Shown: piece by piece, positions 1 through 64,000 of the stretch
How the letters are laid out: the number at the start of each line of letters is the position of its first letter
How positions within the stretch are numbered: the stretch's first letter is position 1
Source of the DNA: an uncultured virus (IMG/VR IMGVR_UViG_3300027728_000010)
Lineage: Duplodnaviria; Heunggongvirae; Uroviricota; Caudoviricetes
Virus record (IMG/VR): IMGVR_UViG_3300027728_000010
Reading direction: 5' to 3' (one strand)
Length of the DNA stretch: 64,000 nucleotides
Position numbers and translations under genes: made by a program
Notes under the pieces: generated by a model
Databases searched by the model: none
Told to the model about the DNA's origin: nothing
The model's input: the letters and a program-made list of their open reading frames with translations, nothing else

Positions 1-1362
1 ATGGCTATTAGATTTACCAATATTTTAAGAGATATAATTCTTGAAAGTTCAAGATTTCAAGTTCTTTTTGACAAATACGTTAAACCAAAGGAAAGAGGGC
101 AAAAAGGAATGATGCCTTTACAAGTATTATTTAAAATTATCGCAGGAGACCCCACATCAAAAATTCCTGATGGCATGACTGAAGATAATGTTACTGCTGA
201 AAAAATGGAGAACGTTAAAATTGGTAAGTACACCCAATGGTTATTGAAAAACTTTGTATCACCAAAAATTGAATTTCAAAGTGTTATTACCGACCCTAAT
301 AGTCCTGCTGTAAAACAAGCAATCAAGGAATGGCAAGATTTGTTTTTAGAAGATTTGTATAAAACAACTCAAGATTTGATGAAGTTTGAAAGAAACAAAA
401 ACAAATTACCACAAGAATATAGAGACATCAATAAACTAACACCACAAACACTTTACGACCAAGTAAAAGATTTTAGTTTAGAAAAAACCAAGGCATCTAA
501 AGAAGAGAAAAAAGAAGCCTCACAAACATATTCACATCCAGGTGCCGATAATGTTACAAGACTTTCTAATTGGACAGTGGTAAAAATTACAAGAACTGAT
601 GATTTAGGTAAAGATGCCGCTTGTTTTTATGGTGGTTCCCACAACGAACCAATTAAAGGTGAAACAAGATGGTGTACATCTTCACCTGGTCTTAGTTATT
701 GGAAATCTTATTTATCAAAAGGACCACTTTATGTTGTTATTCCAAATTCACCAACACCATTTAAAGGCTATGGTAAAGAAGTAGGTGACATATCAGGTTT
801 ACCTGCAAATAGATACCAATTCCATTTCCAAGACAAACAGTTTATGGACGCAGATGACAGGCAAATTGACCTTGTTGAGTTTTTAAAGAAAAATGAAGAT
901 TTGAAAACATATTTCAAACCTGAAATGATGGAAAATATTATGCAAGGTGTTGATAAAAACAAAGCCACTGTTGATTACCCAAGAGACCCAGCATCCAAAT
1001 TTATGGCATTATACGGAACTGAAGAATTTATTAACAGTTTACCTAAAACCATTACAAGACTTGAAATTATAGCTAAAGGTGCAGAATTGAAATTCAAATT
1101 CCCACAAAGTATTGGTGAATTAACAAATCTTACGGCTATCCACTTAGTTGGTTGTGTTGTGTCGTTACCGGATTCAATTTGTAATCTTCAAAAACTACAA
1201 TTCTTGTCTTTACCTGATAACCCAGAGTTACAAAGATTACCTGATTGTATTTCAGAATTACCAAGACTTTCTATTATTAATCTTAAAGGAAGTAATAAAG
1301 ATGCGTTACCTGAAAGTTTACAAAACATTAGTGATGATTCACCATTACATATTTTCTTCTAA
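1..1362 (+). CDS. Phage protein with conserved central domain (AACFYGG/TRWCTS/YQFHF) and C-terminal leucine-rich repeats
   Basis: 453-aa ORF; C-terminal LPxSIxxLxxLxxL repeats are typical LRRs. Confidence 0.7.
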   Translation: MAIRFTNILRDIILESSRFQVLFDKYVKPKERGQKGMMPLQVLFKIIAGDPTSKIPDGMTEDNVTAEKMENVKIGKYTQWLLKNFVSPKIEFQSVITDPNSPAVKQAIKEWQDLFLEDLYKTTQDLMKFERNKNKLPQEYRDINKLTPQTLYDQVKDFSLEKTKASKEEKKEASQTYSHPGADNVTRLSNWTVVKITRTDDLGKDAACFYGGSHNEPIKGETRWCTSSPGLSYWKSYLSKGPLYVVIPNSPTPFKGYGKEVGDISGLPANRYQFHFQDKQFMDADDRQIDLVEFLKKNEDLKTYFKPEMMENIMQGVDKNKATVDYPRDPASKFMALYGTEEFINSLPKTITRLEIIAKGAELKFKFPQSIGELTNLTAIHLVGCVVSLPDSICNLQKLQFLSLPDNPELQRLPDCISELPRLSIINLKGSNKDALPESLQNISDDSPLHIFF

Positions 1363-1401
1363 AAATTTTACATTTAAGAAGAGTTTTATTAACTTTGTCT
1401 T

Positions 1402-1689
1402 ATGAGTAATGTTGATATTGAAATTTATATGACAAATCTTGTCAAGTTTTTTGACAAAAATCCCGAACAATTAAAAATACTTATTGGTGACAATGACAGC
1501 AATATTTTCTTTCAGAAAATAAGAAAAATTGTTGAAACAAATGAAAAGGATGAAAAGGAGTTAGCACCAACAAGAAAACAAATGATAGAAATTATTCTTG
1601 AAGTTCAAAAAAACGCAACCGTCAAAAAGTTAGACAAAATTGTGGGTACATTTATGGACCACCATATGGGTAAAATATCACTTAACTAA
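1402..1689 (+). CDS. hypothetical protein
   Basis: 95-aa ORF after TAACTTTG promoter-like motif. Confidence 0.7.
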   Translation: MSNVDIEIYMTNLVKFFDKNPEQLKILIGDNDSNIFFQKIRKIVETNEKDEKELAPTRKQMIEIILEVQKNATVKKLDKIVGTFMDHHMGKISLN

Positions 1690-1726
1690 TTTTTTTTATT
1701 TTAAAATTATATATACATTTGTAATT

Positions 1727-3442
1727 ATGCTAAAAGTAGAAGGTAAAACATTTCATAAATTTCTTGAAATTAAATCATATAATACAAGAGTTTTCAAAAA
1801 CTATTGTCCTGTAGAACCCGTAGAAAAAGTTGATAATTATGTCACAAAAAAAGAATTAAAATATTTTGATGATTACCAATCTTTTGATGAGGTAGATTAT
1901 GAAAAAAACTATGGTAATTTAATGGCTGACTTATCCTTTCAGAGAAGAAGAATATTTGTTGAAGAAAGTGAAGATTCAATTTCCTTAAAGTCTCAAGTTT
2001 ATACACGTTATAGGATTTTATCAAATAGATATTTTGTTGTTAGAAAACAGACTAACTTTTTGTCATTCAATTTTAAAACAAAAATGTTTTATCTTGGAAC
2101 CTTTAATGGTAAAAACAAAAAGAAAATCGGAACCTCAATGAAAGTAAATCCGACTTGTAATAATATTTTTAATATAACATATGCGTTAAAAATTCACGAA
2201 ACAGTTGACTCACAAAGTTACATATACTTTTTTTTAGGAAAAATTTGGGAAAAGTTAGAACTAAAAAATCCTCAAAACTTCAAAACAAATAACGTTTATT
2301 CATTTTATAGTTTAACAAAATACCTTATACAGGGAGTGAAGTTACCAAATGAATGGATTAAGTTTTCAGGTACTTTTGTTTCTCTTAAAGATTTAAGAAA
2401 AAACAATATGAACCTTGTAGACACATTTATGGGGGCATTAAAAATTAAAGGAAATAAAGCTAAAAAAATGCTGAATGAGATTAAACTTTTAAATTTTGAA
2501 AAAATGATATGCCTTTACCACCTTTTGGGTATTGATAGATTTAACAAACTAAATGAAAAAATTTTCAAAACAAATAACGAAATAAAATTAAACGAGGAAG
2601 AGTCACCATCTGATTGGTATCATCTAACACAACCACATCAGGACAATTATTTGTTTGAAGGTCTAGAACTAACGGATAAAGAAAAAGATAGGATTGTTCT
2701 GTTGTGTGAAAATATGGACAATTATTTGTATTCAACATTATGTGAGCATATTAATTTCAAAAGGAAATTAACAAAACTTGGAGAAAATGTAAAAATGAAA
2801 TTCAACTCAATTCACGAATTCAATGTAGAACATGAAGAATGGAGTAGATTAATTCAGTCTTATAGAACGGGGGAAATTGAAAGATTTTACGGAAATATAG
2901 ATGATTTAGAAAAACCAATAGAACATAAAGGTGAAACCTATTATCCAGTTTTATTGAAAACTTCTTGGGATTACGAAAAAGAATCACAACATCAAAAAAA
3001 TTGTGTAAGAACATATGTTGAAAGGGCTGACAGCATAATTTTTTCAATTAGAAAAGATTCTAAAGATGGGGACGACAGAATTACTGTTGAGTATATATTC
3101 AGGAGTGATGAAGTATTGAATGTTCAAGAAAGAGCTAAATACAACTACCAACCATCATTAGAATTTTCAGAAGTTGCAAACATTCAATTGGCAAATATCA
3201 ACCTACTTTATAAGTTAGGTACTTTAAAACTACCTAAAATGGTTAAAAAGTATAGAAACGGAAAAGTTGTTGAACAAGTTTCTACATTCAAAAGTTCTGA
3301 ACATTTAGGGACAAGAATAGTTGCTTTAATGCCAAGATGGGAAAATGAAACAGAAGAATTTAGTACTTGGCAACATCAAATTTTAGATGAACAATATTTA
3401 CAATTAGAAGGCAACAATTTTTTTGAAGATTTACTTCCTTAA
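1727..3442 (+). CDS. PcfJ-like domain protein
   Basis: C-terminal LLKTxxDYEKESxHQKNCVRTY...RITVEY motif resembles PcfJ family; start moved to ATG 1727 downstream of TACATTTG. Confidence 0.6.
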   Translation: MLKVEGKTFHKFLEIKSYNTRVFKNYCPVEPVEKVDNYVTKKELKYFDDYQSFDEVDYEKNYGNLMADLSFQRRRIFVEESEDSISLKSQVYTRYRILSNRYFVVRKQTNFLSFNFKTKMFYLGTFNGKNKKKIGTSMKVNPTCNNIFNITYALKIHETVDSQSYIYFFLGKIWEKLELKNPQNFKTNNVYSFYSLTKYLIQGVKLPNEWIKFSGTFVSLKDLRKNNMNLVDTFMGALKIKGNKAKKMLNEIKLLNFEKMICLYHLLGIDRFNKLNEKIFKTNNEIKLNEEESPSDWYHLTQPHQDNYLFEGLELTDKEKDRIVLLCENMDNYLYSTLCEHINFKRKLTKLGENVKMKFNSIHEFNVEHEEWSRLIQSYRTGEIERFYGNIDDLEKPIEHKGETYYPVLLKTSWDYEKESQHQKNCVRTYVERADSIIFSIRKDSKDGDDRITVEYIFRSDEVLNVQERAKYNYQPSLEFSEVANIQLANINLLYKLGTLKLPKMVKKYRNGKVVEQVSTFKSSEHLGTRIVALMPRWENETEEFSTWQHQILDEQYLQLEGNNFFEDLLP

Positions 3443-3462
3443 ATGACTTATTATTTTTTACT

Positions 3463-3804
3463 ATGGAAAAAGAAGAATTTGTTCCAGAATATGTTTATGA
3501 CATTTTTAAATCATTGTTTGAAAACAATTTGAGACCAAATTGTGTTAGAACAAAAAATATAACAAACGAAGGTTTAAATCAGTTAATAACTAAAGGAAAT
3601 CTTATTTGGTCTAATTCGGTATATGATACAAAACATCAGTATATTGAAGGCACCATTAGGTGGAGTAAACATGAGATTTTAATTTTTTTCCAAAAAAATA
3701 AAAATGAAATGACCTATAAAATAAATATCTTGACAGATAACGTATCCAAAATAGATATTTTATTATTAGGTTTAAATAAATATTTTACAATAGATAGTAT
3801 ATGA
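3463..3804 (+). CDS. hypothetical protein
   Basis: 113-aa ORF, coupled to next gene. Confidence 0.65.
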   Translation: MEKEEFVPEYVYDIFKSLFENNLRPNCVRTKNITNEGLNQLITKGNLIWSNSVYDTKHQYIEGTIRWSKHEILIFFQKNKNEMTYKINILTDNVSKIDILLLGLNKYFTIDSI

Positions 3805-4091
3805 AAGTAGTAATTTTATTTAGTATGAAAAGTTGTCCTCATTGTGTTCATATTAAAGAGTTGTTTGATGAACACAACATACCTTATGTGGATAGAGATA
3901 TTTACGAATATGAAGAGGAGTATGGAGCGTTTGCTGAAGCTAAAAATAATGAATATGTTCCGGCACTTATGTTAATGACATTGGAAGAAAATAATGAAGA
4001 TTATTCAAACGTTAAACTTTTAGCCCCTGATGACGACTACGAAGGCGTAACAGAGGCTTTAGAGTTGGTCCGTAAATATTTGTCAGAATAA
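3801..4091 (+). CDS. glutaredoxin/NrdH-like redoxin
   Basis: N-terminal CPHC motif and downstream YVP cis-Pro motif. Confidence 0.85.
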   Translation: MKVVILFSMKSCPHCVHIKELFDEHNIPYVDRDIYEYEEEYGAFAEAKNNEYVPALMLMTLEENNEDYSNVKLLAPDDDYEGVTEALELVRKYLSE

Positions 4092-4934
4092 TATAAGTTC
4101 ATTAATTAAATTAAGTTCTTTAGTTTTTGTTTCTAAATTTTCTTCAGTGAAAGTATTAAGTAATGAACCTGAATCAAATGGGAATACATCTAAAACTAAA
4201 GACTCTAACCATTCTGTTTTAACAATATGGTCATTATTTGATATTTTAAAAATAATATTTTCTGAATTAATATCTTTAAAATTTTCATCACTATACATAC
4301 AAAATTTTAATTTATTAGATATTGATTTATTAAATAAATGATTTGATATGTAGTCACCTAAAAAATAATATAATTTTTCACTTCCAAAAGATAAACCATA
4401 TTTTTTATCTGAACTGTATTCTATATTATCAAAATTATACTTAATTAACTTATATTCAGGATACTTTAAATTTAACTTTTCAACAAATAAGGACTCACTA
4501 TTATTTGCTTGATAAAACATTATTTTATTTTTTAAATCTAACTTTAAGTTTACTTTGATTCCATTATTGAAAAATTCATCCACTAATAAACATAGTTCCT
4601 TTTGAATACTATCATAATTTTTATTGTAATTAAAATTAATGTTTAGTGGATTTACAACTAAAACATCCACAAATTTGATAATATCAATTACTTTGATAGT
4701 TTCATACATCTTATCATTAAAATTTTTGAGATAATTTTTGAATAAGTCTGCAATGTTTATTGTTTTAGTTGAGGTTGTAAAACCATTCACAATAAAAAAA
4801 CTCCTGTGGTTAAATACTGTTATTTCAGTTTTACACCCAGGAGTTGTTTCTTCAAATTTTTTTACAAGTAAATCCGCTAAAGCATTACATAATCTTTTTC
4901 CATCTAATGGATTGTTGATTTCTATTTGTGACAT
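4083..4934 (-). CDS. divergent S-adenosylmethionine synthetase (MetK)-like protein, probably non-catalytic
   Basis: N-terminus (KRLCNALADLL...FIVNGFTTS...INIADL) parallels MetK HPDKICDQISDAIL...LVAGEITT; GHPDK and GGGAFSGKD motifs not conserved. Confidence 0.45.
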   Translation of the reverse strand: MSQIEINNPLDGKRLCNALADLLVKKFEETTPGCKTEITVFNHRSFFIVNGFTTSTKTINIADLFKNYLKNFNDKMYETIKVIDIIKFVDVLVVNPLNINFNYNKNYDSIQKELCLLVDEFFNNGIKVNLKLDLKNKIMFYQANNSESLFVEKLNLKYPEYKLIKYNFDNIEYSSDKKYGLSFGSEKLYYFLGDYISNHLFNKSISNKLKFCMYSDENFKDINSENIIFKISNNDHIVKTEWLESLVLDVFPFDSGSLLNTFTEENLETKTKELNLINELILF

Positions 4935-4997
4935 TTTTAATATTTAACTTTTTATTTTTACAATCTTATGTAAAAAAAAAATTAAGTTAAATACTAA

Positions 4998-5144
4998 TTA
5001 CTTTTTGTTGTAATACTTTTCAACAATTTTTGTTACGGCACTTTTAACAGTTTGTGTTGTTTGTTGTGCTTGTGTTTGAGTTTGTTGAGTTTGTGTTTGA
5101 GTTTGTGTTTGTTGTTGATTGTTTTTACATCCGCATCCTGCCAT
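4998..5144 (-). CDS. small protein MAGCGCK... with Gln/Thr repeat (48 aa)
   Basis: ORF read manually; TATTTAT motif upstream on the minus strand; below ORF-track cutoff. Confidence 0.7.
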   Translation of the reverse strand: MAGCGCKNNQQQTQTQTQTQQTQTQAQQTTQTVKSAVTKIVEKYYNKK

Positions 5145-5248
5145 GGTTATAATTTTTAATTAGTTTATTTTATTATAAATATCTTTGTTTAAAACTTTAA
5201 ATCATTTTTTGAATTAATCAATTCTTTTTTTTGTAATATTTATAAAAT

Positions 5249-6448
5249 ATGTCATATAAAAATATTATCAGAAATATAATTTTAGAAAACGAGCAAGATG
5301 AAGTAATTATTTCACCTAGCGAATTTTTAGAACTATTGAAGTATGTGAATGATGATGTTGCAAATATTCTTAGATTACCTCAATATAGAAACAAAAAAAT
5401 TATAATTGACGGAAATTTGAATCTTAATAACAATAAAGACATTCAAAATCTTAATTTAATATCAAAGATAAATGGTGATTTAGATATATCATATTCTAAC
5501 GTTGACGTTTTTGACAAAGATAAAGCTAAAAGTATTATAGACTATGGAAGTAGAAGAGAAATTATTAGAAAACAAAAAGAACTACAAAAAAGACTCAATT
5601 ATTTAGACCAATTAAGAAAAGAAGACGCTTGGAATATAAATAATAAAAAATTAATATCTTACCAAACAGAAGCTTTATATGAATACTTAGAAAATAATAA
5701 CTACCCCCAAGAAATTGAAGAAGACGGTGAAATAGTTTTGGAAGACAAATATAACTTATATCCTAACAATTATAACCATTATGGTGGTAAATCATTTACG
5801 TGGTTAGGAGAAGAAGGTATGGAAAATGAATACATAGTTTTTGATTCAAGAACAATTGAACAAAATGCTCGAGAAGCTATTGAATCTAGAATTGATGAAT
5901 TAGGTTATGATGCATTTGCAAATTGGGTATGGGAAGACCACCTTGATTCAGAAAGGGTTAGAGACTGGTTACGATGGTATATAGAAGGACCTATGTATGA
6001 TAGTCCTGAAGATTTTGGATTAGAAGAAAAACTTACAAAAGAACAAGAAAATTATATTAGAATCTATGAAGAAAAAATGTCTAAACTACAATACAGAATT
6101 GATAACGAAGATTTGGATGAAGAGACTGAAAACAGTTTGGAAGAAGAAATATCTGATTTAGAAGAACTTATTGAAGACATCAAAGAAAATCCAAAAGGTG
6201 ATTTTGACGAAAATGAAATTGAAGAGGCTATTGAAATGTGGGTAGATAATAATGAAGATGAATTTTTATCTTATTTTAAAGAAACTGGTCTTGATAAGAG
6301 TGATATTTTGGATTATGTCGACCAAGGAGATGTTATTAATTTTATAATTAACCATGATAGTTGGGGTAATATATTTGGAAGTTATGATGGTGACCACGAC
6401 GAATTAAATGTAAATGGACTTGATTTTATTATTATTAGATACGACTAA
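5249..6448 (+). CDS. acidic phage protein, IIRNIILE leader
   Basis: 399-aa very acidic ORF with TATTTATA upstream. Confidence 0.75.
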   Translation: MSYKNIIRNIILENEQDEVIISPSEFLELLKYVNDDVANILRLPQYRNKKIIIDGNLNLNNNKDIQNLNLISKINGDLDISYSNVDVFDKDKAKSIIDYGSRREIIRKQKELQKRLNYLDQLRKEDAWNINNKKLISYQTEALYEYLENNNYPQEIEEDGEIVLEDKYNLYPNNYNHYGGKSFTWLGEEGMENEYIVFDSRTIEQNAREAIESRIDELGYDAFANWVWEDHLDSERVRDWLRWYIEGPMYDSPEDFGLEEKLTKEQENYIRIYEEKMSKLQYRIDNEDLDEETENSLEEEISDLEELIEDIKENPKGDFDENEIEEAIEMWVDNNEDEFLSYFKETGLDKSDILDYVDQGDVINFIINHDSWGNIFGSYDGDHDELNVNGLDFIIIRYD

Positions 6449-6488
6449 TTTATTTACAGGTTAGAAACTTTTTCTTACATTTTTTAGT

Positions 6489-7241
6489 ATGGATACAAAT
6501 TGGCCGTTTCAAGAACCTATTGATTTAGAACACAAACAATACATCTTATTAAGTTATCTACAAAAAATAGATAAAGACCTATCCAACTTTAAGTTATACC
6601 CAAATTTTCAATTCTTGTCGCTTCATTTGGCAAACATAAATTTGATGATTCAAAAAGGTCAGTTTTTAATGCTCACCAAAAAAATAAAAGAAAAAGATGA
6701 AGAAATACTAATTTCAGATTTAGTAGCCCAAGACATTCCATTAATGACCCAAGAAGACATTTTAGAGGTCTATAGGATTTGTAAATTTTCATCACAAAAA
6801 TTACAAGAATTTTTTGACCAAGCAAAAGCAATTTGGGAATTGGTTAACGATGCCGTATCACTTACAGTTATTAGCAATCAAAAAAGTTTTGATAAAAAAG
6901 AAGGTTTATTTATTATTGAAAATAATGGCAAAAACTTTTTATATGAATTCATTATAAAAGAAATCAAAAAAAATACTTTAGATTTAAAATGTCAAGTTAA
7001 AAAAATATGTGAAGTTAAGGATAACAACTTATCACCTGAATTGTTTGAAAATAGAAAATCATTAATTAAAAATCTACAGGACCCGTTAATCCACAAAAAT
7101 ATAATTGTTTTTAAAGTTAATCACGATAATAACTTCCCATTTAACGAAACTCTTCTTCCAATATCAAAAAGAAAAATATTAAATTATATACAACAATCCA
7201 AAATATTAAGTAAACCTAGTTTGACAAAAAGTCGCGAATAA
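6489..7241 (+). CDS. conserved hypothetical protein (PIDLEHKQYILLSYLQ)
   Basis: 250-aa ORF. Confidence 0.7.
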   Translation: MDTNWPFQEPIDLEHKQYILLSYLQKIDKDLSNFKLYPNFQFLSLHLANINLMIQKGQFLMLTKKIKEKDEEILISDLVAQDIPLMTQEDILEVYRICKFSSQKLQEFFDQAKAIWELVNDAVSLTVISNQKSFDKKEGLFIIENNGKNFLYEFIIKEIKKNTLDLKCQVKKICEVKDNNLSPELFENRKSLIKNLQDPLIHKNIIVFKVNHDNNFPFNETLLPISKRKILNYIQQSKILSKPSLTKSRE

Positions 7242-7373
7242 TTTATATTTCTAATATGAAAAAAAAAGAATTAGTTAAAGAAATAAAAAATTTAATAAAA
7301 AAATACCCTAACGATACAGAGTTAGGTAATCAAGTTAGAAAGTTATATTTAACCATTAAAGAAAAAAAACAAA

Positions 7374-7556
7374 ATGGGGTTTAATAAAAGAGTATTAAAA
7401 AAAGAAAATATACTTAATAATCTACATAATCTTGAAAACTACTTAAAAGCGGATGCTATTGTGTGTACCGACAATTTTTCTATGCAAGTCTATAACTTGT
7501 ATAAAAAAGGAGTAAAAAAAGAACAAATAATAAATTACATAAATAAAATAAAATGA
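7374..7556 (+). CDS. small hypothetical protein
   Basis: 60-aa ORF overlapping GS start (ATGA-type coupling). Confidence 0.6.
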   Translation: MGFNKRVLKKENILNNLHNLENYLKADAIVCTDNFSMQVYNLYKKGVKKEQIINYINKIK

Positions 7557-8674
7557 AAGTTACATTAGAATATGTGTGGTTGGATGGTTATTTACCTGAA
7601 CCTAACCTCAGAAGTAAAGTTAAAGTTGAAGAAATGGATTTAAACTCCATTGAGTTTAAATTTCCTGAATGGGGGTTTGATGGGTCATCTACAATGCAAG
7701 CTGACACTGAAAACTCAGATAGGATTCTTAAACCTGTGAAATATTACTCACAAAAAAGTTTTCCTTTGGAAAATAGTAGAGTTTATGTTTTATGTGAAGT
7801 TGTAAATCCTGACGGGACACCACACGAATCAAATATGAGGTCAAAAATAGAAGACCAAAGTGATGTTTGGTTTGGATTTGAACAAGAATACTTTATTAAA
7901 AACCAAAAAACAAATGAATTTTTAGGACACGATACTGGTTTTAGATTAGACCCTCAAGGTAAATACTATTGTGGTGTTGGTCACAATGTTGTTGGTCGTA
8001 GTTTTGCCGAAGAACATATGCGTTTATGTATGTTATATGGTATGGAAATTACCGGTATAAATGCGGAAGTTGCTCTTGGACAATGGGAGTATCAAATATT
8101 TTCAAAAGGTAGTTTAAATGCTGCGGACGATTTATGGATGAGTAGATATTTCTTGTACAGATTGTCTGAAAACTTTAACTATGAAATTGTATTACATCCA
8201 AAACCAATTACTGGTGATTGGAATGGTTCAGGAATGCATACAAACTTTTCAAATGAAAGAATGAGAAGTTTAGGTGGGTACGAATACTTCCAATCTATTT
8301 TTAATACGTTTGGTTCAAGACACGAAGACCATATAAAAGAATATGGTTCAAATAATAATATGAGATTAACCGGTAAACACGAAACACAAAATATTGATAA
8401 GTTTTCATACGGTGTTGGGGATAGAGGCTCATCAATTAGAATTCCTAAAACAACTGCTGAAAATTGGAGAGGTTATTTAGAAGATAGAAGACCAGCATCA
8501 AATGCCGATTCTTATAGAGTTGTTAATCAAGTTTTAAAATCTTTAAATACTGCTGAAGAACTTATGGAAATAACAATGAAAATGAATTCTAAAGTTGATA
8601 TTAAAAATATTGATGGTAAATACGGAACAAGACCGGCTGATGAATTATTAAAAGAATATAGAGAAGAGGAATAA
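7553..8674 (+). CDS. glnII: glutamine synthetase, GSII type
   Basis: LEYVWLDG, WGFDGSST, FGFEQEY, GINAEV..GQWEYQI, HPKP..DWNGSGMHTNFS, RLTGKHET, YLEDRRPASN motifs. Confidence 0.95.
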   Translation: MKVTLEYVWLDGYLPEPNLRSKVKVEEMDLNSIEFKFPEWGFDGSSTMQADTENSDRILKPVKYYSQKSFPLENSRVYVLCEVVNPDGTPHESNMRSKIEDQSDVWFGFEQEYFIKNQKTNEFLGHDTGFRLDPQGKYYCGVGHNVVGRSFAEEHMRLCMLYGMEITGINAEVALGQWEYQIFSKGSLNAADDLWMSRYFLYRLSENFNYEIVLHPKPITGDWNGSGMHTNFSNERMRSLGGYEYFQSIFNTFGSRHEDHIKEYGSNNNMRLTGKHETQNIDKFSYGVGDRGSSIRIPKTTAENWRGYLEDRRPASNADSYRVVNQVLKSLNTAEELMEITMKMNSKVDIKNIDGKYGTRPADELLKEYREEE

Positions 8675-8909
8675 TGGAACAAGTTAATCACCCTGAACAC
8701 TACGGAGGGAAGAAAATACATATGAAGCAATCAAAGTAATTGATGCTTGGGAATTAGGATTTAGTTTAGGAAACACAGTAAAATATATATCACGTGCAGG
8801 AAAAAAAAGAAAAGATAAAGAACTTGAGGACCTCAGAAAAGCTCTCTGGTACCTCGAACACCACATCGAAACAATCGAACAAAAAATCAAGTCTGAATCG
8901 AGAGATTAA
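8674..8909 (+). pseudogene. DUF3310 (T7 gp1.7/SaV-like) protein with a single-base frameshift near 8709
   Basis: VNHPEHYGG in one frame, then EAIKVIDAWELGFSLGNTVKYISRAGKK...EDLRKALWYL in the -1 frame. Confidence 0.75.
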
Positions 8910-9189
8910 TGTCTTAGATGCAATAACAACACCAAACGAATTACTTCGAGAAACTCTAATAAATTTTATGTGGGGGGTTTTAGGAAACTCAGTTGTTGTA
9001 TTTGTTGCAAAAGAACTGGACTTTATGGTTTTAATCAACTATATTGTTTATTACATACTCATTTCTTATATTGTAAATAGGAAAAAGTATGACACAATAT
9101 TAGGTAAATTTATAGTATTACCTGGCTCAGCGGCGGCAGGAGCATTTACAGGTTATAAATTGGCACAAATAATAGTTAATATGGTATAA
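8794..9189 (+). CDS. membrane protein (about 3 TM segments); start uncertain
   Basis: hydrophobic C-terminal half. Confidence 0.6.
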   Translation: MQEKKEKIKNLRTSEKLSGTSNTTSKQSNKKSSLNREINVLDAITTPNELLRETLINFMWGVLGNSVVVFVAKELDFMVLINYIVYYILISYIVNRKKYDTILGKFIVLPGSAAAGAFTGYKLAQIIVNMV

Positions 9190-9291
9190 AAATGAAAACA
9201 AGATATAGAATAGTAGCAACAACAATTACCATAGTTTGGTTGACAATGGTATGGACATTAGTTTATGAAGTAGTAAAAATGATATTTTAAA

Positions 9292-10140
9292 ATGATAGAA
9301 ACAGGAAAAATAATAAATGGGGATTGTGTTGAAGTAATGAAAATACTTCCTGAAAATTCAATAGATTTAGTTTTAACCAGCCCGCCATATTCAGTTAACA
9401 TTAATTATGATGTTTACGATGATAATACAAATTTGGAAGAATACCTTGAATTTTCCAAGAAATGGTTAGAACAGGCTTTTAGAGTTTTAAAAGATGATGG
9501 TAGAATTTGCGTAAATATCCCATTCGAGATTAATTTGAAAGACCGAGGTGGCCGAGTTTTTATAGTTTCTGAAATATGGAACGTAATGAAATCTATAGGA
9601 TTTAAATGGTTCGGTCTTGTGGATTTAGTTGAAGATTCTCCACATAGAAGTAAGACTACCGCTTGGGGTTCATGGATGAATTGTAGTCAACCATACATAT
9701 ATAACCCGAAAGAGTGTTTGATACTAGCTTATAAAAATAGTCCAAAAAAATTGACCAAAGGACAACCGCAATGGACAGGAGTCCCAACTGATATTGAACA
9801 AGAAGACGGAACCTTTAAGAAAAAAGTGGTGTATGAAGAACAAGATAAGAAAGAGTTTATGGAACTTGTGTTTGGTCAGTGGAATTACTTTGCAGATACT
9901 AAGTCACTCACCAAGGCTACGTTCTCGATGGACATACCAACTAAGGCGATTAAGATATTATCCTACAAAAACGATATAGTATTAGACCCCTTCGCAGGAA
10001 GTGGTACCAGTTTGGTGGCGGCTGAAGTTTTAGGTAGAAGATGGTTAGGAATAGAACTATCACCAAACTATTGTGAAGTTGCAAAAACAAGAGTTGAATA
10101 TTTTAAAACAATAAAAGAAATTAAAAACGAAAAGCTATAA
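9292..10140 (+). CDS. DNA methyltransferase, N4-C/N6-A beta class
   Basis: TSPPY motif IV precedes DPFAGSGT motif I. Confidence 0.93.
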   Translation: MIETGKIINGDCVEVMKILPENSIDLVLTSPPYSVNINYDVYDDNTNLEEYLEFSKKWLEQAFRVLKDDGRICVNIPFEINLKDRGGRVFIVSEIWNVMKSIGFKWFGLVDLVEDSPHRSKTTAWGSWMNCSQPYIYNPKECLILAYKNSPKKLTKGQPQWTGVPTDIEQEDGTFKKKVVYEEQDKKEFMELVFGQWNYFADTKSLTKATFSMDIPTKAIKILSYKNDIVLDPFAGSGTSLVAAEVLGRRWLGIELSPNYCEVAKTRVEYFKTIKEIKNEKL

Positions 10141-10740
10141 TGGAAACTCTGGTGGGCGAGTGTTATTGTTCAAACAGTTCTCCGTCTGTTTGTTCCATTT
10201 TCTGATTGATATTTTCTCTTCTTTACCGTTAATCCTGTCTTCATTCACAAAAAAGTTTGCCATTTTAAAAATCTCATCCCAATCCTCCCTGTCTTCTTCG
10301 CTTTCAGGTTTTTCGTAAGGATTTAATATTGATTTACCTTCCTTTTCTCTTTTTTCATTTTCTAAATCCCAAAATTTTAAAATATCTTCGTCAATATCAC
10401 GTAATTGGTTACCATCATAAAATTTACCTGGTGGTATTTTTTCACATTCACCACTGTCCTTATTAAAATATTCGTCATCATCACAAATTTTTTCACAACC
10501 AAATCCTGGTACAAATACCTCATCATCAGGGTCACATGAACTACATTCTTCCGATGGATAACTCAAACGTTGACCTTCAGGGCAAGTTATACATTTATTT
10601 TTTTTGTAAGCCCAATAACAATTAGTACCGGTATCTCTTTTTTTATCGCACTCTTCTTCTGTTTTTGGGTCTTCTTCTTCTAATATTATACCCATCATTT
10701 TTTTTATGAGATACAATTCTTTTTCGAGTAAAAGTTTCAT
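10135..10740 (-). CDS. cysteine-rich repeat protein
   Basis: multiple CxxCxxG/D-type repeats. Confidence 0.65.
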   Translation of the reverse strand: MKLLLEKELYLIKKMMGIILEEEDPKTEEECDKKRDTGTNCYWAYKKNKCITCPEGQRLSYPSEECSSCDPDDEVFVPGFGCEKICDDDEYFNKDSGECEKIPPGKFYDGNQLRDIDEDILKFWDLENEKREKEGKSILNPYEKPESEEDREDWDEIFKMANFFVNEDRINGKEEKISIRKWNKQTENCLNNNTRPPEFPL

Positions 10741-10821
10741 AAATTATTCAATTTATTAGATAAATATATTACATAACATAAAACAAAGACTAAGTTCTAT
10801 TTTTACAAGGTATTCATTAAT

Positions 10822-10956
10822 ATGAAAATCATCATCACAGAAAATCAACTAAATTTTCTTATTTCAGAATCTGGTATTAGAAATATAAATGATTTAGTAA
10901 TTGATATGAGAAATAAATTTATTGATATTCTACAAAGAAAAATTGATAAAAATTAA
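10822..10956 (+). CDS. small protein with MKIIITENQ leader (44 aa)
   Basis: manual ORF; shares leader motif with six other ORFs. Confidence 0.55.
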   Translation: MKIIITENQLNFLISESGIRNINDLVIDMRNKFIDILQRKIDKN

Positions 10957-11309
10957 AATAAGGAAGTTTTAATTCTATCACCTTCTTTTATTCCCAATTC
11001 TTTACAAATACCCCCATCCAATTCTAAAACAATATTTCCAAATCCCTCAAACATTTCACAATTTTTTTGGTCATTACAAGGAGGGCAGTTATGATTAATT
11101 TTTGTTATTACATTTCCATCAATCATAATAATATCTAAAGGAATTAAACAATCGTACATCCAAAACGTTTGATTTTTTTTATCTGGCATCATAAACAACA
11201 TACCATCAAAATTACTATCAAACTTTTTACCCATCATACCTTTTTGAATGGACTCGGAGTTTGCCGCAACTTTACAATTAAAAACGTTATCGTTAACTAA
11301 AATTTTCAC
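10953..11309 (-). CDS. DUF192 family protein
   Basis: KGMMG..DGMLF..FWMYD.LIPLDII..VLELDGG...GIKEGD. Confidence 0.88.
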   Translation of the reverse strand: MKILVNDNVFNCKVAANSESIQKGMMGKKFDSNFDGMLFMMPDKKNQTFWMYDCLIPLDIIMIDGNVITKINHNCPPCNDQKNCEMFEGFGNIVLELDGGICKELGIKEGDRIKTSLF

Positions 11310-11414
11310 ATTATATAAATATTTGAAAAAAAATTTAAAAACAATAAAACTTTTGATGAAGTATAATATATTTATATTTATTACAAAAAAATCAAAAAAT
11401 TTTTATTGTTTTGT

Positions 11415-11445
11415 TTGACAAATCAGAATATTAGTTTTAAATTTG
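11415..11445 (+). promoter_or_regulatory. Bacteroidota-type promoter P1 (TTGACA...TAAATTTG)
   Basis: -33/-7 consensus; near-duplicate of P2 240 bp downstream. Confidence 0.7.
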
Positions 11446-11493
11446 TAAAACAATTGGGAAACGACCCTTTGTATAATTTGAAAAATTAAAATT

Positions 11494-11637
11494 ATGAGTG
11501 AAGATTTAATCATCACTACAGAGATTTTTTTTTACTTTGATGATAAAGGAAGAAAACTTTATACTTCAAATGAAGTCTTTGCAAGTGTAAGAGCTAAATT
11601 CTATGGAACTATAAAAGTTTTTGTAGAAAATGTTTAA
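11494..11637 (+). CDS. small hypothetical protein (47 aa)
   Basis: manual ORF between P1 and P2 with A-rich initiation region. Confidence 0.5.
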   Translation: MSEDLIITTEIFFYFDDKGRKLYTSNEVFASVRAKFYGTIKVFVENV

Positions 11638-11654
11638 AAAAGTTCACAAATTAC

Positions 11655-11685
11655 TTGACAGATTGAAATAAATGTCTTAAATTTG
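11655..11685 (+). promoter_or_regulatory. Bacteroidota-type promoter P2 upstream of large ncRNA
   Basis: TTGACA-N17-TAAATTTG. Confidence 0.7.
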
Positions 11686-11879
11686 TAAAACAAATCGGAA
11701 ACGTCCGAAATAAAAAATTGAAATATTGATGATTAAAACAGTCTAGGTCCGTAGGGCTACTGTTGTATGTGAGGAAAGTGACTACGGGACAAACATTTAA
11801 CTGTATGAAACAAAGCAGAAGTCCTTCACATTTAAAGTGTAAGTGTAACATATTACCGCAATAGTTATATCATTAATTC

Positions 11880-11890
11880 GTTCTTTGAAA
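11880..11890 (+). promoter_or_regulatory. boxA-like antitermination element (GTTCTTTGAAA)
   Basis: resembles rRNA-leader boxA; recurs at 18557 and 22548. Confidence 0.55.
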
Positions 11891-11929
11891 TTCTAACGAA
11901 CAAATTGTTCATATAAAATTTGAAATAAA

Positions 11930-12790
11930 AGATTAACCCCCTTTTCTTTAAAGTTTATGAAACGAAGAGTTCAATGGGCCGTGTATGGTCCATTAAAATA
12001 AACCACGAAAGTGGGATAAAGTGAATCATTTGTGTTAGATGGTTTGCGTCTTGGTTGTCTTTGGACAATCGAGGTCGAGTACACAAGCGGGATACCGTTT
12101 AACCTTTAGTACCGAGGGCAACGCTGTAGGGAAAGTGGTTAGGTGATTAGGCGATGTGGGTCGTCTGTTTGAGGTGGGAACACCAATAGGAATAACCCGT
12201 AGGAATATTTGCAAAACATGAAGTTATCCAATTTCATTATTGCGTTTTCCAATATTAAAGGATACTTAAAACCGAAAGGTATGTTAAAGTACGAGTGGTG
12301 TCGTTATTAACCTTGATTAACCTCTACCAAGAGGTCTATCACGAAGTAGTCTTGAAATATGGAGGTAGGGATATCTCACGGAGTAGTTGAGTATTGACTT
12401 GTTCAAAAGATAGGTCATCTCGGGTGGCGGACCACTACTTCGACAATCCACAACACAAAAACTTATTATTATGATTAATAACAATTAAAAATAAATTAAG
12501 GAAAAGTGTCCGTCAGGTTTGGATGAAAGGTGACTACATAGTAATGAGCCGTTCATTGCACACGAAGGCCCCAAGCTGACGTGTAATTATCCAAAAAACC
12601 TTTAGTCCCGCAAGGACGAATTGGGGAGGCATCCTCAAAAAGAGTCAAGTAAGATGAGAGTAATTCAAACCTCAAGGAGTGGTAAACCTAAAAGACCGTC
12701 ACTGAGAAATACTTTCCAAAAGAAAGTGGATAGGAGTAGAAACAATAATGACTCTAAAGGTTCTCACAACAAACGTGTAATCTCAGCGTT
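11930..12790 (+). ncRNA. large structured ncRNA, GOLLD-like (~850 nt); ends approximate
   Basis: GC-elevated, no credible ORF, many tetraloop hairpins (CCACGAAAGTGG, ACCGAAAGGT, GTCCCGCAAGGAC); size and tRNA-rich phage context fit GOLLD. Confidence 0.65.
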
Positions 12791-12820
12791 TTTTTTAATG
12801 GAGCCACCGGTAAAAAATTT

Positions 12821-12851
12821 GATGGATAAGTTTTTTCTTATCCATTTTTTT
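12821..12851 (+). terminator. intrinsic terminator after large ncRNA
   Basis: ATGGATAAG-N6-CTTATCCAT followed by T-run. Confidence 0.75.
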
Positions 12852-12883
12852 GTGCAATTAATTTTTTTTACTATATTTGTTGT

Positions 12884-13312
12884 ATGGAAAACAAATATAA
12901 AACAGGATACGCATTTAAAGACAAAGACATTAAGTTTATAAAAAATTATTGCAAAACCTTAGAAATAAAAACTAATGGTTATCCTCATACTTATAGGTAT
13001 ATTGATTCATGGGGAGTTTTAATAAATTCAACCATAAAAATTACTTCAATTAGAAAATACCAAAATGGTTACGCTTGGCATCAAAGAGAATTTGTTTATG
13101 AAGTTGATGTTGAAATTGATGTCAAAAATAGCCAGTATATGGAAGAATACGAACATTCCGGTTGGTATATCAGACAAGATTTTATTAATGGAGTCAAAAG
13201 AATGAACCGAAGATATAGGGATGCAATTACCACTTACATTCATAATGAATTGAAATATATGAATGTTTATGAAGACCTTACTGTATCAAAAATTAAATGG
13301 ATAATTGAATAA
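12884..13312 (+). CDS. hypothetical protein
   Basis: 142-aa ORF with TATATTTG promoter. Confidence 0.7.
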   Translation: MENKYKTGYAFKDKDIKFIKNYCKTLEIKTNGYPHTYRYIDSWGVLINSTIKITSIRKYQNGYAWHQREFVYEVDVEIDVKNSQYMEEYEHSGWYIRQDFINGVKRMNRRYRDAITTYIHNELKYMNVYEDLTVSKIKWIIE

Positions 13313-13355
13313 AAAATTTGGTTTATTAAAAAAAAACAATTACATTTGTAAACAT

Positions 13356-13622
13356 ATGGCAACAGTAAAAAACGTACTTCTTGTTCACCCAAAACACGGT
13401 GAAATTCTAAATGAAACTTTTGTGGATGAAATCCAGTTCAAAATATTTTTGAATATGGTTCATGCGTCCCTATCCTTGAAAGAAGATTTTACGACCTTCA
13501 ACGGCAAGGATTTTTTAATCCATATACCGTTTGCAATGTTAAAAGAATCGTTAATTTTGGGAACAAATAAAGAAGTATCAATGGCGGAAGTTGTTGTTGC
13601 TAAATCCAAGTTAGAGGGATAG
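13356..13622 (+). CDS. hypothetical protein
   Basis: ATG downstream of TACATTTG promoter. Confidence 0.65.
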   Translation: MATVKNVLLVHPKHGEILNETFVDEIQFKIFLNMVHASLSLKEDFTTFNGKDFLIHIPFAMLKESLILGTNKEVSMAEVVVAKSKLEG

Positions 13623-13735
13623 TTTCTTTGTTCTATAAAAACAAAGTGGTGGAGAGATGTTGACACGAACCGTGTTGACCCAAAATTAAGGTGAAGGAGA
13701 CTTCACCTTTTTTTGTTTATATGATATTTATAGGT

Positions 13736-14107
13736 ATGAGAAATATTAACTCAATTATAAAAAAAGTTTTGTTTGAAGAATTCATTCAGTCAAATATTAT
13801 TTATGAAGACATCTATGGTTCAGTTGAGCCTGTAAACTACCTACAAGAAGCCGAGTATCAAGGAAGAAAAGTTCAACTCGGTAAAATCATGCAAGGAGAC
13901 ATCAAGAAGTTCAAAGTGTATGTCAAAAACGACAAAGGAAAGGTTGTTAAAGTAAATTTTGGTTTTGGTGGTAAATCTGCAAAAGGAAAAAGAATGGTTA
14001 TTAAAAAGAACAATCCGGAAAGAAGACGTTCATTTAGGGCAAGACATAATTGTGATAACCCAGGCCCAAGATGGAAACCAAGATATTGGGCATGTAGAAC
14101 GTGGTAA
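13736..14107 (+). CDS. conserved basic viral protein (RRSFRARHNC...RYWACRTW)
   Basis: C-terminal motif recalled from large DNA viruses; IIKKVLFEE leader; TATTTATA upstream. Confidence 0.7.
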   Translation: MRNINSIIKKVLFEEFIQSNIIYEDIYGSVEPVNYLQEAEYQGRKVQLGKIMQGDIKKFKVYVKNDKGKVVKVNFGFGGKSAKGKRMVIKKNNPERRRSFRARHNCDNPGPRWKPRYWACRTW

Positions 14108-14128
14108 TAAAAATAAAAAAATGTAAAA

Positions 14129-14617
14129 ATGAAAAGTTACACTAAAATTAGAAAAATGCAAGAATCAAATAAACTTGTTGAAAAAAGATTTATTCAAGAA
14201 AGTTTTAATCGTTTTGAACAAACAACTATTAATGAAGGTATGTGGGATAGATTAAAAGCAAACACTGTTGGTTTTTTTAGTAGATTTAAAACATTTGGTC
14301 AAAACATTGGTGCAATTTTTTATGGCGGTGAAATGATGAGTCCGGCTTTAGAAGCTGCATATGCTAGAGTTAGAAATAGAGCAAAAAATATGCAAAAACA
14401 ATTAGTTGATTTAGAAAATGATTTAGCTTTATTATATGATGAGGCAAATAAAGAAAAACTTCAAAATAGAGTTAATAAGTTAAATAAAAAAAGAAGAGGA
14501 CAAGATATTGCCGATAGACTCGATAATTTAGAAAACGCCATGTATGCTTATTTACAAGCTATTGAACAAATGAAAGGAATAAACGAAGGATTCATTGAAA
14601 TTGTAAAATCTTATTAA
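14129..14617 (+). CDS. hypothetical coiled-coil protein
   Basis: 162-aa ORF. Confidence 0.7.
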   Translation: MKSYTKIRKMQESNKLVEKRFIQESFNRFEQTTINEGMWDRLKANTVGFFSRFKTFGQNIGAIFYGGEMMSPALEAAYARVRNRAKNMQKQLVDLENDLALLYDEANKEKLQNRVNKLNKKRRGQDIADRLDNLENAMYAYLQAIEQMKGINEGFIEIVKSY

Positions 14618-14618
14618 T

Positions 14619-14918
14619 ATGTCTAAAATTATAATCACAGAATCTCAATTAGAAAAAATCAAACAATCTCTTCATGAAAATCATGATGGAGGTTCTTATA
14701 TGGCAAAACAACAACTTTTCACAATTGCAACTTTGGCTCACAAAATGTGGGAAATGATGGAAGAAGGTGAACAGTTGGAAGATTGGATGGAAACAAAAAT
14801 TGCACAATCTGAACAATCCATTATATCTGTAGTTAAATCATTTATGTATGATGAAATGGAAGACAGAAAGAAAGGAATGGGTGGAATTGATTTGGATGGA
14901 TTAATTATTGGGATGTAA
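14619..14918 (+). CDS. hypothetical protein with IIITESQ leader
   Basis: 99-aa ORF. Confidence 0.7.
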   Translation: MSKIIITESQLEKIKQSLHENHDGGSYMAKQQLFTIATLAHKMWEMMEEGEQLEDWMETKIAQSEQSIISVVKSFMYDEMEDRKKGMGGIDLDGLIIGM

Positions 14919-15242
14919 TATGAAAAAGTTAAAATAAATTATAGTGGGTCAACCCAAAAATATAAGACAGGATTATAAAAATTTATAATATTTAATTGAA
15001 CCCTCCTTTTTTTAATTGGGGGGTTTGTTTTTTTATATAAGTTTCATATATTTGTTCTATGTATGTAATAATTAAACACGTTAAAACACATGAGGATAAA
15101 GTTTTTCCTGTAATTATGTTAGATACACAAGGTGAGGTTTGGGAATTCGACAACAAAGACAAGGCACAAGAGATGACCAACATCTTCAACACCAACTCAG
15201 ATTCAGGTCACAGATACGAAGTTAAAAAGGTTTAAATAATAT

Positions 15243-15315
15243 GGTCCCGTAGTGTAATGGATTAACATAAGGAGCTTCTACCTCTTTGATTCAGGTTCGA
15301 ATCCTGACGGGACTA
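15243..15315 (+). tRNA. tRNA-Arg(UCU)
   Basis: cloverleaf, loop CTTCTAC, T-loop TTCGAAT. Confidence 0.9.
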
Positions 15316-15355
15316 CTAATTTATAAATTATTTTCATAACAATATATTTATTATT

Positions 15356-15841
15356 ATGAAACTTAACGAACAAGTCAAAAGAATCAAAAACCTGATGTAT
15401 GAACAGGTTCAAAATGATATATCCTTTTTTGGCGAAATAAACGACCAATTTGGAAAAAGAATTGAACTTAGAACCCCTGATGGTGACCTTATTGGATATA
15501 TTCATTTAATATCCATGTCTAATGGACATGATTTAGATTATGACATTCCAAGACTCAATAACAAAGATGAATGGTGTGTTAAAAATTGTGATAAAGATTT
15601 TTTTAATGACAATAATTCTTCTTATCTTTATGACTTGTTTGTAATGGATAACTATAGAGGTCAGGGACACTCTAAAACACTTCTTGATACTGCACATAAC
15701 ACGGCCAAAGATTGTGGTTTAGATTACGTCACACTAATTACACACAGAGAAAACCATCCGGCTCAAAACTTGTATAAAAAGTACGGATATGACCTACATA
15801 GAACAGACGATACAAAAGATTTTTATTTTTATTCACTTTAA
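15356..15841 (+). CDS. GNAT acetyltransferase with LNEQVKRIKNLM leader
   Basis: LFVMDNYRGQGHSKTLL and NHPAQNLYKKYGY motifs. Confidence 0.88.
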   Translation: MKLNEQVKRIKNLMYEQVQNDISFFGEINDQFGKRIELRTPDGDLIGYIHLISMSNGHDLDYDIPRLNNKDEWCVKNCDKDFFNDNNSSYLYDLFVMDNYRGQGHSKTLLDTAHNTAKDCGLDYVTLITHRENHPAQNLYKKYGYDLHRTDDTKDFYFYSL

Positions 15842-16006
15842 TTTTTAATTTTTTATGGAAGACATTTTTGAACAACAACACTACGAGTTCATCAGCTCAG
15901 AAGATTATTTTCAATACATCAAAGAAATGTTTGAATACGAAGAAAAACTTGCTTTACAATCAGAAGAATAAGAATTATCCTTAGACTAAGGTTAATAGAT
16001 AATATA

Positions 16007-16075
16007 AGTCGTATAGCTCAGTTGGTAGAGCAATCCTTAATGGACGTGTCACAGGTTTGAATCCCGTTGCGACTT
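16007..16075 (+). tRNA. tRNA-like element/pseudo-tRNA with truncated anticodon arm
   Basis: acceptor AGTCGTA/TGCGACT, canonical D-arm, anticodon arm reduced to TCC-TTAAT-GGA. Confidence 0.6.
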
Positions 16076-16162
16076 ATCAAAATTAAAAAAGGTGATGGAA
16101 ACGACACCTTTTTTTTTGGTCTTATATTTATTATTAAATAATAAAAAAACAAAATACAAAAT

Positions 16163-16643
16163 TATGAAGTTTTTAATTTCGGAAGAAGAAAAAGGTAGAA
16201 TTTTGGAAATGCATAAAAATGCTACTTCAAAACAATATTTAATGGAACAAACTATAGCGAACACTCAAGCGGCATCATTTGTTAATGAATTTAATCGAGT
16301 TATGAAGGCTTATAAATTACCAACTTATGTTGCAAAATTCATTAAAGGTGCGGATGATTATCATGGTAATATTGTGATTTACAAAGACAGTAAAGAACTG
16401 GTTAAATCACCACAAGATTTTGGTATCGCGGTTACCGCAAATTTGTCAACAGGTGTACAACAAGAAAAGGACCCATTAGATAATTATGGTACAAAATTAG
16501 TCGATGGTAAACTTATACAATTTACAAATAGTTTAATAAATGTTTTAAATACTGCAGATGCGACTGTAAAAAACCAATTGGCTGCGGCAGTGAGGAGTGG
16601 AGTCGATGCGGTTAAAAAACAATTATCCCCAACACAAAAATAA
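16163..16643 (+). CDS. hypothetical protein with ISEEEKGRILEMH leader
   Basis: ATG at 16163 downstream of TATTTAT motif. Confidence 0.7.
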
Positions 16644-16679
16644 AAAATTTAACCCCATCTTTTCATGTGGGGTTTTTTA

Positions 16680-17096
16680 TTATATAGATTTCTCAAAATA
16701 ACATTTTGAAATCTTTTTAACTACGGTTTGGTAGTCCGAGAACCAATACCATAAAACGGTTTCATCTTTTGTGTTTATTATTAAACCATAATTAAAATCA
16801 CCCTCAAGGATTTTAACTTTTAAGGTATTATCACCATAATTTTCATATTCAATAGGTAAAACACTTATTTCTGACCCATCATACGAATAGGTTGATGTTT
16901 TTTGATTTAAATCCAAAACGTACTTTGTTTGTTCATTATTTATTTCATTAACATAGTCAGGGTTAGTAATGACCGAATCTAAAGTTGTCTTATGGTACGT
17001 GACCATTTCTTGTCTTTCAAACACATGGATTATAATTTTTTGAGAAAAAGTTAAACAACAAACTAAAGTTGCAATTGTTAAAAAAAGTGTTTTCAT
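16680..17096 (-). CDS. secreted protein (signal peptide)
   Basis: MKTLFLTIATLVCCLTFSQ Bacteroidota-type signal peptide ending before Gln. Confidence 0.7.
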   Translation of the reverse strand: MKTLFLTIATLVCCLTFSQKIIIHVFERQEMVTYHKTTLDSVITNPDYVNEINNEQTKYVLDLNQKTSTYSYDGSEISVLPIEYENYGDNTLKVKILEGDFNYGLIINTKDETVLWYWFSDYQTVVKKISKCYFEKSI

Positions 17097-17192
17097 TCTA
17101 TTTGTATTATTTTTACAAATATATACATAAAAATCAAACTAAAAAATTATTTAAAGTTTTTTTGATTTTAAAAATTTTTGTATCTTTGTGTT

Positions 17193-17690
17193 ATGAAAAA
17201 CGAACTACCATACGAAAAAACAGGAAACGCGATTAAAGGATATGTTGAATCTGTAATCGCTAAAAGTGAAAGCCGCGATTGTGTTGTAAGAGCTTTTGCA
17301 TCTTCATTCGATGTGTCTTATGATTTTGCACACAAATACGTTGCAGATGAGTTTGGAAGAAAACCAAGAAAAGGAACTTACGGTACTGTAGCTAAGCTTG
17401 TTAATATGGCCGATAAATTAATTAAAGTGAATGGTAAAAAAATCTGTCCTCTTGGTGTAAGACATAATGATTATATGTTAAGGTCACTGATGTATGACGT
17501 TACAGTGAAAGGTGTAACTAAAAAAAGAAACATGACTGTTGGGACATTTGTTAAACAAAACCCAAAAGGAACTTTTTTTGTATTAGTTAAAAGTCACGCT
17601 TTTACAATTAAAGATGGTATTGTAATTGGAAACCCTGAAGATGCAACTAAAACAAAACGACCTATGAGATGTGCATTTGAAATAAAATAA
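17193..17690 (+). CDS. hypothetical protein with DCVVRA...HAF motif (possible Cys-His hydrolase fold)
   Basis: ORF after TATCTTTG promoter. Confidence 0.6.
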   Translation: MKNELPYEKTGNAIKGYVESVIAKSESRDCVVRAFASSFDVSYDFAHKYVADEFGRKPRKGTYGTVAKLVNMADKLIKVNGKKICPLGVRHNDYMLRSLMYDVTVKGVTKKRNMTVGTFVKQNPKGTFFVLVKSHAFTIKDGIVIGNPEDATKTKRPMRCAFEIK

Positions 17691-17705
17691 ACTATTCAGT
17701 GATTC

Positions 17706-18191
17706 TTAATAGTTATTATTTTTAACTCTTTCTCTACCACTTGAAGCCGATAGTTCTCCACCAATAACACTTACTAAACTAGCAGCAATTAAGGCTGCTT
17801 GAAGGACTTCTTCGCCAGACATTTCACCCATAGTCGCTCCAATTATTGCCCCCAATGTGCCAAAAATACCATAGTTCATTAATTTTCTTTTGAGATATTG
17901 GTTTCTTGTTATTTCTTTTTTTCCACTAGAGTCACCGTAATCATAATATTTATATGATTCGTTTACATTTGAATCCATCGCCGATTCTATTTCTTTAGCA
18001 ATTTTGGGGTTCTTTTTAAAAAACGCAACTAACTCTTGAAATTCATCAATTTTTTCTAAATCCATTTTCAAAAAATTAGATTCAAGGTCCATTTCTTGAG
18101 AAGAAGAAATCCAATCTTCTTCATTTTCTTTGATAACTCGTCTAACAATACGAGCCAAATCGTTTTCAGTAAGTCTTATAATTCTTTTCAT
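17706..18191 (-). CDS. membrane protein with IIRLTENDL leader
   Basis: leader motif plus two C-terminal hydrophobic segments. Confidence 0.7.
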   Translation of the reverse strand: MKRIIRLTENDLARIVRRVIKENEEDWISSSQEMDLESNFLKMDLEKIDEFQELVAFFKKNPKIAKEIESAMDSNVNESYKYYDYGDSSGKKEITRNQYLKRKLMNYGIFGTLGAIIGATMGEMSGEEVLQAALIAASLVSVIGGELSASSGRERVKNNNY

Positions 18192-18288
18192 AATTTTTAT
18201 TTATAAATACTTGTTAAATTAAAAAAAGATTACTATATTTGTAAAGGATTTGAAACTTTTTAGAAACAACGATATATTTATAACGAAA

Positions 18289-18396
18289 ATGGAAAATACA
18301 CTCAGACATATGGTCATTTGTAACAAGCCGAGCAATCAGTGGTCGTTTAGCTATATTACGATTAATCAGTCGAGGGTAGTTTCACTTATGAGTTAA
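18289..18396 (+). CDS. putative attenuator leader peptide (35 aa)
   Basis: MENTLRHMVICNKPSNQWSFSYITINQSRVVSLMS; promoter motifs upstream, terminator downstream. Confidence 0.6.
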   Translation: MENTLRHMVICNKPSNQWSFSYITINQSRVVSLMS

Positions 18397-18426
18397 AAAC
18401 GTTTAACAACATAATAAAAGGAATGT

Positions 18427-18458
18427 AAAACCCGAGACTTAAAATCTCGGGTTTTTTT
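18427..18458 (+). terminator. intrinsic terminator (putative attenuator) before tRNA operon
   Basis: AAAACCCGAGA-cttaaaa-TCTCGGGTTTTTTT. Confidence 0.85.
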
Positions 18459-18472
18459 ATTCCCAAAAATTT

Positions 18473-18545
18473 GGTTCCTTAGTATAGTTTGGTAATACCC
18501 CGGCTTTGTAACCCGGAGTCGTCAGTTCGAACCTGACAGGAACCT
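18473..18545 (+). tRNA. tRNA-Thr(UGU)
   Basis: cloverleaf, loop TTTGTAA, C-C mismatch at base of anticodon stem. Confidence 0.85.
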
Positions 18546-18581
18546 CAAAAGAAAAAGTTCTTTGAAATATTGGCTTTATTT

Positions 18582-18652
18582 TGTTCCCTCGTCTAATGGA
18601 AGGACACGCGGTTTTGGTCCGTGGAATTGGGGTTCGAGTCCATGGGGAACAA
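18582..18652 (+). tRNA. tRNA-Gln(UUG)
   Basis: loop TTTTGGT; acceptor TGTTCCC/GGGAACA. Confidence 0.85.
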
Positions 18653-18658
18653 CAATAA

Positions 18659-18744
18659 GGAGAGATGGTAGAGTTGGTTTATTGCACCGGTCTTGAAAAC
18701 CGGAGAACTTCACGGTTCCGCGGGTTCGAATCCCGCTCTCTCCT
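18659..18744 (+). tRNA. tRNA-Ser(UGA)
   Basis: long variable arm, loop CTTGAAA. Confidence 0.92.
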
Positions 18745-18814
18745 CGAATCAATACAGAATGAATGATACGAATCCTCAAAGTTCGAAAGGAGTCAGGGTA
18801 TTGATTTTTTAACT

Positions 18815-18887
18815 AGGGTAGTTGACTAATTGGTAAGTCACCACGTTTGGGACGTGGACGATGTCGGTTCGAGTCCGGTCTACCCTA
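18815..18887 (+). tRNA. tRNA-Pro(UGG)
   Basis: loop TTTGGGA. Confidence 0.9.
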
Positions 18888-18959
18888 CTATAAATAAATA
18901 AACAAATAAAAAACAAGTATCATGGAAAGTGACAAGTATGACAAGAGTCGTAAATAGAA

Positions 18960-19030
18960 TCCCTCGAAGCTTTAAAGTGAAGCTTTCCGCTTTTAACGGA
19001 AAGAAGTCGGAGCGTTACCGTCCGGGGGAA
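18960..19030 (+). tRNA. tRNA-Lys(UUU), atypical T-loop AGCGTTA
   Basis: loop CTTTTAA; acceptor TCCCTCG/CGGGGGA. Confidence 0.8.
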
Positions 19031-19093
19031 CAAATTTTAAGTATTTTTTAAGTTTTATGTGTTTTTTAGGTTCGACTTGATATTTATTAATAA

Positions 19094-19726
19094 ATGGGAA
19101 TTATGAAAAATTGTATTAAATGTCAAAAAGAGTTTGAACCAAAAAAAGGTTTGATTAGTTATTGTTCTTTAATGTGCCGTAATAGTAGGGTGTGGTCAGA
19201 AAAAGATAAGGAAAAAAAATCTAAATCAAACAAAAATTCTGAAAAAGTTAAAGAAGCAAATAGAAAAAGACCTGATGGTTTTTGGAACCAAATCGCGGAA
19301 AAAAGAAAAGAAAACGATAAGATAAAAATTATCAATTCAAAATATGAAGATTTAAAATTCGAATCACTAAAAAAAAGGATTTACTATGAACAAGATGGTT
19401 CATGTAATAAATGTGAATTAAAAACTTGGATGGGGGTTGAAATTCCATTAGAGTTAGAACATAAGGACGGAAATCACTTTAATAACCAAAGAGAAAATTT
19501 AGAGTTACTTTGCCCAAATTGTCACGCATTGACTGACACATGGAGGGGTAGAAATAAAACAAAACAACTTAGAAATAAAATTTCAGATGAAAAACTTTTA
19601 AATGTCTTATTAATACATAATTGGAATATGAGACAAGCATTAATAGAAGTTGGTTTAGCGGCTAAAGGGGGAAATTATAATAGATGTCACAAGTTAAAAA
19701 AAGAATACCAAAATTTGAAGGATTAA
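19094..19726 (+). mobile_element. free-standing HNH homing endonuclease in tRNA cluster
   Basis: CNKC...PLELEHKDGNHFNNQRENLELLCPNCH. Confidence 0.88.
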
Positions 19727-19792
19727 AAATTTAGTAAAACTGAGCGATTTATACCAAAAAATGGTTATATTCGTAAAGAAAAACTAAAATAA

Positions 19793-19866
19793 GCACTCTT
19801 AGCTCAGTTGGTAGTAGCGGTTGTCTTACATACAACAGGTCACAGGTTCGAATCCTGTAGGGTGTA
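19793..19866 (+). tRNA. tRNA-Val(UAC)
   Basis: loop CTTACAT. Confidence 0.9.
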
Positions 19867-19928
19867 CGAGGAGACCGTTACTAATTCATAGTCCTTATGT
19901 GACGACGGAATCATAGAATTAGATTTTT

Positions 19929-20009
19929 GGGAGAGTTGAGCAATTGGTTGGCTCAGCAGACTGTAAATCTGTCGCGAAAGCCTTGGGGGTTCGAGTCCCT
20001 TCTCTCCCA
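19929..20009 (+). tRNA. tRNA-Tyr(GUA)
   Basis: loop CTGTAAA, variable arm. Confidence 0.9.
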
Positions 20010-20020
20010 CGAGTGAAAAA

Positions 20021-20114
20021 TGTCGGTTCGAGTCCGTCAGTAGTTTAAGTAGGTAAAACAACCCGGTAGGGTGATGGGGGTTCGAGTCCTCCCTTAGTGT
20101 AATTAGGTAACACG
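20021..20114 (+). pseudogene. tandem tRNA fragments (T-arm/D-arm/short hairpin/T-arm/D-arm)
   Basis: two GGTTCGAGTCC T-arms and two D-arm-like hairpins, no anticodon loop or paired acceptor. Confidence 0.5.
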
Positions 20115-20124
20115 TTCAAGTATT

Positions 20125-20202
20125 GGACCAGAAGCTTAAGTGGTTATAAGCTTTCGCCTGTTAAGCGAGGGATAGTAGGTTCGAGCCCTACCTGACCCGC
20201 CA
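20125..20202 (+). tRNA. tRNA-Asn(GUU)
   Basis: loop CTGTTAA, encoded CCA, two acceptor mismatches. Confidence 0.8.
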
Positions 20203-20361
20203 AAGATACAATGTTGGGTTCCCCAGTGGTAACGTCTCGAGTAAGTAGACCACAAGAATCTAGTAAGAAGTGACAGATGGGTTCATCACGACTAAAGTAT
20301 CGACCACCGAGACGCTGGCGAGCTGAGGGGGTGGTTAAGAAATACTCCTAAATACGCACCA

Positions 20362-20438
20362 CGGCACATATACCCTCCGCCTGATACGCGGTTGAAAGGT
20401 TAATTGGTTTCATGTAGGTTCAATTCCTACTGTGCCGA
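20362..20438 (+). tRNA. atypical tRNA-Ile(GAU)-like RNA lacking a D-arm
   Basis: acceptor CGGCACA/TGTGCCG, anticodon arm CCGC-CTGATAC-GCGG, T-arm GTAGG-TTCAATT-CCTAC. Confidence 0.6.
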
Positions 20439-20495
20439 CAAAGAGGAGTAACTTGCGTAGGAGCCTTGGGGAACTGCAGTCCCACTACGCTCTTT

Positions 20496-20579
20496 GGAAG
20501 ATAAACCCTGATGGGGATGGGGTCCGCCTGCTAAGCGAGATGTACCTTCGGGTATTTGGTTCGATTCCAATGTCTTCCA
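20496..20579 (+). tRNA. tRNA-Ser(GCU)
   Basis: loop CTGCTAA, variable arm TACC-TTCG-GGTA. Confidence 0.8.
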
Positions 20580-20602
20580 CAAATAATTAAAAAGGAGGTA
20601 AA

Positions 20603-21058
20603 ATGAACCGAGTATTTAGAAAGGTTGACGGAGACGCAATTCCTGATATTGTAAAACACACTATAGATGTTCTTCAAGAATGTCCATATGCTGAAATACA
20701 TATTGGAACTGACTCTCAAAACCACAGAAGAAGTACGGTGTATGTAACGGCAATTGCTTATAGATACGGAAACCGTGGAGTTCACTACATTTATCATAAA
20801 CAAAAAGTTAAAAAGATACGTGATAAGTGGACAAGATTATGGAATGAAGCCGATTATTCAATCGAAGTTGCAAATTGGTTAACAGGTAAAATTAAAGTTC
20901 AAGTACAAATTGACCTTGATTACAACTACCAAGAAAAACACTTTAGTTCAAAGTTGGTTGGACCTGCTGTTGGTTGGATTAACTCTTTGGGTTATAAGGC
21001 AAATATTAAACCTAATAACCAAATTGCAACAAGAGCGGCAGATTTTCATTGTCGTTAA
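20603..21058 (+). CDS. RNase H-like YkuK (DUF458) family protein
   Basis: IHIGTDSQ, RLWNEA..SIEVA, IDLDYN, ATRAAD motifs. Confidence 0.85.
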   Translation: MNRVFRKVDGDAIPDIVKHTIDVLQECPYAEIHIGTDSQNHRRSTVYVTAIAYRYGNRGVHYIYHKQKVKKIRDKWTRLWNEADYSIEVANWLTGKIKVQVQIDLDYNYQEKHFSSKLVGPAVGWINSLGYKANIKPNNQIATRAADFHCR

Positions 21059-21063
21059 TATAT

Positions 21064-21136
21064 GAGAGGTTGTCCGAGCGGCGTTAGGTCTGTGGTTGCA
21101 ACCCACAGTACGGGGGTTCGAGTCCCTCACCTCTCT
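21064..21136 (+). tRNA. tRNA-Cys(GCA)
   Basis: loop TTGCAAC. Confidence 0.9.
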
Positions 21137-21145
21137 CAATAAAAT

Positions 21146-21227
21146 GCCCTCGTGGTGGAATGCAGACACATCCGGTTTAGACCCGGATTCCGTTAAAGGA
21201 GTGAGAGTTCGAGTCTCTCCGAGGGTA
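21146..21227 (+). tRNA. tRNA-Leu(UAG)
   Basis: loop TTTAGAC, variable arm. Confidence 0.9.
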
Positions 21228-21287
21228 CAAAAAATTCAATATATAATTTTATCTATACATCGATATATTTATAAATAAAAATTAATT

Positions 21288-21620
21288 ATGAAAAAAATTA
21301 TAAGACTTACAGAATCTGAACTAACTAATATCATTAAACGAGTTATTAAAGAATCTGGTTTTAGAGCAAGATTTAAAAATCAAAAAGATAATCGTTGGGT
21401 TGATGAAAAGGATAATTGGGTTACTTATGACCCCGATTTAGAAAATCACGGATATTATGATTTTGAATATGAACCATACAACGATGTGGATGAATTTGAA
21501 GATATACCTGAAGACATCAGAGAAAAATTGTTTGGACATAAAACGGGTAGAGAATTCTTTGATACCTATAAAAAACGAGATGGTGGGTTCCAATACTCAA
21601 GAAAAAAAGAGGGGTTTTAA
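21288..21620 (+). CDS. hypothetical protein with IIRLTESEL leader
   Basis: leader motif; TATTTATA upstream. Confidence 0.75.
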   Translation: MKKIIRLTESELTNIIKRVIKESGFRARFKNQKDNRWVDEKDNWVTYDPDLENHGYYDFEYEPYNDVDEFEDIPEDIREKLFGHKTGREFFDTYKKRDGGFQYSRKKEGF

Positions 21621-21689
21621 GTTATAATTAAAAAATCTTAGATACAATTTTTTTCTATATAACAATATATTTATAAATAAAAATTAATT

Positions 21690-22007
21690 ATGAGAAATAG
21701 ATTAACTGAAAGAGATTTATCACGTATTGTTAGACGTGTAATCAAAGAAGACAAAAACGATAGAAGGGAAATCAATAGTATTCTTGACGATATATTTGCA
21801 ACTTTCGAATTTTCTGAAAAAGGAAACGACGAAATGATTACATTGGCTAAGTTTATTGTTGAAAAACCAAATGAGGTTGCAAGTTCAATTATGGCAAGAC
21901 TTAAAAAAGGTTATGGTGCTCGTGAGGAAGATGATACTTTTGGAACCTATACAACAAGGGGAGATGAATTAAGAGACTTGGAAGATAGATTAGGTCGAAG
22001 AATGTAA
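21690..22007 (+). CDS. hypothetical protein with RLTERDL leader
   Basis: leader motif; upstream region near-identical to that of 21288. Confidence 0.75.
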   Translation: MRNRLTERDLSRIVRRVIKEDKNDRREINSILDDIFATFEFSEKGNDEMITLAKFIVEKPNEVASSIMARLKKGYGAREEDDTFGTYTTRGDELRDLEDRLGRRM

Positions 22008-22129
22008 TAAAAAAATTAATATGAACGTGACCCCTCTCCAAAAAAGAGGGGTTTTTTGTTTTAAAATATTTTACAAAGTATTTGGCCAATTGAAATGAAG
22101 TCCATATATTTGTAGAAACAATAAAACAT

Positions 22130-22468
22130 ATGGGGACTTACATTTACACTTACAAGAAAAAATTAGATAAAAAAGCAATTCTTAATGGACAAGAAGTTAA
22201 GGTTGGTGAAGCTACTTTTTTATGTAAACAAGATTGGTCAGGAAATTACACATCACAAGAAAAACGTGAAATGACAAGAGCCACATGTTTACTTGAGCAA
22301 GACCAACCCGACTACATTACATTTGGTGAAGAAGTTTATAAAAATAATAAACGTGGTCTTTGGAGTGATGGTAGTGGTTTTTGGACAGGAATTGACCACA
22401 AAAACGACTATGTTGGAAAGTTAGAAAAAATTGGTAGAAAATATTTTATAAAGTGTTTGGTAAATTAA
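22130..22468 (+). CDS. hypothetical protein
   Basis: 112-aa ORF after TATATTTG. Confidence 0.7.
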   Translation: MGTYIYTYKKKLDKKAILNGQEVKVGEATFLCKQDWSGNYTSQEKREMTRATCLLEQDQPDYITFGEEVYKNNKRGLWSDGSGFWTGIDHKNDYVGKLEKIGRKYFIKCLVN

Positions 22469-22667
22469 AATAAAGTTCTTATATTTGTAAAACAAACGGG
22501 GGTGATAAAATGTGATGGTGGAATCACCCCCACACGAGAGGGAAAAAGTTCTTTGATTTAAAATATTGTGGTGGTAAGCAAGGGGAAACTCGTAAAGTTC
22601 ATTAACCAGTTGGCTCAAGATGGTGAAACGAGAGTGTGAGTCAACTACTAAATCACAAAAAAAATAT

Positions 22668-22765
22668 AGTCAGGTGGCGGAATGGTAGACGCACCCGAAA
22701 GGTAGGTAACGGTATGAAGCCCGATTAAATAATCCTAAATACAGGTTCGAATCCTGTCCTGACTA
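22668..22765 (+). ncRNA. tRNA-like RNA with intact acceptor, D and T arms but no canonical anticodon arm
   Basis: AGTCAGG/CCTGACT acceptor, GGCGGAATGGTAGACGC D-arm, ACAGG-TTCGAAT-CCTGT. Confidence 0.65.
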
Positions 22766-22774
22766 CAAATAATT

Positions 22775-22849
22775 GGTGTGGTAGCTCAGTAGGTAGAGCA
22801 AAGGAACGGAAAATCCTTGTGCCGGTGGTTCGATTCCACTCCCATACCA
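22775..22849 (+). tRNA. tRNA-Phe(GAA)-like with 8-nt anticodon loop
   Basis: stem AAGGA/TCCTT typical of Phe; loop ACGGAAAA. Confidence 0.65.
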
Positions 22850-22856
22850 CAAATAT

Positions 22857-22939
22857 CGCGGGATAGTAAGTAGTTGGTAGCTGGCGAGGCTCATAACCTC
22901 GTGTCTTTGACCCCGGTGGTTCGAGCCCACCTCCCGCAA
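22857..22939 (+). tRNA. tRNA-Met(CAU), initiator-like
   Basis: CGCGGG 5' end with C1:A72 mismatch; loop CTCATAA; elongated variable region. Confidence 0.8.
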
Positions 22940-22950
22940 AACAATCGTAG

Positions 22951-23679
22951 TTAATCCACCTCCACGTGGTGATTGTTGGAAACAGGTAATGCTGGCTGAG
23001 TGATTAACAAACGTTCATTGACAATATTGGTTATAATATCAAGGTATTTTTTTGATGTTGAGGGTTTAACGTATTTTTGTTCGGAAACATCAATAATACA
23101 TAGGTCTATTTTTAAGTCGTGACAAAGTTTAGTTTTAGATTTATCGTTTTCCTGAATTTTATTTAATTTATCTATACCATAGATAGGTTCATAATGAAAG
23201 ATACCGTTGAGTTCTACAGCAAAATTGATAGTAGGGAAATAAATGTCCAATTCAGAACCGATAGTATCTTTTTTATTAAAATCTATCGGTAGTTCTGGAT
23301 AAATAACTTTTAATTGGTTCTCCAACCAAATCTCAAGTTTAGAACGTCGATTTCCGTGTGTTTTCTTTCTATTATTAAAAGTGGTAGAACACGACTTAGA
23401 ACAGAAAAAATTACCTGAATTGTTCTTTTTATTTGAGGATTCTAATCTCTCAAATTCAAGGTCACAATTCTTACATTTTATGATGTTATGTAAAACTTTA
23501 CGTGAATTATAGTAACATTCATCAGAACAATAAATGTGACGATTACGGTTATTTTTTAATTCAAAGGTTATTAGTTTTTTTTCAACACCAAAAGATTTTT
23601 TACATTGTAAACATTCACAAAGTAATTTATTGGTTGATTTTGTATTGTTATATTCTTCTTCGGTAAATAGTGTTTTCAT
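22951..23679 (-). mobile_element. putative homing endonuclease (Zn-finger repeats + Vsr/DUF559-like nuclease)
   Basis: CxxC/FCSxxC repeats; SKLE...ELDIYFP..FAVELNGIFHY...DKSK. Confidence 0.8.
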
Positions 23680-23767
23680 AATGTAAGGTGTATATCTATA
23701 AATATCTTGGTTTCGTTAAAAACTATGTTTTCTAAACCTTTTTTACGAAACTTTTTATTAAATTTAT

Positions 23768-23841
23768 ACTGATGTATCTCAATTGGTGAGAGCAGGACGC
23801 TTATATCGTCAAGGCTATGGGTTCAAGTCCCTTCATCAGTA
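23768..23841 (+). tRNA. tRNA-Ile(UAU)
   Basis: loop CTTATAT; acceptor ACTGATG/CATCAGT. Confidence 0.8.
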
Positions 23842-24056
23842 CGGGAGTGTCGACAGTAGAGTTCTACTTGAGAAAGAGGTAACACGCACTTAAAACGGGG
23901 GTTACAAAATAGTCAAGTCGTTTATAAAGTTTTGGTTGATAAAAACTTTCGTTTTATGGAGATGGTTTAATGTGAAAAACCTTCACCCGTGATGTTAGTA
24001 GGATTGGCCTCCTCATTCACGTAAATGTGACACCGACCCCAAAGGATGTCACAAAT

Positions 24057-24129
24057 GCGGAAGTAGCTCAATTGGTAGAGCTCCTGCCTTCCAAGCAGGT
24101 TGTTGAGAGTTCGAGTCTCTTCTTCCGCT
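24057..24129 (+). tRNA. tRNA-Gly(UCC)
   Basis: loop CTTCCAA. Confidence 0.92.
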
Positions 24130-24215
24130 CGAAAGATGAGTTTCCCTACATCCGGGGTTAGTGAGAAACTTAAAGGGGGACAAGTGGTATACAAGTCCAC
24201 GACTCATCTTAATTT

Positions 24216-24287
24216 GGCCCATTCGTCTAAAAGTAAGGACATTTGGTTTTCATCCAAAAAATCTCGGAGCGTTACCGGGATGGGCTA
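24216..24287 (+). tRNA. tRNA-Glu(UUC), atypical T-loop AGCGTTA
   Basis: loop TTTTCAT. Confidence 0.82.
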
Positions 24288-24312
24288 CAAACCTGTTGAA
24301 ATAAAACAGGAA

Positions 24313-24395
24313 GGTCAGGAGTGTAAAGAGACATGGTGTTGAATCCGTCTGTTAAAGATGGTTGCTCATTGTAGGTTCGAATCCTATCCTGACTT
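24313..24395 (+). ncRNA. tRNA-like RNA with aberrant central arm
   Basis: GGTCAGG/CCTGACT acceptor and GTAGG-TTCGAAT-CCTAT T-arm; no 7-nt anticodon loop. Confidence 0.55.
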
Positions 24396-24507
24396 CACAA
24401 GTGCTCACCACGCTACCCATCAGAACAGCGCCCCAGGGTGAGTTAGTGTAAACGCTTAATAGAACGAAGGCCAAGTTCAGAGCAGGGAGCGGGTCCTGCA
24501 AACATTT

Positions 24508-24581
24508 GGTCCATTGGTGTAATAGTAACATTTGTCCCTGTCACGGACAAGCCCTCGGAGCGTAACCGGGATGGACCGCCA
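24508..24581 (+). tRNA. tRNA-Asp(GUC), atypical T-loop AGCGTAA
   Basis: loop CTGTCAC, encoded CCA. Confidence 0.85.
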
Positions 24582-24602
24582 AACTTATTAAAATTAAAAA
24601 CT

Positions 24603-24875
24603 ATGAAAACATTTGAAGATTTAGAATTTGAACAATTAAATGACGCGCCATATATGGTTGGTAAAAAGTCTCGTATGCATTTTGACAACGGATTTGGTGT
24701 ATCTGTTGTTTCACACACTCATTCATACGGAGGTCGTTCCGGTCTTTATGAAGTGGCAGTATTGGACTCTGATGGTAATCTTACTTACGAGACTCCTGTG
24801 ACAAGTGACGTAATTGGTTACTTGAGTGAAGAAGATGTGACTGATGTTATGAAACAAGTTCAAGAATTGAAATGA
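24603..24875 (+). CDS. conserved phage protein (FDNGFGVSVV...GLYEVAVL)
   Basis: 90-aa ORF. Confidence 0.75.
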   Translation: MKTFEDLEFEQLNDAPYMVGKKSRMHFDNGFGVSVVSHTHSYGGRSGLYEVAVLDSDGNLTYETPVTSDVIGYLSEEDVTDVMKQVQELK

Positions 24876-25153
24876 TGAAAAATAAACACAAAAAAGCTAT
24901 TGATAAAATTATGGATTGGTTTGACTTTTCCAAAGTTCACCAAACTATGGTTGCTTTAGAATGGAAATGGGCATCTGCAGAAGATGGAATCCCAACTGAA
25001 CCAGAAATAAGGGAAATGGCGAGAAAACTAATGGAAGACTCTATTAATCAAAAAGTTAGTATTGGAACAGGAGGGTTTAGAGTTCATTATGATAAAAAAG
25101 ATGATATGATTACTTTATCATTTGTTATTTCAGAATGGTATGAAACTTTTTAA
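24872..25153 (+). CDS. hypothetical protein
   Basis: 93-aa ORF. Confidence 0.7.
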   Translation: MMKNKHKKAIDKIMDWFDFSKVHQTMVALEWKWASAEDGIPTEPEIREMARKLMEDSINQKVSIGTGGFRVHYDKKDDMITLSFVISEWYETF

Positions 25154-25347
25154 TTAATTATATGAAAAAATATTTACACACATTTTTGGGAGTTATTACA
25201 ACTCTATTTGGGGCATTTTGTTTGGTTTCTTTTATGAATGAAACTTTTAGTTGGGTATCAATCTTATATCTATTAGGTTCAGTTATTTTTCTTGGACCTG
25301 CAGTTGATTCTTGGACTCAAGTATATAAAAACTTTATCTAATTTTTT

Positions 25348-25421
25348 GGTCTTATAGCTCAGTTGGTTAGAGCGCCGGTCTCATAAACCGTAGGTCCTTG
25401 GTTCGAACCCAAGTTGGACCA
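25348..25421 (+). tRNA. tRNA-CAU (elongator Met or lysidine Ile2)
   Basis: loop CTCATAA. Confidence 0.85.
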
Positions 25422-25662
25422 CATAAATGCTAATTTTTTGGTGGTGGTTGTTAATCTACCACCATTTTTTTTGACTTTACATTTTTAATATGATATTTTT
25501 AAAATAAAAATAACTATGGAAATTTCACACTTATTGGCCTTATCTTTTCCTATTGGAATTGTAGTTTTTGTTATTGTAAAAGTTATATTTTACAAAAATA
25601 AGTAATTTTTATTCGTTTATTAGTATTTATTAAGTAAGAATAAACGTTCAAGAATTATAAAA

Positions 25663-25836
25663 ATGAAACTTACAAAAGAACAAATTTTAGGAATTGTCAG
25701 ACATGGTTTGACTTTTATTGGTGGTATTTTAATCGCTAAAGGACTCATTGATGAGTCAACGGCTGCCGAAGTTGTTGGTGGTATTATTACATTAGCCGGT
25801 ACCATTTGGTCCATAATTGAGAAAAATAAAGCATAA
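25663..25836 (+). CDS. small two-TM holin-like protein (57 aa)
   Basis: manual ORF MKLTKEQILGIVRHGLTFIGGILIAKG...WSIIEK. Confidence 0.7.
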   Translation: MKLTKEQILGIVRHGLTFIGGILIAKGLIDESTAAEVVGGIITLAGTIWSIIEKNKA

Positions 25837-25864
25837 TTTTCTCTTATATTTCATTTCATTTGTT

Positions 25865-26476
25865 ATGGACGGAATTTATCAAATCGTAATCGCCTTCATT
25901 TCGGGGGTTTTGGGACCTATTTTATTATTATATATTAGACACCTTCTAGATAAGAAAAAGGTTAAACCTGATATGGTTATGGACACACTAAGAGTTAGTG
26001 AATTAGTAAATCAAAGAATAGAACACATTAAAGAAGAATTTAATGCAGATAGAGTGTGGGTTTCACAATTTCATAATGGAGGGAATTTTTACCCAACAGG
26101 TCGGTCAATGGCGAAGTTTTCAATAGTTTATGAAACTGTTGGTCCTAACACAAATTCAGTTCAAACAAATTTTAAAAACATTCCTGTTAATTTATTTTCA
26201 AAGTCAATTAATGAGTTGTACAATAATGAAGTGATTGAAATTCCTGATTTTAAAGATGAAAAAATTGCAACATTTGGTTTAAAATATGTTGCGGAAGAAT
26301 CGAGTTGTAAATCTTCTTATTTATTTGCAATTAAAACTATTGAAGATAAATTTATTGGAGTCTTATCTTTGGACTACACCAAAAGAAAAACCAAATTGGA
26401 TATGGAATCCATTAACCATTTACAAAATCATGCCGCATCCATTGGGGGCGTTTTAATGACATACCTTCAACAATGA
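25865..26476 (+). CDS. single-TM + GAF-like domain protein (T4 holin T-like architecture)
   Basis: N-terminal TM; ADRVWVSQFHNG...FIGVLSLDY. Confidence 0.6.
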   Translation: MDGIYQIVIAFISGVLGPILLLYIRHLLDKKKVKPDMVMDTLRVSELVNQRIEHIKEEFNADRVWVSQFHNGGNFYPTGRSMAKFSIVYETVGPNTNSVQTNFKNIPVNLFSKSINELYNNEVIEIPDFKDEKIATFGLKYVAEESSCKSSYLFAIKTIEDKFIGVLSLDYTKRKTKLDMESINHLQNHAASIGGVLMTYLQQ

Positions 26477-27111
26477 TTAGTAATCGATGGGTAAATAATA
26501 TTGTTTCAGAAATAAAAAAAAACTTAATCCAAGAGGGTAAGTTTGATTCTATGATATATGAAATTTATAGAGATATAATAAATCATTTCAAAAAGAAACA
26601 AAATTTTTCAGAGGTCTATTACGTAGAAAGGGGCGATGAATACGCCGAGTTTAAAGTTAATTGTGAGTTTGAAGAAGAAAGAAAATTTAACCACCCATTT
26701 TCAATTGAAGCGGAAGCCGATTTTGACGTTATTGATATTGTAATAACTTACAGACCTAAAGACTTTCCAAAAAGTATGTCTGATTTAACTGCTGAGTTAA
26801 AAGAAACAATCACACACGAAATAGAACACATAGGACAACATAACTTTGAAGATATGTATATGAGTCCTGAAAAATACATTAACAACTTTGAATACCTAAC
26901 AAGTCCAAGTGAGATTCCTGCTTATGTCAAAGGTTTAATAGCTAGAGCCAACTTAAAAAGAGTATCATTATCTGATGCTATGGACGAATGGTTTAAAGAA
27001 AACATTAATAAGTTTGACAATCCAAAAAAAGAATGGCCAAAAGTTAAAAAAACGTGGATGGATTTTGCAAATGAAATGAGAAGTAAAAACAAAGTAAAAA
27101 AATTCAAATAA
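26473..27111 (+). CDS. HExxH-containing protein
   Basis: THEIEH, downstream EIPAY. Confidence 0.65.
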   Translation: MISNRWVNNIVSEIKKNLIQEGKFDSMIYEIYRDIINHFKKKQNFSEVYYVERGDEYAEFKVNCEFEEERKFNHPFSIEAEADFDVIDIVITYRPKDFPKSMSDLTAELKETITHEIEHIGQHNFEDMYMSPEKYINNFEYLTSPSEIPAYVKGLIARANLKRVSLSDAMDEWFKENINKFDNPKKEWPKVKKTWMDFANEMRSKNKVKKFK

Positions 27112-27160
27112 AGTTTGTCTTTAATTCATTTATTTGTTAGTTTTGTAAAAAAAGTAAATT

Positions 27161-30131
27161 ATGAAACTAATAAAAAGATTGGGTAAAAAAATTTGGGTAA
27201 AATTCCAAATATCGATGAGAGACGGCATTCTTTCAAAAAAAACTGAAAATATTGATGCTTACGAACAAAAGGCAATGTCAATTTTTAGAAAAATGTTAAG
27301 ACATCCTGAATCCAAGTTTACAATAGCTCCTGTTTCTGGTAAAAAATATATTGTGAATAAACCTTTAGGAATATTCATTATGATTGATGGTTCTTTTTTA
27401 GAAATTACAAATCACATATATCACTACGAAATAAAATTAAAATATAATAATGCAATGAGACTTATTAGGTTATTTAATTCAAGAGTTGAGGAAGATGCTA
27501 TTTCATATGAAAAAGAAATAAAATCAAATATACAAATGTCATTAGATACCATCTTAACAAAAGTTACATCCAAAAAATGAAAGAATATGAAATATACGAA
27601 AGATTAATTATTGTCACTACCAGTATTAGAATTCATAGTTTTATTGGTTTTACTTGTCTTTCGTCTTTTGTTTTTGAAAATATTATGTTATTATTAGGTT
27701 ACGTACATTTTGATGTATTCTATGTTATGTCTTCAATATTTTTAACACTTGGATTTTTTGAAAACAAAAAATTATTTCAAGATTATGTTAAAGAATATGA
27801 TGATTTACAAGAAAAATTAAAAAATTTATTTGACAAGTAATGAAAAAATATATAATAATTGCAACAATGGCTTTAATATTAGAGGTTGGGTCAACTTTTT
27901 ATATCAGTTATGTGTCTGATAAAAATTTATTTGGGATGATAATATTTGCATCAATTGGACCTTTTTTGGGTCTACCATTTGTTGGGTATATGGTTGAAAG
28001 TAAAACTTGGTTAGAAAGATTTAAAATGGCTCTATCATCATCAATTGGATATTTAATTGGTTCAATAATTACTTATTTTATGATTACAAAATATAATATA
28101 TACTAAAATGAAAAAAGTTATTTACCTATCAGTTTTAATTTTGTTAGCGTCTTGCGAAACAAATGATTACAAATACAAAATAAAAGGAAAAGTTTATATA
28201 CCAACATCAGGATTAAATCCAATGCATGACGCTGTTTGGTATGCGGACTCAATTACTTTTAGAAACGACACTATTGTTTATAAAAACAGTGATGGTAGTG
28301 AAGTTAAAATAAACCCCCCATATAAAATTTACAAATTAAAATGAGTGAAATAAAAAAGATTTTACACGGACAATTAATGTCAGAACATAGACGTTTGACA
28401 AATGAAATTTCAGACATTAAAGCGCAAAGTTTTGAACTAAATGAAGAAGAAATTAAAAGAGTTCAAATGTTAGAAATGCAAGTAAAAAAAATTGCAGAGC
28501 AGTTATACACCCTTTATGAAAGTTAGTAATTAAATTTATGAAATTTGACAAAAGAATATTGGAATTAAGTAAAACCATCTATCAAACCTCCGTTATGTGT
28601 CATAATGACAAAGGTAATCCAACCAAACAGATTGACAAAATCAGGGGAATGATACGTGAGTTTATTAAACTTGAAGTTGTTCCCTATGAATTAACTGAAA
28701 GCGAAAAAACAACATTCATTGTTGAAAATGAATTAAAAATTACTTCTGCCGTTATGAAAGGACATAAGGCATGTGATAATGATGAGTTTGTAGAAATTAG
28801 AAAAAAAATTGAAAAATACAGAAAAGATTTAGGATTAATATGAGTGAAGATAGAATACCGTACTTACCAAAAGAAAACTTTGAATATGAAGACCAACAAC
28901 TTTGGGACAATACTTTAAGAGATGGTCTTGAAGAATTTGAAGTATCAGAAACAATTCAAAAAATAAGAAATTATTATAATGGTCATCACAACATTGATGG
29001 AAGACCACCATCAAAAAAAGATTTCAACGAGTACCTTGATTCATTAGAAAAAAATTTGTAATTTTGATATTATGGGAAAAATAATAATAGAATTTGATTC
29101 TGCGGAAGAATCACAAGATGCAAGAGTTGCATTAGATGGTTACAAATGGAAACTTGCCATGTGGGATTTGGACCAAAAATTAAGGTCAACTGTAAAACAC
29201 GGACAAAAATTTAGTGGAACCGGTGATGCGTCCAGTGAAGAAATAGACGTTTGTGACAAATTAAGAGAAGAAATAAGAAGTATTTTGGATGAGTATAGTT
29301 TAAATTTAAATGATTAAAAAGAGTAAGATGACAGCAGTAGAGTGGTTGGTTGAGCAGATATGCGGAGACCACACAAGTGAATGGCAGAAACAAATAGAAC
29401 AAGCAAAAGAAATGGAGAAGCAACAAAGCCATGCAGAATATATGCGAGGGTGGAAGGATGGACTAACTAAACAAGAAACCTTTAATGCTAAAGAGAAATG
29501 AAAACATTAATAAACATAGTGATTGTACTTGCCTTATTAACGCAAGTATCTCACGCAACTTATGTATTTAATGCAATAGCACAAAACACTAACTCCACTT
29601 TTACTCAAATTATATCTTGGGTTTTTGCATTAAGTCTAGAAACATCAATATTTATTTTTACAATGTTTTCTAGAAAAAAAACAGCAACAATGTTTGCTGT
29701 TATTTCAACTTTAATAAATATACTTTATTACTGGTACTCTCCAAAATGGTCATTAGAATTTGTAGGGATGTTAATAATAAGTCCTATTATTCCTTTAACC
29801 ATATGGAATTACTCTGAACTATTAAAATCTTTAGAAAGAAAAGTAGGAAGACCTAGAAAGGATTAAGTATTAACCTTTAAATCAGAATAAGATGACAGAA
29901 AGAGAAATACAATTACTTGGTTTTGAAAAAAACTATATGGATGAAGATGATGATTACTATTACTTTTTGGATATTGCTAGTGGTTTAGGTTTTATATCTT
30001 GCTCAGGGTTTGAAGGACAAAACAACGGTTGGTATGTTAACGTCTTTAACACAGAACCATCAATTAGATTTACAAGTTTTGGTGAATTACAGGGATTGAT
30101 TAATAAACTTACAAACGCAATAGTAAAATGA
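27161..30131 (+). CDS. run of ~11 short hypothetical/membrane ORFs
   Basis: tightly packed co-directional ORFs in the track (27161-27580 through 29892-30131). Confidence 0.6.
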
Positions 30132-30373
30132 GTGATTTTAATAGGACATATCCTAAACCTGGTGAAAAATACCAACACTATAAGGGTGGTCAATACGAAG
30201 TTATTTGTATGTGTAATCACACAGACACAAATGAACCACTTGTGATTTATAAATCAATTTCTTTTGGCTCACAATATGCGAGACCATTTTCTGAGTGGTT
30301 TAATGAGGTTAAACCTCGTATAATTGGTGATAAAGTGTACCCGATGAAAAGATTTGAAAAAATAGAAGAATAA
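30128..30373 (+). CDS. DUF1653 family protein
   Basis: YQHYKGGQYEV...E.LVIY...ARP..W. Confidence 0.85.
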   Translation: MSDFNRTYPKPGEKYQHYKGGQYEVICMCNHTDTNEPLVIYKSISFGSQYARPFSEWFNEVKPRIIGDKVYPMKRFEKIEE

Positions 30374-30690
30374 TGAATAAATTAGATTTAGATTATCAAA
30401 ATTTGCTCCAAGACATTTTAGATAATGGAATTGAAAAGAAAGACCGAACAGGTACAGGAACCAAATCAATATTTGGTTATACCATTCGTCATAATATGAG
30501 TGAGGGATTTCCTGTACTTACAACCAAGAAAATGTATTTCAAAGGAATTGTAACAGAATTGTTATGGTTCTTACGTGGTGATACATCAATAGAGTATCTA
30601 CTCAAAAACGATTGTAATATATGGACGGGTGACGCATATCAAGCATACTTGAAGGAATGTGAAAAGTTAAAAAAAGATGAAGAAAAATAA
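30373..30690 (+). CDS. thyA: thymidylate synthase, N-terminal fragment
   Basis: DRTGTGT, FPVLTTKK, ELLWFLRG, NIW; ends in TAA. Confidence 0.92.
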   Translation: MNKLDLDYQNLLQDILDNGIEKKDRTGTGTKSIFGYTIRHNMSEGFPVLTTKKMYFKGIVTELLWFLRGDTSIEYLLKNDCNIWTGDAYQAYLKECEKLKKDEEK

Positions 30691-30734
30691 TGACTTTTGT
30701 TGGTTTTTAGATATTTATTATAAAAGAAACCAAA

Positions 30735-31706
30735 ATGTGTCTAAAAAATAAAATTGAAACAACACTGTGTGTGTTAAAAAATGGTGAATATAAAATATTA
30801 TCTCAAAAATTGAGGGTTATTAATACATTATTTATTAATGAGATTGTTAATTATACCAAATTTTTAGATGAATATAATCCTAAATTAGTTGATAGGGTAA
30901 GATATATCTTAAAATCTAAAGATAGTATTAATACGTGTATTCATTGTAGTAAACCTATAATTGATTTAAATAAAATGTTTTGTTCCACTAAGTGTAATAA
31001 TAATTCTGAACAAACAAAAAATAAATTTAGAGAGAATTATCAAAATTTATCTGAAACGGAAAAAATAGTAAGAAATGACAAAAGAACTAAAACTGTTAAT
31101 CAAAAATACGGTGGGTATACTTTACAAAGTCCTGAACTAAAAAAGAAAATGAAATCAACTATGATTCAAAAATATGGTGTTGAACATTCTTTTCATAGTG
31201 ACACGATAAAACAAAAAGCGTTAAATACTTGGATTAAAAAGTATGGAGTAGATAACCCATTCAAATCTAGTAATATAAAAGAGAAAATAAAACAAGTATT
31301 AAAAGATAGGTATGGTGTTGATAATTCAGCTAATGTTAATCCAGAAATTAGAGTTAATAAAGGTATTAAAACAAAAATTGAAAGGGGGTGGATAATACCT
31401 GATGAGTTTTTATCGGATTACCAAATTTACAGAAAAAAAGTTAAACGATTAACTGAAACAACATATAAAACATATAAAAATATTATAAACCCAAATAATT
31501 TAGAAAGAGTTACGAATGGAAAAAATGGGTATCAGTTAGACCACAAATATTCAATAATTGAAGGATTTTTGAATAATGTAGAACCAAAAATTATTAGTCA
31601 TCACCGTAATCTACAAATGATAGAATGGGGTAGTAATAGAGCTAAAAGTAAAAGATGTGATATTGATTTAGAACAATTAAAAAATGAAATAAAAAGTTAT
31701 GAATAA
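30735..31706 (+). mobile_element. HNH homing endonuclease splitting thyA
   Basis: KYGVxN repeats; C-terminal LDHKYS...RNLQMI...NRAK. Confidence 0.85.
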
Positions 31707-32451
31707 AGAACATTTACATTCGGAAGGGAGACCTTACACAAAAGAAGAATTTGTTGAAAAAATTAAAACTGATAAAAAGTTTGCTGAGAGATTTGGAAAT
31801 CTTGGAAAAATCTATGGGTATCAATGGCGTAATTGGAATGGAGAAATTGACCAAATATCAGATTTGATTAAACAACTCAAAGAGAGCCCTGATAGTCGTA
31901 GATTACTTGTTTCAGCGTGGAACCCATCAGATTTACCACACCAAGTTCTACCACCTTGTCATTATGGATTTCAAGTTTATACAAGAGAGTTGAGTTTAGA
32001 AGAAAGATTAGAGTTAGCATTAAAAACTTATGATGTGTTTGACCCATTAGATTTTGGCATTCCAGCCAAAGTAGACCACGATGAAATTGATAAAATGTAT
32101 CCTGTTCCCAAACGAGCAATCTCTTTAATGTATAATGCCAGAAGCCAAGATGTTCCACTCGGAACACCATTTAATTTAGCATCTTATGGATTACTTCTAA
32201 TGATATTAGCAAAAGAGGTTAATATGGTTCCTGATGAGTTGATTGCAAATATGGGTGATTGTCATATCTATATGAATCAAATTGATGGTGTGAAAGAACA
32301 ATTAACAAGAGAACCATTTGAGTTACCAACTCTTAATCCGTTCCCAACTTATGAAGGGTCAAGACCATCCATAGAATCTTATACTATTGGTGATTTTACA
32401 CTTAAAAATTACAAATCACACCCAAGTATAAAAATGCCACTTTCTAATTAA
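31699..32451 (+). CDS. thyA: thymidylate synthase, C-terminal fragment
   Basis: LGKIYGYQWR, SRRLLVSAWNP, catalytic LPPCH, RSQDVPLGTPFN, GDCHIY. Confidence 0.92.
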   Translation: MNKEHLHSEGRPYTKEEFVEKIKTDKKFAERFGNLGKIYGYQWRNWNGEIDQISDLIKQLKESPDSRRLLVSAWNPSDLPHQVLPPCHYGFQVYTRELSLEERLELALKTYDVFDPLDFGIPAKVDHDEIDKMYPVPKRAISLMYNARSQDVPLGTPFNLASYGLLLMILAKEVNMVPDELIANMGDCHIYMNQIDGVKEQLTREPFELPTLNPFPTYEGSRPSIESYTIGDFTLKNYKSHPSIKMPLSN

Positions 32452-32600
32452 ATTATGAAAAAAGAAAAAAAGTTAATTACTATCGATTTAAGTAATTGTA
32501 AAAATTGGAACGAATGTCAAAAAGTTATTGAGATGGTATATTCGGGTAAAATTAAAATAAATGTCACAACAATCAAAGCGCCTTTATCAAATTAAAAATT

Positions 32601-33308
32601 ATGAACCAACAAAACAATTGGAATGACCCACAATTATCAGATGGAGATTTTCCACAAGAAAACAAAACAAAATTCCAAGTAGGAGACAAAGCAGTTAAAG
32701 TAAAGGGATATAAATTTCCTTGCACCATCGTATCAGTATTTCAAACCGTAGAAGGAAATGTTCGAGTAGTTGGTGAAATGGATGAATACGGACTTCTTCA
32801 CATCTTTAATGAAGACCAATTAGAAAAGGCATGAAGTTTATAAAATACCTTCTACTATGGATTTCTGGTAATCTTTCCATACCATTTTGGATGGTTGGGC
32901 ATGTTCATCTTACAATGAACGTTTATGAGGATATACATGAGATTATTGCGTCATCGTTAATGAATATATTAGTAGCCATAGGGTTTTATGTTAGTTGGAT
33001 AGATTATAAAAAAGAAAATAAATAAAAAAATGAAAGAAAAAGAAATTAAAACAGAAAAAGTAGAAAAGAAAAAAGTTTATCGTAGACCCAAAAAAGTTGT
33101 TGAAGAAACTAAAGTTAAAGATGATGAGATTCTTGATATGTACACAAGAGCCGGAGAAGTTTATCAGAATGTTATAAAAACCCCAAAACAAGTTGGATAT
33201 TACAGAATAGGAAAAAGCTTTAATATTTTCTTTGAAAAAAAACCATGTGGTCTTCACAGATTTTTTACCAAGGTCTTATTAGGTTGGAATTGGTTTGACC
33301 AAAAATAA
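32601..33308 (+). CDS. three short hypothetical ORFs (32601-32834, 32831-33025, 33030-33308)
   Basis: ORF track, co-directional. Confidence 0.6.
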
Positions 33309-33309
33309 A

Positions 33310-33334
33310 AAACCCCTCGTTTAAGAGGGGGTTT
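33310..33334. terminator. bidirectional terminator
   Basis: AAACCCCTC-gtttaa-GAGGGGGTTT between convergent genes. Confidence 0.75.
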
Positions 33335-33338
33335 AAAA

Positions 33339-34175
33339 TTATTTAAGTAGGTTGTAATACTCTTTGAAGTGTTTAATCCTATCAGATAAACCCAAAGTCC
33401 CACCATTAACTCTTTTTGTGACTGATGTAACCGTAGCATCATCCGCTCCCTTATCACAAATTGCCCATAACTTATTAGAGTCAAAGAAGAACGCAGCAGA
33501 TGCCAATGGATATTTGGTTGCAACTAAATCAGGATTTGAAACACAATCTTCACCAATAAATTGAGTAAACTTTGTGTAGTTTGCTTTACCAGTTAATTGA
33601 ATGTAACCTCTACCTCTGAACTTATAACCTTCTTTTGATGCTTCATCACCATTACCCATTCTATTTCCGTAAACACGAGATGCAATTTTTTCAGGTTGTT
33701 TAGCATAAGATTCATTTAAGTTTCCTGGAAAATACTTACCAAAGATTTTTTTCAAACCATCTGCAGAATAATTTAAATTTTCACTAACTGCTTTAAATCC
33801 ACCTGACTCGTGACCACATTGTGATAAAAAGTGAGCCAATCTTAAATTATTTGTGATGTTAAATTTCTTTGCGGTATCAGGAATTTGTGCAAGAACTACA
33901 TCAGGAATATGACCCTTTAATTTTTCAATGTTTAATGGACCCCCTGATGGAATAACAACATCTTCTTTAATTACCTTGGCTGTCGGTTCAGATTTACCAA
34001 AAAGTTTAGCCCAAGTCGCATCCCCAACGATACCATCATCTTTTAAACCATTTGCTTTTTGCCAAGCTTTAACGGCTGCTTCAGTTTTTGGACCAAATGT
34101 CCCTATGGCTTCTACGCCTAATTTTTCTTGGAGTTTTTTTACTTCGTCTCCTTTCGAACCATTCTTTAGTATCAT
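33339..34175 (-). CDS. endolysin: peptidoglycan-binding domain + GH19 lysozyme
   Basis: GDEVKKLQ..FGPKTEAAVKAWQ..DGIVG; AHFLSQCGHES, FRGRGYIQLTG, TKRVNGG. Confidence 0.93.
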   Translation of the reverse strand: MILKNGSKGDEVKKLQEKLGVEAIGTFGPKTEAAVKAWQKANGLKDDGIVGDATWAKLFGKSEPTAKVIKEDVVIPSGGPLNIEKLKGHIPDVVLAQIPDTAKKFNITNNLRLAHFLSQCGHESGGFKAVSENLNYSADGLKKIFGKYFPGNLNESYAKQPEKIASRVYGNRMGNGDEASKEGYKFRGRGYIQLTGKANYTKFTQFIGEDCVSNPDLVATKYPLASAAFFFDSNKLWAICDKGADDATVTSVTKRVNGGTLGLSDRIKHFKEYYNLLK

Positions 34176-34285
34176 AATATTTAATTTTCCTATAAATACT
34201 ATTTTAAAATTTAAAGTAAAGAAAAAATAACAAAAAAGTTGAATAAACTATTTTTTGAAAATACTTATTATAAAAACTAAAAATT

Positions 34286-34885
34286 ATGAAGTACACAAGA
34301 GAACAGGTTGAAGCCACCTTAAAGGCTAAAGGATATGTTTACTTTGAAGATGCAAACGCCAAAGGATTTGATGTAAACATTATTGGTATTAGAAACTCTG
34401 ATACTGGTCAAAAAGTTACAAATGCTTTTGATGACTTACTTACTTTAAGTTATAAAGATGAAACAGGTGTTTGGAAATATCACGAATGGCCGGCAACTAC
34501 AGACCCAGGTAAAAAAGGTGTAATGGAATACCATAACGCTAAAGGGGTTGCAAGATTAGTTGAAGGACAATATAGAGGTTCACACACAATCGGATTACAT
34601 CAAGGTAAGTATGAAGCTTTAAGACAACAAAAGAACGTAAAAGTTTATCGTGATGCAAATCGTGATTTAAGTTATGATGAAAACAAAATGGATGAAGGTC
34701 TTTTTGGAATTAACATTCACAAAGCAGGTGCTGACTCAACATATGTTGAAAACTGGTCTGAGGGATGTCAAGTTTTTAAAAGAAGTAAAGATTTTGAAGA
34801 ATTTATGAAAATATGTAGAAAGGCTCGTGAAAAACATGGGAACTCTTTCACTTATACATTAATTGAAAGTAGCGACATAAAATAA
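34286..34885 (+). CDS. putative L,D-transpeptidase/YkuD-like cell-wall enzyme
   Basis: GINIHKAG...WSEGCQV (H...SxGC). Confidence 0.6.
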   Translation: MKYTREQVEATLKAKGYVYFEDANAKGFDVNIIGIRNSDTGQKVTNAFDDLLTLSYKDETGVWKYHEWPATTDPGKKGVMEYHNAKGVARLVEGQYRGSHTIGLHQGKYEALRQQKNVKVYRDANRDLSYDENKMDEGLFGINIHKAGADSTYVENWSEGCQVFKRSKDFEEFMKICRKAREKHGNSFTYTLIESSDIK

Positions 34886-34902
34886 AAATTAAAAATACTT
34901 TA

Positions 34903-36813
34903 ATGAAAATTATCTTTAACCTAACCTTAACCCTTTTATTATTATTACCATTTATTGGTTTTTCACAAGTAGTTCCCCAAGCACCATCAAATGGTATTTG
35001 GGGACTAATTGACACTCAGTATCAAGTTGGTACAACAGCTCAAGGAACAACACAAGCAAAAATAACTTTACAAAACACTACCGTTACAAAATATGCTGGT
35101 ACACAATTTAGAGTTTTTTATGACAACGTTGCTTTTACAAATGCTACCGTTTCTTTAATTGGTTCAACAACAAACTTAGATTTACAATATGTAACAAATA
35201 CTGCAAATGGTTTTATTACTATTACTTTAGTTTATACGGGACCAAGTTCAACTTACACTTTAGCAAATGGTGAAAGATTTTTAATCACTTTTACTCACGC
35301 AGCTCCTGCAGTGTTTAATAACTTAGCTGCGATATCCCCATTAACGTGGACAGGAGCACAAGTGTTTCCATCATATACAGCAAAACAAGATGGTATGGAT
35401 ACCACGTTTAATGTACATAACTATGGAGGTAACTTTATATTCCAAAACTTTCAATATGCAGGGACATTTACAAACGTAACAGGTTCACCGGCTAAATATC
35501 TTCCATTGGCTCTTCAAAGAAGACCACAAACTGGAGGTTCTTGGGTTCAACACTCGGCATATACTACCGACATTAATGGAAACTTTTCAATATCAGTACC
35601 ATTGGATACAACATATTGGGATGTTAGATTAGCAATCCAAGGAGACACTATGGGTGTTGGTAATGTTGTTTCATCAACAGATGCACAACAAGTTAACCAA
35701 TGGGTGTTAGGTAATGGTACTATGACAGGATTTGATTATTACACTTCTGATGTAAACAATTCAGGAAACATTACAATTTCAGATGTATGGGGTGTATTTG
35801 GTAGAGTATCGGGTAGATTTACAGATTGGCCAAATAACGTACAAGATGTTAAATTCTTTACGGCTTCTGAATATTCAACAATTAACGGGTCTAACACAAA
35901 CTACACACAATCAATACAAGGTGTAACAAACTTTACTTTTGATATAGTTGCAGGTCAACCATCTACTGTTACTTTCTATGTAATGGTTCCAGGTGATGCT
36001 AACGGTACAGGTTACCACATGGCTCGTGTAACACCTATTGAAGTATTAGTAGGACCTATACCTGGTTTACAATCACAAATTTATAATGTGATTGATACTA
36101 AAGTTGAGTACGATTTCCCAACATCAACAATAGAAGTAAATGTTCCAAACATTACTGTTGAAGCAGGAAACTTGGTAAACTTACCTGTAAAAGTTTATAC
36201 AAACGGACAGGAATTATCATCATTACAATTTGGATTAAAATATGACACAGACCTTTTAGAATTCAAAGGGATTTATTCCACATCAAATACTATGGAATGG
36301 ATTACATATGTTAATCCTAATGATGGACAAGTTGATTGGGGTGGGTTTGATATTACAAATAACGAACAAACATTAAAAAATGGTGATGAGGTTGTAACTC
36401 TTCAGTTTATTGCAAAACAACCACAAAATCTTTGGGAAGATAGTCCATTATACACTTCTTTAAAGTTTGCGGGAAATAACGAAGCTAAAGATTTAACAAT
36501 CACACCAACAAATGGAATTCTTCAAGTATTGAAAAGTAATATTGGTGAATTGAATGGTAATGTAATATCTGTATATCCTAATCCGGTAACAACAGATGTG
36601 ACAATCACATTTGAAGTAAAAGAAACGACAAATGCAAATCTTTCAGTATACGACATGGTTGGTAGAAAGTTAGTTACAATTTTGGACACACAAATACCAA
36701 ACGGACAATATACTTACAATGAAAATTTAGGACAATTAGAGCCTGGAGTTTACATAGTGACTTTAAACGTTGAAAATGAAACTCCAAAATTTGAAAAAAT
36801 TGTAAAACAATAA
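34903..36813 (+). CDS. secreted protein with cohesin- and dockerin-like domains and T9SS C-terminal sorting domain
   Basis: signal peptide; DVNNSGNITISD; LSSLQFGLKYDTDLLEF; ISVYPNP...YDMVGR...PGVYIV...KIVKQ. Confidence 0.85.
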   Translation: MKIIFNLTLTLLLLLPFIGFSQVVPQAPSNGIWGLIDTQYQVGTTAQGTTQAKITLQNTTVTKYAGTQFRVFYDNVAFTNATVSLIGSTTNLDLQYVTNTANGFITITLVYTGPSSTYTLANGERFLITFTHAAPAVFNNLAAISPLTWTGAQVFPSYTAKQDGMDTTFNVHNYGGNFIFQNFQYAGTFTNVTGSPAKYLPLALQRRPQTGGSWVQHSAYTTDINGNFSISVPLDTTYWDVRLAIQGDTMGVGNVVSSTDAQQVNQWVLGNGTMTGFDYYTSDVNNSGNITISDVWGVFGRVSGRFTDWPNNVQDVKFFTASEYSTINGSNTNYTQSIQGVTNFTFDIVAGQPSTVTFYVMVPGDANGTGYHMARVTPIEVLVGPIPGLQSQIYNVIDTKVEYDFPTSTIEVNVPNITVEAGNLVNLPVKVYTNGQELSSLQFGLKYDTDLLEFKGIYSTSNTMEWITYVNPNDGQVDWGGFDITNNEQTLKNGDEVVTLQFIAKQPQNLWEDSPLYTSLKFAGNNEAKDLTITPTNGILQVLKSNIGELNGNVISVYPNPVTTDVTITFEVKETTNANLSVYDMVGRKLVTILDTQIPNGQYTYNENLGQLEPGVYIVTLNVENETPKFEKIVKQ

Positions 36814-36832
36814 ACAATAAATAAAAAACAAA

Positions 36833-37177
36833 ATGTCAGAAGAACAAACACAAGAGACTAACGATGGAACGTGGTCAGGTTTAAAAAAAACAATCGTTGG
36901 AACGATAACAACAGTAATTGCTGGTGGTGGGACTTGGTTAGGTGTAATGTTATTTGGTGGAAGTGACGAAGAACCAAAAGAAGAAACAAAAACAGAACAA
37001 TCAGGAGGTCAAGCACCAATCACAATAAATGTACAACAGAACCAAGAAAATAAACAAAAAACTGAGAACAATAATGGCGGTGGAACTGTAGTTAGAGAAA
37101 GGGTTATTGAAAGACCTGCACAACAACCACAACCACAACCCGAAAAACCAAAAAAGGTTGAAGAAGAGTCTTGGTAA
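36833..37177 (+). CDS. single-TM protein
   Basis: one hydrophobic segment, low-complexity tail. Confidence 0.7.
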   Translation: MSEEQTQETNDGTWSGLKKTIVGTITTVIAGGGTWLGVMLFGGSDEEPKEETKTEQSGGQAPITINVQQNQENKQKTENNNGGGTVVRERVIERPAQQPQPQPEKPKKVEEESW

Positions 37178-37202
37178 CAAATAAATAAATAAAAATAAAA
37201 AA

Positions 37203-37490
37203 ATGGGAGAAAAAAAAGTAAAAAAGAAAGCATCATTCTTTGTTAAAATGTTTATGGATGAAAATGATATTAATGAAAAATCAATAGTTGGTTTTGGGTC
37301 ATTTTTAATGATGGTTATCTGTTTAGGTGTTGATATCTACACAGGATTTCACGGACAAAAAATGCCAATTAATCAATTCATTTATGACGGATTTCTATGG
37401 ATTACTTTAGGTTCATTTGGAATTGCTTCAGTTGACAAATATTTGTCAGGTAAAAACAAAACTAACGAAGAGGAAGAAGTAGAAGGATAA
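37203..37490 (+). CDS. two-TM membrane protein
   Basis: two hydrophobic segments. Confidence 0.7.
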   Translation: MGEKKVKKKASFFVKMFMDENDINEKSIVGFGSFLMMVICLGVDIYTGFHGQKMPINQFIYDGFLWITLGSFGIASVDKYLSGKNKTNEEEEVEG

Positions 37491-38230
37491 TGAAAAAATT
37501 ACTCTATATACTACCTTTGGTATTGATTGGATGTAAAACTGCACAAGCTCAACCCCCTCAAAACGGAGGGGGAATTGGGTCTGTAAAAACAGAAAATTAT
37601 GTTGCAGACTTTGAAAAAAAACAATCAATAGATTCAGTTGCAGAATATACTGACACAATCCAAGTTCCAATTCAGTTATTAAAAATTGGAATTAACGAAG
37701 AGTTGTATTCATTATATCCTGAGTTGAAAGACAAAAGAGTCGGTTTAGGTGTTACAAATATAGTAATTGAATATTTGGAATACACAAACAGATTTATTTT
37801 CACAGAAGAAAAAGAAGAAATAAAACAACGTATGATTGCTCAAGACAAAGCCTCAGACAAAGGGGTTTCTTCAAATAAAATAGAAGTAAAAGGAAATGTA
37901 GTTTTAGCAAAATACTTCGTATATATTGAAGTATATGACTTTAGTGTTTCAGAAGATGAAATTGTTAAAGTTAATGGTCAACAAACAGTAAATCAAACAA
38001 CAAGATTAGGGCTCCAAATAAAATTTGTGGATGCAGAAACAAGTCAAGTTATTGTTGGTTCAGGTTTAGGTGAGGCGGTCACAATTAAAACAACTTCAAT
38101 TCTTGGGGACATTTCAGACGATGTTAAATTTAATCAATCAACAATAGGTATATCAACAAAGAAAGCTTTAGAAACCGCATCATCAAGAGTGGTTAAAAGA
38201 CTTATCACAAAAGGTATATTCCCGCGGTGA
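37490..38230 (+). CDS. CsgG/HfaB-like lipoprotein
   Basis: lipobox LIGC; TNRFIFTEE; LQIKFVDAETSQVIVGSGLGEA. Confidence 0.7.
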   Translation: MKKLLYILPLVLIGCKTAQAQPPQNGGGIGSVKTENYVADFEKKQSIDSVAEYTDTIQVPIQLLKIGINEELYSLYPELKDKRVGLGVTNIVIEYLEYTNRFIFTEEKEEIKQRMIAQDKASDKGVSSNKIEVKGNVVLAKYFVYIEVYDFSVSEDEIVKVNGQQTVNQTTRLGLQIKFVDAETSQVIVGSGLGEAVTIKTTSILGDISDDVKFNQSTIGISTKKALETASSRVVKRLITKGIFPR

Positions 38231-40008
38231 AAATAAATGTACTTATATCTATTTTGTTTTTGCTGTTTAGTTTTTCTAATTTAAACGCACAAACATACAA
38301 TTATTCATATACGGACCCATGTACCGGAAATGTTAAAACAATCGTAGTGCCCATCAATGGCTCAGTCACTGTTGGGTATTATGGTTTTGTAAATAATTTT
38401 ACACAACAAGATTTTGTAAATGGAACATTTGAAACTTGGGCTAATAATGTTTTTTCACAATTTGATGGTTCACCTTGTTCAGAAATAATTGGACTATCAG
38501 GAACTATTAATATCGCTCAAGATGTTGCACTAAACACTATAGGGGTAATAACATCGTTGTCGGCTCTTATGGATATTTCAAATGGGGCGACTGATTTTTT
38601 AAGTGGAACCTTAACCGCTGCATCAAATTCATCCAATTCAAAAGGAAATAAAAATAACAAAGGGAATAATTCCCAAAATGGAAGTGGAAACAACGGTAAT
38701 AATATAACACCAAACACTAACAATTCCACAACCAATAATAATCAAAACCAAACTAATGGAACAAGTAACACTAATGAAGGAAGTACAACCACTACTGGAA
38801 CAAATGAAACAAGTTCAAACGGAGGAAATGAAACCACTAATCCAAATGCTGGAACTCAAACTTCAACACAAGCAGGAGGAACTACAACTCAAAGTGGAAC
38901 AAATGAAAATGGAAATTCACAGACTAACCAGTCTATAAATAATCAAAATAATAATACGAATGAAAACAATAGCACTACTAATGGCGTTGGGAATACTGGG
39001 GGGAATAGTGGGAACGGGAATAGTACAAATGGTGAGGGAAATACTCAACAAGGACAAGAAGTAAACCAAAACACCTCATCAGAAAATAACCAAACAACAA
39101 CACAAGAAGGTCAAACTACAAATAACCAAACAACAACAACACAAGAAGGTCAAACTACAAATAACCAAACAACAACAACACAAGAAGGTCAAACTACAAA
39201 TAACCAAACAACAACAACCACAAACGGACAAACATCTAACGGAGGTACAGGTTCAAATGGTAATCAAACAAATACTGAAGAACAAACAACCCCTGAAGAA
39301 AGTGGAGGACAAATTAATATAACACAAGGAGCAACTAAAACCATAAATCAAAATAAGGAAGGAGGTAAACCAACGGTAATCGCATCAAGTGATTTTGTTG
39401 GGTTTAACTTTCAAAATTCAGAAGTAACAACAGGTTTGAAATTAACTGGTGGGTATCACAATATGAGATGGGATGGTGAAACTGCACGTGGAGGGTTGGT
39501 TGATTATGTATCGGCACAAAAAGGTCCAAACATTACCGGATATCACGCATGGATTAACAAAAAATCTATGGGGTTATTATCGGGGACACTTTCAGTAGGT
39601 TTTGAAGGTAGAGGTTCACTTTACGGAACATTAGCGGGGGGACAAATATTTATGTTTCCAAAAGTACCGGGGTTAAAGGCCGTTTATATGGGTACGGTAT
39701 CTTATGGTCAAGTATATAAAACATCGTTTATTGGAAGTGCTATTATTGGTGGTGGTATGTATGATTTAAAACTAGGTAGAAGATTTGACGTAAAACTTAT
39801 GGGGTTATTTGTTTATTCACCATATGTAAGTTATTATAATGACTTGGTTTTAAAATCACCTTATGTAATATTACCAACAATAGGTACAAATATTGCAATT
39901 ACAAAAAGGTTTAAATTCAACATAAATGGTGGAGGAGCTTGGGCTATTAAAGTTAATACATTAAATTATACAATAACATGTGGAACAAGATTATTAATTG
40001 GACAATAA
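38227..40008 (+). CDS. secreted protein with N/T/Q/G low-complexity linker and probable C-terminal beta-barrel
   Basis: signal peptide; alternating Gly/aromatic strands at the C-terminus. Confidence 0.7.
   Translation: MKINVLISILFLLFSFSNLNAQTYNYSYTDPCTGNVKTIVVPINGSVTVGYYGFVNNFTQQDFVNGTFETWANNVFSQFDGSPCSEIIGLSGTINIAQDVALNTIGVITSLSALMDISNGATDFLSGTLTAASNSSNSKGNKNNKGNNSQNGSGNNGNNITPNTNNSTTNNNQNQTNGTSNTNEGSTTTTGTNETSSNGGNETTNPNAGTQTSTQAGGTTTQSGTNENGNSQTNQSINNQNNNTNENNSTTNGVGNTGGNSGNGNSTNGEGNTQQGQEVNQNTSSENNQTTTQEGQTTNNQTTTTQEGQTTNNQTTTTQEGQTTNNQTTTTTNGQTSNGGTGSNGNQTNTEEQTTPEESGGQINITQGATKTINQNKEGGKPTVIASSDFVGFNFQNSEVTTGLKLTGGYHNMRWDGETARGGLVDYVSAQKGPNITGYHAWINKKSMGLLSGTLSVGFEGRGSLYGTLAGGQIFMFPKVPGLKAVYMGTVSYGQVYKTSFIGSAIIGGGMYDLKLGRRFDVKLMGLFVYSPYVSYYNDLVLKSPYVILPTIGTNIAITKRFKFNINGGGAWAIKVNTLNYTITCGTRLLIGQ
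39085..39218 (+). repeat. 36-39 bp coding tandem repeat (NNQTTTTQEGQTT)
   Basis: about 3.5 contiguous copies with no spacers. Confidence 0.9.
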
Positions 40009-41654
40009 TATTACTTTCAACTTTTACGTTGAATGGTCAGAATTTTACATATTCTGGTTATATCTATAATGCTGACGGAACAGGTGCGGTAAACGTTCCT
40101 GTAAAGTTATATAAAAGAACAACTCCTGTAATGAATGGGTTTACATCCCAAACAAATTATAATGGACATTCATATTATAGGTCAACAACATCAACATTTT
40201 GGTCAAACGCTAAAACTGCTTGTGAAGCAATGAATGGACATTTGGCAACTATATCAAATGCTGCTGAAAATTCATTTCTTTTTAATACATGGCCTTCAGG
40301 ATGGATTGGATATTACCAAGATAACACGGGAGCTTTTTATTCAGAACCTTTAGGTGGATGGAGATGGACAGAAAACTATGTAACAAATGGAAGAGTTAAT
40401 AATTATGATGTGTTTAATTATACATCAGGACCAACTTTGATTGACCAAACAAATGCAAATAATATAACACTTAGTAATTCACCAATTTTTACAAGTACTG
40501 GAGGTAAGTACTTAACTTTTAATGGGGTTAATCAATATGGTATCACACCAAGTCTTACACATCATTTTGGCTCTTCTAAAGTAATAACATTAGTTGCTTG
40601 GGTTTATCCCACAGGTAATGGGGTAATAGTAAGTGAGTTGGGGGTTTCTTCACCAGCTTCAGGATGGCATGAATCGGTTATGGAGATTACAGGGGGTAAT
40701 ACCCTTCGTGTTGGATTTTGGAATGGTATAAGTATCACACAACTATCAACACCAATTACTTTGAATCAATGGACTATGATTGCCTTGACGTATGATGGGA
40801 CCACTATGAAAGGTTATAGGAATGGAACTAATTTTGGTTCAGTAAACTTTGTAAGAGAAGCCCCACATACTAATGGTGGTGGTAACCAAACATTTGCAAT
40901 TGGATTAAGTGACGCTACTAATATGGGAAGTGGGGCATATGGTTCTTTTAGGTTAGGTGCGTTTCAAGTATATAACACTTGTTTAAGTTTGGATGAAATT
41001 AATAGATGTTATATGTCTTTATCATATAGATTTGGATTAAATCCATACCTTTCTTGGAATGGTGGTGAACCAAATAACTCTGGTAGTGAAGATTACGCCC
41101 AATTTGTTGGAGCGGGTTTATGGAATGATTTACCAAATGGAGTTTCATTACCATACGTGTTAGAATTTGACTACATTGTTAACTATACCCCGTGGTCTTT
41201 GTATAAAACCGTTTATACAAACTCACAAGGATATTGGAATTTCAATGAACCTAGTAATCCATCAGTGGAATGGTATCTACAATTAGACCCAGCAACTCCT
41301 GTAACTCAATTAACCACTAATGATATGGTTGAAGTTTCAAAATTAATTTTAGGTATAACACCATTAAGAAGTGTTCACTATAATAGATATGATGTAAATT
41401 ATGATGGTAGAATAAACGTCGCCGATGAAAACTACATTAATTTAAAAAGAATTAATTTTTTACCTAATTGGATTAATACTTCACTTGCAAGATATTACAC
41501 AACGGCTCAATATACAACTTTAATAAACAATACCACAGATTTAAGAACAACAATACCTGGGGTTACATCAATAACAATAAACATGCCGGTTAATAATTCA
41601 TCTGTTAATTATTACTTAATTGCTCCGGCATATAAATCAACCGTAAATTACTAA
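39978..41654 (+). CDS. secreted lectin: C-type lectin with inserted LamG domain plus dockerin-like C-terminus
   Basis: WSNAKTACEAMNGHLATI..EN; WNGGEPNN..ED..WND; LNQWTMIALTYDG; DVNYDGRINVAD. Confidence 0.8.
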   Translation: MWNKIINWTIILLSTFTLNGQNFTYSGYIYNADGTGAVNVPVKLYKRTTPVMNGFTSQTNYNGHSYYRSTTSTFWSNAKTACEAMNGHLATISNAAENSFLFNTWPSGWIGYYQDNTGAFYSEPLGGWRWTENYVTNGRVNNYDVFNYTSGPTLIDQTNANNITLSNSPIFTSTGGKYLTFNGVNQYGITPSLTHHFGSSKVITLVAWVYPTGNGVIVSELGVSSPASGWHESVMEITGGNTLRVGFWNGISITQLSTPITLNQWTMIALTYDGTTMKGYRNGTNFGSVNFVREAPHTNGGGNQTFAIGLSDATNMGSGAYGSFRLGAFQVYNTCLSLDEINRCYMSLSYRFGLNPYLSWNGGEPNNSGSEDYAQFVGAGLWNDLPNGVSLPYVLEFDYIVNYTPWSLYKTVYTNSQGYWNFNEPSNPSVEWYLQLDPATPVTQLTTNDMVEVSKLILGITPLRSVHYNRYDVNYDGRINVADENYINLKRINFLPNWINTSLARYYTTAQYTTLINNTTDLRTTIPGVTSITINMPVNNSSVNYYLIAPAYKSTVNY

Positions 41655-42466
41655 TGAAAAAATTATTAATAACCTTACTAATACCTTTTAGCTTATTTGG
41701 TCAAGCTCCCCCACCTGCACCACCACCACCTGAGGCCGCGGACTCACCACCAACTGAAGATTTTGGTAATACTCAAAATAATATTAACGGAGCACAAAGT
41801 AGGTCTTTTGGTGGGGGTTCAATAATTAAACCAAATCCAATTTTAACATCTGCAGATTTCGCTTTCGTACAAAACCCAACATATGAAAGTGGATGGAGGT
41901 ACGGAACAGGTATTGGATATAGTAAAGTTAATATGGGTAAAGGTTTTGGTATAAATGCGATGATAACTTTTGATTTAACCCAACAAACATATTCTTTATA
42001 TTATAGAAGAAATGATTGGTATTTTCATTTAAACACCGGTAAAATGGGTTTCACTTTAAATAATGGTTTAAGTGTAACTAAAATATGGGAACTTGGAAAA
42101 ATGTATGATTTAACCTTGGGGGTTCAAGTAGGTAATTCAATAGTTATAAATGGAGATAAAGATTCTGCAAATGCTTACTTTGTTAATGTCCCATATCTTG
42201 TTTTAATTGCACAAAAAGAAATAATAATAACAAAAAAATTAGAGTGGAGACCTGAGGCCTTCATTACATTATGTTCACCATATTATGATATAGGTAAAAA
42301 ATACTTTTCAACATCAAATACATTTAATGCGGTTGTTGGAAATAATATATCATTTAGTTTAACAAAAAGGTTTAGATTAAACGTTAATTGGAGAATGAAT
42401 ATGAATACAACCCCAAAGTGGGGATTAATGAATAATGTTCTTATTGGAACAAACTTAAAATTTTAA
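41654..42466 (+). CDS. putative outer-membrane beta-barrel protein
   Basis: signal peptide, Pro-rich linker, C-terminal IGTNLKF. Confidence 0.65.
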   Translation: MKKLLITLLIPFSLFGQAPPPAPPPPEAADSPPTEDFGNTQNNINGAQSRSFGGGSIIKPNPILTSADFAFVQNPTYESGWRYGTGIGYSKVNMGKGFGINAMITFDLTQQTYSLYYRRNDWYFHLNTGKMGFTLNNGLSVTKIWELGKMYDLTLGVQVGNSIVINGDKDSANAYFVNVPYLVLIAQKEIIITKKLEWRPEAFITLCSPYYDIGKKYFSTSNTFNAVVGNNISFSLTKRFRLNVNWRMNMNTTPKWGLMNNVLIGTNLKF

Positions 42467-42469
42467 AAT

Positions 42470-42919
42470 ATGAAAAATTTATTATTATTATTATTCATCC
42501 TATTAGGTTTGAATGTGATTGCACAAGATTGTGTATATGTTGATTCGGTTTATAATACCGCTAAACTTAAAGAGATGGGTAATAGAGATATCAGGTTTGG
42601 TATTAAACAAATCGTGGAAGATGAAGTATCAGAAAAGTTTTGTTTATCAGAAGATGGAAAAGATATTGATGTTGAGGTATTTTATTTTGGATTACCTAAA
42701 ACAACAATAAGGGTTATTGGTATTGAAAAAACAGAAACCAAAACTCAAGTAGGTGTAAGATTATACTATGACGGAAAATGTTATGAAGGGGTTGGTGAAT
42801 CAGAAACCGAAATAAGAGCAATTATGATTGAAGTTAAAGAGGGTATGTTACCTTTTGAAAAAATGACCGTATCATCTGCACTTAAAAAAGCAATTCACGA
42901 AGCTGTTGGTAAACTATGA
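42470..42919 (+). CDS. secreted protein, possibly a distant CsgG-like paralog
   Basis: signal peptide; GVGESE...VSSALKKAI echoes 37490 C-terminus. Confidence 0.55.
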   Translation: MKNLLLLLFILLGLNVIAQDCVYVDSVYNTAKLKEMGNRDIRFGIKQIVEDEVSEKFCLSEDGKDIDVEVFYFGLPKTTIRVIGIEKTETKTQVGVRLYYDGKCYEGVGESETEIRAIMIEVKEGMLPFEKMTVSSALKKAIHEAVGKL

Positions 42920-43362
42920 GAATATTGATATTATTAATATCGACTTTTATATTAAATCAATCATTTTCACAAATGAAAATAACTGATGTTGGAGATGGTT
43001 GGAAGACCAAAATAGAACAAGCGTTAGACACTATAAAAAAATATGATACTATCAAATATAATATCATAATTTCAAAATGTTCAAATGTTGGATATTGGAA
43101 TAATGGATTTGCAACAACTGAATTACCAAGCACAATTCTTATACCAACCAAAGAAATGAATTATGGTAATGTTTATAATATTTCGGCAATATTGGTTCAC
43201 GAAAGTTTTCATTTACTTACCTGTAATCAAACTATCACTGATATCCAAGAAGAATATTTTGCATATAACTATGAGTTTAATTTTTTAAATAAAATACCAA
43301 AAGTTGATAGTTGGTTAATTGAAAACGCCAAAAACAAAATTGAATTTTATTCAAAACCTTAG
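42916..43362 (+). CDS. secreted HExxH metallopeptidase-like protein
   Basis: ILVHESFH...EEYFAY. Confidence 0.65.
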   Translation: MRILILLISTFILNQSFSQMKITDVGDGWKTKIEQALDTIKKYDTIKYNIIISKCSNVGYWNNGFATTELPSTILIPTKEMNYGNVYNISAILVHESFHLLTCNQTITDIQEEYFAYNYEFNFLNKIPKVDSWLIENAKNKIEFYSKP

Positions 43363-43397
43363 TTGATTTAGTCAATCAATTATTTTATTTTTTAGGT

Positions 43398-44519
43398 ATG
43401 AAAAGAATTTTAGTCATATACCTTTCACTACTTTTATTTTCCTGTGGGCCAACTTACAAATACGAAATTATTAACCCAAAAGGAAAGTCATTCTATTGTA
43501 ATTTTTATAATGAAACGGGTAATGGCTGTGTTCTTTTTAACAAGAGTTCTGGGTTAAATAACACACCAGGAGAACCATATATGATTTGTGGTAAATATAA
43601 AATTAAAAAATTAAAATAAAATGAAAAAAGAAGAGCCCGAAATTGGATTATTGTTTGTAATGATTTTAGGTTTTTTACTAGGTATGGCTTTAATATCCTG
43701 TGAAGAAAAAAAAGAACCAGAAATTGTAATAGAATTATCAAAAGATAGTAAAAACTCTACTAGTAATGTTGATGAATATGCCTATCGATTGCAAATATGT
43801 GAAGTAAATTTTTTAACTAAAATTTGGTAGTCTAAAATTTATTTCTTATATTTGTTGTTATAAACTAGTAAATTAAAAATATGAAAAAGGTGTCTTTTGC
43901 GGATGATTACTTTAAATCTAAATTCGGTTCATATGACTATGTTCTTTTGGATGGAACTCGTTTATATGAATACGATAAATGGTCAAATAATATAAAAACT
44001 TTAGAGCGTGAAAAAATACGAATCACAAAACTCAATCCAGAATTGGGTGATAGATTAGTAATCGTTAAAACACAGATACGAGATTTTTAATTTATTGTTT
44101 ATAACAAGGTTGTGAGTATATAGTGGTAGGACCAAAAAACCGTAGATGGGGTTCACATAAAGGAAATTGTAAAAATCCAATCCATAAAAAATAAAATGAC
44201 AGAACAAGAAATACTTAGATTTGGTGAAATTCAATACCTTAAAGGTAGGTTAGATGAGTTGTATAAAGCATTACCCACCATTACAAATTTGGATAGAAGA
44301 CGTAGAATAGACCAAAGAATTGAAAAATACATAAATAAGTTGAAACGTGTTGACGAAGTTGCGTATAGATTATATGAAGTTGAGTTAATGGCAACAACAA
44401 GGGTAAAAAACAAGGGCAAACAAGATATTAAAGATTTATTACAACAAATTCTTATTAATGAAAATATTATGAATGAAGATATTCTTAAAAGAATAAATAA
44501 TAAAATTGAAAGTTTGTAG
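43398..44519 (+). CDS. short hypothetical ORFs including small lipoproteins
   Basis: ORF track; LFSC and LISC lipoboxes. Confidence 0.55.
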
Positions 44520-44893
44520 TGACAAAAAAACCTGATAATGTTTCCGATAATCCAAGTATTCTTCCATACGGAAGTAATGTTGGGGCACCTGCAATTGTTG
44601 TTAACGATATACAACATTGGAAAGAACCAAGAATAATATCTGTCAACCAACAATTTGAAGATAAGTTTTTGGAACTAAAAAAAGAGTATGAAAAGTTAAT
44701 TGAAGAATATAAGTGGAACGAATTGGTTTATAAGGCTAAATTTAGTTTTGAACCAGTAATTGGAAAAGTGTATCATTTATATTACAATAAAGAGGGTAAT
44801 ATATTTCTTTCACTCATTTCACCAACAGAATGGAAATTTGAACATATTGGGTCTTTTAAATACAATTACGATAATAAATGGATAAAATTATAA
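44519..44893 (+). CDS. DUF2452-like protein
   Basis: LPYGSNVGAP...FSFEPVIGKVYHLY...LSLISPTEW. Confidence 0.75.
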   Translation: MTKKPDNVSDNPSILPYGSNVGAPAIVVNDIQHWKEPRIISVNQQFEDKFLELKKEYEKLIEEYKWNELVYKAKFSFEPVIGKVYHLYYNKEGNIFLSLISPTEWKFEHIGSFKYNYDNKWIKL

Positions 44894-45093
44894 TAAAACA
44901 AAATGAAAGCAACTAAAGACTTCGAATTCGTACTAAAAGTTTTAAGTTCTTGTAAAACAAAAGAACAAATAAAAACTACTGAAAAACTTTTTGATAATTT
45001 TAAAAATAAATGGGGAAACACTATGGAGTGTTTTGAAATGATAGATTTAATGTTTAAATTTGAAAATAAAAGAAAAAAACTTAAAAAAATATT

Positions 45094-45786
45094 ATGATAC
45101 TCACCATAATTTCAGACACACACAACAACCACAAAAAAGTTACAGGTGATTTACCGGGTGGTGATTTGTTAATACATGCTGGTGATTTGAGTTCTATGGG
45201 TTATGAGCATGAAATTCGTGAGTTTGCAAAGTGGTTTGATAGTTTAGACAATTATACAAGTAAAGTTTTTATTTCAGGTAATCACGATTGGGGGTTTCAA
45301 AACAACTCTGAAAAAATTAAAGAGATTATTGGTTTTTATAAAGACATCAACTATCTTGAAGATGATTTTATGGGGATAATAGAAGGGGGTGGTCCTGAAG
45401 TTAAAATTTGGGGTAGTCCTTGGCAACCTGAGTTTTATAACTGGGCATTCAATTTACCACGAAATGGTGATGAGTTGAAATCGAAGTGGGATATGATACC
45501 TGACGACATAGATATATTAATAACTCACGGACCAGCTTGGGGTATTTTAGATGATGTTGAAGGTAGAAGAGGATATCACTTGGGTTGTGAGTTACTTGCG
45601 GAGAGAATTAAACAAATAAAACCAAAAATTCATATCTGTGGACACATTCATAGTGGTTACGGACATTATTACGATGGACATACTCATTACTTTAACGCGG
45701 CGGTATTAAATGAACGATACTTATATTCCCATATGCCTTGGAATGTTGATTGGAACCCAATAACAAATGAGATTGTTTTTTTATAA
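45094..45786 (+). CDS. calcineurin-like metallophosphoesterase
   Basis: SDTH, HAGD, GNHD, THGP, GHIH. Confidence 0.93.
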   Translation: MILTIISDTHNNHKKVTGDLPGGDLLIHAGDLSSMGYEHEIREFAKWFDSLDNYTSKVFISGNHDWGFQNNSEKIKEIIGFYKDINYLEDDFMGIIEGGGPEVKIWGSPWQPEFYNWAFNLPRNGDELKSKWDMIPDDIDILITHGPAWGILDDVEGRRGYHLGCELLAERIKQIKPKIHICGHIHSGYGHYYDGHTHYFNAAVLNERYLYSHMPWNVDWNPITNEIVFL

Positions 45787-45812
45787 AATAAACCACTCGA
45801 AAGGGTGGTTTA

Positions 45813-46499
45813 TTATTTAAGATTTAAATCAAACCAATCTATTTCAGGGTTAAAAAATCTTACGTTAGAAGAAAAAATAGACATCACATCTTGTAAAAAA
45901 TCATCATATAGAAAATCCAAATAGTCGTCATAAACAGGACCAATTTGTACAGCATTGAAAAAATCCTTTTTAGAAATAATATCAACCGTTTCTTGAGGGT
46001 ATGTAATTTTTTTTATTTTTAGAAAATCGTAATCTACTTCTATTTCTGTGTGCTGACCCGTTGGATATACCATAAATTTTTTATATCTACAATCAATATC
46101 AAACTCAACATCATCTGATTTAAAATTAATTTTTGTTTTTGGGGATAATATTTTTTCAATTTCTTGTTTGTCTTTTTTTCCTATATAAGCATTGTATCTT
46201 GGTTTATGCCAAAATTTAACAATAAAATCTTGGTATAACATGAGGTCAATATTCATAATACGTGCAAAACTTTTGAATTCATCCATTATAATATTATGTA
46301 AGATATTATAATTAAAAGAATAATCATTAGGGTTTGCAACGTCCCAAATAATTTCATTTTCTTTTTTATTATAAGTTGGTTCTAAAAATAAACCTTCAAA
46401 TTCAATAGGTTGTCTATTTAAAAACCTATCATAAAAATACCAAACGTAGTCAATATTCTCGGTCTCTTCTTTTAATACTTGTCTAATCAAACGTTTCAT
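45813..46499 (-). CDS. hypothetical protein with LIRQVLKEE leader
   Basis: 228-aa ORF. Confidence 0.7.
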   Translation of the reverse strand: MKRLIRQVLKEETENIDYVWYFYDRFLNRQPIEFEGLFLEPTYNKKENEIIWDVANPNDYSFNYNILHNIIMDEFKSFARIMNIDLMLYQDFIVKFWHKPRYNAYIGKKDKQEIEKILSPKTKINFKSDDVEFDIDCRYKKFMVYPTGQHTEIEVDYDFLKIKKITYPQETVDIISKKDFFNAVQIGPVYDDYLDFLYDDFLQDVMSIFSSNVRFFNPEIDWFDLNLK

Positions 46500-46535
46500 G
46501 TTATATTATAAATATAATACTGAATATTTATTAGT

Positions 46536-47780
46536 ATGAGAATTATAATAACTGAATCACAACTTAAAATTTTAAATGAGGTTGTAGGAGTACCTGAGAA
46601 TATATTAGATGCTGCTGAAAAACTATATAACGAGGTTGAAAAACACGTAAAATCAATTGACACCAAAGAAGAAGAATATGAATTTGATGGTAGTTTGGAT
46701 GTGGAGATGGGAACAAAAAAGAAAATACAAATCACAGACTACGAACTAACGGTTAAAATTGAAGAAGTTGAAAATTACAAAGGTAAGCCCGATATTATAT
46801 CAATGGGGGTTGCACAAGCTTTTATGTTTGACAGAAGAATTTTAATGAAAGTATCTGAAAAAACGGCAAAATTGAATTTATTTATAACTTTTGTTGTTGG
46901 TGAAAATTGGGAACCAAATGAGTTATTTGAAGTGATGGAAAATGATAAAACTAATCAAACTGCGTCACTTGCTCACGAACTAAAACACAAGTATGATAAA
47001 CAAGCAAAACCATTTGCACTAATAGGTAAAGATGCAGAATACCAAGCAGTTCAAAGGGTTGGCACATTTGGAATACCTGCAATTGACAAAAAATTTTTCA
47101 GATATGCTTATTTTATTTCAGGGATTGAAAATTTGGTAAGACCAACTGAAATTGCTTCACAAATGAAAAGTAAAAATCTTAAAAAGTCAGAATTTGAAGA
47201 GTTTACAAAAACAGAAAGAGTTTTTCAAGAACTAAATCAAATTAAAAATTACACCTTTGAGAAGTTTATTGAAGATATAAAATCAAATATGGGAAGAGTT
47301 GATGCTCTTTTAGATTTTGTTGGTGAAGATTATTCTGATATGACTGATGATGAAAAAATTAAAGCAGTATTAGACCTTGTATATATTAACATTACTAATC
47401 ACAGAGCTGAAATTTTTATGAATATGACTGCTGATAGTATGGATGATTTAATAAGAATGTCTTCCGTTTTTGGCCAACTGCCAAGCCAACTTATTAAAAA
47501 GGCAAAAGAATTAGAAAAAACAGATGAAGTAAGAAAAAAGTTTTTAAGTTATATTTCCAAAAATCAAAATAACCCGATAAAATTTTTTGAAGATGAAATT
47601 GAAAATTTTAACTATGTTGCAAACAAAATGTTAAAAAAACTTTCAAAACTTTACTCCATCGCAAAAGATGACGATGTTAATGAATCAATACAAAATTGGG
47701 ATTTACATCAAAAATTAATGGAAAAAAAATATGGTAAAAGAAAAATAGACACAACTTACAAATACAAAAACTTTAAATAA
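46536..47780 (+). CDS. HExxH protein with IIITESQ leader
   Basis: AHELKH. Confidence 0.7.
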   Translation: MRIIITESQLKILNEVVGVPENILDAAEKLYNEVEKHVKSIDTKEEEYEFDGSLDVEMGTKKKIQITDYELTVKIEEVENYKGKPDIISMGVAQAFMFDRRILMKVSEKTAKLNLFITFVVGENWEPNELFEVMENDKTNQTASLAHELKHKYDKQAKPFALIGKDAEYQAVQRVGTFGIPAIDKKFFRYAYFISGIENLVRPTEIASQMKSKNLKKSEFEEFTKTERVFQELNQIKNYTFEKFIEDIKSNMGRVDALLDFVGEDYSDMTDDEKIKAVLDLVYINITNHRAEIFMNMTADSMDDLIRMSSVFGQLPSQLIKKAKELEKTDEVRKKFLSYISKNQNNPIKFFEDEIENFNYVANKMLKKLSKLYSIAKDDDVNESIQNWDLHQKLMEKKYGKRKIDTTYKYKNFK

Positions 47781-48010
47781 AATGATTTTAACAATTGCAA
47801 TTTTTCTAATAGTTTTAATTTTAGTTTTCATCAAAGATAGTGTTGATGCCATTACTTTTGTTTGGGTTGAAAATCCAAAATTTGCAATCATTTCAATATT
47901 GGTTATAATATTTTTAATGTATTTTTTCTTTTTTGAACCATTAAAACTTTTTTATGATTTTTTAGAAACGGGAGTTTTTTAAATCAAATTATTTTCATAT
48001 CTTTATTTTT

Positions 48011-48616
48011 ATGAAAGTATTATTTTTAGATAATGATGGGGTAATTTGTTTATCCAACAATTGGGGTGGTCGTTCTAAAAAATGGTCCAAGTACCGTTCA
48101 GCAAATCCCGACAGTAGTAAGGAAAAGAAAGATGCGCCTGTTGAATATCGTTTTGATGACTTTGATAGTAAAGCGATTAAAGTTCTTAATGAAATTATTG
48201 AAGATACTGGCTGTGAAATTGTTGTAAGTTCTGATTGGAGACTTCACGCAAATTTGGAAGAACTTGGATACTATTATATGAAACAAGGAATAATAAAAAA
48301 ACCAATTGCGGTTACCGATATATTCCAAGACATTTTTCCAAAAGAATGGAACGCATTTAGATTTCGTGCTGATTTAGAATTAGAAAGAAGTATGGAGATT
48401 AATCATTGGTTAGAAAATCATCCTGAAATAACTCATTGGGTTGCAGTTGATGATTTAAATATGAGTGTGGAGTTTTTAGGTGATAGATTTTCTTCTAAAG
48501 ACGGGTCCGACAAGAAACCTGGTTTATTTAATTTCGTATTAACTCCAAAATCAAGTGAAGGAATTAAACAAAGTGGAATTAAAGAAAAAATAATTAAATA
48601 TTTGAAAGATGAGTGA
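48011..48616 (+). CDS. HAD-family phosphatase (HAD_SAK_2-like, RNA repair-associated)
   Basis: FLDNDGV, IVVSSDWR, WVAVDDL. Confidence 0.85.
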   Translation: MKVLFLDNDGVICLSNNWGGRSKKWSKYRSANPDSSKEKKDAPVEYRFDDFDSKAIKVLNEIIEDTGCEIVVSSDWRLHANLEELGYYYMKQGIIKKPIAVTDIFQDIFPKEWNAFRFRADLELERSMEINHWLENHPEITHWVAVDDLNMSVEFLGDRFSSKDGSDKKPGLFNFVLTPKSSEGIKQSGIKEKIIKYLKDE

Positions 48617-48778
48617 CAAGTTTAAAAATCTTAAAGTAGGAGATAGAGTAAAAACTAAATTATCAGGAATGGCAATTGTAATAGAAGTTGGTTGTTATGG
48701 TGGACATATGGTAAAATTAATGTGCGACAATCCAAGGTGGTGTTGTCCTTATTTTTATAAAACTGAATTAGAATTGGT

Positions 48779-49165
48779 ATGATGACTAAAGAAGAGATGA
48801 ATGATTATCTTGAGTCAATAGGTGGACTTGAGAATGGTATGTATTCTAACAAACCAAAAATTACTAGTTGTAACTTTTTTGATGTTGATGCTGGTTGGTA
48901 TTTGTTGATTAAAAATTTAATTGACGAACTCATAAAATTGGGTTGGGATAAAAAAATAACACAAGTAAAAGAAAAGTTTGGAGGCTTAAGATTTTATATT
49001 AATGGTGGGTCTGATGAGATATATGAAAAAATTACCGAAGCGGAAAAGTTAAGTTATGAAACATGTGAACTTTGCGGTAAAAAAGGAGAATTAAGAACAA
49101 AAATACGTTGGTTTACAACTTTATGTGATGAACATTATGAACAAAAACATACACCATTTATTTAA
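48779..49165 (+). CDS. conserved phage protein (QVKEKFGGLRFY, CxxC)
   Basis: recurring phage motif. Confidence 0.75.
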   Translation: MMTKEEMNDYLESIGGLENGMYSNKPKITSCNFFDVDAGWYLLIKNLIDELIKLGWDKKITQVKEKFGGLRFYINGGSDEIYEKITEAEKLSYETCELCGKKGELRTKIRWFTTLCDEHYEQKHTPFI

Positions 49166-49451
49166 AACAAATCCATCACTTTTAGACAATGTAGAAGTTC
49201 AGGAACTAATTGAATATTGTCGTGAGTTAGAAGGTAAAATACTTGAAAGAAAAATTGAAGATGAGTATAGTAAAGAACAATATTATGCTCAAGTCTTCAA
49301 AGACATATATCAAAGTTGTAACGATACGTTAAACGACGATGCGTTGGCTGAAAGGTTCAAAGAAACACCGAGAGTTGATTTTAAAGAAACTATATCCAAC
49401 TTAAAAAAATATATGTTAGAAATGTGTAGATTATATAAATTAGATTTGTAA
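49137..49451 (+). CDS. hypothetical protein
   Basis: ORF track. Confidence 0.6.
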   Translation: MNKNIHHLFKTNPSLLDNVEVQELIEYCRELEGKILERKIEDEYSKEQYYAQVFKDIYQSCNDTLNDDALAERFKETPRVDFKETISNLKKYMLEMCRLYKLDL

Positions 49452-49815
49452 AATTAAAATAATTTCTTATCTTTGTTTTTATGAAAAAACCTTGTAAGGA
49501 ATGCCCGCACCTTATTCGTAATCGTCATAACGATGTTATTGTTGATTTTGCTAAGAGAACTGGTAAAAAACATAATTGTCATATGACTGAAGGGAAAAAA
49601 GATTTATGGAATGTTACAGATAAAAAATTAGAATGTTATGGAAGTAAAAATGGTTAAAGAAAAAGTGGTTGAAATCATCCAAAAAAATCGAAACTTGAAT
49701 CAAAATGAATTAATTTGGTTACCTGAAATACGAAATTATAATTTACCAACTTCAACTATATTAGTATTAATAGAAATGGTAAAAAAAAATCAAAAATAAT
49801 TCATATATTTGTCAA

Positions 49816-50091
49816 ATGGAAACAAAGAGTAATACAGAACTAACCGGAGATAAAATCAATGTATTCGTTGAAAGATTAAAAAAAATTGGAATAGATGTAA
49901 AACTATCAGGAAACTTTCCTTGGATTTATCTTGATGAAATCTGTGGTATAAGAGTTAAAGAAACTTTCCAAGCAAACCACGGATTTACTGTGATGTTTTT
50001 ACCTGGAAGAAATGACTCACCACCATCCGACTTTACAGACATTAAAGAAATATTCAAGTTAATTAGAGAATATAAAAACAAAATAAAATGA
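49816..50091 (+). CDS. hypothetical protein upstream of array-containing ORF
   Basis: TATATTTG promoter; overlaps next start codon. Confidence 0.7.
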   Translation: METKSNTELTGDKINVFVERLKKIGIDVKLSGNFPWIYLDEICGIRVKETFQANHGFTVMFLPGRNDSPPSDFTDIKEIFKLIREYKNKIK

Positions 50092-50861
50092 TTAATCCAA
50101 AAGGAAAAAAATTAGAGAAACTTTTATTTGGAATCTTTGACGAGGCCATACAAGGGGTTGATACATATAACCATAATGGTAATTTGTGGTTGATTTTCAC
50201 TGATGAGATGAGGTGGGTTGTGGAATACACCAAAGAACAAACTCTATGGTATAACTATAGTTTCTTCAAACAAGAGATGGAAATTATTGGTTTGGATTGT
50301 GTTGAAAATAAAGATTTAATTCAAAAATGGTTTGAGTCAAGATTCTTAAATATTAATTCAGTTGAAGATACCATTCAAAATGGGGTGAAACACACCTCCA
50401 TGAATAATCCAAGGCGTTTGCTGCTTGTTGAAGATACCATTCAAAATGGGGTGAAACACACCTCTCTCATTGTCAATGGTTGGTTTGCTCGAGTTGAAGA
50501 TACCATTCAAAATGGGGTGAAACACACCGAATGGTCGGATTCAAATGGAAAAGTCATGGTTGAAGATACCATTCAAAATGGGGTGAAAAACACCAGAAAG
50601 GGAAATCCATATTTTCAGGAGTCCGTTGAAGACACCATTCAAAATGGGGTGAAATACGCCTATGTAGTGGAGGGACAACGTCAGTTACCGGTTAAAGATA
50701 CCATTCAAAATGGGGTGATACACACCTTCCACAAACGAAACATTCCTAACCCCGCGGTTGAAGATACCATTCAAAATGGGGTGATACACACCCAATCCAT
50801 TGAAATCATGTCCGCTGAACGTGTTGAAGATACCATTCAAAATGGGGTGATACACACCTAA
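50088..50861 (+). CDS. ORF with 91-aa N-terminal domain reading in-frame into the CRISPR-like array
   Basis: repeats translate as VEDTIQNGV(K/I)HT + 10 variable aa; stop in spacer 8; frame resumes to TAG at 51059. Confidence 0.6.
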   Translation: MINPKGKKLEKLLFGIFDEAIQGVDTYNHNGNLWLIFTDEMRWVVEYTKEQTLWYNYSFFKQEMEIIGLDCVENKDLIQKWFESRFLNINSVEDTIQNGVKHTSMNNPRRLLLVEDTIQNGVKHTSLIVNGWFARVEDTIQNGVKHTEWSDSNGKVMVEDTIQNGVKNTRKGNPYFQESVEDTIQNGVKYAYVVEGQRQLPVKDTIQNGVIHTFHKRNIPNPAVEDTIQNGVIHTQSIEIMSAERVEDTIQNGVIHT

Positions 50862-50990
50862 ATTCGAGGCGTTAAAATAGGATTGCTCGTTGAAGATACC
50901 ATTCAAAATGGGGTGATACACACCTTCGCAACTTCTAAAAGGCATCGATTGAAAGTTGAAGATACCATTCAAAATGGGGTTAAACATTGT
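50361..50990 (-). CRISPR. cas-less CRISPR array, type VI-B-like: ten 36-nt repeats, nine unique 30-nt spacers; degenerate 11th copy at ~51024
   Basis: repeat GTTGAAGATACCATTCAAAATGGGGTGA(A/T)ACACACC at exact 66-bp period; reverse complement resembles Cas13b direct repeats; strand inferred from that resemblance. Confidence 0.8.
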
Positions 50991-51092
50991 GAAGATGGTG
51001 ATTGGTTAGATGGTGATGAAAGGTTTGAAGATATTATTCAGAATGGTGAAAAAAAATAGATTTATTAAAAGATAATTTCTATCTTTGTTGTT

Positions 51093-51506
51093 ATGAAAAA
51101 GATTTACTTAGATGATGTTAGAACGCCAGTTGACAAAGATTGGATTGTTGTTCGTTCTTACGATGAGTTCGTTGAAAAAATAAATGATATTGGTCTAAAT
51201 GATATTGAACTTATTTCATTGGACCACGACTTGGGTGATAGTGCAATTGATGAATGGAAAAAAAATGTTTATACAAATTACACAATTGATTACAATAACA
51301 TTACAGAAAAAACAGGTATGGATTGTGTCAAATGGTTGGTTAACGAGTGGATGAATGGAAAACCAATTGTTGATGTTGTGGTTCATTCACATAATGCAAT
51401 TGGAAGTGGTAATATGATGGGTTATATTAATAACTACCGACATATCAATCGTTTGAAACAAAATTGCATTAGACTTGAGTGGGATTATACAATAGAAAAA
51501 ATATAA
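51093..51506 (+). CDS. cyclic-phosphate-processing receiver-like domain protein
   Basis: IYLDDVR, ISLDHDLG, TGMDCVKWL, HSHN. Confidence 0.8.
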   Translation: MKKIYLDDVRTPVDKDWIVVRSYDEFVEKINDIGLNDIELISLDHDLGDSAIDEWKKNVYTNYTIDYNNITEKTGMDCVKWLVNEWMNGKPIVDVVVHSHNAIGSGNMMGYINNYRHINRLKQNCIRLEWDYTIEKI

Positions 51507-51509
51507 AAA

Positions 51510-53645
51510 ATGGATTTAGATAAACTAACAATGGACGAACTTATTTCTTTGAGAAATAAAATTGAAGGACTTATTCATTCATATGAAGATGGATATTTAT
51601 ATATCTGTTCTGTCCGTCAGTTTGGTAGTGTGTGGGAAGAACGACCAAGTAGTTTATATTCTTTAAGGGAATTGTGTGATTCTTATTACGGGGACAACGG
51701 TATTGTTGATGTCTACACCAATAACCCAAATTTTGAATTTCCTGAAATGGAGTTCTACAATTATGGTGATGTTATGTATATTAAATCTGAGGATGATTAC
51801 AGAGAGTGGATTAAACACATTAAGGCTAAAAATCTTATTGAAGATGTAACACAACGACTTGATGAGTGGGATAAAAGTAAAGATAAACCATTTCAATACC
51901 GACCATCTTTTGCACCACATTGGACAAGAGAAGATGTTAGTGAATGGATTGAGGAGTTTGAAAATACCAAGTGGGATTTTGTTGAACCAAGGTCAATGAA
52001 GAAAGAATATTCTGAAGAAGATAGTGACGAATATAAAAAATAATAAAAATGAAAAAGTTTAGATTACCAAGAAAGACAAAAAAGAAATTAAAACAAGATT
52101 TTTTTACTTATCCAAAAAGTGAAAGAAATACTTATTTGGTTGCTTGGCCATATAAATACGAGGAAGATTATATTGCATACAAAAAAGGATTGTTAAGAGG
52201 TTTAAAAGAAGAATCAAAAAAAAGATTAAAAGATGAAAGAAAGGGAGATAATTTACGGAGTATGTGACAAGACAGGGTCTTGTGACTCATATTTTGGATT
52301 TTTTAAAAAAGAAAAATACGCAATCAAAGAATTACACATACAAGTTTCAAGAATGAAAGAAGATTTAGGTATGATTGATATAATTATAGAAAATAACCAA
52401 GCGGTTTTTAAAAATAAAAAAGTTATTACAATACACAGTTTTCTTTTAAGATGAAAAAAGATGTTTTAGTTCGTTTTGCCAACGACAATGTTTATTATAC
52501 TAAAATTAGTTTAGATGTGACAAAAATAAAAGAACCGATGGTTTTTCCAAGTGAAGTTTTTTTTACCATTGATGACATTAGAATTGCCGTAAAAAGAGAT
52601 GATTGGGAAGAAATAAAAAAAGAATTAACAACATAAAAAAATATTAATAGAACAGGAAGGTAAAATTTACAAAACAGTAATAACAAATCCTACACTTAAA
52701 GATAATTTATATTATAATTGTATTGTACACCCTGGTCATTAAAAATGAAATTAAAAGAACAATTATTAGAAAATGAAAATATTAATTAAACTAAATTTTT
52801 TACTGTTATTATTTCTTATAGTATTAACTTCTTGTAGGTCAAAAAAGAATGCAGGTTGTGATGCTTATTCGGAGTATATAATAAGCGAAGATTCAACAGT
52901 TGTTAGAGTATATCACTACCATATTGAAGAACAAAAAAAATGTTACTACAAAGTAGAAACGGTTCAAATTAAATAGTATGAAAAGACAACAAGTAAAAGT
53001 ATTTTTTATAAAGGACGAACCTTATTTCGCTTCTGATGAAAATGTAAAAATTGGAGATTTTGCAATAGTTACAGTTTCAGATGAATTTCCAACTTTAGTT
53101 GAATGTGCTAACGAATTTCAAATTGACCTATTTCAAAAACCAACTTTGAGTTCAACAAAAAGATATAAAGTATTATTTAAACCAAATCAAATTGAAACTT
53201 CCGTTGAAGAGTTAAAACTTATGACAGAAGAATCAAAAATAATAGAAATAGAACACGACGAAAATTCAGTTTTAAACATTGTAAAATGAAATTAATCGTA
53301 CCAATTAAAAACTTTGTAAAAGAGTTTTATGTTGTTAAATACGAACCAATAAGAAGTATCATTATCATATCAGATACAAATGAAGGGAGTTTGGGAGGAA
53401 CCCCAAATACTATATGGTTAGGTAAATTTAAAAGTAAAAATGTCATTTTAGCGTGGGGAAACATCAAAGAGATTGTTGGTGTCGATTATCACCACAAAGA
53501 TTATGTTAATGATTTAACTGAACTTTTTTCAAACGTTTATAGAAATAAAATCACAAGAGAATTTTTTGAAACATTAATTGAAAGTAATCTACCTGTTGAA
53601 TTTTCAATTAAAGAAGTTTTAGAATATTTTCCAAATTTAGAATAA
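51510..53645 (+). CDS. run of short hypothetical ORFs
   Basis: ORF track. Confidence 0.55.
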
Positions 53646-53646
53646 T

Positions 53647-54000
53647 ATGTCGCATCCAATTTTACACGCAAAAAGTTCTGCCAAAAAGTTTGGTGGAAAA
53701 TGGGAAGATTACATTCATCTTCACAACTGGCTAGATGGTACTAAGTCGTGGTATGGTCATTCATTTCACAGGATGTGGAGACACCACTCAGAAGGTATAT
53801 TTGAGATGGAACAAAGGTTTGGTCCCGAGTTCAAAAATAGTGACGGGAAAACCGTTTATACTCGTTACGTTGGAGAACAACACGTAAGAGAAGACTGTGA
53901 TGGATACATACCAACAGCAAAAGAATGGTTCACAATTGTTGAAAATAAACAAAGACCCACATGGGCAACAAGAACTCAGAAGTTAGAGTTTGAAGATTAG
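53647..54000 (+). CDS. DUF6915-like protein
   Basis: HPILHAKSSAKKFGG..DY..LHNWLD..HR..RHHSEGIF..GEQHVREDC. Confidence 0.75.
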   Translation: MSHPILHAKSSAKKFGGKWEDYIHLHNWLDGTKSWYGHSFHRMWRHHSEGIFEMEQRFGPEFKNSDGKTVYTRYVGEQHVREDCDGYIPTAKEWFTIVENKQRPTWATRTQKLEFED

Positions 54001-54014
54001 AGTATTTATATTAT

Positions 54015-54707
54015 ATGGAACTTTCAGACCAACTAAAAAAAGAATTAAAAAAGTATTGTTTATTACTTCACGCCTATAGTGACACTTCTTGGACTATTTC
54101 CCTTTGGTTTGAGGCCGATGATGACTATATTGATAGATTTGATAATAAAATTGTTTTTCACAACCATCGGACAAATCAAAAAATGGATGTTCCTCCAATC
54201 ATAGAAAACTTTTTAGAAGATTTAAGAAGTAATCTTAATTTTGACGAAATATATGAAATATGGTCCGGTGAAAACTATTGTAGAGGGTATTTGATTTTCA
54301 AGTTTGAACCTGAAGATGAACTTTTTGAACTTGTTATTGATTTTGAAGTAGAAAAAGTTGACGACTATACTTTTAATAATGAAATAGACGATTTTGAATT
54401 GACAGAAGAAAATAAAACTTATATCGATAATGCTATTGAAAACAACGTCGTAAGTAATGTAACTTTTGATGGTGGAGGTGATAGTGGTTATATTGAAAGT
54501 GTAGATTCAGAAGATAGAGAAGTTCCAAAGTTCATATTAGATATTTTATATGAAATTTTGGAAAACAATGTTGGTGGTTGGGAAATTAATGAAGGAAGTG
54601 CGGGTGAATTTGAAATTGATTATGAAGCAAATACAATTTTTACTAAAGTATCTATTTTTGGTTCAGAGTTTCAAGAAATAAATTATAAAGAGTTTGATTT
54701 GAATTAA
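54015..54707 (+). CDS. DUF6878-like acidic protein
   Basis: FDGGGDSG...GWEINEGSAG. Confidence 0.65.
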   Translation: MELSDQLKKELKKYCLLLHAYSDTSWTISLWFEADDDYIDRFDNKIVFHNHRTNQKMDVPPIIENFLEDLRSNLNFDEIYEIWSGENYCRGYLIFKFEPEDELFELVIDFEVEKVDDYTFNNEIDDFELTEENKTYIDNAIENNVVSNVTFDGGGDSGYIESVDSEDREVPKFILDILYEILENNVGGWEINEGSAGEFEIDYEANTIFTKVSIFGSEFQEINYKEFDLN

Positions 54708-54709
54708 AA

Positions 54710-55444
54710 ATGAATGAATTTAAAATTAGTGAAGAATTAAAAAAAGAATTAATAAAATTTAATCTTTATTGTGAAGCCACAATTGATGAAAGATTAATAT
54801 CTTGGCAGTTATCGTTTGCTGATGGTGGTGATATGTGGGAGGATGGGCCTAATATTCCCCCAGCGCTTTATGGTTATGACAATGAAAGTAAACCAATTAA
54901 AACTTTATCAGATTTTGTAAGTGAACTTTTTGAAAGAATTCCTTTAGATGATTACACAGATTGTGACGATTGTTTGGGGTATGGGTCTGTTGATGTAACT
55001 TATGACCACTTTAATTTTTTATTTAATGTAAAAGTTTATTCAACTCAAAGAAAAGAACATTTATATGAAAAAAACAAAACTTTCAATGAAGTTGTTAATG
55101 ACCAACCAATGTTCAATTGGGGAAATACAAATTATAAATATAAAAAATTAAACGACGATGAGTTTGTTGAAAGTTTAATTGAAGATGGTGATGGTACTGA
55201 TGATTACGAAATAACATATAACGGATATGGTGATAGTGGAGCTTTAGATGATAATAATCTACCGGCATCAATTGAAGATATTGCTTATGAATTAATAGAT
55301 TTATATTTTTCAGGGTGGGAGAATAATGAAGGTTCTGATGGTACAATTTATTTGGATTTAGAAAATAAAAAGTTTTCAATACAACATGTTTATTATGATG
55401 AAGAATCCGTTTTGGAATCAAATTTTAAAGTAAAAATAGTTTAA
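54710..55444 (+). CDS. DUF6878-like acidic protein, paralog of preceding gene
   Basis: YNGYGDSG...GWENNEGSDG. Confidence 0.65.
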   Translation: MNEFKISEELKKELIKFNLYCEATIDERLISWQLSFADGGDMWEDGPNIPPALYGYDNESKPIKTLSDFVSELFERIPLDDYTDCDDCLGYGSVDVTYDHFNFLFNVKVYSTQRKEHLYEKNKTFNEVVNDQPMFNWGNTNYKYKKLNDDEFVESLIEDGDGTDDYEITYNGYGDSGALDDNNLPASIEDIAYELIDLYFSGWENNEGSDGTIYLDLENKKFSIQHVYYDEESVLESNFKVKIV

Positions 55445-56355
55445 TGGACAAATTAAATGAAAATATAAATAGAATTAAACAATTAATGTCATTAATTGAA
55501 AATGAACAATTGTCATTTAATTTTGACGAAGAGCCAACAGACTCCTCAAAACCTGAAGAAAATAAGACACGACAAATATCTACAAACTCAGATGAGTTTA
55601 CTAAAAAGTATAAAGAAAAAGTATATTACATATTAAAAGATTTATATCAATCTAACTGGGATAGTGATAAAAGTAGAGGTCCTCGTGGCGGTGGTGGTGT
55701 TGTTGATGTTTATACGGTTTATGATTTATTAAAAGAAAAAGGTTTGGACGATTATGACCCTGAAGGTAGCAATTGGTCGATATTAAATTACTTTGATACT
55801 AATCCAATGGTTAGAAAAACCATTATTGATTTATATAAGTATGAAACTGGAAATGTTATCAATAATGAAGAAACTATGAATGACTTTATTAAATGGATGT
55901 CAAGAAATAGAAATAAGATATTCAAAGAAGGACCATTTTTAAAAACACTTATTGAATTGAATACTGAATCACTATATCAAGGTGAGTTGAATGAAAGAAG
56001 GGCTTATCAATATCTAACAAAAATAATAGAAAACTTACCGGGTTGGAAGTTGAAGGGACGTTCAGTTCCTGGTTCAAAATCAGATAGAGATGGTATTGAT
56101 TTTGTAATGGAAAAAGAAAATTCAGATAAGATTGCTAAATTCCAAGCAAAACCTTTAAATAGTATAGAAAGGGTTGGTAATTTTTATAAAGTAAAAAGTT
56201 ACAATATAAAAAACATTGATAAAAAACCCGTAGACTATTTTGTTTTTGCTTCAAGTGAAAATGACAATATTTATATATTTAGAAATAATATTGATAAATA
56301 CGTAATCTTAGATAACGACACAATCCAATTTGAGGAAGCACCAATTAAGTTTTAA
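55444..56355 (+). CDS. protein with LNENINRIKQLM leader and possible PD-(D/E)XK domain
   Basis: GELNE...DGIDFVM...FQAKP. Confidence 0.55.
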   Translation: MDKLNENINRIKQLMSLIENEQLSFNFDEEPTDSSKPEENKTRQISTNSDEFTKKYKEKVYYILKDLYQSNWDSDKSRGPRGGGGVVDVYTVYDLLKEKGLDDYDPEGSNWSILNYFDTNPMVRKTIIDLYKYETGNVINNEETMNDFIKWMSRNRNKIFKEGPFLKTLIELNTESLYQGELNERRAYQYLTKIIENLPGWKLKGRSVPGSKSDRDGIDFVMEKENSDKIAKFQAKPLNSIERVGNFYKVKSYNIKNIDKKPVDYFVFASSENDNIYIFRNNIDKYVILDNDTIQFEEAPIKF

Positions 56356-56357
56356 TT

Positions 56358-57482
56358 ATGAGTTTAGAAGTTGCAAAAGATTTAGTAGAAAAATTTAATA
56401 ATGGTGATTATGAAGATGAAATCGAGTCGTATTTCAATACCTTGATGAATTTTTTCAAATTTATTAAAAAATATGGTTTATTAGATGAACTTGATTTAGG
56501 ACAAATACCATCAAGAGAGTTTGATGATGAACATTTTTCTTTTTTAACTGAAAATGGTGTTGTATCAAACATGAATTATGATAGTATGCCAGAAGGATTC
56601 AAAAATCACTTTTTACTATATGGTTTAGAAAACAACTATGAAGGCACAATGTGGTTTATTACAAATAATCTTATTACTGATGTAATTATTAAACCTGACG
56701 GGTTTTATCTTAGTTTAAGAGATAGAGAAGAACTGGAGATTTTATTTTGTGGTAATAGACGAGGTGAAGGTGCAAGATATGTTGCAAAAATTGTTTTAAG
56801 TGAAGATGGTTTAGACCATGAATGGTATTATGACAATAGTGTAAGCCCACATCAAGTTGTTGATGAATTGGATGATACTAACATCACAACACTTAAAGAT
56901 ATTATTTTTAAAGAAATCGGAGATATAGAATTATCTTTAGAAGATTACAACTCTGATTTTTTTGAAGAACTTTCTGAAGAACAAGGAACTGAAGGTTATT
57001 TTAGAATTAGAGCTCAGGACTTAAATGGTTTAGTAAATGATGAAGGTGCGTTTAACGAGTTATGTAAAAATGATTTGGATGATTTAGGTTCTAATTTAAA
57101 AAGTTTATATTGGAACTCTGAAAATAGTGCATATGAAGATGAGGTGTATGATTTAGTATATGATGGTTTAGATGAATACTTTGAAGGTAGAATTGATGAT
57201 GTTCCAAGAGAGGTTACTAGAACTGATGGGTCTAAAGTAACTAGATATGATAGTTACATAAAAATCAGAAATTACCAAAACATAATTAAAACATTTTTAG
57301 AGAATAATAAAGGAGAAACATATAGTGATTCTCATTTAGAATATTATGGTGGTTTAACTTCGTTAATGGTTGGTATGATGAATAACGATGATATTGATTG
57401 TATTGATTTTAGAGTTCCTGAATATCCTGATTGGGATAGAACAACAAAAAACATAAATGAATTGTTTCACGATTATATTTAG
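56358..57482 (+). CDS. acidic phage protein
   Basis: 374-aa ORF. Confidence 0.7.
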   Translation: MSLEVAKDLVEKFNNGDYEDEIESYFNTLMNFFKFIKKYGLLDELDLGQIPSREFDDEHFSFLTENGVVSNMNYDSMPEGFKNHFLLYGLENNYEGTMWFITNNLITDVIIKPDGFYLSLRDREELEILFCGNRRGEGARYVAKIVLSEDGLDHEWYYDNSVSPHQVVDELDDTNITTLKDIIFKEIGDIELSLEDYNSDFFEELSEEQGTEGYFRIRAQDLNGLVNDEGAFNELCKNDLDDLGSNLKSLYWNSENSAYEDEVYDLVYDGLDEYFEGRIDDVPREVTRTDGSKVTRYDSYIKIRNYQNIIKTFLENNKGETYSDSHLEYYGGLTSLMVGMMNNDDIDCIDFRVPEYPDWDRTTKNINELFHDYI

Positions 57483-57511
57483 AATATAAAATATTTATTT
57501 ATATTAAATTT

Positions 57512-58540
57512 ATGAGCAACTTATATTACAACACCGCAGAAGAAAAAATGATGATTGTGGAATCATTATTAAAAGAAAATGAAGATAAAGAACTTCAAAG
57601 AATAATGGATAGAGAATTTCAAAAATTGAAACCAATTCCGTTAGACATGTTTGCGGCACAAGCTGCAATATCTAATATTATTCAAGCTGAAGTATCAAGG
57701 GGTACTGTAAATTATAATAGGTCAGCGACTGGTCTGATGTCATTAGATTTACAAAACGTAACAATTAGAAATAAATTTAGGTTGGACAATTACTACAAAA
57801 GATTTTATAAGTCAAGACACAGAGGTTTTGATTTTGAAGGACTTATTGCGGGTTTTTTAGATGCTGAAATATCTGAAAATAAAAATTCGGCTTACGATAT
57901 TGTACCACCAAATGGTGAGTTAATTTCTTGTAAAACGGTTAGAAACACTAGTGAATCAATAGTTTTAAAATCTGTGAAAACACAAATGAAACAATACTAT
58001 GATATGTATAATGGACCCGAAGAGTATAAAAAACATTTAGAAGCGATATTGAGTTCAACTAACCCCATCAGCGAATTAGTAGATTCTGAAATTCCTGATT
58101 ATATTGATATTGCAGAAGAAATTATTGACAAAGCTCTTTCAGAAGTTGATGGCATGTTATTAGGAGTCCCAATGCAAGACAACAAAATTAAAATGTATTA
58201 TTTTAATAAAGAAAAGTTAATTGAGTTGGCACTTACTCCTGATATGATTAAAGAACCAAAAAGTAAGGGTTCAATACAGATTAGGTATTCTTCAAAAATA
58301 TTTTCAAACCCAACAATCAGTGGGGAAATAGTATTTCCAAATCTAACAAATCAAGAATATAAAGAATTTTTTTTAGGTGATGAAGCAACAAAAAAAGTAG
58401 AAGATACACTAAATAATTTTGGAGCTAAATATGGCGTTAGAAATTTAGGTAGACAATTACCACAAGACATTATCAAAGATTTGGCTAAAAGTGAAAGATT
58501 TATAACTGACATGGATTTTATTTTAGGTAAACAAGAATGA
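57512..58540 (+). CDS. possible PD-(D/E)XK-fold protein
   Basis: GFDFEGLIA...YDIV...ISCKT. Confidence 0.5.
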   Translation: MSNLYYNTAEEKMMIVESLLKENEDKELQRIMDREFQKLKPIPLDMFAAQAAISNIIQAEVSRGTVNYNRSATGLMSLDLQNVTIRNKFRLDNYYKRFYKSRHRGFDFEGLIAGFLDAEISENKNSAYDIVPPNGELISCKTVRNTSESIVLKSVKTQMKQYYDMYNGPEEYKKHLEAILSSTNPISELVDSEIPDYIDIAEEIIDKALSEVDGMLLGVPMQDNKIKMYYFNKEKLIELALTPDMIKEPKSKGSIQIRYSSKIFSNPTISGEIVFPNLTNQEYKEFFLGDEATKKVEDTLNNFGAKYGVRNLGRQLPQDIIKDLAKSERFITDMDFILGKQE

Positions 58541-58639
58541 ATATTTTAATAAAAGAAATTTAGATTAATTGTTTGATTAATTAAAATATCTTTTTTATAT
58601 TTGTACTATTATTAATCATTTTAAAATAAACAAAAAATT

Positions 58640-58888
58640 ATGGCAACAAAATCAGGAAACAAAGGACGTTACATTTGCAAAGTTGGATTCTTTGACATCT
58701 ATGCTAAAGACACATTGAAACCAAAAAAAGAAAGTAAATATAAGTTTGTTAAGGGAGATGTTAAGTCAACTGAGTATGTTGTGTATCATGCAAAAAAAAT
58801 TACCGAGCAAGGTTTAAAGACTAAAGACTTAGCAGTTGCTAAGGCCATTGAGCTATTAGGTTCAAAGGCAGTTTTATATAGTCTTTAA
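58640..58888 (+). CDS. hypothetical basic protein
   Basis: own TATATTTG promoter and terminator at ~58912-58936. Confidence 0.7.
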   Translation: MATKSGNKGRYICKVGFFDIYAKDTLKPKKESKYKFVKGDVKSTEYVVYHAKKITEQGLKTKDLAVAKAIELLGSKAVLYSL

Positions 58889-58958
58889 TATCTCGTCACT
58901 ATATAGTAAATAAGTCAGGATAACCTGACTTTTTTTATGCTTGAAATATTTATAAATT

Positions 58959-59774
58959 ATGAAAGTAGTTATTACAGAATCCCAGTTCAAATACTTGTTG
59001 GAAAACACGAGTCCTTGCCCTGAAGGAAAAAAAGAAAATGAACTTATTACCTTGGACCAAATTAAAGATGGTAAAATAATTGAAAAAGGTTATTGTAATA
59101 GTAGTGAAAGTTCCGCGATTGTTAAAATTCAAAAATTATTACAAGATAAAAAATTGTTGGATACAAAAAGTAATAAAGGTTATTATGGTGATAAAACCCA
59201 AGAGGCTATTAAAAAACTATGGGAACCTGAAACAGTTAAAGGTACGCAAATAGGTAAAAAGACATTAGAAAAATTAGAAGGAGAAAAAAAAGAAGAAGAA
59301 GAACCTAAGTCTGAAGAAACAACAACATTTAGTGATTTGTCAGAAAAAAACAAAAAAATTGTTTGTACTCTTATAGGTGAAGCGGGAGGTGAATCAGATG
59401 CTTATAAAGGAATGCAGGCTGTTGCAAATGTTTTAAAAAATAGGGCAGACAATGATTTTATGGGTTATGGGTCTTCTGTTGAAAAACAGGCTTTAGCAAA
59501 TAAACAATTTTCAATGTGGAATAAATATAATAGTGGTGGTGAAAAACTGCAAGACATTTATAACAAATATAAAAATCACAAACAAATGTCAAATGCAATA
59601 TCAATTGCAAAAAGTATAGATTCAATTAGTGATGTAACTGACGGAGCACAATTTTATTATGCCACATATGTAAAACCATATTGGTCTAAAGACACGGACA
59701 CCACTAAATGGGTACCAACCGTTACAATAGGAAATCATAAGTTCGGTAACGTGGTTAAGAAAAAGAAAAAATGA
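58959..59774 (+). CDS. SleB/Hydrolase_2 cell wall hydrolase with PG-binding domain and VVITESQ leader
   Basis: TLIGEAGGE..GMQAVANVLKNR, QFSMWN, TDGAQFYYA, IGNHKF. Confidence 0.88.
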   Translation: MKVVITESQFKYLLENTSPCPEGKKENELITLDQIKDGKIIEKGYCNSSESSAIVKIQKLLQDKKLLDTKSNKGYYGDKTQEAIKKLWEPETVKGTQIGKKTLEKLEGEKKEEEEPKSEETTTFSDLSEKNKKIVCTLIGEAGGESDAYKGMQAVANVLKNRADNDFMGYGSSVEKQALANKQFSMWNKYNSGGEKLQDIYNKYKNHKQMSNAISIAKSIDSISDVTDGAQFYYATYVKPYWSKDTDTTKWVPTVTIGNHKFGNVVKKKKK

Positions 59775-60883
59775 AAATAATAATAACAGAGGCTCAGTAC
59801 GATACTTTAACAGAAGAAAACCTGCGTAATTTTCTATATTCTTTTTGGGACAGACAAAAAAAACAAGGTGAGGAACCATCCTTGGATGAAATGATTTATA
59901 ATATTTTTGATATTAATAAAGAAAGTCGTGAAGACTATGATACTATCAGACCAATTTGGTATGAATATAATGGAGGTTATGATGTTCTTAAAGATAAAAT
60001 AAAAAAAGAAATAGACACAAAAGAATTCAATTTGATTGAGACTGACTTCAATTTAAGGACTAAAATGAAAGTCGTTCATCTTGAAAAAGTTGAGCAATAT
60101 CTTGAAATTATGGTTGATGTTGACCCTCGTGGTTCAATAAACTTTTGGGGATGGGATGACGACGACGAGCAGTATGAAATTAATGGAACAATAGAAGATG
60201 CTTATTTGGAGGCTCGAAGTAACTATGAGACTGAAGATTTGATGGGTATGATAAGAGCAGTTGCTTACGATTTTTTTTATGAGTTATTAGAAAAATACGG
60301 AGTTCCAATTGATGTTGATATTTATTTAGAAGAATTTGGTAATAGTCAAAATATTAATGAAGTTGAAGAAAAAAATTCAGACTGGGAAAGTGTATTGGCT
60401 TTAGAAAAATATTGGAAAAAAAAATTAGAACGTGGAGAAAATATAACATATGATGAAGATGAACTTAAATATTTTGGAATTACAACAAGACAATATGAAT
60501 TATATGCCAGATTTAAATTTCAAGATTTAGTAGGAGGTGAAGAGTTTTTTGAAAAATTTATTAAAACTTTAATGGAAAAAACTTTTTCAACAAAGGACTT
60601 TAGTGAACGATTGGTTGGAGGATACGATTTTGAGTGGGTTATTACTGATATGGAATATAGGGATTATGATTTCTATTTGTATGGTAAAACTTTACCTGGT
60701 GGTTCTGTTAGTATGATGAATGGTAGACATTTAACATTAATTGATGCATTGGAGGATGAAGATATTGGTTATGAAATTCAAGATGATGTTAATGGTCTTG
60801 TTCAGGACTGTATGAATGAAATTATTTTACCAATAACAGGTTATGATGTTACCGTACCTTTAATTAATATTGCTGAAAAATGA
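59771..60883 (+). CDS. acidic two-repeat protein with IIITEAQ leader
   Basis: 370-aa ORF. Confidence 0.7.
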   Translation: MKIIITEAQYDTLTEENLRNFLYSFWDRQKKQGEEPSLDEMIYNIFDINKESREDYDTIRPIWYEYNGGYDVLKDKIKKEIDTKEFNLIETDFNLRTKMKVVHLEKVEQYLEIMVDVDPRGSINFWGWDDDDEQYEINGTIEDAYLEARSNYETEDLMGMIRAVAYDFFYELLEKYGVPIDVDIYLEEFGNSQNINEVEEKNSDWESVLALEKYWKKKLERGENITYDEDELKYFGITTRQYELYARFKFQDLVGGEEFFEKFIKTLMEKTFSTKDFSERLVGGYDFEWVITDMEYRDYDFYLYGKTLPGGSVSMMNGRHLTLIDALEDEDIGYEIQDDVNGLVQDCMNEIILPITGYDVTVPLINIAEK

Positions 60884-61272
60884 AAATAATAATTACAGAG
60901 AGTCAGTACAAAATGTTGTTGGAGTCAAATTTAGAATCCATGCAAAATCTTATTGATATGGCATTCGAAGACCTTAAAGAAAATTGTGAAAAAAATTGGG
61001 TTTTTATTGGGCAATATGATTGTGACGAAGTTGAGGCGGTAGAAAAAATAAAAGTTGTTGACGTTCAAAAAGTTTTTGTGAAAACAAAAACAACAAAAGA
61101 AGAATCTTTTTTACTTGTAAAAATTGATGTTGACTACAATTATATTAGAGAGTATTTAGATTTGTCTAATTTAGAATTACAACTTCAATATCAAACAAAA
61201 CAAATTATTGGAAATAATGTTCGTGTTACTATTAATAATCAAAATAACACAAGAAAGGAATTTAATTGGTGA
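60880..61272 (+). CDS. hypothetical protein with IIITESQ leader
   Basis: shares MQNLIDMA/AQTLIDMA with next gene. Confidence 0.7.
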   Translation: MKIIITESQYKMLLESNLESMQNLIDMAFEDLKENCEKNWVFIGQYDCDEVEAVEKIKVVDVQKVFVKTKTTKEESFLLVKIDVDYNYIREYLDLSNLELQLQYQTKQIIGNNVRVTINNQNNTRKEFNW

Positions 61273-62228
61273 TGAAAATAATAATAACAGAGAGTCAATA
61301 TAACTTACTTTTTGAAACAAAGAGTGTAAACGCCGCACAAACATTAATTGATATGGCAGTAGAAGATTATATTGATGCTTGTGGTAAAATGAAAGCGTTT
61401 GAAAATATACAACTAGCACTTTGTAAAGGGTTTGAAAATGGTACGGTAAAACTTGAGGTAACAAGTGTTGAAAAAAAAGAAAATGATAGATTTGAAGATA
61501 ATATATTTTATGTAATCCATTTGATTTTATATGTTGATAAAGAGTGGATGTTGGAAGATTCATATTATGAAAAATTTGAAACAACACTCCAAATAAAAAT
61601 TGGAAACTTTTTGGGTACATTTGAATATTATTGTTACATAGATGAAGTTAGAATGAATGACGATTTGAAAGATAATTTAAACGAGTCAGAAAAAGAAAGC
61701 CCAAAGAATCAAAGATTAATCAAACAAATGTGGTTTGACGGGCATAGTAAAGAAGATATACAAAAATATACTGGAATTGATAGAGGTGAGTTTTATACTA
61801 TTTTAAAAGATGAGAAACAAGGTATAGATTGTCCTGAAGCTAACCAAATTATTATGGATATGTTACGAAATACTAATCTAATTAATAAGAAATATGATTT
61901 AACTAAATTCAATTACGAAGAAGGTAGTTTAGAGTTTACAGATTTTTTTGCCGGCATTTTAACTTTTATTTATGAAGATGGTTTATACCAAATTCAGGGT
62001 ATGGCAACACCTTATTGGCTTGATTGCACAATACCTATAGACATCTCACATATTATGGATATTAAAACTAATGAATACGTGTATGATGAAATACAAACGA
62101 GTGTTGATTATGAACTAATACCAAAAAAATTTAATTCATATCAAGAAATGATTGATTTTATGAATAACGATTACCCAAGACTTGTTATCCCTAAAATAAA
62201 AAATTCTATAAAATATTATCTTAATTGA
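61272..62228 (+). CDS. hypothetical protein with IIITESQ leader
   Basis: start moved to ATG 61272. Confidence 0.7.
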   Translation: MKIIITESQYNLLFETKSVNAAQTLIDMAVEDYIDACGKMKAFENIQLALCKGFENGTVKLEVTSVEKKENDRFEDNIFYVIHLILYVDKEWMLEDSYYEKFETTLQIKIGNFLGTFEYYCYIDEVRMNDDLKDNLNESEKESPKNQRLIKQMWFDGHSKEDIQKYTGIDRGEFYTILKDEKQGIDCPEANQIIMDMLRNTNLINKKYDLTKFNYEEGSLEFTDFFAGILTFIYEDGLYQIQGMATPYWLDCTIPIDISHIMDIKTNEYVYDEIQTSVDYELIPKKFNSYQEMIDFMNNDYPRLVIPKIKNSIKYYLN

Positions 62229-62280
62229 ATAATGTGATTAATTTGACTTTAATTTAATTTCATTTTATATTTAAAATACT

Positions 62281-62535
62281 ATGAAAACATTCCGTCAAGA
62301 AATAAGAAATTGGTTAAAAGAAAAAAAAGAATCTGAACAAAATACAGATAGAAACAATCTTTTGGAGGAAATAATAGTTAAGATAAATGAACTTGAAAAA
62401 ATAGAAGAAGATAGTCACAACAGGGCCTATCATAAAGGTCATATGGATTCTGAATCAAAAAAATCATTAAAATATAACTACTATAAAATGACACATAAAT
62501 CTAATAGTATGTTTAAACAAATAGTAAAAAATTAA
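62281..62535 (+). CDS. hypothetical protein
   Basis: 84-aa ORF. Confidence 0.6.
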   Translation: MKTFRQEIRNWLKEKKESEQNTDRNNLLEEIIVKINELEKIEEDSHNRAYHKGHMDSESKKSLKYNYYKMTHKSNSMFKQIVKN

Positions 62536-62788
62536 TTATGAAAAGAAAATTGTGTTTATTAATCAAAACTTTAACATTCGGTAAAGTTTGTTTGGGTTGG
62601 TGTGATTTAAAAAAATAATTCATTTTTTTTTTGTAAAAAATTTGTATTTAAAAAAAATCATACTATCTTTGTTTAGTTATGAAAACAATAGAGGTTACTA
62701 TACAAGAAATTTGGCAAGCAACTCGTCCTATTGTTCAAAAAAGTAAGAAAACTTACACAAGAAAACGTAAACACAAAAACCAAGATAT

Positions 62789-63541
62789 ATGATAACACTT
62801 AATGATTTAAAAACCTCAGCCCCATCGGTATTTGCGACTTCCGCATCACCAAAAATGTCTAACAAGTACGTGTTTGTACCAACTATGGACATTATGGAAA
62901 ACTTTGAACGTGAGGGGTGGGAACTGGCAACCGCTAAACAAGTTGGTCGTGGAATACATGCAGTTCACGAACTACGTTTTCGTAACGGACAATTACCAAA
63001 AGTTGGAGATACTTTAGTTGAAGCCGTAATTAAAAACTCACACAACGGAATGGCAACATTTTCAGTAAGTGCAGGACTTCACAGACTTGTATGTTCAAAT
63101 GGCCTAACAGTACCAACAGCACTTTCTGAGTCATTCAAACTTCGTCACTCAAGATTTGATTTGGATGAGGTTAAACGATTAACGGAGTCATTTGCGACTC
63201 GTTTACCACAGATTGAAGGTTCTGTTAACAAAATGATGGAACGTGAGCTTACAACAGACGAAAAGATTGATTTTCTTCGTCAATCTGCTGAGGTTCGTTT
63301 TGGAAAAGAAAAAGTTCTTAAAGAAATGGAGATTGTAGGACTTCTAACACCAAACCGACACGAAGATGAAGGAGACGATATGTGGAAGGTTTTTAATGTA
63401 GTACAAGAAAAGTTTGTCAGAGGAGGGGTGGAAGTAACATCACCAAAAGGACGTGTAACTAAACTTCGTGGATTACAAAATATTATGGCAGTTAATACAC
63501 TTAACACCAAACTTTGGGAGTTGGCGGACGCGATGTGTTAA
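62789..63541 (+). CDS. DUF932/DUF945 family protein
   Basis: APSVFA..S.KY.FVPT, NSHNG, GLHRLVCSNGL, WKVFNVVQE, NTKLW. Confidence 0.88.
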   Translation: MITLNDLKTSAPSVFATSASPKMSNKYVFVPTMDIMENFEREGWELATAKQVGRGIHAVHELRFRNGQLPKVGDTLVEAVIKNSHNGMATFSVSAGLHRLVCSNGLTVPTALSESFKLRHSRFDLDEVKRLTESFATRLPQIEGSVNKMMERELTTDEKIDFLRQSAEVRFGKEKVLKEMEIVGLLTPNRHEDEGDDMWKVFNVVQEKFVRGGVEVTSPKGRVTKLRGLQNIMAVNTLNTKLWELADAMC

Positions 63542-63548
63542 AAAAGTA

Positions 63549-63579
63549 AAATCCTCACAAAAAAGTGGGGATTTTTTTT
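63549..63579 (+). terminator. intrinsic terminator
   Basis: AATCCTCAC-aaaaaa-GTGGGGATT + T-run. Confidence 0.75.
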
Positions 63580-63633
63580 GTGGTTTGGATTTTTGTTGTA
63601 TCTTTGTATTCTAATCAATTAAAACAAATATAT

Positions 63634-64000
63634 ATGTCCACCATCACTCAAGTAAAAAACTACAAAGGTTCTAACTCTTTCGTCCTTAAAATGAAAGATG
63701 TAATTTCTAAATATGGCAAAATGACCGCAGCTCAAGAAGCTGCCGTTGATAAAATTTTCAAAACACCTGTTGAGGTAAAACAAGTTGAGTTGACTGATGA
63801 TATGAAAAAAATCCAAGCATATGAGGGACAAAACTCATTTGTTTTGGACATCAAGTCAAAGATGGAAAAATACGGTAAATTATCCGAAAAACAAGTATCT
63901 GCAGCACTTGCACAAATCAGCAAAGAAGAAGCCAAAGAGGCGACAATTCATATGAATGTTCCAGTTGAAGGTGATACAATCATCATTGGTCGTAAAATCG
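63634..64000 (+). CDS. hypothetical protein, truncated by window end, internal duplication (YxGxNSFVL..K..KYGK)
   Basis: manual ORF open to the end of the window. Confidence 0.7.
   Translation, partial: MSTITQVKNYKGSNSFVLKMKDVISKYGKMTAAQEAAVDKIFKTPVEVKQVELTDDMKKIQAYEGQNSFVLDIKSKMEKYGKLSEKQVSAALAQISKEEAKEATIHMNVPVEGDTIIIGRKI

Follow-up and report, generated by a model that had tools for sequence, protein, structure and literature searches.

Leader-peptide attenuation is classically known from the amino-acid operons, where trpL, hisL, thrL, pheL, leuL and ilvL provide the standard examples. A leader may also read tRNA status itself, as in the T-box riboswitch, which chooses between terminator and antiterminator; to our knowledge, T-boxes are not usual in the phylum Bacteroidota. 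Ribosome-mediated attenuators that sense translation stress have reportedly been found in Term-seq work by Dar and co-workers. With regard to phages, the tRNA regions of T4 and T5 hold small stable RNAs and short ORFs, and we know of no terminator-gated leader that heads a tRNA cluster of the T4/T5 type.

Leader-peptide attenuation is described as likely in Flavobacterium in one report (PMC9723704), and antibiotic-resistance leaders such as that of mef/mel(msrD) are presented as general translation-stress attenuators (PMC4335068). In Sinorhizobium, both an attenuator-derived RNA (rnTrpL) and the accompanying leader peptide (peTrpL) are reported to have functions in trans (PMC7968998, PMC7298713). 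Phage tRNA arrays, for their part, are discussed as tools against host codon bias and tRNA-cutting defences (PMC10264068, PMC11555353). The control of their expression is hardly known, and the open-access literature yielded no account of phage tRNA genes governed by attenuation. As tRNA genes are not regulable at translation, a terminator gate read by ribosomes would be a simple route by which tRNA supply could be coupled to the state of translation.

The window analysed herein is a stretch of 64,000 nt from an uncultured member of the Caudoviricetes (IMG/VR IMGVR_UViG_3300027728_000010); it is AT-rich (27-38 % GC), phage-like, and has 18 tRNA genes located from 15243 to 25422. Ahead of one group of these lies a unit of promoter, short ORF and terminator (Table 1) whose layout, judged by its sequence, corresponds structurally to a leader-ORF attenuator that precedes tRNA genes. 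Such a unit would have its ORF translated, sense a signal, switch RNA pairing and so modulate termination. In common with the classical attenuators it has a promoter, a short and presumptively translated ORF, an intrinsic terminator and following genes without a promoter of their own, and three mutually exclusive pairings (1:2, 2:3 and 3:4) can be drawn in the window. The original prediction, made from the letters of the window, had called this the layout of classical attenuation. The conserved order of promoter, ORF, terminator and promoterless tRNAs upholds that description, but a regulatory codon cluster is missing from it. Unlike the classical systems, the phage unit has no run of codons for a single amino acid, targets tRNAs rather than enzymes, has a longer ORF with a partly conserved peptide, and possesses a candidate antiterminator that is weak and not conserved across the family.

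Table 1. Features of the leader unit and of the tRNA block behind it (window coordinates)
Feature	Coordinates	Strand	Details
Promoter, Bacteroidota sigma-A type	18211..18241	+	TTG 18211-18213, 20-nt spacer, -7 box TATATTTG 18234-18241
5′ leader, conserved, A/U-rich, SD-less	18246..18288	+	From the alignment; holds TATTTATAA motif 18275-18283
Leader ORF, 35 codons	18289..18396	+	MENTLRHMVICNKPSNQWSFSYITINQSRVVSLMS; ATG 18289, TAA ends 18396; rare G/C-ending codons
Region 1, codons 2-7, base of hairpin P1	18292..18307	+	Pairs with region 2 in the minimum-energy fold of the window
Region 2, GTCGAGGGT and U-rich tail	18369..18383	+	Candidate antiterminator 5′ strand, alternatively P1 3′ strand
Hairpin P2	18386..18414	+	Inner stem 18392-18397/18402-18407, outer stem 18386-18390/18410-18414
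Intrinsic terminator	18427..18458	+	11-bp stem 18427-18437/18445-18455, 7-nt loop, 7 T; -14.5 kcal/mol
Putatively gated block	18473..21228	+	Thr(UGU), Gln, Ser, Pro, Lys, HNH gene, Val, Tyr, Asn, 151-aa ORF, Cys, Leu

The two-box pattern TTG-N18-21-TAnnTTTG to which the promoter belongs occurs at 22 sites on the plus strand of the window versus 5 on the minus strand, with an extended consensus of TTGnnAAATTAAAA...TAtaTTTGTA. When scored by a matrix derived from 14 further promoters in the window, itself withheld from training, the leader promoter reaches 28.2 bits and ranks 8 of 127,920 positions, which agrees with the original placement of a promoter at about 18234; it is also conserved among the homologs. 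It is the full two-box pattern and the matrix that are informative here, as the TANNTTTG motif alone is not enriched (124 found versus 117.6 expected). A second promoter motif had been proposed at about 18275 (TATTTATA), and is indeed present and conserved, but it lies inside the predicted transcript and nothing marks it as a promoter.

In Flavobacterium, TAnnTTTG is given as the sigma-A -7 box, located at -12 to -5, and Shine-Dalgarno sequences are described as absent (PMC9723704); the start contexts of the 52 long ORFs in the window are similarly A/T-rich and devoid of Shine-Dalgarno sequences. From this promoter class and these starts we infer that the host belongs to the Bacteroidota and, if the -7 box sits as in Flavobacterium, that transcription would begin at about 18246. 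The gene directly upstream (17706-18191) lies on the opposite strand, so that the terminator at 18427-18458 is not its own.

A total of 43 distinct versions of the unit, from 100 % down to 73 % identity, are found in related phage contigs from IMG/VR and metagenomes, with one of them (L055) being identical to the window. The unit is common to a family of large freshwater phages. These relatives were collected via the neighbouring 170-aa protein, an exact 23-mer, an exact 20-mer and a gapped pattern; the last of these returned 50 stretches, with 17 unique sequences (20 loci) proving unrelated and being left out. Codons 7-9 and 17-19 were specified by the search patterns for every version, as were codons 20-24 for one exact-word set, so invariance at these codons is uninformative. 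A blast comparison of positions 17000-20500 with 50,697 phage records gave matches solely to tRNAs and HNH genes, and no close phage.

The conservation of the leader ORF, which would be expected of an attenuator of this kind, is evident amongst these relatives, with the frame being open in all 42 complete versions (34-36 codons) and the 43rd cut by the end of its contig. Each of four indel sites within the ORF measures 3 nt (the L068 group has one deletion, the L073/78/80/87/93 group one deletion plus two insertions), and the 5′ leader, linker and terminator loop of the alignment display indels of 1, 2 and 6 nt. The position of the stop is constant, with TGA replacing TAA in four versions. On a parsimony tree of the 30 distinct ORFs there are 116 substitutions (28, 35 and 53 at the first, second and third codon positions; 36 synonymous and 80 non-synonymous), none of which creates a stop, where the expected fraction is 0.047 for each (P ~0.004; 0.001 by simulation). 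A conservative count of ~64 events, comprising 49 variable columns and ~15 extra states counted by eye, gives P ~0.05 with the indels uncounted. The lack of stops together with the in-frame indels indicates that the reading frame is probably under selection, and hence that the ORF is probably translated. An initial inclination to read the unit as non-coding RNA, based on close relatives alone (for which dN/dS looked like 1), was reversed by this wider set, with dN/dS standing at ~0.5 on the tree (pairwise 0.21-1.41 over 55 pairs). Invariant residues comprise H7-M8-V9, P14, W18-S19-F20, Y23, T25 and an R-x-F-S-x-M-S end before the stop, whilst all four synonymous codons occur at codon 16 (ACN) and at codon 30 (TCN). 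Ribosome-arrest peptides of the TnaC/SecM type are defined by a conserved C-terminal stall motif, and the R-x-F-S-x-M-S end is the conserved C-terminal feature of the phage peptide.

The codon usage of the ORF is extreme for this genome. Its GC3 is 0.49, versus 0.21 in the 52 long ORFs (13,171 codons), ten of its codons each account for less than 10 % of their synonymous family, and none of 346 windows of 35 codons taken from long ORFs scores as poorly. The earlier observations of a 35-codon ORF, of 17 different amino acids in its first 22 codons and of unusually rare G/C-ending codons are all therefore correct. Each of the 30 distinct ORFs contains 7-12 rare codons and falls within the lowest 0-2.3 % of gene windows. 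The conserved rare codons are few and specific (GTC, CCG, CAG, TCG, AGC, ACG and AGG), with AAG being variable and the first six codons after the start varying freely; CCG (codon 14) and ACG (codon 25), which lie outside the search patterns, are unchanged across all 30. Tandem repeats or a cluster of codons for one amino acid are absent from the ORF, the rare codons being scattered instead. Synonymous divergence is 0.04-0.23 in the leader versus 0.35-0.56 in the neighbouring 170-aa gene for the same genome pairs. Taken with the retained rare codons, this low divergence is, at the level of sequence comparison, a sign of selection that acts also on nucleotides or codons.

At the RNA level, the best conserved structures are the terminator and P2. 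The former, correctly anticipated at 14 nt ahead of the first tRNA, has 99.0 % of cells paired across 36 sequences, with 4 of its 11 pairs changed on both sides. The latter has 98.1 % of cells paired and harbours the stop codon (18394-18396) in its 5′ arm; one pair turns from A-U to U-A in 12 of the 36 sequences, and an A-U pair becomes G.U where the stop changes from TAA to TGA. RNAalifold on the same 36 sequences confines two-sided changes to P2 (one pair) and the terminator (four pairs), with no covarying helix inside the ORF, so that the covarying antiterminator named in the original prediction did not emerge from it. The fold z-score is -2.9. The base of P1 is paired in 71.5 % of cells across the 36 sequences and is thus weakly conserved; this undoes the support that had seemed to come from register-shift changes in L040, L042 and L051. 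A change from U77/A29 to C77/G29 (12 versus 24 sequences) was likewise discarded as evidence of pairing, since L040 is recombinant-like, with its 3′ part inherited as a block. In the leader, UUAUAA and AAAAUG could form a further, closing helix with YAUUUU...UUAUGA at the end of the ORF; this helix is almost invariant, with no two-sided change among its pairs. Rfam 15 yields no T-box match and no family at E < 0.4 over the element, the best matches, both over the terminator part, being AgrB (27.0 bits, gathering 40, E 0.49) and Thr_leader (24.7 bits, gathering 55, E 0.5). Unlike a T-box, the phage element is about half the size, contains a conserved ORF and lacks an Rfam match.

Downstream of the unit, tRNA-Thr(UGU) follows the T run at a distance of 14 nt, and does so at 10-15 nt in 36 of the 37 loci with enough sequence, whereas the upstream flank varies between contigs. 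The exception (L056) has the unit behind a protein gene and with a degenerate -7 box, followed by a promoter and protein gene and no tRNA. In the window, the predicted transcription unit continues past Leu, takes in a further two small ORFs and ends at the next terminator (22029-22053); it resembles T4 and T5 in that short non-tRNA genes would be co-transcribed with a phage tRNA cluster. No site above 4.0 bits by the sigma-A-type matrix occurs on the plus strand of 18300-22077, a stretch with 10 tRNAs and 4 ORFs, and L018 has 13 tRNAs behind the unit with no site of the same class above 13.1 bits. A promoter downstream of the terminator, which would have spoken against the original prediction, is thus absent between terminator and tRNAs as far as the phage's own class is concerned. 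One candidate that overlapped the T run was rejected, having two mismatches in the TA of its -7 box or else a start inside the tRNA. With no promoter of the phage's class, the tRNAs would be expressed by read-through of the terminator, and it is in this sense that the leader ORF and terminator probably gate the amount of phage tRNA made; promoters of another, unmodelled class could exist downstream, which counts against a gate that works by read-through alone. A metatranscriptome contig of 186 nt (X7) covers 18429-18606, reaching from the terminator across tRNA-Thr to within tRNA-Gln; it shows no transcript ends, and may represent DNA carry-over. Other tRNA groups of these phages are preceded by a second structured leader, which is unrelated to the first.

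The element on which a switch would depend is the predicted antiterminator. Just as proposed, GTCGAGGGT (18369-18377) can pair with ACCCGAGAC (18430-18438) apart from a tandem G.A/A.G mismatch, and 18367-18378 is the best partner of the terminator 5′ arm within 18289-18415 (-12.7 kcal/mol). This duplex is equalled by 54 of 2000 shuffles (p ~0.03) and by 2.0 % of 503 genomic windows, making it modestly unusual. It is also weak, comprising 7 pairs and a 2x2 internal loop that together close a loop of ~50 nt. In folding predictions, a 30-nt footprint that masks codons 3-7, 12 or 20 leaves the nascent RNA to 18438 folded into the candidate antiterminator, whilst ribosome-free RNA, or a footprint at the stop codon, does not; the behaviour foreseen for stalled and unstalled ribosomes is thereby reproduced in silico. 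With the terminator 3′ arm included, it is invariably the terminator that forms. Across the 36 sequences the antiterminator columns are 94 % and 91 % paired, with two-sided changes at three pairs in two sequences. Shuffles of individual sequences give p 0.003-0.11 for the duplex in the clade of the window and 0.08-0.26 in a second clade, and in the five most divergent versions (L073, L078, L080, L087 and L093) the pairing is at chance (p 0.15-0.77) with the best duplex located elsewhere. Arms paired with their cognate partners are scarcely better than those with non-cognate ones (-10.8 versus -9.7 kcal/mol). The complementarity originally noted is thus modestly above chance in the window, but not above chance in the five most divergent versions.

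If the unit acts by ribosome-mediated attenuation, host RNA polymerase would start at the strong Bacteroidota-type promoter and produce a leader transcript of ~210 nt with a translated ORF of 34-36 codons rich in rare G-ending codons. It would then pass P2, with the stop codon inside, and meet the terminator 10-15 nt before tRNA-Thr(UGU), such that tRNAs would be made only by those polymerases that read through. A ribosome keeping pace would reach the end of the ORF and cover region 2, allowing the terminator to form. A ribosome lagging on rare codons would leave region 2 free to pair with the terminator 5′ arm (18430-18438), and the tRNA genes would be transcribed. Direct masking of the terminator is not an option, as the ORF ends 31 nt from the terminator stem and a ribosome could not reach it. 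As with leaders of the mef/mel(msrD) type, the ORF is without amino-acid-specific runs and read-through would increase whenever the ribosome slows; those leaders answer ribosome-targeting drugs and reside on bacterial chromosomes and mobile elements, whereas here the setting is a phage and the output is tRNA. We regard attenuation in this general form, with the original prediction included as a special case, as the likeliest of the readings, though a tentative one that falls somewhat short of an even chance. Against it weigh the weak antiterminator, with its cognate pairing barely above non-cognate and no RNAalifold covariation, the poorly paired base of P1, the missing single-amino-acid codon run, the 31 nt that preclude direct masking, the unit without a tRNA in L056, and a partly conserved peptide that would fit equally a peptide acting on its own.

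That last point leads to the main competing explanation, namely that the unit is an autonomous early gene for a trans-acting peptide of 34-36 residues (for example in host takeover or tRNA metabolism) with a promoter and terminator of its own, the terminator being leaky so that a constant share of read-through supplies the tRNA block and nothing is sensed. The conserved frame, the dN/dS of ~0.5, the invariant residues and the use of all four synonymous codons at codons 16 and 30 are as expected of such a gene, as are the lack of antiterminator conservation in divergent versions and the L056 arrangement, in which the unit closes a protein operon and is not followed by a tRNA. A strongly promoted early gene would, however, be odd in having the worst codon usage of any 35-codon stretch, and this in all 30 versions. 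Nor does a free-standing gene account for synonymous sites 2-5 times less diverged than those of the neighbouring gene, or for the tRNA-Thr junction being retained despite a variable upstream flank. The peptide is also without known kin: it has no relative in PHROGs, its best look-alike in a protein atlas scores 0.76 (below the useful level), and a word search of 5.8 billion proteins with the 48-aa TTG-start form of the ORF gave no candidate, meaning that the ORF has gone unrecorded by gene callers. An autonomous peptide is thus somewhat less likely than attenuation, though it deserves serious consideration. Even if the unit turns out to be no more than a small gene whose terminator leaks, it would represent a conserved and unannotated peptide gene that gene callers have overlooked.

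Alternatively, the terminated transcript of ~210 nt might itself be the product, as a stable trans-acting small RNA, perhaps with a dual function like rnTrpL, and the tRNAs a by-product. The entire transcript is 2-17 % diverged, against 35-56 % at neighbouring synonymous sites, has two covarying 3′ hairpins at its end as do many sRNAs, folds with the z-score given above, and stands alone in L056; the unrelated structured leader ahead of other tRNA groups would also be in keeping with this, and attenuator RNAs with trans functions are on record (PMC7968998, 10.1101/606483). As in the rnTrpL/peTrpL case, transcript and peptide could both be products, which would explain the conservation of both, although there is no sequence relation to that system and no sign of a trans target for the phage unit. 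A pure RNA would hardly account for selection on an open frame, no helix supported by covariation lies within the ORF, and no Rfam family is found at E < 0.4, rendering a small RNA improbable as the principal function.

The exact form of attenuation originally predicted, whereby almost any host tRNA, on being depleted or cleaved, would free GTCGAGGGT for ACCCGAGAC, fares little differently. The 17 amino acids in 22 codons and the rare codons (10 of 35) would suit such a sensor, folds modelled under a masking footprint follow the proposal, no better partner for the terminator 5′ arm exists in 18289-18415, and defences that cleave tRNAs are on record, as is rescue by tRNAs of phage origin (PMC10264068, PMC11555353). 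The pairing is nonetheless no better than chance in the five divergent versions, and the conserved codons are few and specific rather than a broad sample of the code, with the first six after the start codon free to vary. As a sub-case of attenuation, a sensor of any tRNA thus appears rather improbable.

A leader that binds a ligand independently of ribosomes (as a riboswitch, or through a protein or tRNA) and sets P1 against the antiterminator via a core of CAUAUGGUC, CCGAGC, CAGUGGUCGUU, AGCUAUA and ACG would fit the invariance of that core even at synonymous sites, the overlap of the P1 3′ strand with the antiterminator strand (the usual riboswitch layout) and the strict linkage to tRNA-Thr, yet it is very unlikely given that the core invariance is partly imposed by the search patterns, that P1 and the interior show no covariation, that frame conservation goes unexplained, and that Rfam, including its T-box model, returns nothing.

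Returning to attenuation by a translating ribosome, the identity of the conserved codons suggests a further variant, in which the leader would measure the phage's own tRNA output and form a homeostatic loop on the tRNA array. Most of the conserved rare codons end in G (CCG, CAG, TCG, ACG and AGG), and the first five genes past the terminator are Thr-UGU, Gln-UUG, Ser-UGA, Pro-UGG and Lys-UUU, with Arg-UCU located upstream. Among the six rare codons that are conserved best, four match these five head tRNAs, for which a rough, post hoc estimate of coincidence is p ~0.035. With U34 tRNAs scarce, wobble decoding of NNG codons would be slow, the ribosome would lag, and the terminator would be bypassed so that more tRNA is made; with U34 tRNAs plentiful, the ribosome would arrive at the stop codon, P2 would be opened and transcription would end. 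Such a loop is a speculative proposal to which we attach a low probability; if true, it would represent a form of control that has not been described for tRNA genes. Were ribosome-mediated attenuation in its broader sense correct, leader-ORF attenuation would extend to phages of Bacteroidota and to non-coding targets.

With a length of ~250 nt, the unit is a compact cassette for which natural variants exist, both as loci without the unit and, in L056, as a unit minus tRNAs. In a 292-kb relative that is 99 % complete (G001), blast over the entire record matches neither the ORF nor P2 nor the tRNA-Thr part, and the 111,867 of its 291,867 bases that were scanned for tRNAs contain no tRNA-Thr. In L010, the same promoter and 5′ leader are followed by an ORF of 5 codons and then a tRNA, with the terminator absent.

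A second structured leader is conserved between the window and related phage contigs, and this element possesses a strong promoter of its own (42.7 bits on the matrix built from the window's sigma-A-type promoters). Its 5′ start forms a GGGGGU...ACCCCC hairpin, whilst the 3′ part returns weak Rfam matches to YrlA (27.5 bits) and to a tRNA-like structure (23 bits). The element harbours no terminator, and continues directly into tRNA-Phe or tRNA-His.

With regard to the 35-codon ORF leader preceding tRNA-Thr(UGU), the related contig L010 displays the same promoter and 5′ leader at 5100-5305, with a 5-codon ORF replacing the 35-codon ORF, the P2 hairpin and the terminator, and with tRNA-Ile(GAU) following next. 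In L010 the leader cassette is thereby represented by a naturally occurring 'deletion' variant. Within the block of tRNA genes and ORFs downstream of the window's leader terminator sits an HNH endonuclease gene, flanked by tRNA-Lys on one side and tRNA-Val on the other.

Genes for a family of small proteins are dispersed across the tRNA region, their products having in common the N-terminus M-K-(R/K)-x-x-R-L-T-E-x-D-L-x-R-I-V-R-R-V-I-K-E; searching PHROGs with this family returned no match except a single weak one (E 0.0039). Immediately upstream of the start codon of all three window members is the near-palindromic motif TATTTATAA(ATA), which is also contained in the 35-codon ORF leader. Across the window this motif occurs 13 times against 5.6 expected, a count reached in none of 100 shuffles.

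Features of the tRNA region and of related phage contigs (L numbers, own coordinates; L056 carries the 35-codon ORF leader unit with no tRNA behind it)
Feature	Location	Strand	Basis
Second structured leader, ~190-290 nt	window 22457-22775	+	comparison with relatives
Its copies in relatives	L008 6848-7047; L015 5080-5295; L016 4550-4760; L023 745-929; L056		
HNH endonuclease gene	window 19094-19726	+	PHROG 14736, E 1.4e-25
Small-protein family	window 17706-18191	-	shared N-terminus
Small-protein family	window 21288-21620; 21690-22007	+	shared N-terminus
Small-protein family, relatives	L056 794-1060; L015 4571-4980		shared N-terminus
TATTTATAA(ATA) sites	window 18198-18209; 21266-21277; 21668-21679; 18275-18283; 6 other places		
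tRNA missed by ARAGORN	window 16007-16075	+	Rfam only, 40.9 bits
tRNA-Sec-like match, below threshold	window 20496-20578	+	Rfam, 32.4 bits (gathering score 47)
HDV-like ribozyme match	window 22940-23007	+	Rfam RF02682, 33.1 bits, E 0.005

The HDV-like ribozyme match scores below the RF02682 gathering score of 44, and its first base is the last base of the tRNA-Met called by ARAGORN (22856-22940). HDV-like 'theta' ribozymes adjoining phage tRNAs are described in PMC10879173.

Follow-up and report, generated by a model that had tools for sequence, protein, structure and literature searches.

Several described systems place a homing endonuclease inside another gene. In Aeromonas phage Aeh1, an essential nucleotide enzyme is split by a free-standing HNH gene, with neither intron nor intein, into the arrangement nrdA-a / mobE / nrdA-b, known as 'genes in pieces' (Crona et al., PMC3045599; Friedrich et al. 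2007 as cited there). The endonuclease overlaps the downstream half, the new ends bear conserved tails, and a hairpin with a promoter lies upstream of the endonuclease (PMC2988022, PMC2677866). The tails are essential for activity and are not needed for binding of the fragments. It was also proposed that tails carried by such elements are, next to RNA splicing and protein splicing, a third general solution to the interruption of an essential gene, with the expectation that they would be target-specific and hard to detect (PMC3045599). The MobA element splits the T4-type topoisomerase genes 39/60, and these splits always keep their tails; the mobile unit bears the C- and N-terminal extensions, its endonuclease may be replaced (VSR, GIY-YIG) or lost while the tails stay, secondary fusions arise, and close intact alleles are invaded repeatedly (bioRxiv 10.1101/2022.08.31.505936). 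The 'fractured genes' associated with split inteins follow the order half, free-standing endonuclease, half, with overlap of the downstream ORF, an upstream hairpin carrying a promoter motif and occasional loss of the endonuclease (Dassa et al., PMC2677866). Finally, the td gene of phage T4, with I-TevI in a group I intron, also holds a homing endonuclease inside a thymidylate synthase gene (PMC2988022).

Many of the gene-level features listed above recur in the thymidylate synthase gene (thyA) analysed here. The split thyA shares every testable feature of the Aeh1 mobE / MobA 'genes in pieces' class, and the Aeh1 precedent invoked in the initial annotation of this DNA is apt (an endonuclease between the halves, an overlap, tails that move, no intron or intein). 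There are also differences. The divided gene is nrdA in Aeh1 and thyA here; the Aeh1 tails are oppositely charged and lack a database match, whereas the present ones correspond to halves of a small domain and are nearly neutral; endonucleases of five classes, insertion at three sites and genes in three pieces are found here; and activity has been shown for Aeh1 and is predicted for the present system. MobA occupies one site and is accompanied by translational bypass, which is absent here. In the 'fractured genes' the intein halves splice, whereas here a non-catalytic helical pair would stay on the chains, and td is restored by RNA splicing, whereas the thyA locus lacks an intron core.

The divided thyA of the window

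The window, that is, the whole stretch of 64,000 nucleotides that was analysed, is the record of an uncultured virus of the Caudoviricetes (IMG/VR IMGVR_UViG_3300027728_000010). Judging from its contents (16 tRNAs, a GOLLD RNA and endolysins), it looks like a large tailed phage. The nearest cultured relatives of its N-terminal thyA piece are found in the Flavobacterium phages vB_FspM_immuto (71-74%), where thyA is one ORF of 423 aa, and on this basis a Bacteroidota host may be guessed. All 12 sequencing runs that contained at least half of the sampled words are lake-water metagenomes, and 10 of them are possible sources. The features of the locus are the following:

30373..30690, plus strand: thyA-N, 105 aa, TAA stop; PF00303 positions 2-90, E 5.6e-30; phrog_160
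30628..30690, plus strand: C-terminal tail of thyA-N (residues 86-105), corresponding to the first small-domain helix, longer in split alleles
30691..30734, plus strand: spacer of 44 nt, 100% identical in the related loci L238, L280 and L082
30700..30733, plus strand: predicted hairpin, 30700-30708 paired with 30725-30733, -10.6 kcal/mol
30711..30718, plus strand: ATATTTAT, candidate phage promoter that would serve the endonuclease and thyA-C, suggested by recurrence of the motif
30735..31706, plus strand: free-standing putative homing endonuclease, 323 aa, with a Zn-ribbon, DUF7487 repeats and a C-terminal HNH-like domain
31699..32451, plus strand: thyA-C, 250 aa, with its own ATG; PF00303 positions 77-265, E 1.9e-59
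31699..31797, plus strand: N-terminal head of thyA-C (residues 1-33), an HxxGxP turn plus the last two small-domain helices
31957-31959, plus strand: codon of the catalytic Cys87 of thyA-C
30598..31800, plus strand: estimated extent of the mobile unit, from the tail through spacer and endonuclease to the head, based on the DNA identity profile against L238

The two thyA ORFs are separately initiated and keep the original order, and their matches together cover the whole PF00303 profile of 266 positions. The initial annotation is thus confirmed in that thyA is broken into N and C genes around an ORF, and the ORF positions agree with it on the 44-nt spacer and on the overlap, of 8 nt, between the stop of the insert and the ATG of thyA-C. 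In alignments, thyA-N corresponds to about residues 1-97 of solved thymidylate synthases (TS), and the break falls, as had been proposed, in a variable insertion, which is the small-domain insertion of ThyA. The loop that lies between tail and head is hypervariable in intact alleles, with a span of 37-86 aa across 84 of them. The TS enzymes with a small domain (1lca, 3uwl) and the immuto ThyA are single chains, whereas the ThyA of the window is split. This split is not an assembly error, since contigs from separate runs cross the junctions: one from X9 (possibly the source sample) covers 30540-31978 with zero differences, one from X11 (30621-31056) bridges the left junction and one from X12 (31296-31795) the right one. 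When 100 other starts were used to train a scoring matrix, the start context of thyA-C ranked above 355 of the 358 internal ATGs and above 69 of the 100 training starts. The A(-3) start rule described for Bacteroidetes (PMC6847099) proved a misfit, as the thyA-C start of the window has G at -3.

Concerning the insert, DUF7487 (E 2e-15) is the sole Pfam family above the cut-off in the 323-aa ORF, and residues 33-237 match phrog_3339, 'homing endonuclease' (E 3e-16). The earlier designation as a free-standing HNH endonuclease is upheld for the free-standing ORF and for an HNH-type motif, (D)H...N...N/H, whose residues D269, H270, N292 and N301 are invariant in all 30 aligned homologs (picked from 120 of 955), but no Pfam HNH profile matched this ORF. 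The best VIA row for the predicted structure (pLDDT 88) is the Gme HNH nickase (Z 5.1, rmsd 3.2, 66 aligned), while Foldseek gave no match at E<=0.001 and its top rows are Cas9 (E>=0.12). From the motif and this weak fold match, the insert protein is likely an HNH protein.

The spacer motif of the initial annotation was found again upstream of other window genes. Of the 30 matches to ATATTTAT in the window, which has a copy at 30711, 12 are followed within 80 nt by the start of a gene on the same strand (about 6.5% expected), and in the inserts of five endonuclease classes ATATTTAT is the sole common 8-mer besides A-rich runs, which suggests a promoter for the endonuclease and thyA-C. The predicted hairpin (z -1.64; 11 of 200 shuffles as good) brackets ATATTTAT, covers the translation start region of the endonuclease and ends one base before its ATG. 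The arrangement recalls the control of Aeh1 mobE (PMC2988022, PMC2677866). Leader folding with z below -1.5 was obtained for 9 of 9 class A, 19 of 26 class E and 10 of 31 other cassettes among the matches listed, and for 1 of 11 control genes; the medians are -3.1 for class A, -2.8 for class E and about -1.2 for B, C and D. Pairing of the start region in a hairpin was discarded as a discriminator, because 8 of 11 control genes passed too, so that the folding z-score alone separated leaders from controls, and for classes A and E only.

Recurrence, sites and movement of the cassette

Split thyA genes are common in related freshwater phages. Together with the window, 168 viral loci (duplicates included) comprise 124 intact, 35 split and 10 incomplete thyA genes. 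A DNA pattern built on the head motif matched 63 viral loci, at least 120 metagenome loci and 7 GTDB loci; none of the 7 GTDB matches is a thyA half, and among GenBank phages the head matched one uncultured record only. Among the matches listed, 204 of 217 lead into thyA, and the other 13 consist of 11 chance-like matches, one cut by a contig end and one remnant.

At least 82 distinct cassettes are spread over three sites in thyA. Among the matches listed, 46 of the 82 occupy site 1, that of the window; 34 occupy site 2, after YGxxWRxW; and 2 were assigned by the HxxGxP head pattern to site 3, which lies past AWN and ahead of the catalytic PPCH. The last number is low because most site-3 heads have lost HxxGxP, and in two further scans site 3 accounted for 16 of 33 tail matches and 25 of 46 head matches. 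Five endonuclease classes are hosted at site 1, with the following cassettes among the matches listed: class A, like the window (10), a NUMOD1 class with a GIY-YIG-like start, which is a motif-based label (21), two GIY-YIG classes (10 and 3) and an HNH class (1), with one further cassette that has no endonuclease. Over all sites, 5 of the 82 cassettes listed are endonuclease-free, and in L202 and L247 only 47 and 77 nt, respectively, separate the stop and start of the halves. The endonuclease overlaps the downstream half in 48 of 78 of these cassettes and mostly ends within 14 nt of it in the rest, while 21 of 82 inserts contain more than one ORF (in one case through a frameshifted endonuclease). 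A cassette may contain as many as three additional genes, and 13 representatives of this non-nuclease cargo gave no match to Pfam.

Insertions may also be combined, and fused forms exist. Three-piece genes, recognised by middle pieces bounded by head and tail, involve sites 1 and 2 (L227, with two N bases in its first piece, and independently P0127), sites 1 and 3 (L290) or sites 2 and 3 (L243, L245), and in-frame fusions of tail and head occur in L234, L325, L328/L335, P0157 and P0170, with differing junctions.

The comparison with L238 delimits what moves. DNA identity is 98-100% over tail, spacer, endonuclease and head, 72-80% in residues 1-75 of thyA-N, 94, 88, 51, 75 and 59% in successive segments of thyA-C, and 51% and 57% in the flanks. 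On a FastTree phylogeny of the part of thyA that starts at PPCH (162 columns, 149 rows), 42 changes are needed to account for the split and intact states; shuffling gave a mean of 48.2, and a value this low in 21 of 500 trials. Starred branches force at least 17 of the 42 changes, and 7 are required for the 8 rows of class A. Both the identity profile and the scatter on the tree fit homing with co-conversion of both ends, although the scatter could also come from general recombination. According to the proposed mechanism, a cassette made of tail, promoter and hairpin, endonuclease and head would have replaced the hypervariable loop of the small helical domain of ThyA; the endonuclease would nick or cut intact thyA alleles in co-infection, and repair would copy the whole cassette, tail and head included.

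Splicing, recoding and decay

A single product could in principle be restored from such a gene at several levels. The first is self-splicing by an intron that escaped recognition, with a core that extends over the endonuclease ORF or takes in the tail and head. In its favour, group I introns are classically found in thyA (PMC2988022), and endonuclease reading frames can run into intron cores (PMC2677866). Rfam searches for group I/II introns, however, returned no match at E<=10 in 29500-33500, none at the gathering score in the whole window and none in 11 related loci, in agreement with the initial annotation, which had seen no intron. No 9-mer was found to be common to the inserts of the five classes, the gaps of 47 and 77 nt leave no room for a ribozyme, variation in the tail and head is mostly synonymous, and extra genes reside inside cassettes. 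Contigs of one RNA run also cross the junction of stop and spacer with no skip, which is weak evidence, since they may be DNA. Restoration of one mRNA by an intron is, in consequence, highly improbable. The RNA run X24 yielded three short pieces only; it was polyA-selected and may hold DNA, and provides no evidence of expression.

Protein trans-splicing by an atypical split intein formed from tail and head is just as hard to sustain. The order of half, free-standing endonuclease and overlapping half below an upstream hairpin is indeed that of the 'fractured genes' (PMC2677866), yet no intein family matched the window's split ORFs at E<=0.1, tail and head together come to about 50 aa and share homology with the small domain of TS, the residue that follows the invariant His of the head varies (S, P, E, V), and natural fusions keep the module in frame.

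Least credible of all is a single chain made by ribosomes that bypass the gap, as in T4 gene 60, or read through the stop. The 336 codons (1008 nt) between the halves of the window contain 35 stops, even though the halves are in the same frame; among the cassettes, frame offsets of 0, 1 and 2 and the stops TAA, TAG and TGA all occur, and the gap length varies. Among the matches listed, 191 of 204 C halves begin at a Met no more than 12 residues from the head. Bypass cassettes do travel with MobA (bioRxiv 2022.08.31.505936).

Decay of the gene would be the remaining way out, with the split thyA as a dead or dispensable relic in a phage that uses the thymidylate synthase of its host. In L217/L389, L385/L421 and L429, parts of the module survive in truncated copies where thyA is no longer complete, and there are many stand-alone thyA-derived mini-proteins that lack the core, so thyA can be lost in this phage group. 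(A regex search for mini-proteins in the loci found none, yet two were seen directly.) The divided genes themselves look maintained. Both ORFs of the window are uninterrupted, and the thyA-C start is in a strong context. Conservation of the motifs, claimed from the window alone in the initial annotation, extends to all 66 complete final halves among the matches listed, which keep PCH, RSxD, Asn and HxY; TTK/TSK and ELxW are kept in 70 of 70 N halves, the first Arg motif in 68 of 70 and the Arg-Arg pair in 60 of 62. Pooled pN/pS, from pairs that are not independent, is 0.25 and 0.28 for the core blocks. In five long related records, one of them complete, no strong TS match other than the split pair was found and none of the five has ThyX, while two of them show a weak PF00303 match below the cut-off; in the complete 308-kb genome (G002), the split gene is the sole TS. 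A relic is therefore very unlikely, and the split thyA is real, recurrent and probably functional.

As a whole, these comparative data argue against RNA or protein splicing, read-through or decay as the rule. They support, as the best reading, the two-polypeptide ThyA without intron or intein that had been put forward initially, and ThyA would probably be a multi-chain enzyme built from two or three chains.

The new ends as a split small domain

By alignment, the new ends are the two halves of the helical small domain of ThyA, the tail being its first helix and the head its last two. Tails at site 1 are collinear with the native first helix and have a Y and an E that are invariant in 28 distinct tails, while L6, H7, G10, P12, E16, E17, F18, K23, F28 and G33 are invariant in 44 site-1 heads. 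Residues 15-33 of the head align to the end of the small domain in TS chains from E. faecalis, L. casei and of the S. aureus type, the aligned segment being residues 121-139 in L. casei 1lca and E. faecalis 3uwl. The HxxGxP turn is specific to split alleles (0 of 91 intact ones). Tail and head are not charge-complementary, with net charges of -1 and +1.

Sites 2 and 3 carry an additional copy of the module, again split, which is collinear with the native small domains in the alignment used (two others put the module pieces in the wrong place and were discarded); in L247, the site-3 copy lies in a ThyA without a native small domain. The copies at these sites are kept on both ends after loss of the endonuclease in L247, L239, L244, L298 and L378. 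All 33 tail matches fall within thyA or its remnants, and no non-thyA host of the module was found by searches built on thyA-derived patterns. Pooled pN/pS (again from pairs that are not independent) is 0.23 for the tail and 0.28 for the head at site 1, and 0.35 and 0.09, respectively, at site 2, where the head is extra to the catalytic core, yet shows a lower value than the C core block (0.28). The fused site-2 module was modelled as three helices (pLDDT 83, pTM 0.64) and is predicted to fold alone, in a model that leaned on the alignment of native small domains. Fold searches with a 50-aa module model gave little information: the best VIA row (Z 3.0) belonged to unrelated chains, and Foldseek ranked E. 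faecalis TS best by TM-score (0.56) among 14 rows, but at E 6.1.

These observations are best accommodated, with a fair margin of doubt, by two separately translated ThyA chains that fold together in each subunit, tail and head re-forming the small domain in trans and joining the halves, with a cassette that spreads by cutting intact alleles. Both halves would be translated from one region; for thyA-C, translation would be coupled to termination of the endonuclease or would depend on the internal promoter. The helix in the tail and those in the head would then hold or register the halves. We infer that the chains are expressed, that they assemble into an active enzyme with tail and head in contact, and that the insert protein has nuclease activity on its target. 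As the tail/head pair would fold as its own unit, a copy of the module could have carried endonucleases into the two further loops, after YGxxWRxW and between AWN and PPCH.

The main rival to this joining role, which we regard as improbable though worth serious attention, is a two-chain enzyme that assembles through its catalytic core, with tail and head only stabilising the ends, aiding dimer formation or ligand binding, or hitch-hiking as co-converted flanks. In Aeh1 NrdA the fragments bind each other even without their tails (PMC3045599), so that ends may be conserved without acting as glue; the site-1 helices are largely native small-domain structure, so that their conservation alone is no proof of a joining role, and HxxGxP is gone from most site-3 heads. 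Against assembly through the core alone stand the extra copies at sites 2 and 3, which add to the fold and nevertheless persist on both ends once the endonuclease is gone, the tighter constraint on such copies than on the core block, and the confinement of the tails to thyA and its remnants.

Joining by tail and head also admits a broader and more tentative extension, which we hold to be somewhat less probable than its negation. The tail/head pair could be a self-sufficient, non-splicing counterpart of a split intein, a divided domain of about 50 residues derived from the host enzyme. Endonucleases unrelated to one another would use it as a joint that can be moved to any exposed loop, including one next to the catalytic cysteine. 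Its versions would have diverged to pair selectively, giving three-chain and perhaps four-chain TS, and the pair could join unrelated split proteins.

Tails, endonuclease exchange, endonuclease loss and secondary fusion are already known from Aeh1 and MobA. Within the literature searched, no description of an intron-less and intein-less split thyA was found, and ThyA as the divided enzyme, tails derived from a domain of the host enzyme, one pair at three sites and three-piece genes are new. The text of the MobA paper (bioRxiv 10.1101/2022.08.31.505936), in its available parts, does not describe reuse of a tail pair at several sites or mention thymidylate, and its tables may list other split hosts; ThyA goes unmentioned in the available text of PMC2677866. 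The initial annotation had arrived at the two-chain split, but had missed the travelling split module, the exchangeable and losable endonuclease and the reuse of the module at two other thyA sites.

The split thyA offers a traceable case in which the origin of the tails is the host enzyme's own small domain and a single pair is used at three sites and by five endonuclease classes, with visible consequences in endonuclease loss, cargo genes, three-piece genes and in-frame fusions. Annotation would take such loci for broken thyA genes. The simple genetic selection available for ThyA makes the idea directly testable, and the tail/head pair may be a small natural protein joint.

Genes and RNA elements around the split thyA

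The gene for the N-terminal half of the split thymidylate synthase, thyA-N, is preceded by a DUF1653 gene (30128-30373), whose stop codon shares one base with the thyA-N ATG; because of this overlap, translational coupling of the two genes is suggested. Farther downstream, around 33302-33338, there is a terminator-like inverted repeat with a T run, and the following genes are found in this region and beyond:

33339-34175, minus strand: endolysin-like ORF
34286-34885, plus strand: endolysin-like ORF
34903-36813: secreted-looking protein of 636 aa, with no PHROG match
58959-59774, plus strand: endolysin-like ORF

The C-terminus of the 636-aa protein is reminiscent of a Bacteroidota type IX secretion tail. 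Elsewhere in the window, RNA genes and additional endonuclease-like ORFs are present:

12379-12789: GOLLD RNA (314 bits), upstream of the tRNA cluster
15243-25421: cluster of 16 tRNA genes, downstream of the GOLLD RNA
19094-19726, plus strand: HNH/homing-endonuclease-like ORF within the tRNA cluster
22951-23679, minus strand: HNH/homing-endonuclease-like ORF within the tRNA cluster

ThyA-derived proteins and remnants in relatives

A large family of stand-alone proteins of 110-215 aa (P0196, P0198, P0211, P0236, P0269 and many others) consists of the ThyA small domain and the third ThyA insertion, without the catalytic core. Such a mini-protein is located upstream of thyA-N in the related loci L179 and L219. 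L385/L421 carries a split version, its pieces being separated by a broken endonuclease. In the long phage records G001 (174618-174803) and G005 (91353-91538), a weak second PF00303 match (E ~1e-4, below the cut-off) lies in a 262-aa frame. Other loci (L217/L389 and L429) are remnants that have lost the thyA body and retain stubs of the thyA-N tail and/or the thyA-C head around unrelated genes. Additionally, in the 34-aa protein P0257 a later ThyA strand motif directly follows a head-like start; this may reflect insertion at a fourth site, or a deletion.

Cargo, a frameshifted endonuclease and tail-head fusions

Certain small uncharacterised genes turn up repeatedly as cargo in the cassettes inserted at site 2 (after YGxxWRxW) and site 3 (between AWN and PPCH), whether the endonuclease is present or absent (L239, L244, L285, L288, L298, L368, L378 and L388). 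In L097 (4360-5074), both thyA halves are still open and the class-B endonuclease, one of five classes seen in cassettes at the window's own site (site 1, in the small domain), is frameshifted. Finally, the tail-head fusion junctions of L328/L335, L234 and L325 fall at short A-rich sequences that tails have in common with the starts of heads; this arrangement is as would be expected from microhomology-mediated deletion.

Follow-up and report, generated by a model that had tools for sequence, protein, structure and literature searches.

Can an array of CRISPR-type repeats and inserts also be a gene, read through from one repeat to the next and kept for the peptide that it encodes? A CRISPR array is regarded as a non-coding record of earlier infections, and the locus considered here raises this question directly, as an array of 36-nt repeats and 30-nt inserts lies in frame within a gene of an uncultured virus of the Caudoviricetes (IMG/VR record IMGVR_UViG_3300027728_000010). 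We refer to the whole stretch of DNA that was analysed, 64,000 nucleotides in length, as the window. In what follows, we argue that the locus is a CRISPR-related array run that is translated and selected as a protein and that grows, at the end adjoining its N-terminal domain, by units of 66 nt; we would give this reading a probability of roughly 0.5. The alternatives, which differ in whether the array still grows, whether it has any link to CRISPR and whether its RNA or its protein matters, are weighed where the evidence that bears on them is given.

Organization of the locus and its relatives

Nine repeats of the window carry at most three mismatches to the 36-mer, where 100 shuffles gave an expectation of 0, and a tenth carries five (Table 1). 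The repeats start at 50361, 50427, 50493, 50559, 50625, 50691, 50757, 50823, 50889 and 50955, a period of exactly 66, and the nine inserts that separate them (10 residues each) are mutually unrelated. An earlier note on this DNA, made from the sequence by itself, had described ten repeats at these starts with nine unrelated 30-nt spacers, and the same starts and period were recovered. Its placing of the array directly after a 91-codon domain agrees with the ATG at 50088, which stands 273 nt before the first repeat; the two synonymous changes that it saw in a degenerate last copy are both present (CAG for CAA and GGT for GGG in the repeat at 51024-51056, which reads FEDIIQNGEKK); and the AT-rich leader that it found wanting is indeed missing, the array lying in frame behind a conserved coding domain. 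The TGA of the upstream gene overlaps the ATG of the array gene as ATGA. At the other end, the segment EDGDWLDGDER is conserved, and intact relatives such as P0001 end with the same segment.

Table 1. Features of the array gene and its immediate neighbours (positions in the window).
Feature	Position	Strand	Evidence
Upstream small gene, 91 aa, phrog_38683	49816..50091	+	
N-terminal domain of the array gene, 91 codons	50088..50360	+	
Ten 36-nt CRISPR-like repeats with nine unrelated 30-nt inserts	50361..50990	+	
TAA stop, first codon of insert 8	50859..50861	+	
Terminal segment EDGDWLDGDER, then degenerate last repeat, then TAG	50991..51059	+	
Downstream neighbour with cREC_REC (cyclic-phosphate processing receiver) domain	51093..51506	+	Pfam E 3e-22

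In 24 of 61 loci, a number that includes many redundant ones, a homologue of the cREC_REC gene follows the array at a distance of 0.8-1.3 kb, and we regard this neighbour as genomic context only. RNA-repair-type domains are found among the neighbouring genes (cREC_REC, HAD_SAK_2 and Metallophos).

Homologous proteins form 289 clusters, with lengths that step by 22 aa. At least two copies of the repeat motif are present in the proteins of 241 of 267 relatives, and a spacing of 22 aa was counted 664 times. The N-terminal domain stands at the N-terminus of 284 cluster representatives, and in 61 of 61 loci the array comes after it; the earlier note had suggested checking whether homologues of this domain are always followed by such arrays. 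The junction residues between domain and array vary among relatives, and distant members possess degenerate motifs and linkers of 23 to 45 aa, conserved mini-modules included.

Protein-level selection on the array

Because 36 + 30 = 66 nt, or 22 codons, every added unit stays in frame, and each unit of the window reads VEDTIQNGV(K/I)(H/N/Y)(T/A) followed by 10 variable residues. That the array lies in frame inside a protein-coding gene, its 66-nt period keeping the frame, had been claimed before and is confirmed from both the window and the family. The earlier note had further pointed to one stop among the spacer codons where about five would be expected. The count itself holds (1 versus 5.45 expected), and at most one stop occurred in 404 of 20,000 shuffles; taken by itself, the window thus provides weak evidence of stop depletion, which becomes decisive only across the family. 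There, the 190 unique inserts of 28 distinct arrays hold 1 in-frame stop in 1898 codons, the other five frames having 77-169 each, and random stop frequency, which the note had set against a coding role, is not what the family displays. The sole in-frame stop among these inserts is the window's own TAA at 50859. It shortens the window's copy to 257 aa and leaves the terminal segment and last repeat of this copy beyond translation from the ATG at 50088.

The lengths of the inserts tell in the same direction: across 255 units of the 28 distinct arrays they are multiples of 3 without exception (24 nt in 3 units, 27 in 8, 30 in 231, 33 in 12 and 36 in 1), and arrays of up to 24 units are fully open, as are ORFs of 632 aa. 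Gly8 of the repeat is invariant across four codons (GGG 176, GGT 49, GGA 40, GGC 5), the repeat peptide has a dN/dS-like ratio of 0.22, and homologous insert variants have a pN/pS of 0.31. Purifying selection thus maintains the repeat peptide VEDTIQNGVKxT throughout the family, and the array run is, on the evidence of the reading frame, translated sequence within a real gene family.

The N-terminal domain is predicted to be a well-folded alpha/beta domain (AF2 pLDDT ~97 over residues 1-88, and >90 in a distant member) that belongs to no Pfam or PHROG family and matches no solved fold. The repeat region received pLDDT values of 35-56 in one model and 27-40, as coil, in a second; LRR-like matches were returned for the first model only and were weak (Z <= 5.0, VIA-wide). 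Neither the protein nor the repeat could be assigned to a family in Pfam, PHROGs or Rfam. The 632-aa relative drew five weak PHROG hits (E 3e-5 to 0.01), no single matched stretch of which passed the cut-off. Foldseek against the PDB gave nothing at E <= 0.001, the ESM Atlas gave no usable feature match and structural neighbours with TM <= 0.31, and matches in BFVD were confined to uncharacterised proteins of uncultured phages. Since the repeat region has no confident fold, our best guess is that it may be a multivalent string of short linear motifs.

Array polarity and the nature of the inserts

The arrays are polar, with consensus repeats and private 30-nt inserts at the 5' end and degenerate, shared units at the 3' end. 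The further 3' a repeat lies, the more it departs from the consensus, a trend present in 33 of 34 arrays (median rho 0.74), and older repeat copies drift at synonymous sites with the peptide kept. The units at the 3' end are degenerate, common to several arrays and shifted towards phage codon composition. The earlier note had reasoned that homologous loci sharing the same inter-repeat segments would betray an ordinary repeat protein; instead, 68% of inserts in the 5' quarter of arrays are private, versus 47% in the 3' quarter, and 7 of the 9 window inserts are absent from the 267 relatives. The 203 unique 30-nt inserts fall into 181 clusters at 70% identity, and their pairwise identities are bimodal, either at least 20/30 or random-like. 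Between near-consensus repeats, the insert is exactly 30 nt in 22 of 23 cases.

Composition follows the same axis. The youngest inserts, a class of only 23, are flat across codon positions (GC1/2/3 = 0.44/0.38/0.365), and GC3 drops to 0.33, 0.31 and 0.23 with divergence of the flanking repeats (181 clusters, p = 0.0015); the phage genes have a GC3 of 0.20. Age is here judged indirectly, by how far the flanking repeats depart from the window's consensus, and the GC3 trend is also present by position within arrays. The amino-acid make-up of young inserts fits that of random sequence (r = 0.78), and that of old inserts does not (r = 0.23). Host spacers have a GC content of 0.377, and 52% of spacer-frame combinations among them are stop-free.

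Polar addition is not the sole process at work. Arrays that are shared in other respects may differ in an insert mid-way, and units have in some cases changed places, so that recombination is required; moreover, the same insert may be found in different array contexts, and some arrays contain duplicated inserts.

Contigs from lake metagenomes, which may include the source sample, confirm several inserts, and one spans 50830-50922 with 0 differences, confirming the insert that carries the TAA. This evidence consists of contigs, which break at repeats, and the two contig joints listed, with shorter sides of 21 and 27 letters, were not relied on. A shorter array variant co-occurs in lake metagenomes, with its branch point at 50588. 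The contigs of one metatranscriptome hold small pieces of the locus, or pieces from a relative.

The source of the inserts was sought at several scales. A local blastn-short comparison of 190 inserts with 647 kb of related phage DNA gave no match outside arrays; 19 inserts matched two near-complete phage genomes (304 kb and 281 kb) and the window no better than shuffled controls; exact scans of IMG/VR or JGI metagenomes with 7 young inserts and the TAA insert returned arrays only, or nothing, the two matches in JGI metagenomes both lying inside arrays; and ~60 inserts compared with 50,697 phage records gave nothing better than E 0.06. Accordingly, no protospacer was found for any insert by searches whose power is low for uncultured lake communities.

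These observations bear on the alternative that survives best, that of a fossil, which we nevertheless consider unlikely. The run would descend from a CRISPR array that was captured, or from repeat-like DNA into which units were once integrated, and would now be a coding minisatellite that no longer grows and owes its diversity to point mutation, to unequal crossing-over and to recombination when phages co-infect a cell. The likeness of the repeat to host repeats (see below) is real and would be expected on such a history, as would the signatures of recombination (internal replacement, swapped order, one insert in different contexts), the duplicated inserts and the lack of protospacers. What it accounts for poorly is the 5' end, where wholly unrelated inserts sit between identical 36-nt repeats and the young inserts are unameliorated and codon-flat in a genome of low GC3; nor does the bimodal distribution of identities offer the continuum that duplication and divergence should leave, and most of the window's inserts are missing from its relatives.

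Resemblance to host CRISPR repeats

Real 36+30 arrays are present in 5 of 301 Flavobacteriales genomes; two of these host arrays (G014 and G236) adjoin cas13b and one adjoins cas9-cas1. Compared without gaps, the window repeat is identical to host repeats of the VI-B/II-C type at 20-22 of 36 positions, and to the two cas13b-adjoining repeats at 20-21. Host repeats share 15-24 positions among themselves, except for one close pair at 33, and the window repeat is therefore about as similar to real host CRISPR repeats as these are to one another. The best likeness score was reached by 0 of 5000 shuffles and by 2 of 5000 random 36-mers from the window. The likeness to Bacteroidota Cas13b repeats that the earlier note had proposed is, in this respect, borne out.

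It is this likeness, together with the polarity of the arrays and their gradient of composition, that sets back a reading of the locus as a coding repeat pure and simple. On that reading, whose probability we place somewhat lower than that of a fossil, the gene would encode a hypervariable repeat protein of an ordinary kind, unconnected with CRISPR, its geometry and likeness being coincidence or convergence and its inserts unconstrained linkers. Selection acts on the motif at the protein level, as one would expect of such a protein, and the distant members, with their degenerate motifs, long linkers and mini-modules, would pass for one; false CRISPRs in coding tandem repeats are, furthermore, a known class (PMC5294841). 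However, a likeness that arises by chance in some 0-2 of 5000 trials would have to coincide with an exact 36+30 geometry, the inserts of young units would have to be fixed at 30 nt, and the foreign-like GC3 of both young inserts and consensus repeat would need another cause. False CRISPRs of this class are also without spacer diversity (PMC5294841), unlike the unrelated inserts found here.

Likeness of sequence is one thing and function as a CRISPR repeat another. All four host repeats that were folded form a terminal stem of 5-8 bp on both strands, whereas the window repeat forms none on either strand (z-scores -0.25 and -0.42), and a crRNA role with Cas13b is disfavoured for this reason. The repeat has no CRISPR-DR match in Rfam. 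What is fixed at its 3' end is a Thr codon and not ...CAAC; position 12 is Thr, Ile or Val, and ...CAAC is never restored. Among genomes, one from each of 185,579 species, an exact 20-mer of the repeat found no array and only 6 single matches, and in 401 Flavobacteriales genomes there is no array whose repeat comes within 3 mismatches over 23 nt. No Cas family is represented among the 117 ORFs of the window, and cas1 was not found in five related phage records, in a search whose control worked; a search of five related phage records (two of them at least 96% complete) for cas13b gave no match, as did its control genomes, which likewise lacked cas13b. Because several defining features of a VI-B array fail, the locus is not to be filed as a member of type VI-B.

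The same evidence leaves little room for a working Cas-less mini-array or RNA decoy, which we judge the least probable of the three alternatives. Here the transcript, of either strand, would be processed or bound by host Cas13b or by Cas9/tracrRNA, and would supply guides against competitors or titrate the host effector, with translation secondary (e.g., as a means of shielding the transcript from termination). The repeat is akin to those of VI-B/II-C arrays; crRNA-like decoys and mini-arrays are known from phages (10.1101/2024.10.29.618823); and the RNA-repair-type neighbours would fit a conflict with an RNase. Yet the repeat has neither the terminal stem of all four folded host repeats nor a CRISPR-DR match nor a restored ...CAAC end with its variable position 12, older copies have lost nucleotide identity and kept the peptide, no insert matches related phages, and selection on insert peptides, as measured by pN/pS, is unexpected for guides. 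Three alternatives had been offered in the earlier note, and two of them, a repeat protein diversified by spacer acquisition and a repeat protein derived from an array, both fit these data; the third, a mini-array exploiting host Cas13b, is disfavoured by the missing stem, the synonymous drift and the Thr codon at the 3' end.

A route by which the array may grow

On the reading that we favour, the gene belongs to the early region of an uncultured giant phage from a lake, with hosts of the Flavobacteriales type. Its product would consist of a folded 90-residue N-terminal domain and a run of 22-residue units, each made up of the conserved 12-residue VEDTIQNGVKxT and 10 near-random residues. At the DNA level, the run has the layout of a Bacteroidota class 2 (VI-B / II-C type) CRISPR array and is related to one in sequence. 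Growth would take place next to the N-terminal domain, at the 5' end, each step adding a repeat copy and new DNA of exactly 30 nt that is not phage-like. Roughly half of the new inserts would be free of stops, and selection would retain those. Units would later evolve as ordinary coding sequence, their third positions moving towards AT and indels occurring by whole codons, with the repeat peptide conserved over time as its codons change; recombination between arrays would also shuffle them. Against growth of this kind, the would-be leader is itself coding sequence.

The agent of addition may be host Cas1-Cas2 acting in trans, as on Cas1-less Flavobacterium VI-B arrays, and this is the most speculative step of the scheme. 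In Flavobacterium columnare, VI-B arrays gain spacers by way of the II-C Cas1-Cas2 in trans, and both VI-B and II-C arrays have 36-bp repeats (PMC8092290). By analogy, the host II-C Cas1-Cas2 might write repeat-spacer units into a phage gene whose repeat mimics that of the host, a captured 30-nt fragment becoming 10 new residues, and such a gene might also divert acquisition from the host's own arrays. We offer this version tentatively, at well short of even odds.

Comparison with known systems

The locus invites comparison with several known systems and coincides with none of them. It resembles the VI-B (Cas13b) arrays of Flavobacteriales in its 36+30-nt units, in a repeat identical at 20-22 of 36 positions, in having no adaptation genes of its own and in its polarity, the repeats passing from consensus at one end, where the inserts are private, to degenerate at the other. 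It differs in that the phage array is contained in an ORF and selection acts on it as protein, a coding domain takes the leader's place, the repeat has no terminal stem and no protospacers were found. The mini-arrays of viruses and huge phages, such as those of Sulfolobales viruses, are Cas-less, short and non-coding, with repeats nearly identical to those of a host array and spacers that target related viruses, host machinery being presumed necessary. The present locus is likewise a virus-borne repeat-spacer array without cas genes, but it extends to ~28 units, all of them apparently translated, has no near-identical host repeat in the genomes searched and carries inserts that match no related phage.

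Targeted hypervariation of proteins is known from diversity-generating retroelements and from the gp38 adhesins of T-even phages, in which hypervariable segments lie between conserved glycine-rich motifs. Common to these and to our locus is that diversity is very high but confined to defined segments of a phage protein, that conserved sequence flanks these segments and that this flanking sequence can serve recombination as well. Whole 30-nt segments are here exchanged for unrelated sequence within a unit of CRISPR geometry, unlike in the retroelements, and neither a reverse transcriptase nor a template repeat was seen in the window. A diversity-generating retroelement can in fact be dismissed, as there is no reverse transcriptase among the window's ORFs and the inserts are unrelated rather than adenine-mutated copies.

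The nearest precedent for an array-like element within a gene is that of false CRISPRs, coding tandem repeats such as SdrC of Staphylococcus aureus, which, in the terms of the source, have little or no spacer diversity and repeats unlike real CRISPR repeats (PMC5294841). The phage gene shares with them an element that looks like repeats and spacers and that is, or in the phage would be, expressed as protein. By that description of the class it departs from them in having mutually unrelated inserts and a repeat that resembles real CRISPR repeats.

Implications

Our searches of the literature for the motif, for translated or in-frame phage arrays and for freshwater jumbo phages found no description of such a gene. 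The case is relevant to annotation, since CRISPR finders would call the locus an orphan array and gene callers would call it a hypothetical protein. Even on the most conservative reading, it represents a large and uncharacterised protein family of giant phages. Hundreds of phage lineages have preserved, as an open reading frame, an array-like structure with CRISPR-type repeats, its repeat serving as a conserved peptide motif, and this suggests that the protein acquires new 10-residue peptides through the addition of repeat-insert units. If the writing were done by an integrase of the Cas1-Cas2 kind, the locus would possibly be a natural template for tools that record or diversify by writing into coding sequence. 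It would also represent a new route to protein hypervariability, in which the capture of DNA yields new peptide sequence, and a new interplay between phage and host at the step of CRISPR adaptation.

The array as a translated gene

The window has a GC content of about 0.30 and carries 93 of its 117 ORFs on the + strand. It is phage-like, and its gene content (a T9SS sorting domain, a DNA methylase, thymidylate synthase and lysis enzymes) fits that of a large phage infecting Bacteroidota. Each unit of its array, a 36-nt repeat followed by a 30-nt insert, reads in frame as VEDTIQNGVKxT plus ten variable residues. Nine repeats have at most three mismatches to the 36-mer, where none is expected by chance, and the tenth has five; the nine inserts show no mutual relatedness. 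A conserved EDGDWLDGDER segment and then a degenerate last repeat lie 3' of the repeats. The inserts hold one in-frame stop against 5.45 expected (404 of 20,000 shuffles have one or none), a scarcity that within the window alone is only suggestive.

Features of the window, in window coordinates
Feature	Position	Strand	Remark
Glutamine-synthetase-like ORF	7553-8671		N and C domains both present
Thymidylate synthase, first ORF	30373-30687		profile positions 2-90
ORF with DUF7487	30735-31703		between the two thymidylate synthase ORFs
Thymidylate synthase, second ORF	31699-32448		profile positions 77-265
636-aa ORF	34903-36810		C-terminal type IX secretion sorting domain (Por_Secre_tail, E 2e-11)
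Metallophos	45094-45783		RNA-repair-type domain
HAD_SAK_2	48011-48613		RNA-repair-type domain
Start ATG	50088	+	91 codons 5' of array; overlaps preceding ORF's stop as ATGA
Ten 36-nt repeats	50361-50990	+	spacing exactly 66 nt
Sole in-frame stop TAA	50859	+	in insert 8
cREC_REC	51093-51503		RNA-repair-type domain

A 25-mer of the repeat, searched in IMG/VR, returned 62 loci, 61 of them with copies of the repeat, which together with the window yield 28 distinct arrays. All 61 of these loci share an N-terminal domain of about 90 residues (N-domain) ahead of the array. Insert lengths in 255 units are all multiples of three, namely 24 nt (3), 27 (8), 30 (231), 33 (12) and 36 (1), and the 190 unique inserts hold one in-frame stop in 1898 codons, that of the window, against 77 to 169 stops in each of the other five frames. 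Arrays as long as 24 units stay open throughout; the ORF of locus L002 reaches 632 aa. Searching with the N-domain gave 289 protein clusters of 141-450 aa, their lengths stepping by 22 residues, none of which bears a name past "hypothetical protein" or any Pfam domain. There were 284 matches among 1.84 billion cluster representatives, and in the 150 matches listed (74-611 aa) the domain stands at or near the N-terminus. At least two motif copies occur in 241 of the 267 proteins fetched, spaced by 22 aa (664 cases), 23 aa (126) or 24 aa (33).

Purifying selection acts on the repeat peptide: codons that differ from the consensus by a single base give a dN/dS-like ratio of 0.22. Gly8 never varies across 270 distinct units and is encoded by GGG (176), GGT (49), GGA (40) and GGC (5); several codons are also in use for Val9, Lys10, Thr12 and Asp3. 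Between variants of one insert pN/pS is 0.31 (34 non-independent pairs), the ten insert positions being otherwise nearly free (3.95-4.19 bits of entropy at each position); S, L and R, which have six codons each, are the most frequent residues there. We put the probability that the array is translated and selected as a protein at roughly 95%. In AlphaFold models of two family members, pLDDT is about 97 and above 90 for the N-domain, and only 35-56 and 27-40 for the repeat region. The N-domain model matched none of the solved folds searched, and weak LRR-like hits for the repeat region (Z at most 5.0) come from a model of low confidence and do not recur with the second.

Tandem paralogues, each with N-domain and array, occur in several related phages (loci L009, L013, L014, L019, L035, L041 and L042); the second sometimes lies in a different frame from the first, and by eye each is open in its own. 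Distant members (P0175, P0186, P0198, P0218 and others) carry longer recurring modules between motifs in their older C-terminal parts, such as one of about 35 residues that begins KTPG.DGDI and another reading QPLPAQDGN...YY...; these resemble conserved mini-domains more than random inserts.

The window's allele and its neighborhood

We read the window's own gene as a truncated allele, because its TAA is the family's only stop; it would reflect either a nonsense mutation of recent date or a unit with a stop that has not been purged. The TAA recurs in a lake-metagenome contig, and that metagenome may be the window's source sample. The closest intact relative, P0001 (235 aa), has an N-domain 95% identical to the window's and terminates, as the window's locus does, with EDGDWLDGDERFEDIIQNGEKK. 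The two have only two inserts in common, YVVEGQRQLP and FHKRNIPNPA, in conserved order. Seven of the nine window inserts are absent from all 267 relatives, and an exact scan of IMG/VR with inserts 1-3 and 8 gave no match.

The window is present in lake-water metagenomes, 13 runs holding at least half of its sampled words. Three lake contigs (X1, X2 and X7) diverge from it inside repeat 4, at 50588, into ...HFEYGDWLD. They represent a co-occurring phage variant whose array runs directly into the conserved terminal segment, and array length thus varies in one lake population.

The array gene sits within a cluster of genes with RNA-repair-type domains (45094-51506), which may serve to counter host RNases. 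In 24 of 61 related loci, many of which are redundant, a cREC homologue lies 3' of the array; this may be mere synteny. Elsewhere in the window, the Por_Secre_tail ORF points to a Bacteroidota host, the split in thymidylate synthase resembles the insertion of an intron or homing endonuclease, and the glutamine-synthetase-like ORF is possibly an auxiliary metabolic gene.

Relation to CRISPR repeats

The earlier note had likened the repeat to Bacteroidota Cas13b repeats, and the likeness is borne out. Comparison arrays were gathered by a generic 36+30 pattern (GTTG...ACAAC, twice) in 301 sampled Flavobacteriales genomes, five of which hold real arrays of this geometry, which is exactly that of the window. 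Two of these arrays sit next to cas13b (NCBIfam E 5e-151 and 7e-246), another beside cas9 together with cas1. Ungapped, the window repeat matches these host repeats at 20-22 of 36 positions, while host repeats from different species share 15-24 with one another (33 in one close pair). Of 5000 shuffled versions of the window repeat none scored as high; of 5000 random 36-mers from the window, 2 did. The repeat is very probably related to Bacteroidota CRISPR repeats. In other features, however, it departs from a Cas13b repeat. The four host repeats that were folded all close a terminal stem of 5-8 bp on both strands, the window repeat on neither, and the 3' end of the window repeat is kept as a Thr (or Ile/Val) codon in place of ...CAAC.

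An Rfam search with the repeat gave no match. Five related phage records, of which two are 96-100% complete, yielded no cas1 and, in a search without a positive control, no cas13b. No host array carrying the window repeat turned up, whether as an exact 20-mer among representatives of 185,579 species or, with up to 3 mismatches allowed in 23 nt, among 401 Flavobacteriales genomes. In the genuine VI-B array beside cas13b of one Flavobacteriales genome (G014; L093:12510-13010), one frame contains a single stop over 498 nt and each of the other five 4-18, which may be chance, as there are only 7 spacers.

Proposed growth of the arrays

The arrays are polar. Repeat divergence from the consensus grows with distance from the N-domain in 33 of the 34 arrays with at least five units (median rho 0.74). 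Inserts private to one array make up 68% of the 5' quarter versus 47% of the 3' quarter, and the mean number of other arrays sharing an insert is 0.58 versus 2.36 (p = 6e-6). Beside near-consensus repeats the insert is 30 nt long in 22 of 23 cases, and older classes accumulate codon-sized length changes. Most telling is composition. When inserts were clustered into 181 families and classed by flanking-repeat divergence, GC3 fell from 0.365 in the youngest class (23 inserts) through 0.331 (51) and 0.306 (68) to 0.233 in the oldest (39; rho -0.23, p = 0.0015), GC1 and GC2 remaining constant; it also drops with relative position in the arrays, from 0.334 to 0.245 (p = 0.001). The youngest inserts are almost flat by codon position (0.44/0.38/0.365), against a GC3 of 0.204 in the window's own genes, and the amino-acid make-up of young inserts follows random-sequence expectation (r = 0.78), while that of old ones does not (r = 0.23). 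Young inserts thus look like newly arrived DNA.

We somewhat favor a polar mode of growth, in which units bringing novel inserts are added, the addition step itself being one we infer. Recombination between arrays clearly acts as well, which weighs against this reading: internal units are replaced, order is swapped, one insert occurs in differing contexts, and several loci carry tandem paralogous genes. Pairwise insert identity has a bimodal distribution: a pair agrees at 20 or more of 30 positions or is random-like. Ordinary duplication and divergence fails on identical repeats beside unrelated inserts and on foreign-like third positions in a genome with a GC3 of 0.20.

The agent of addition could, more tentatively, be host Cas1-Cas2, a guess from likeness and precedent. 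In Flavobacterium columnare, Cas1-less VI-B arrays acquire spacers via II-C Cas1-Cas2, and the repeats of both array types are 36 bp long (PMC8092290). Real host spacers have a GC of 0.377, and 52% of their spacer-frame combinations are stop-free, so that about half of random 30-nt additions would leave the frame open. Counting against this reading, insert sources could not be traced in related phage DNA, phage records or exact scans of IMG/VR and JGI metagenomes, and inserts do not match the phages' own genomes; capture during infection would therefore need selection against self-matching units, or host-derived inserts.

In the literature searched we found no published description of a translated CRISPR-like array or of the VEDTIQNGVKxT motif. 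Coding tandem repeats mistaken for CRISPRs are a known class, defined by absent spacer diversity (PMC5294841). In the growth that we propose, a 66-nt unit, consisting of a repeat copy and 30 nt of new, non-phage-like DNA, would be inserted beside the N-domain, stop-free units would be retained by selection, and the retained units would then age as coding sequence. The feature is real and highly unusual: a CRISPR-type array kept as a protein by phages.
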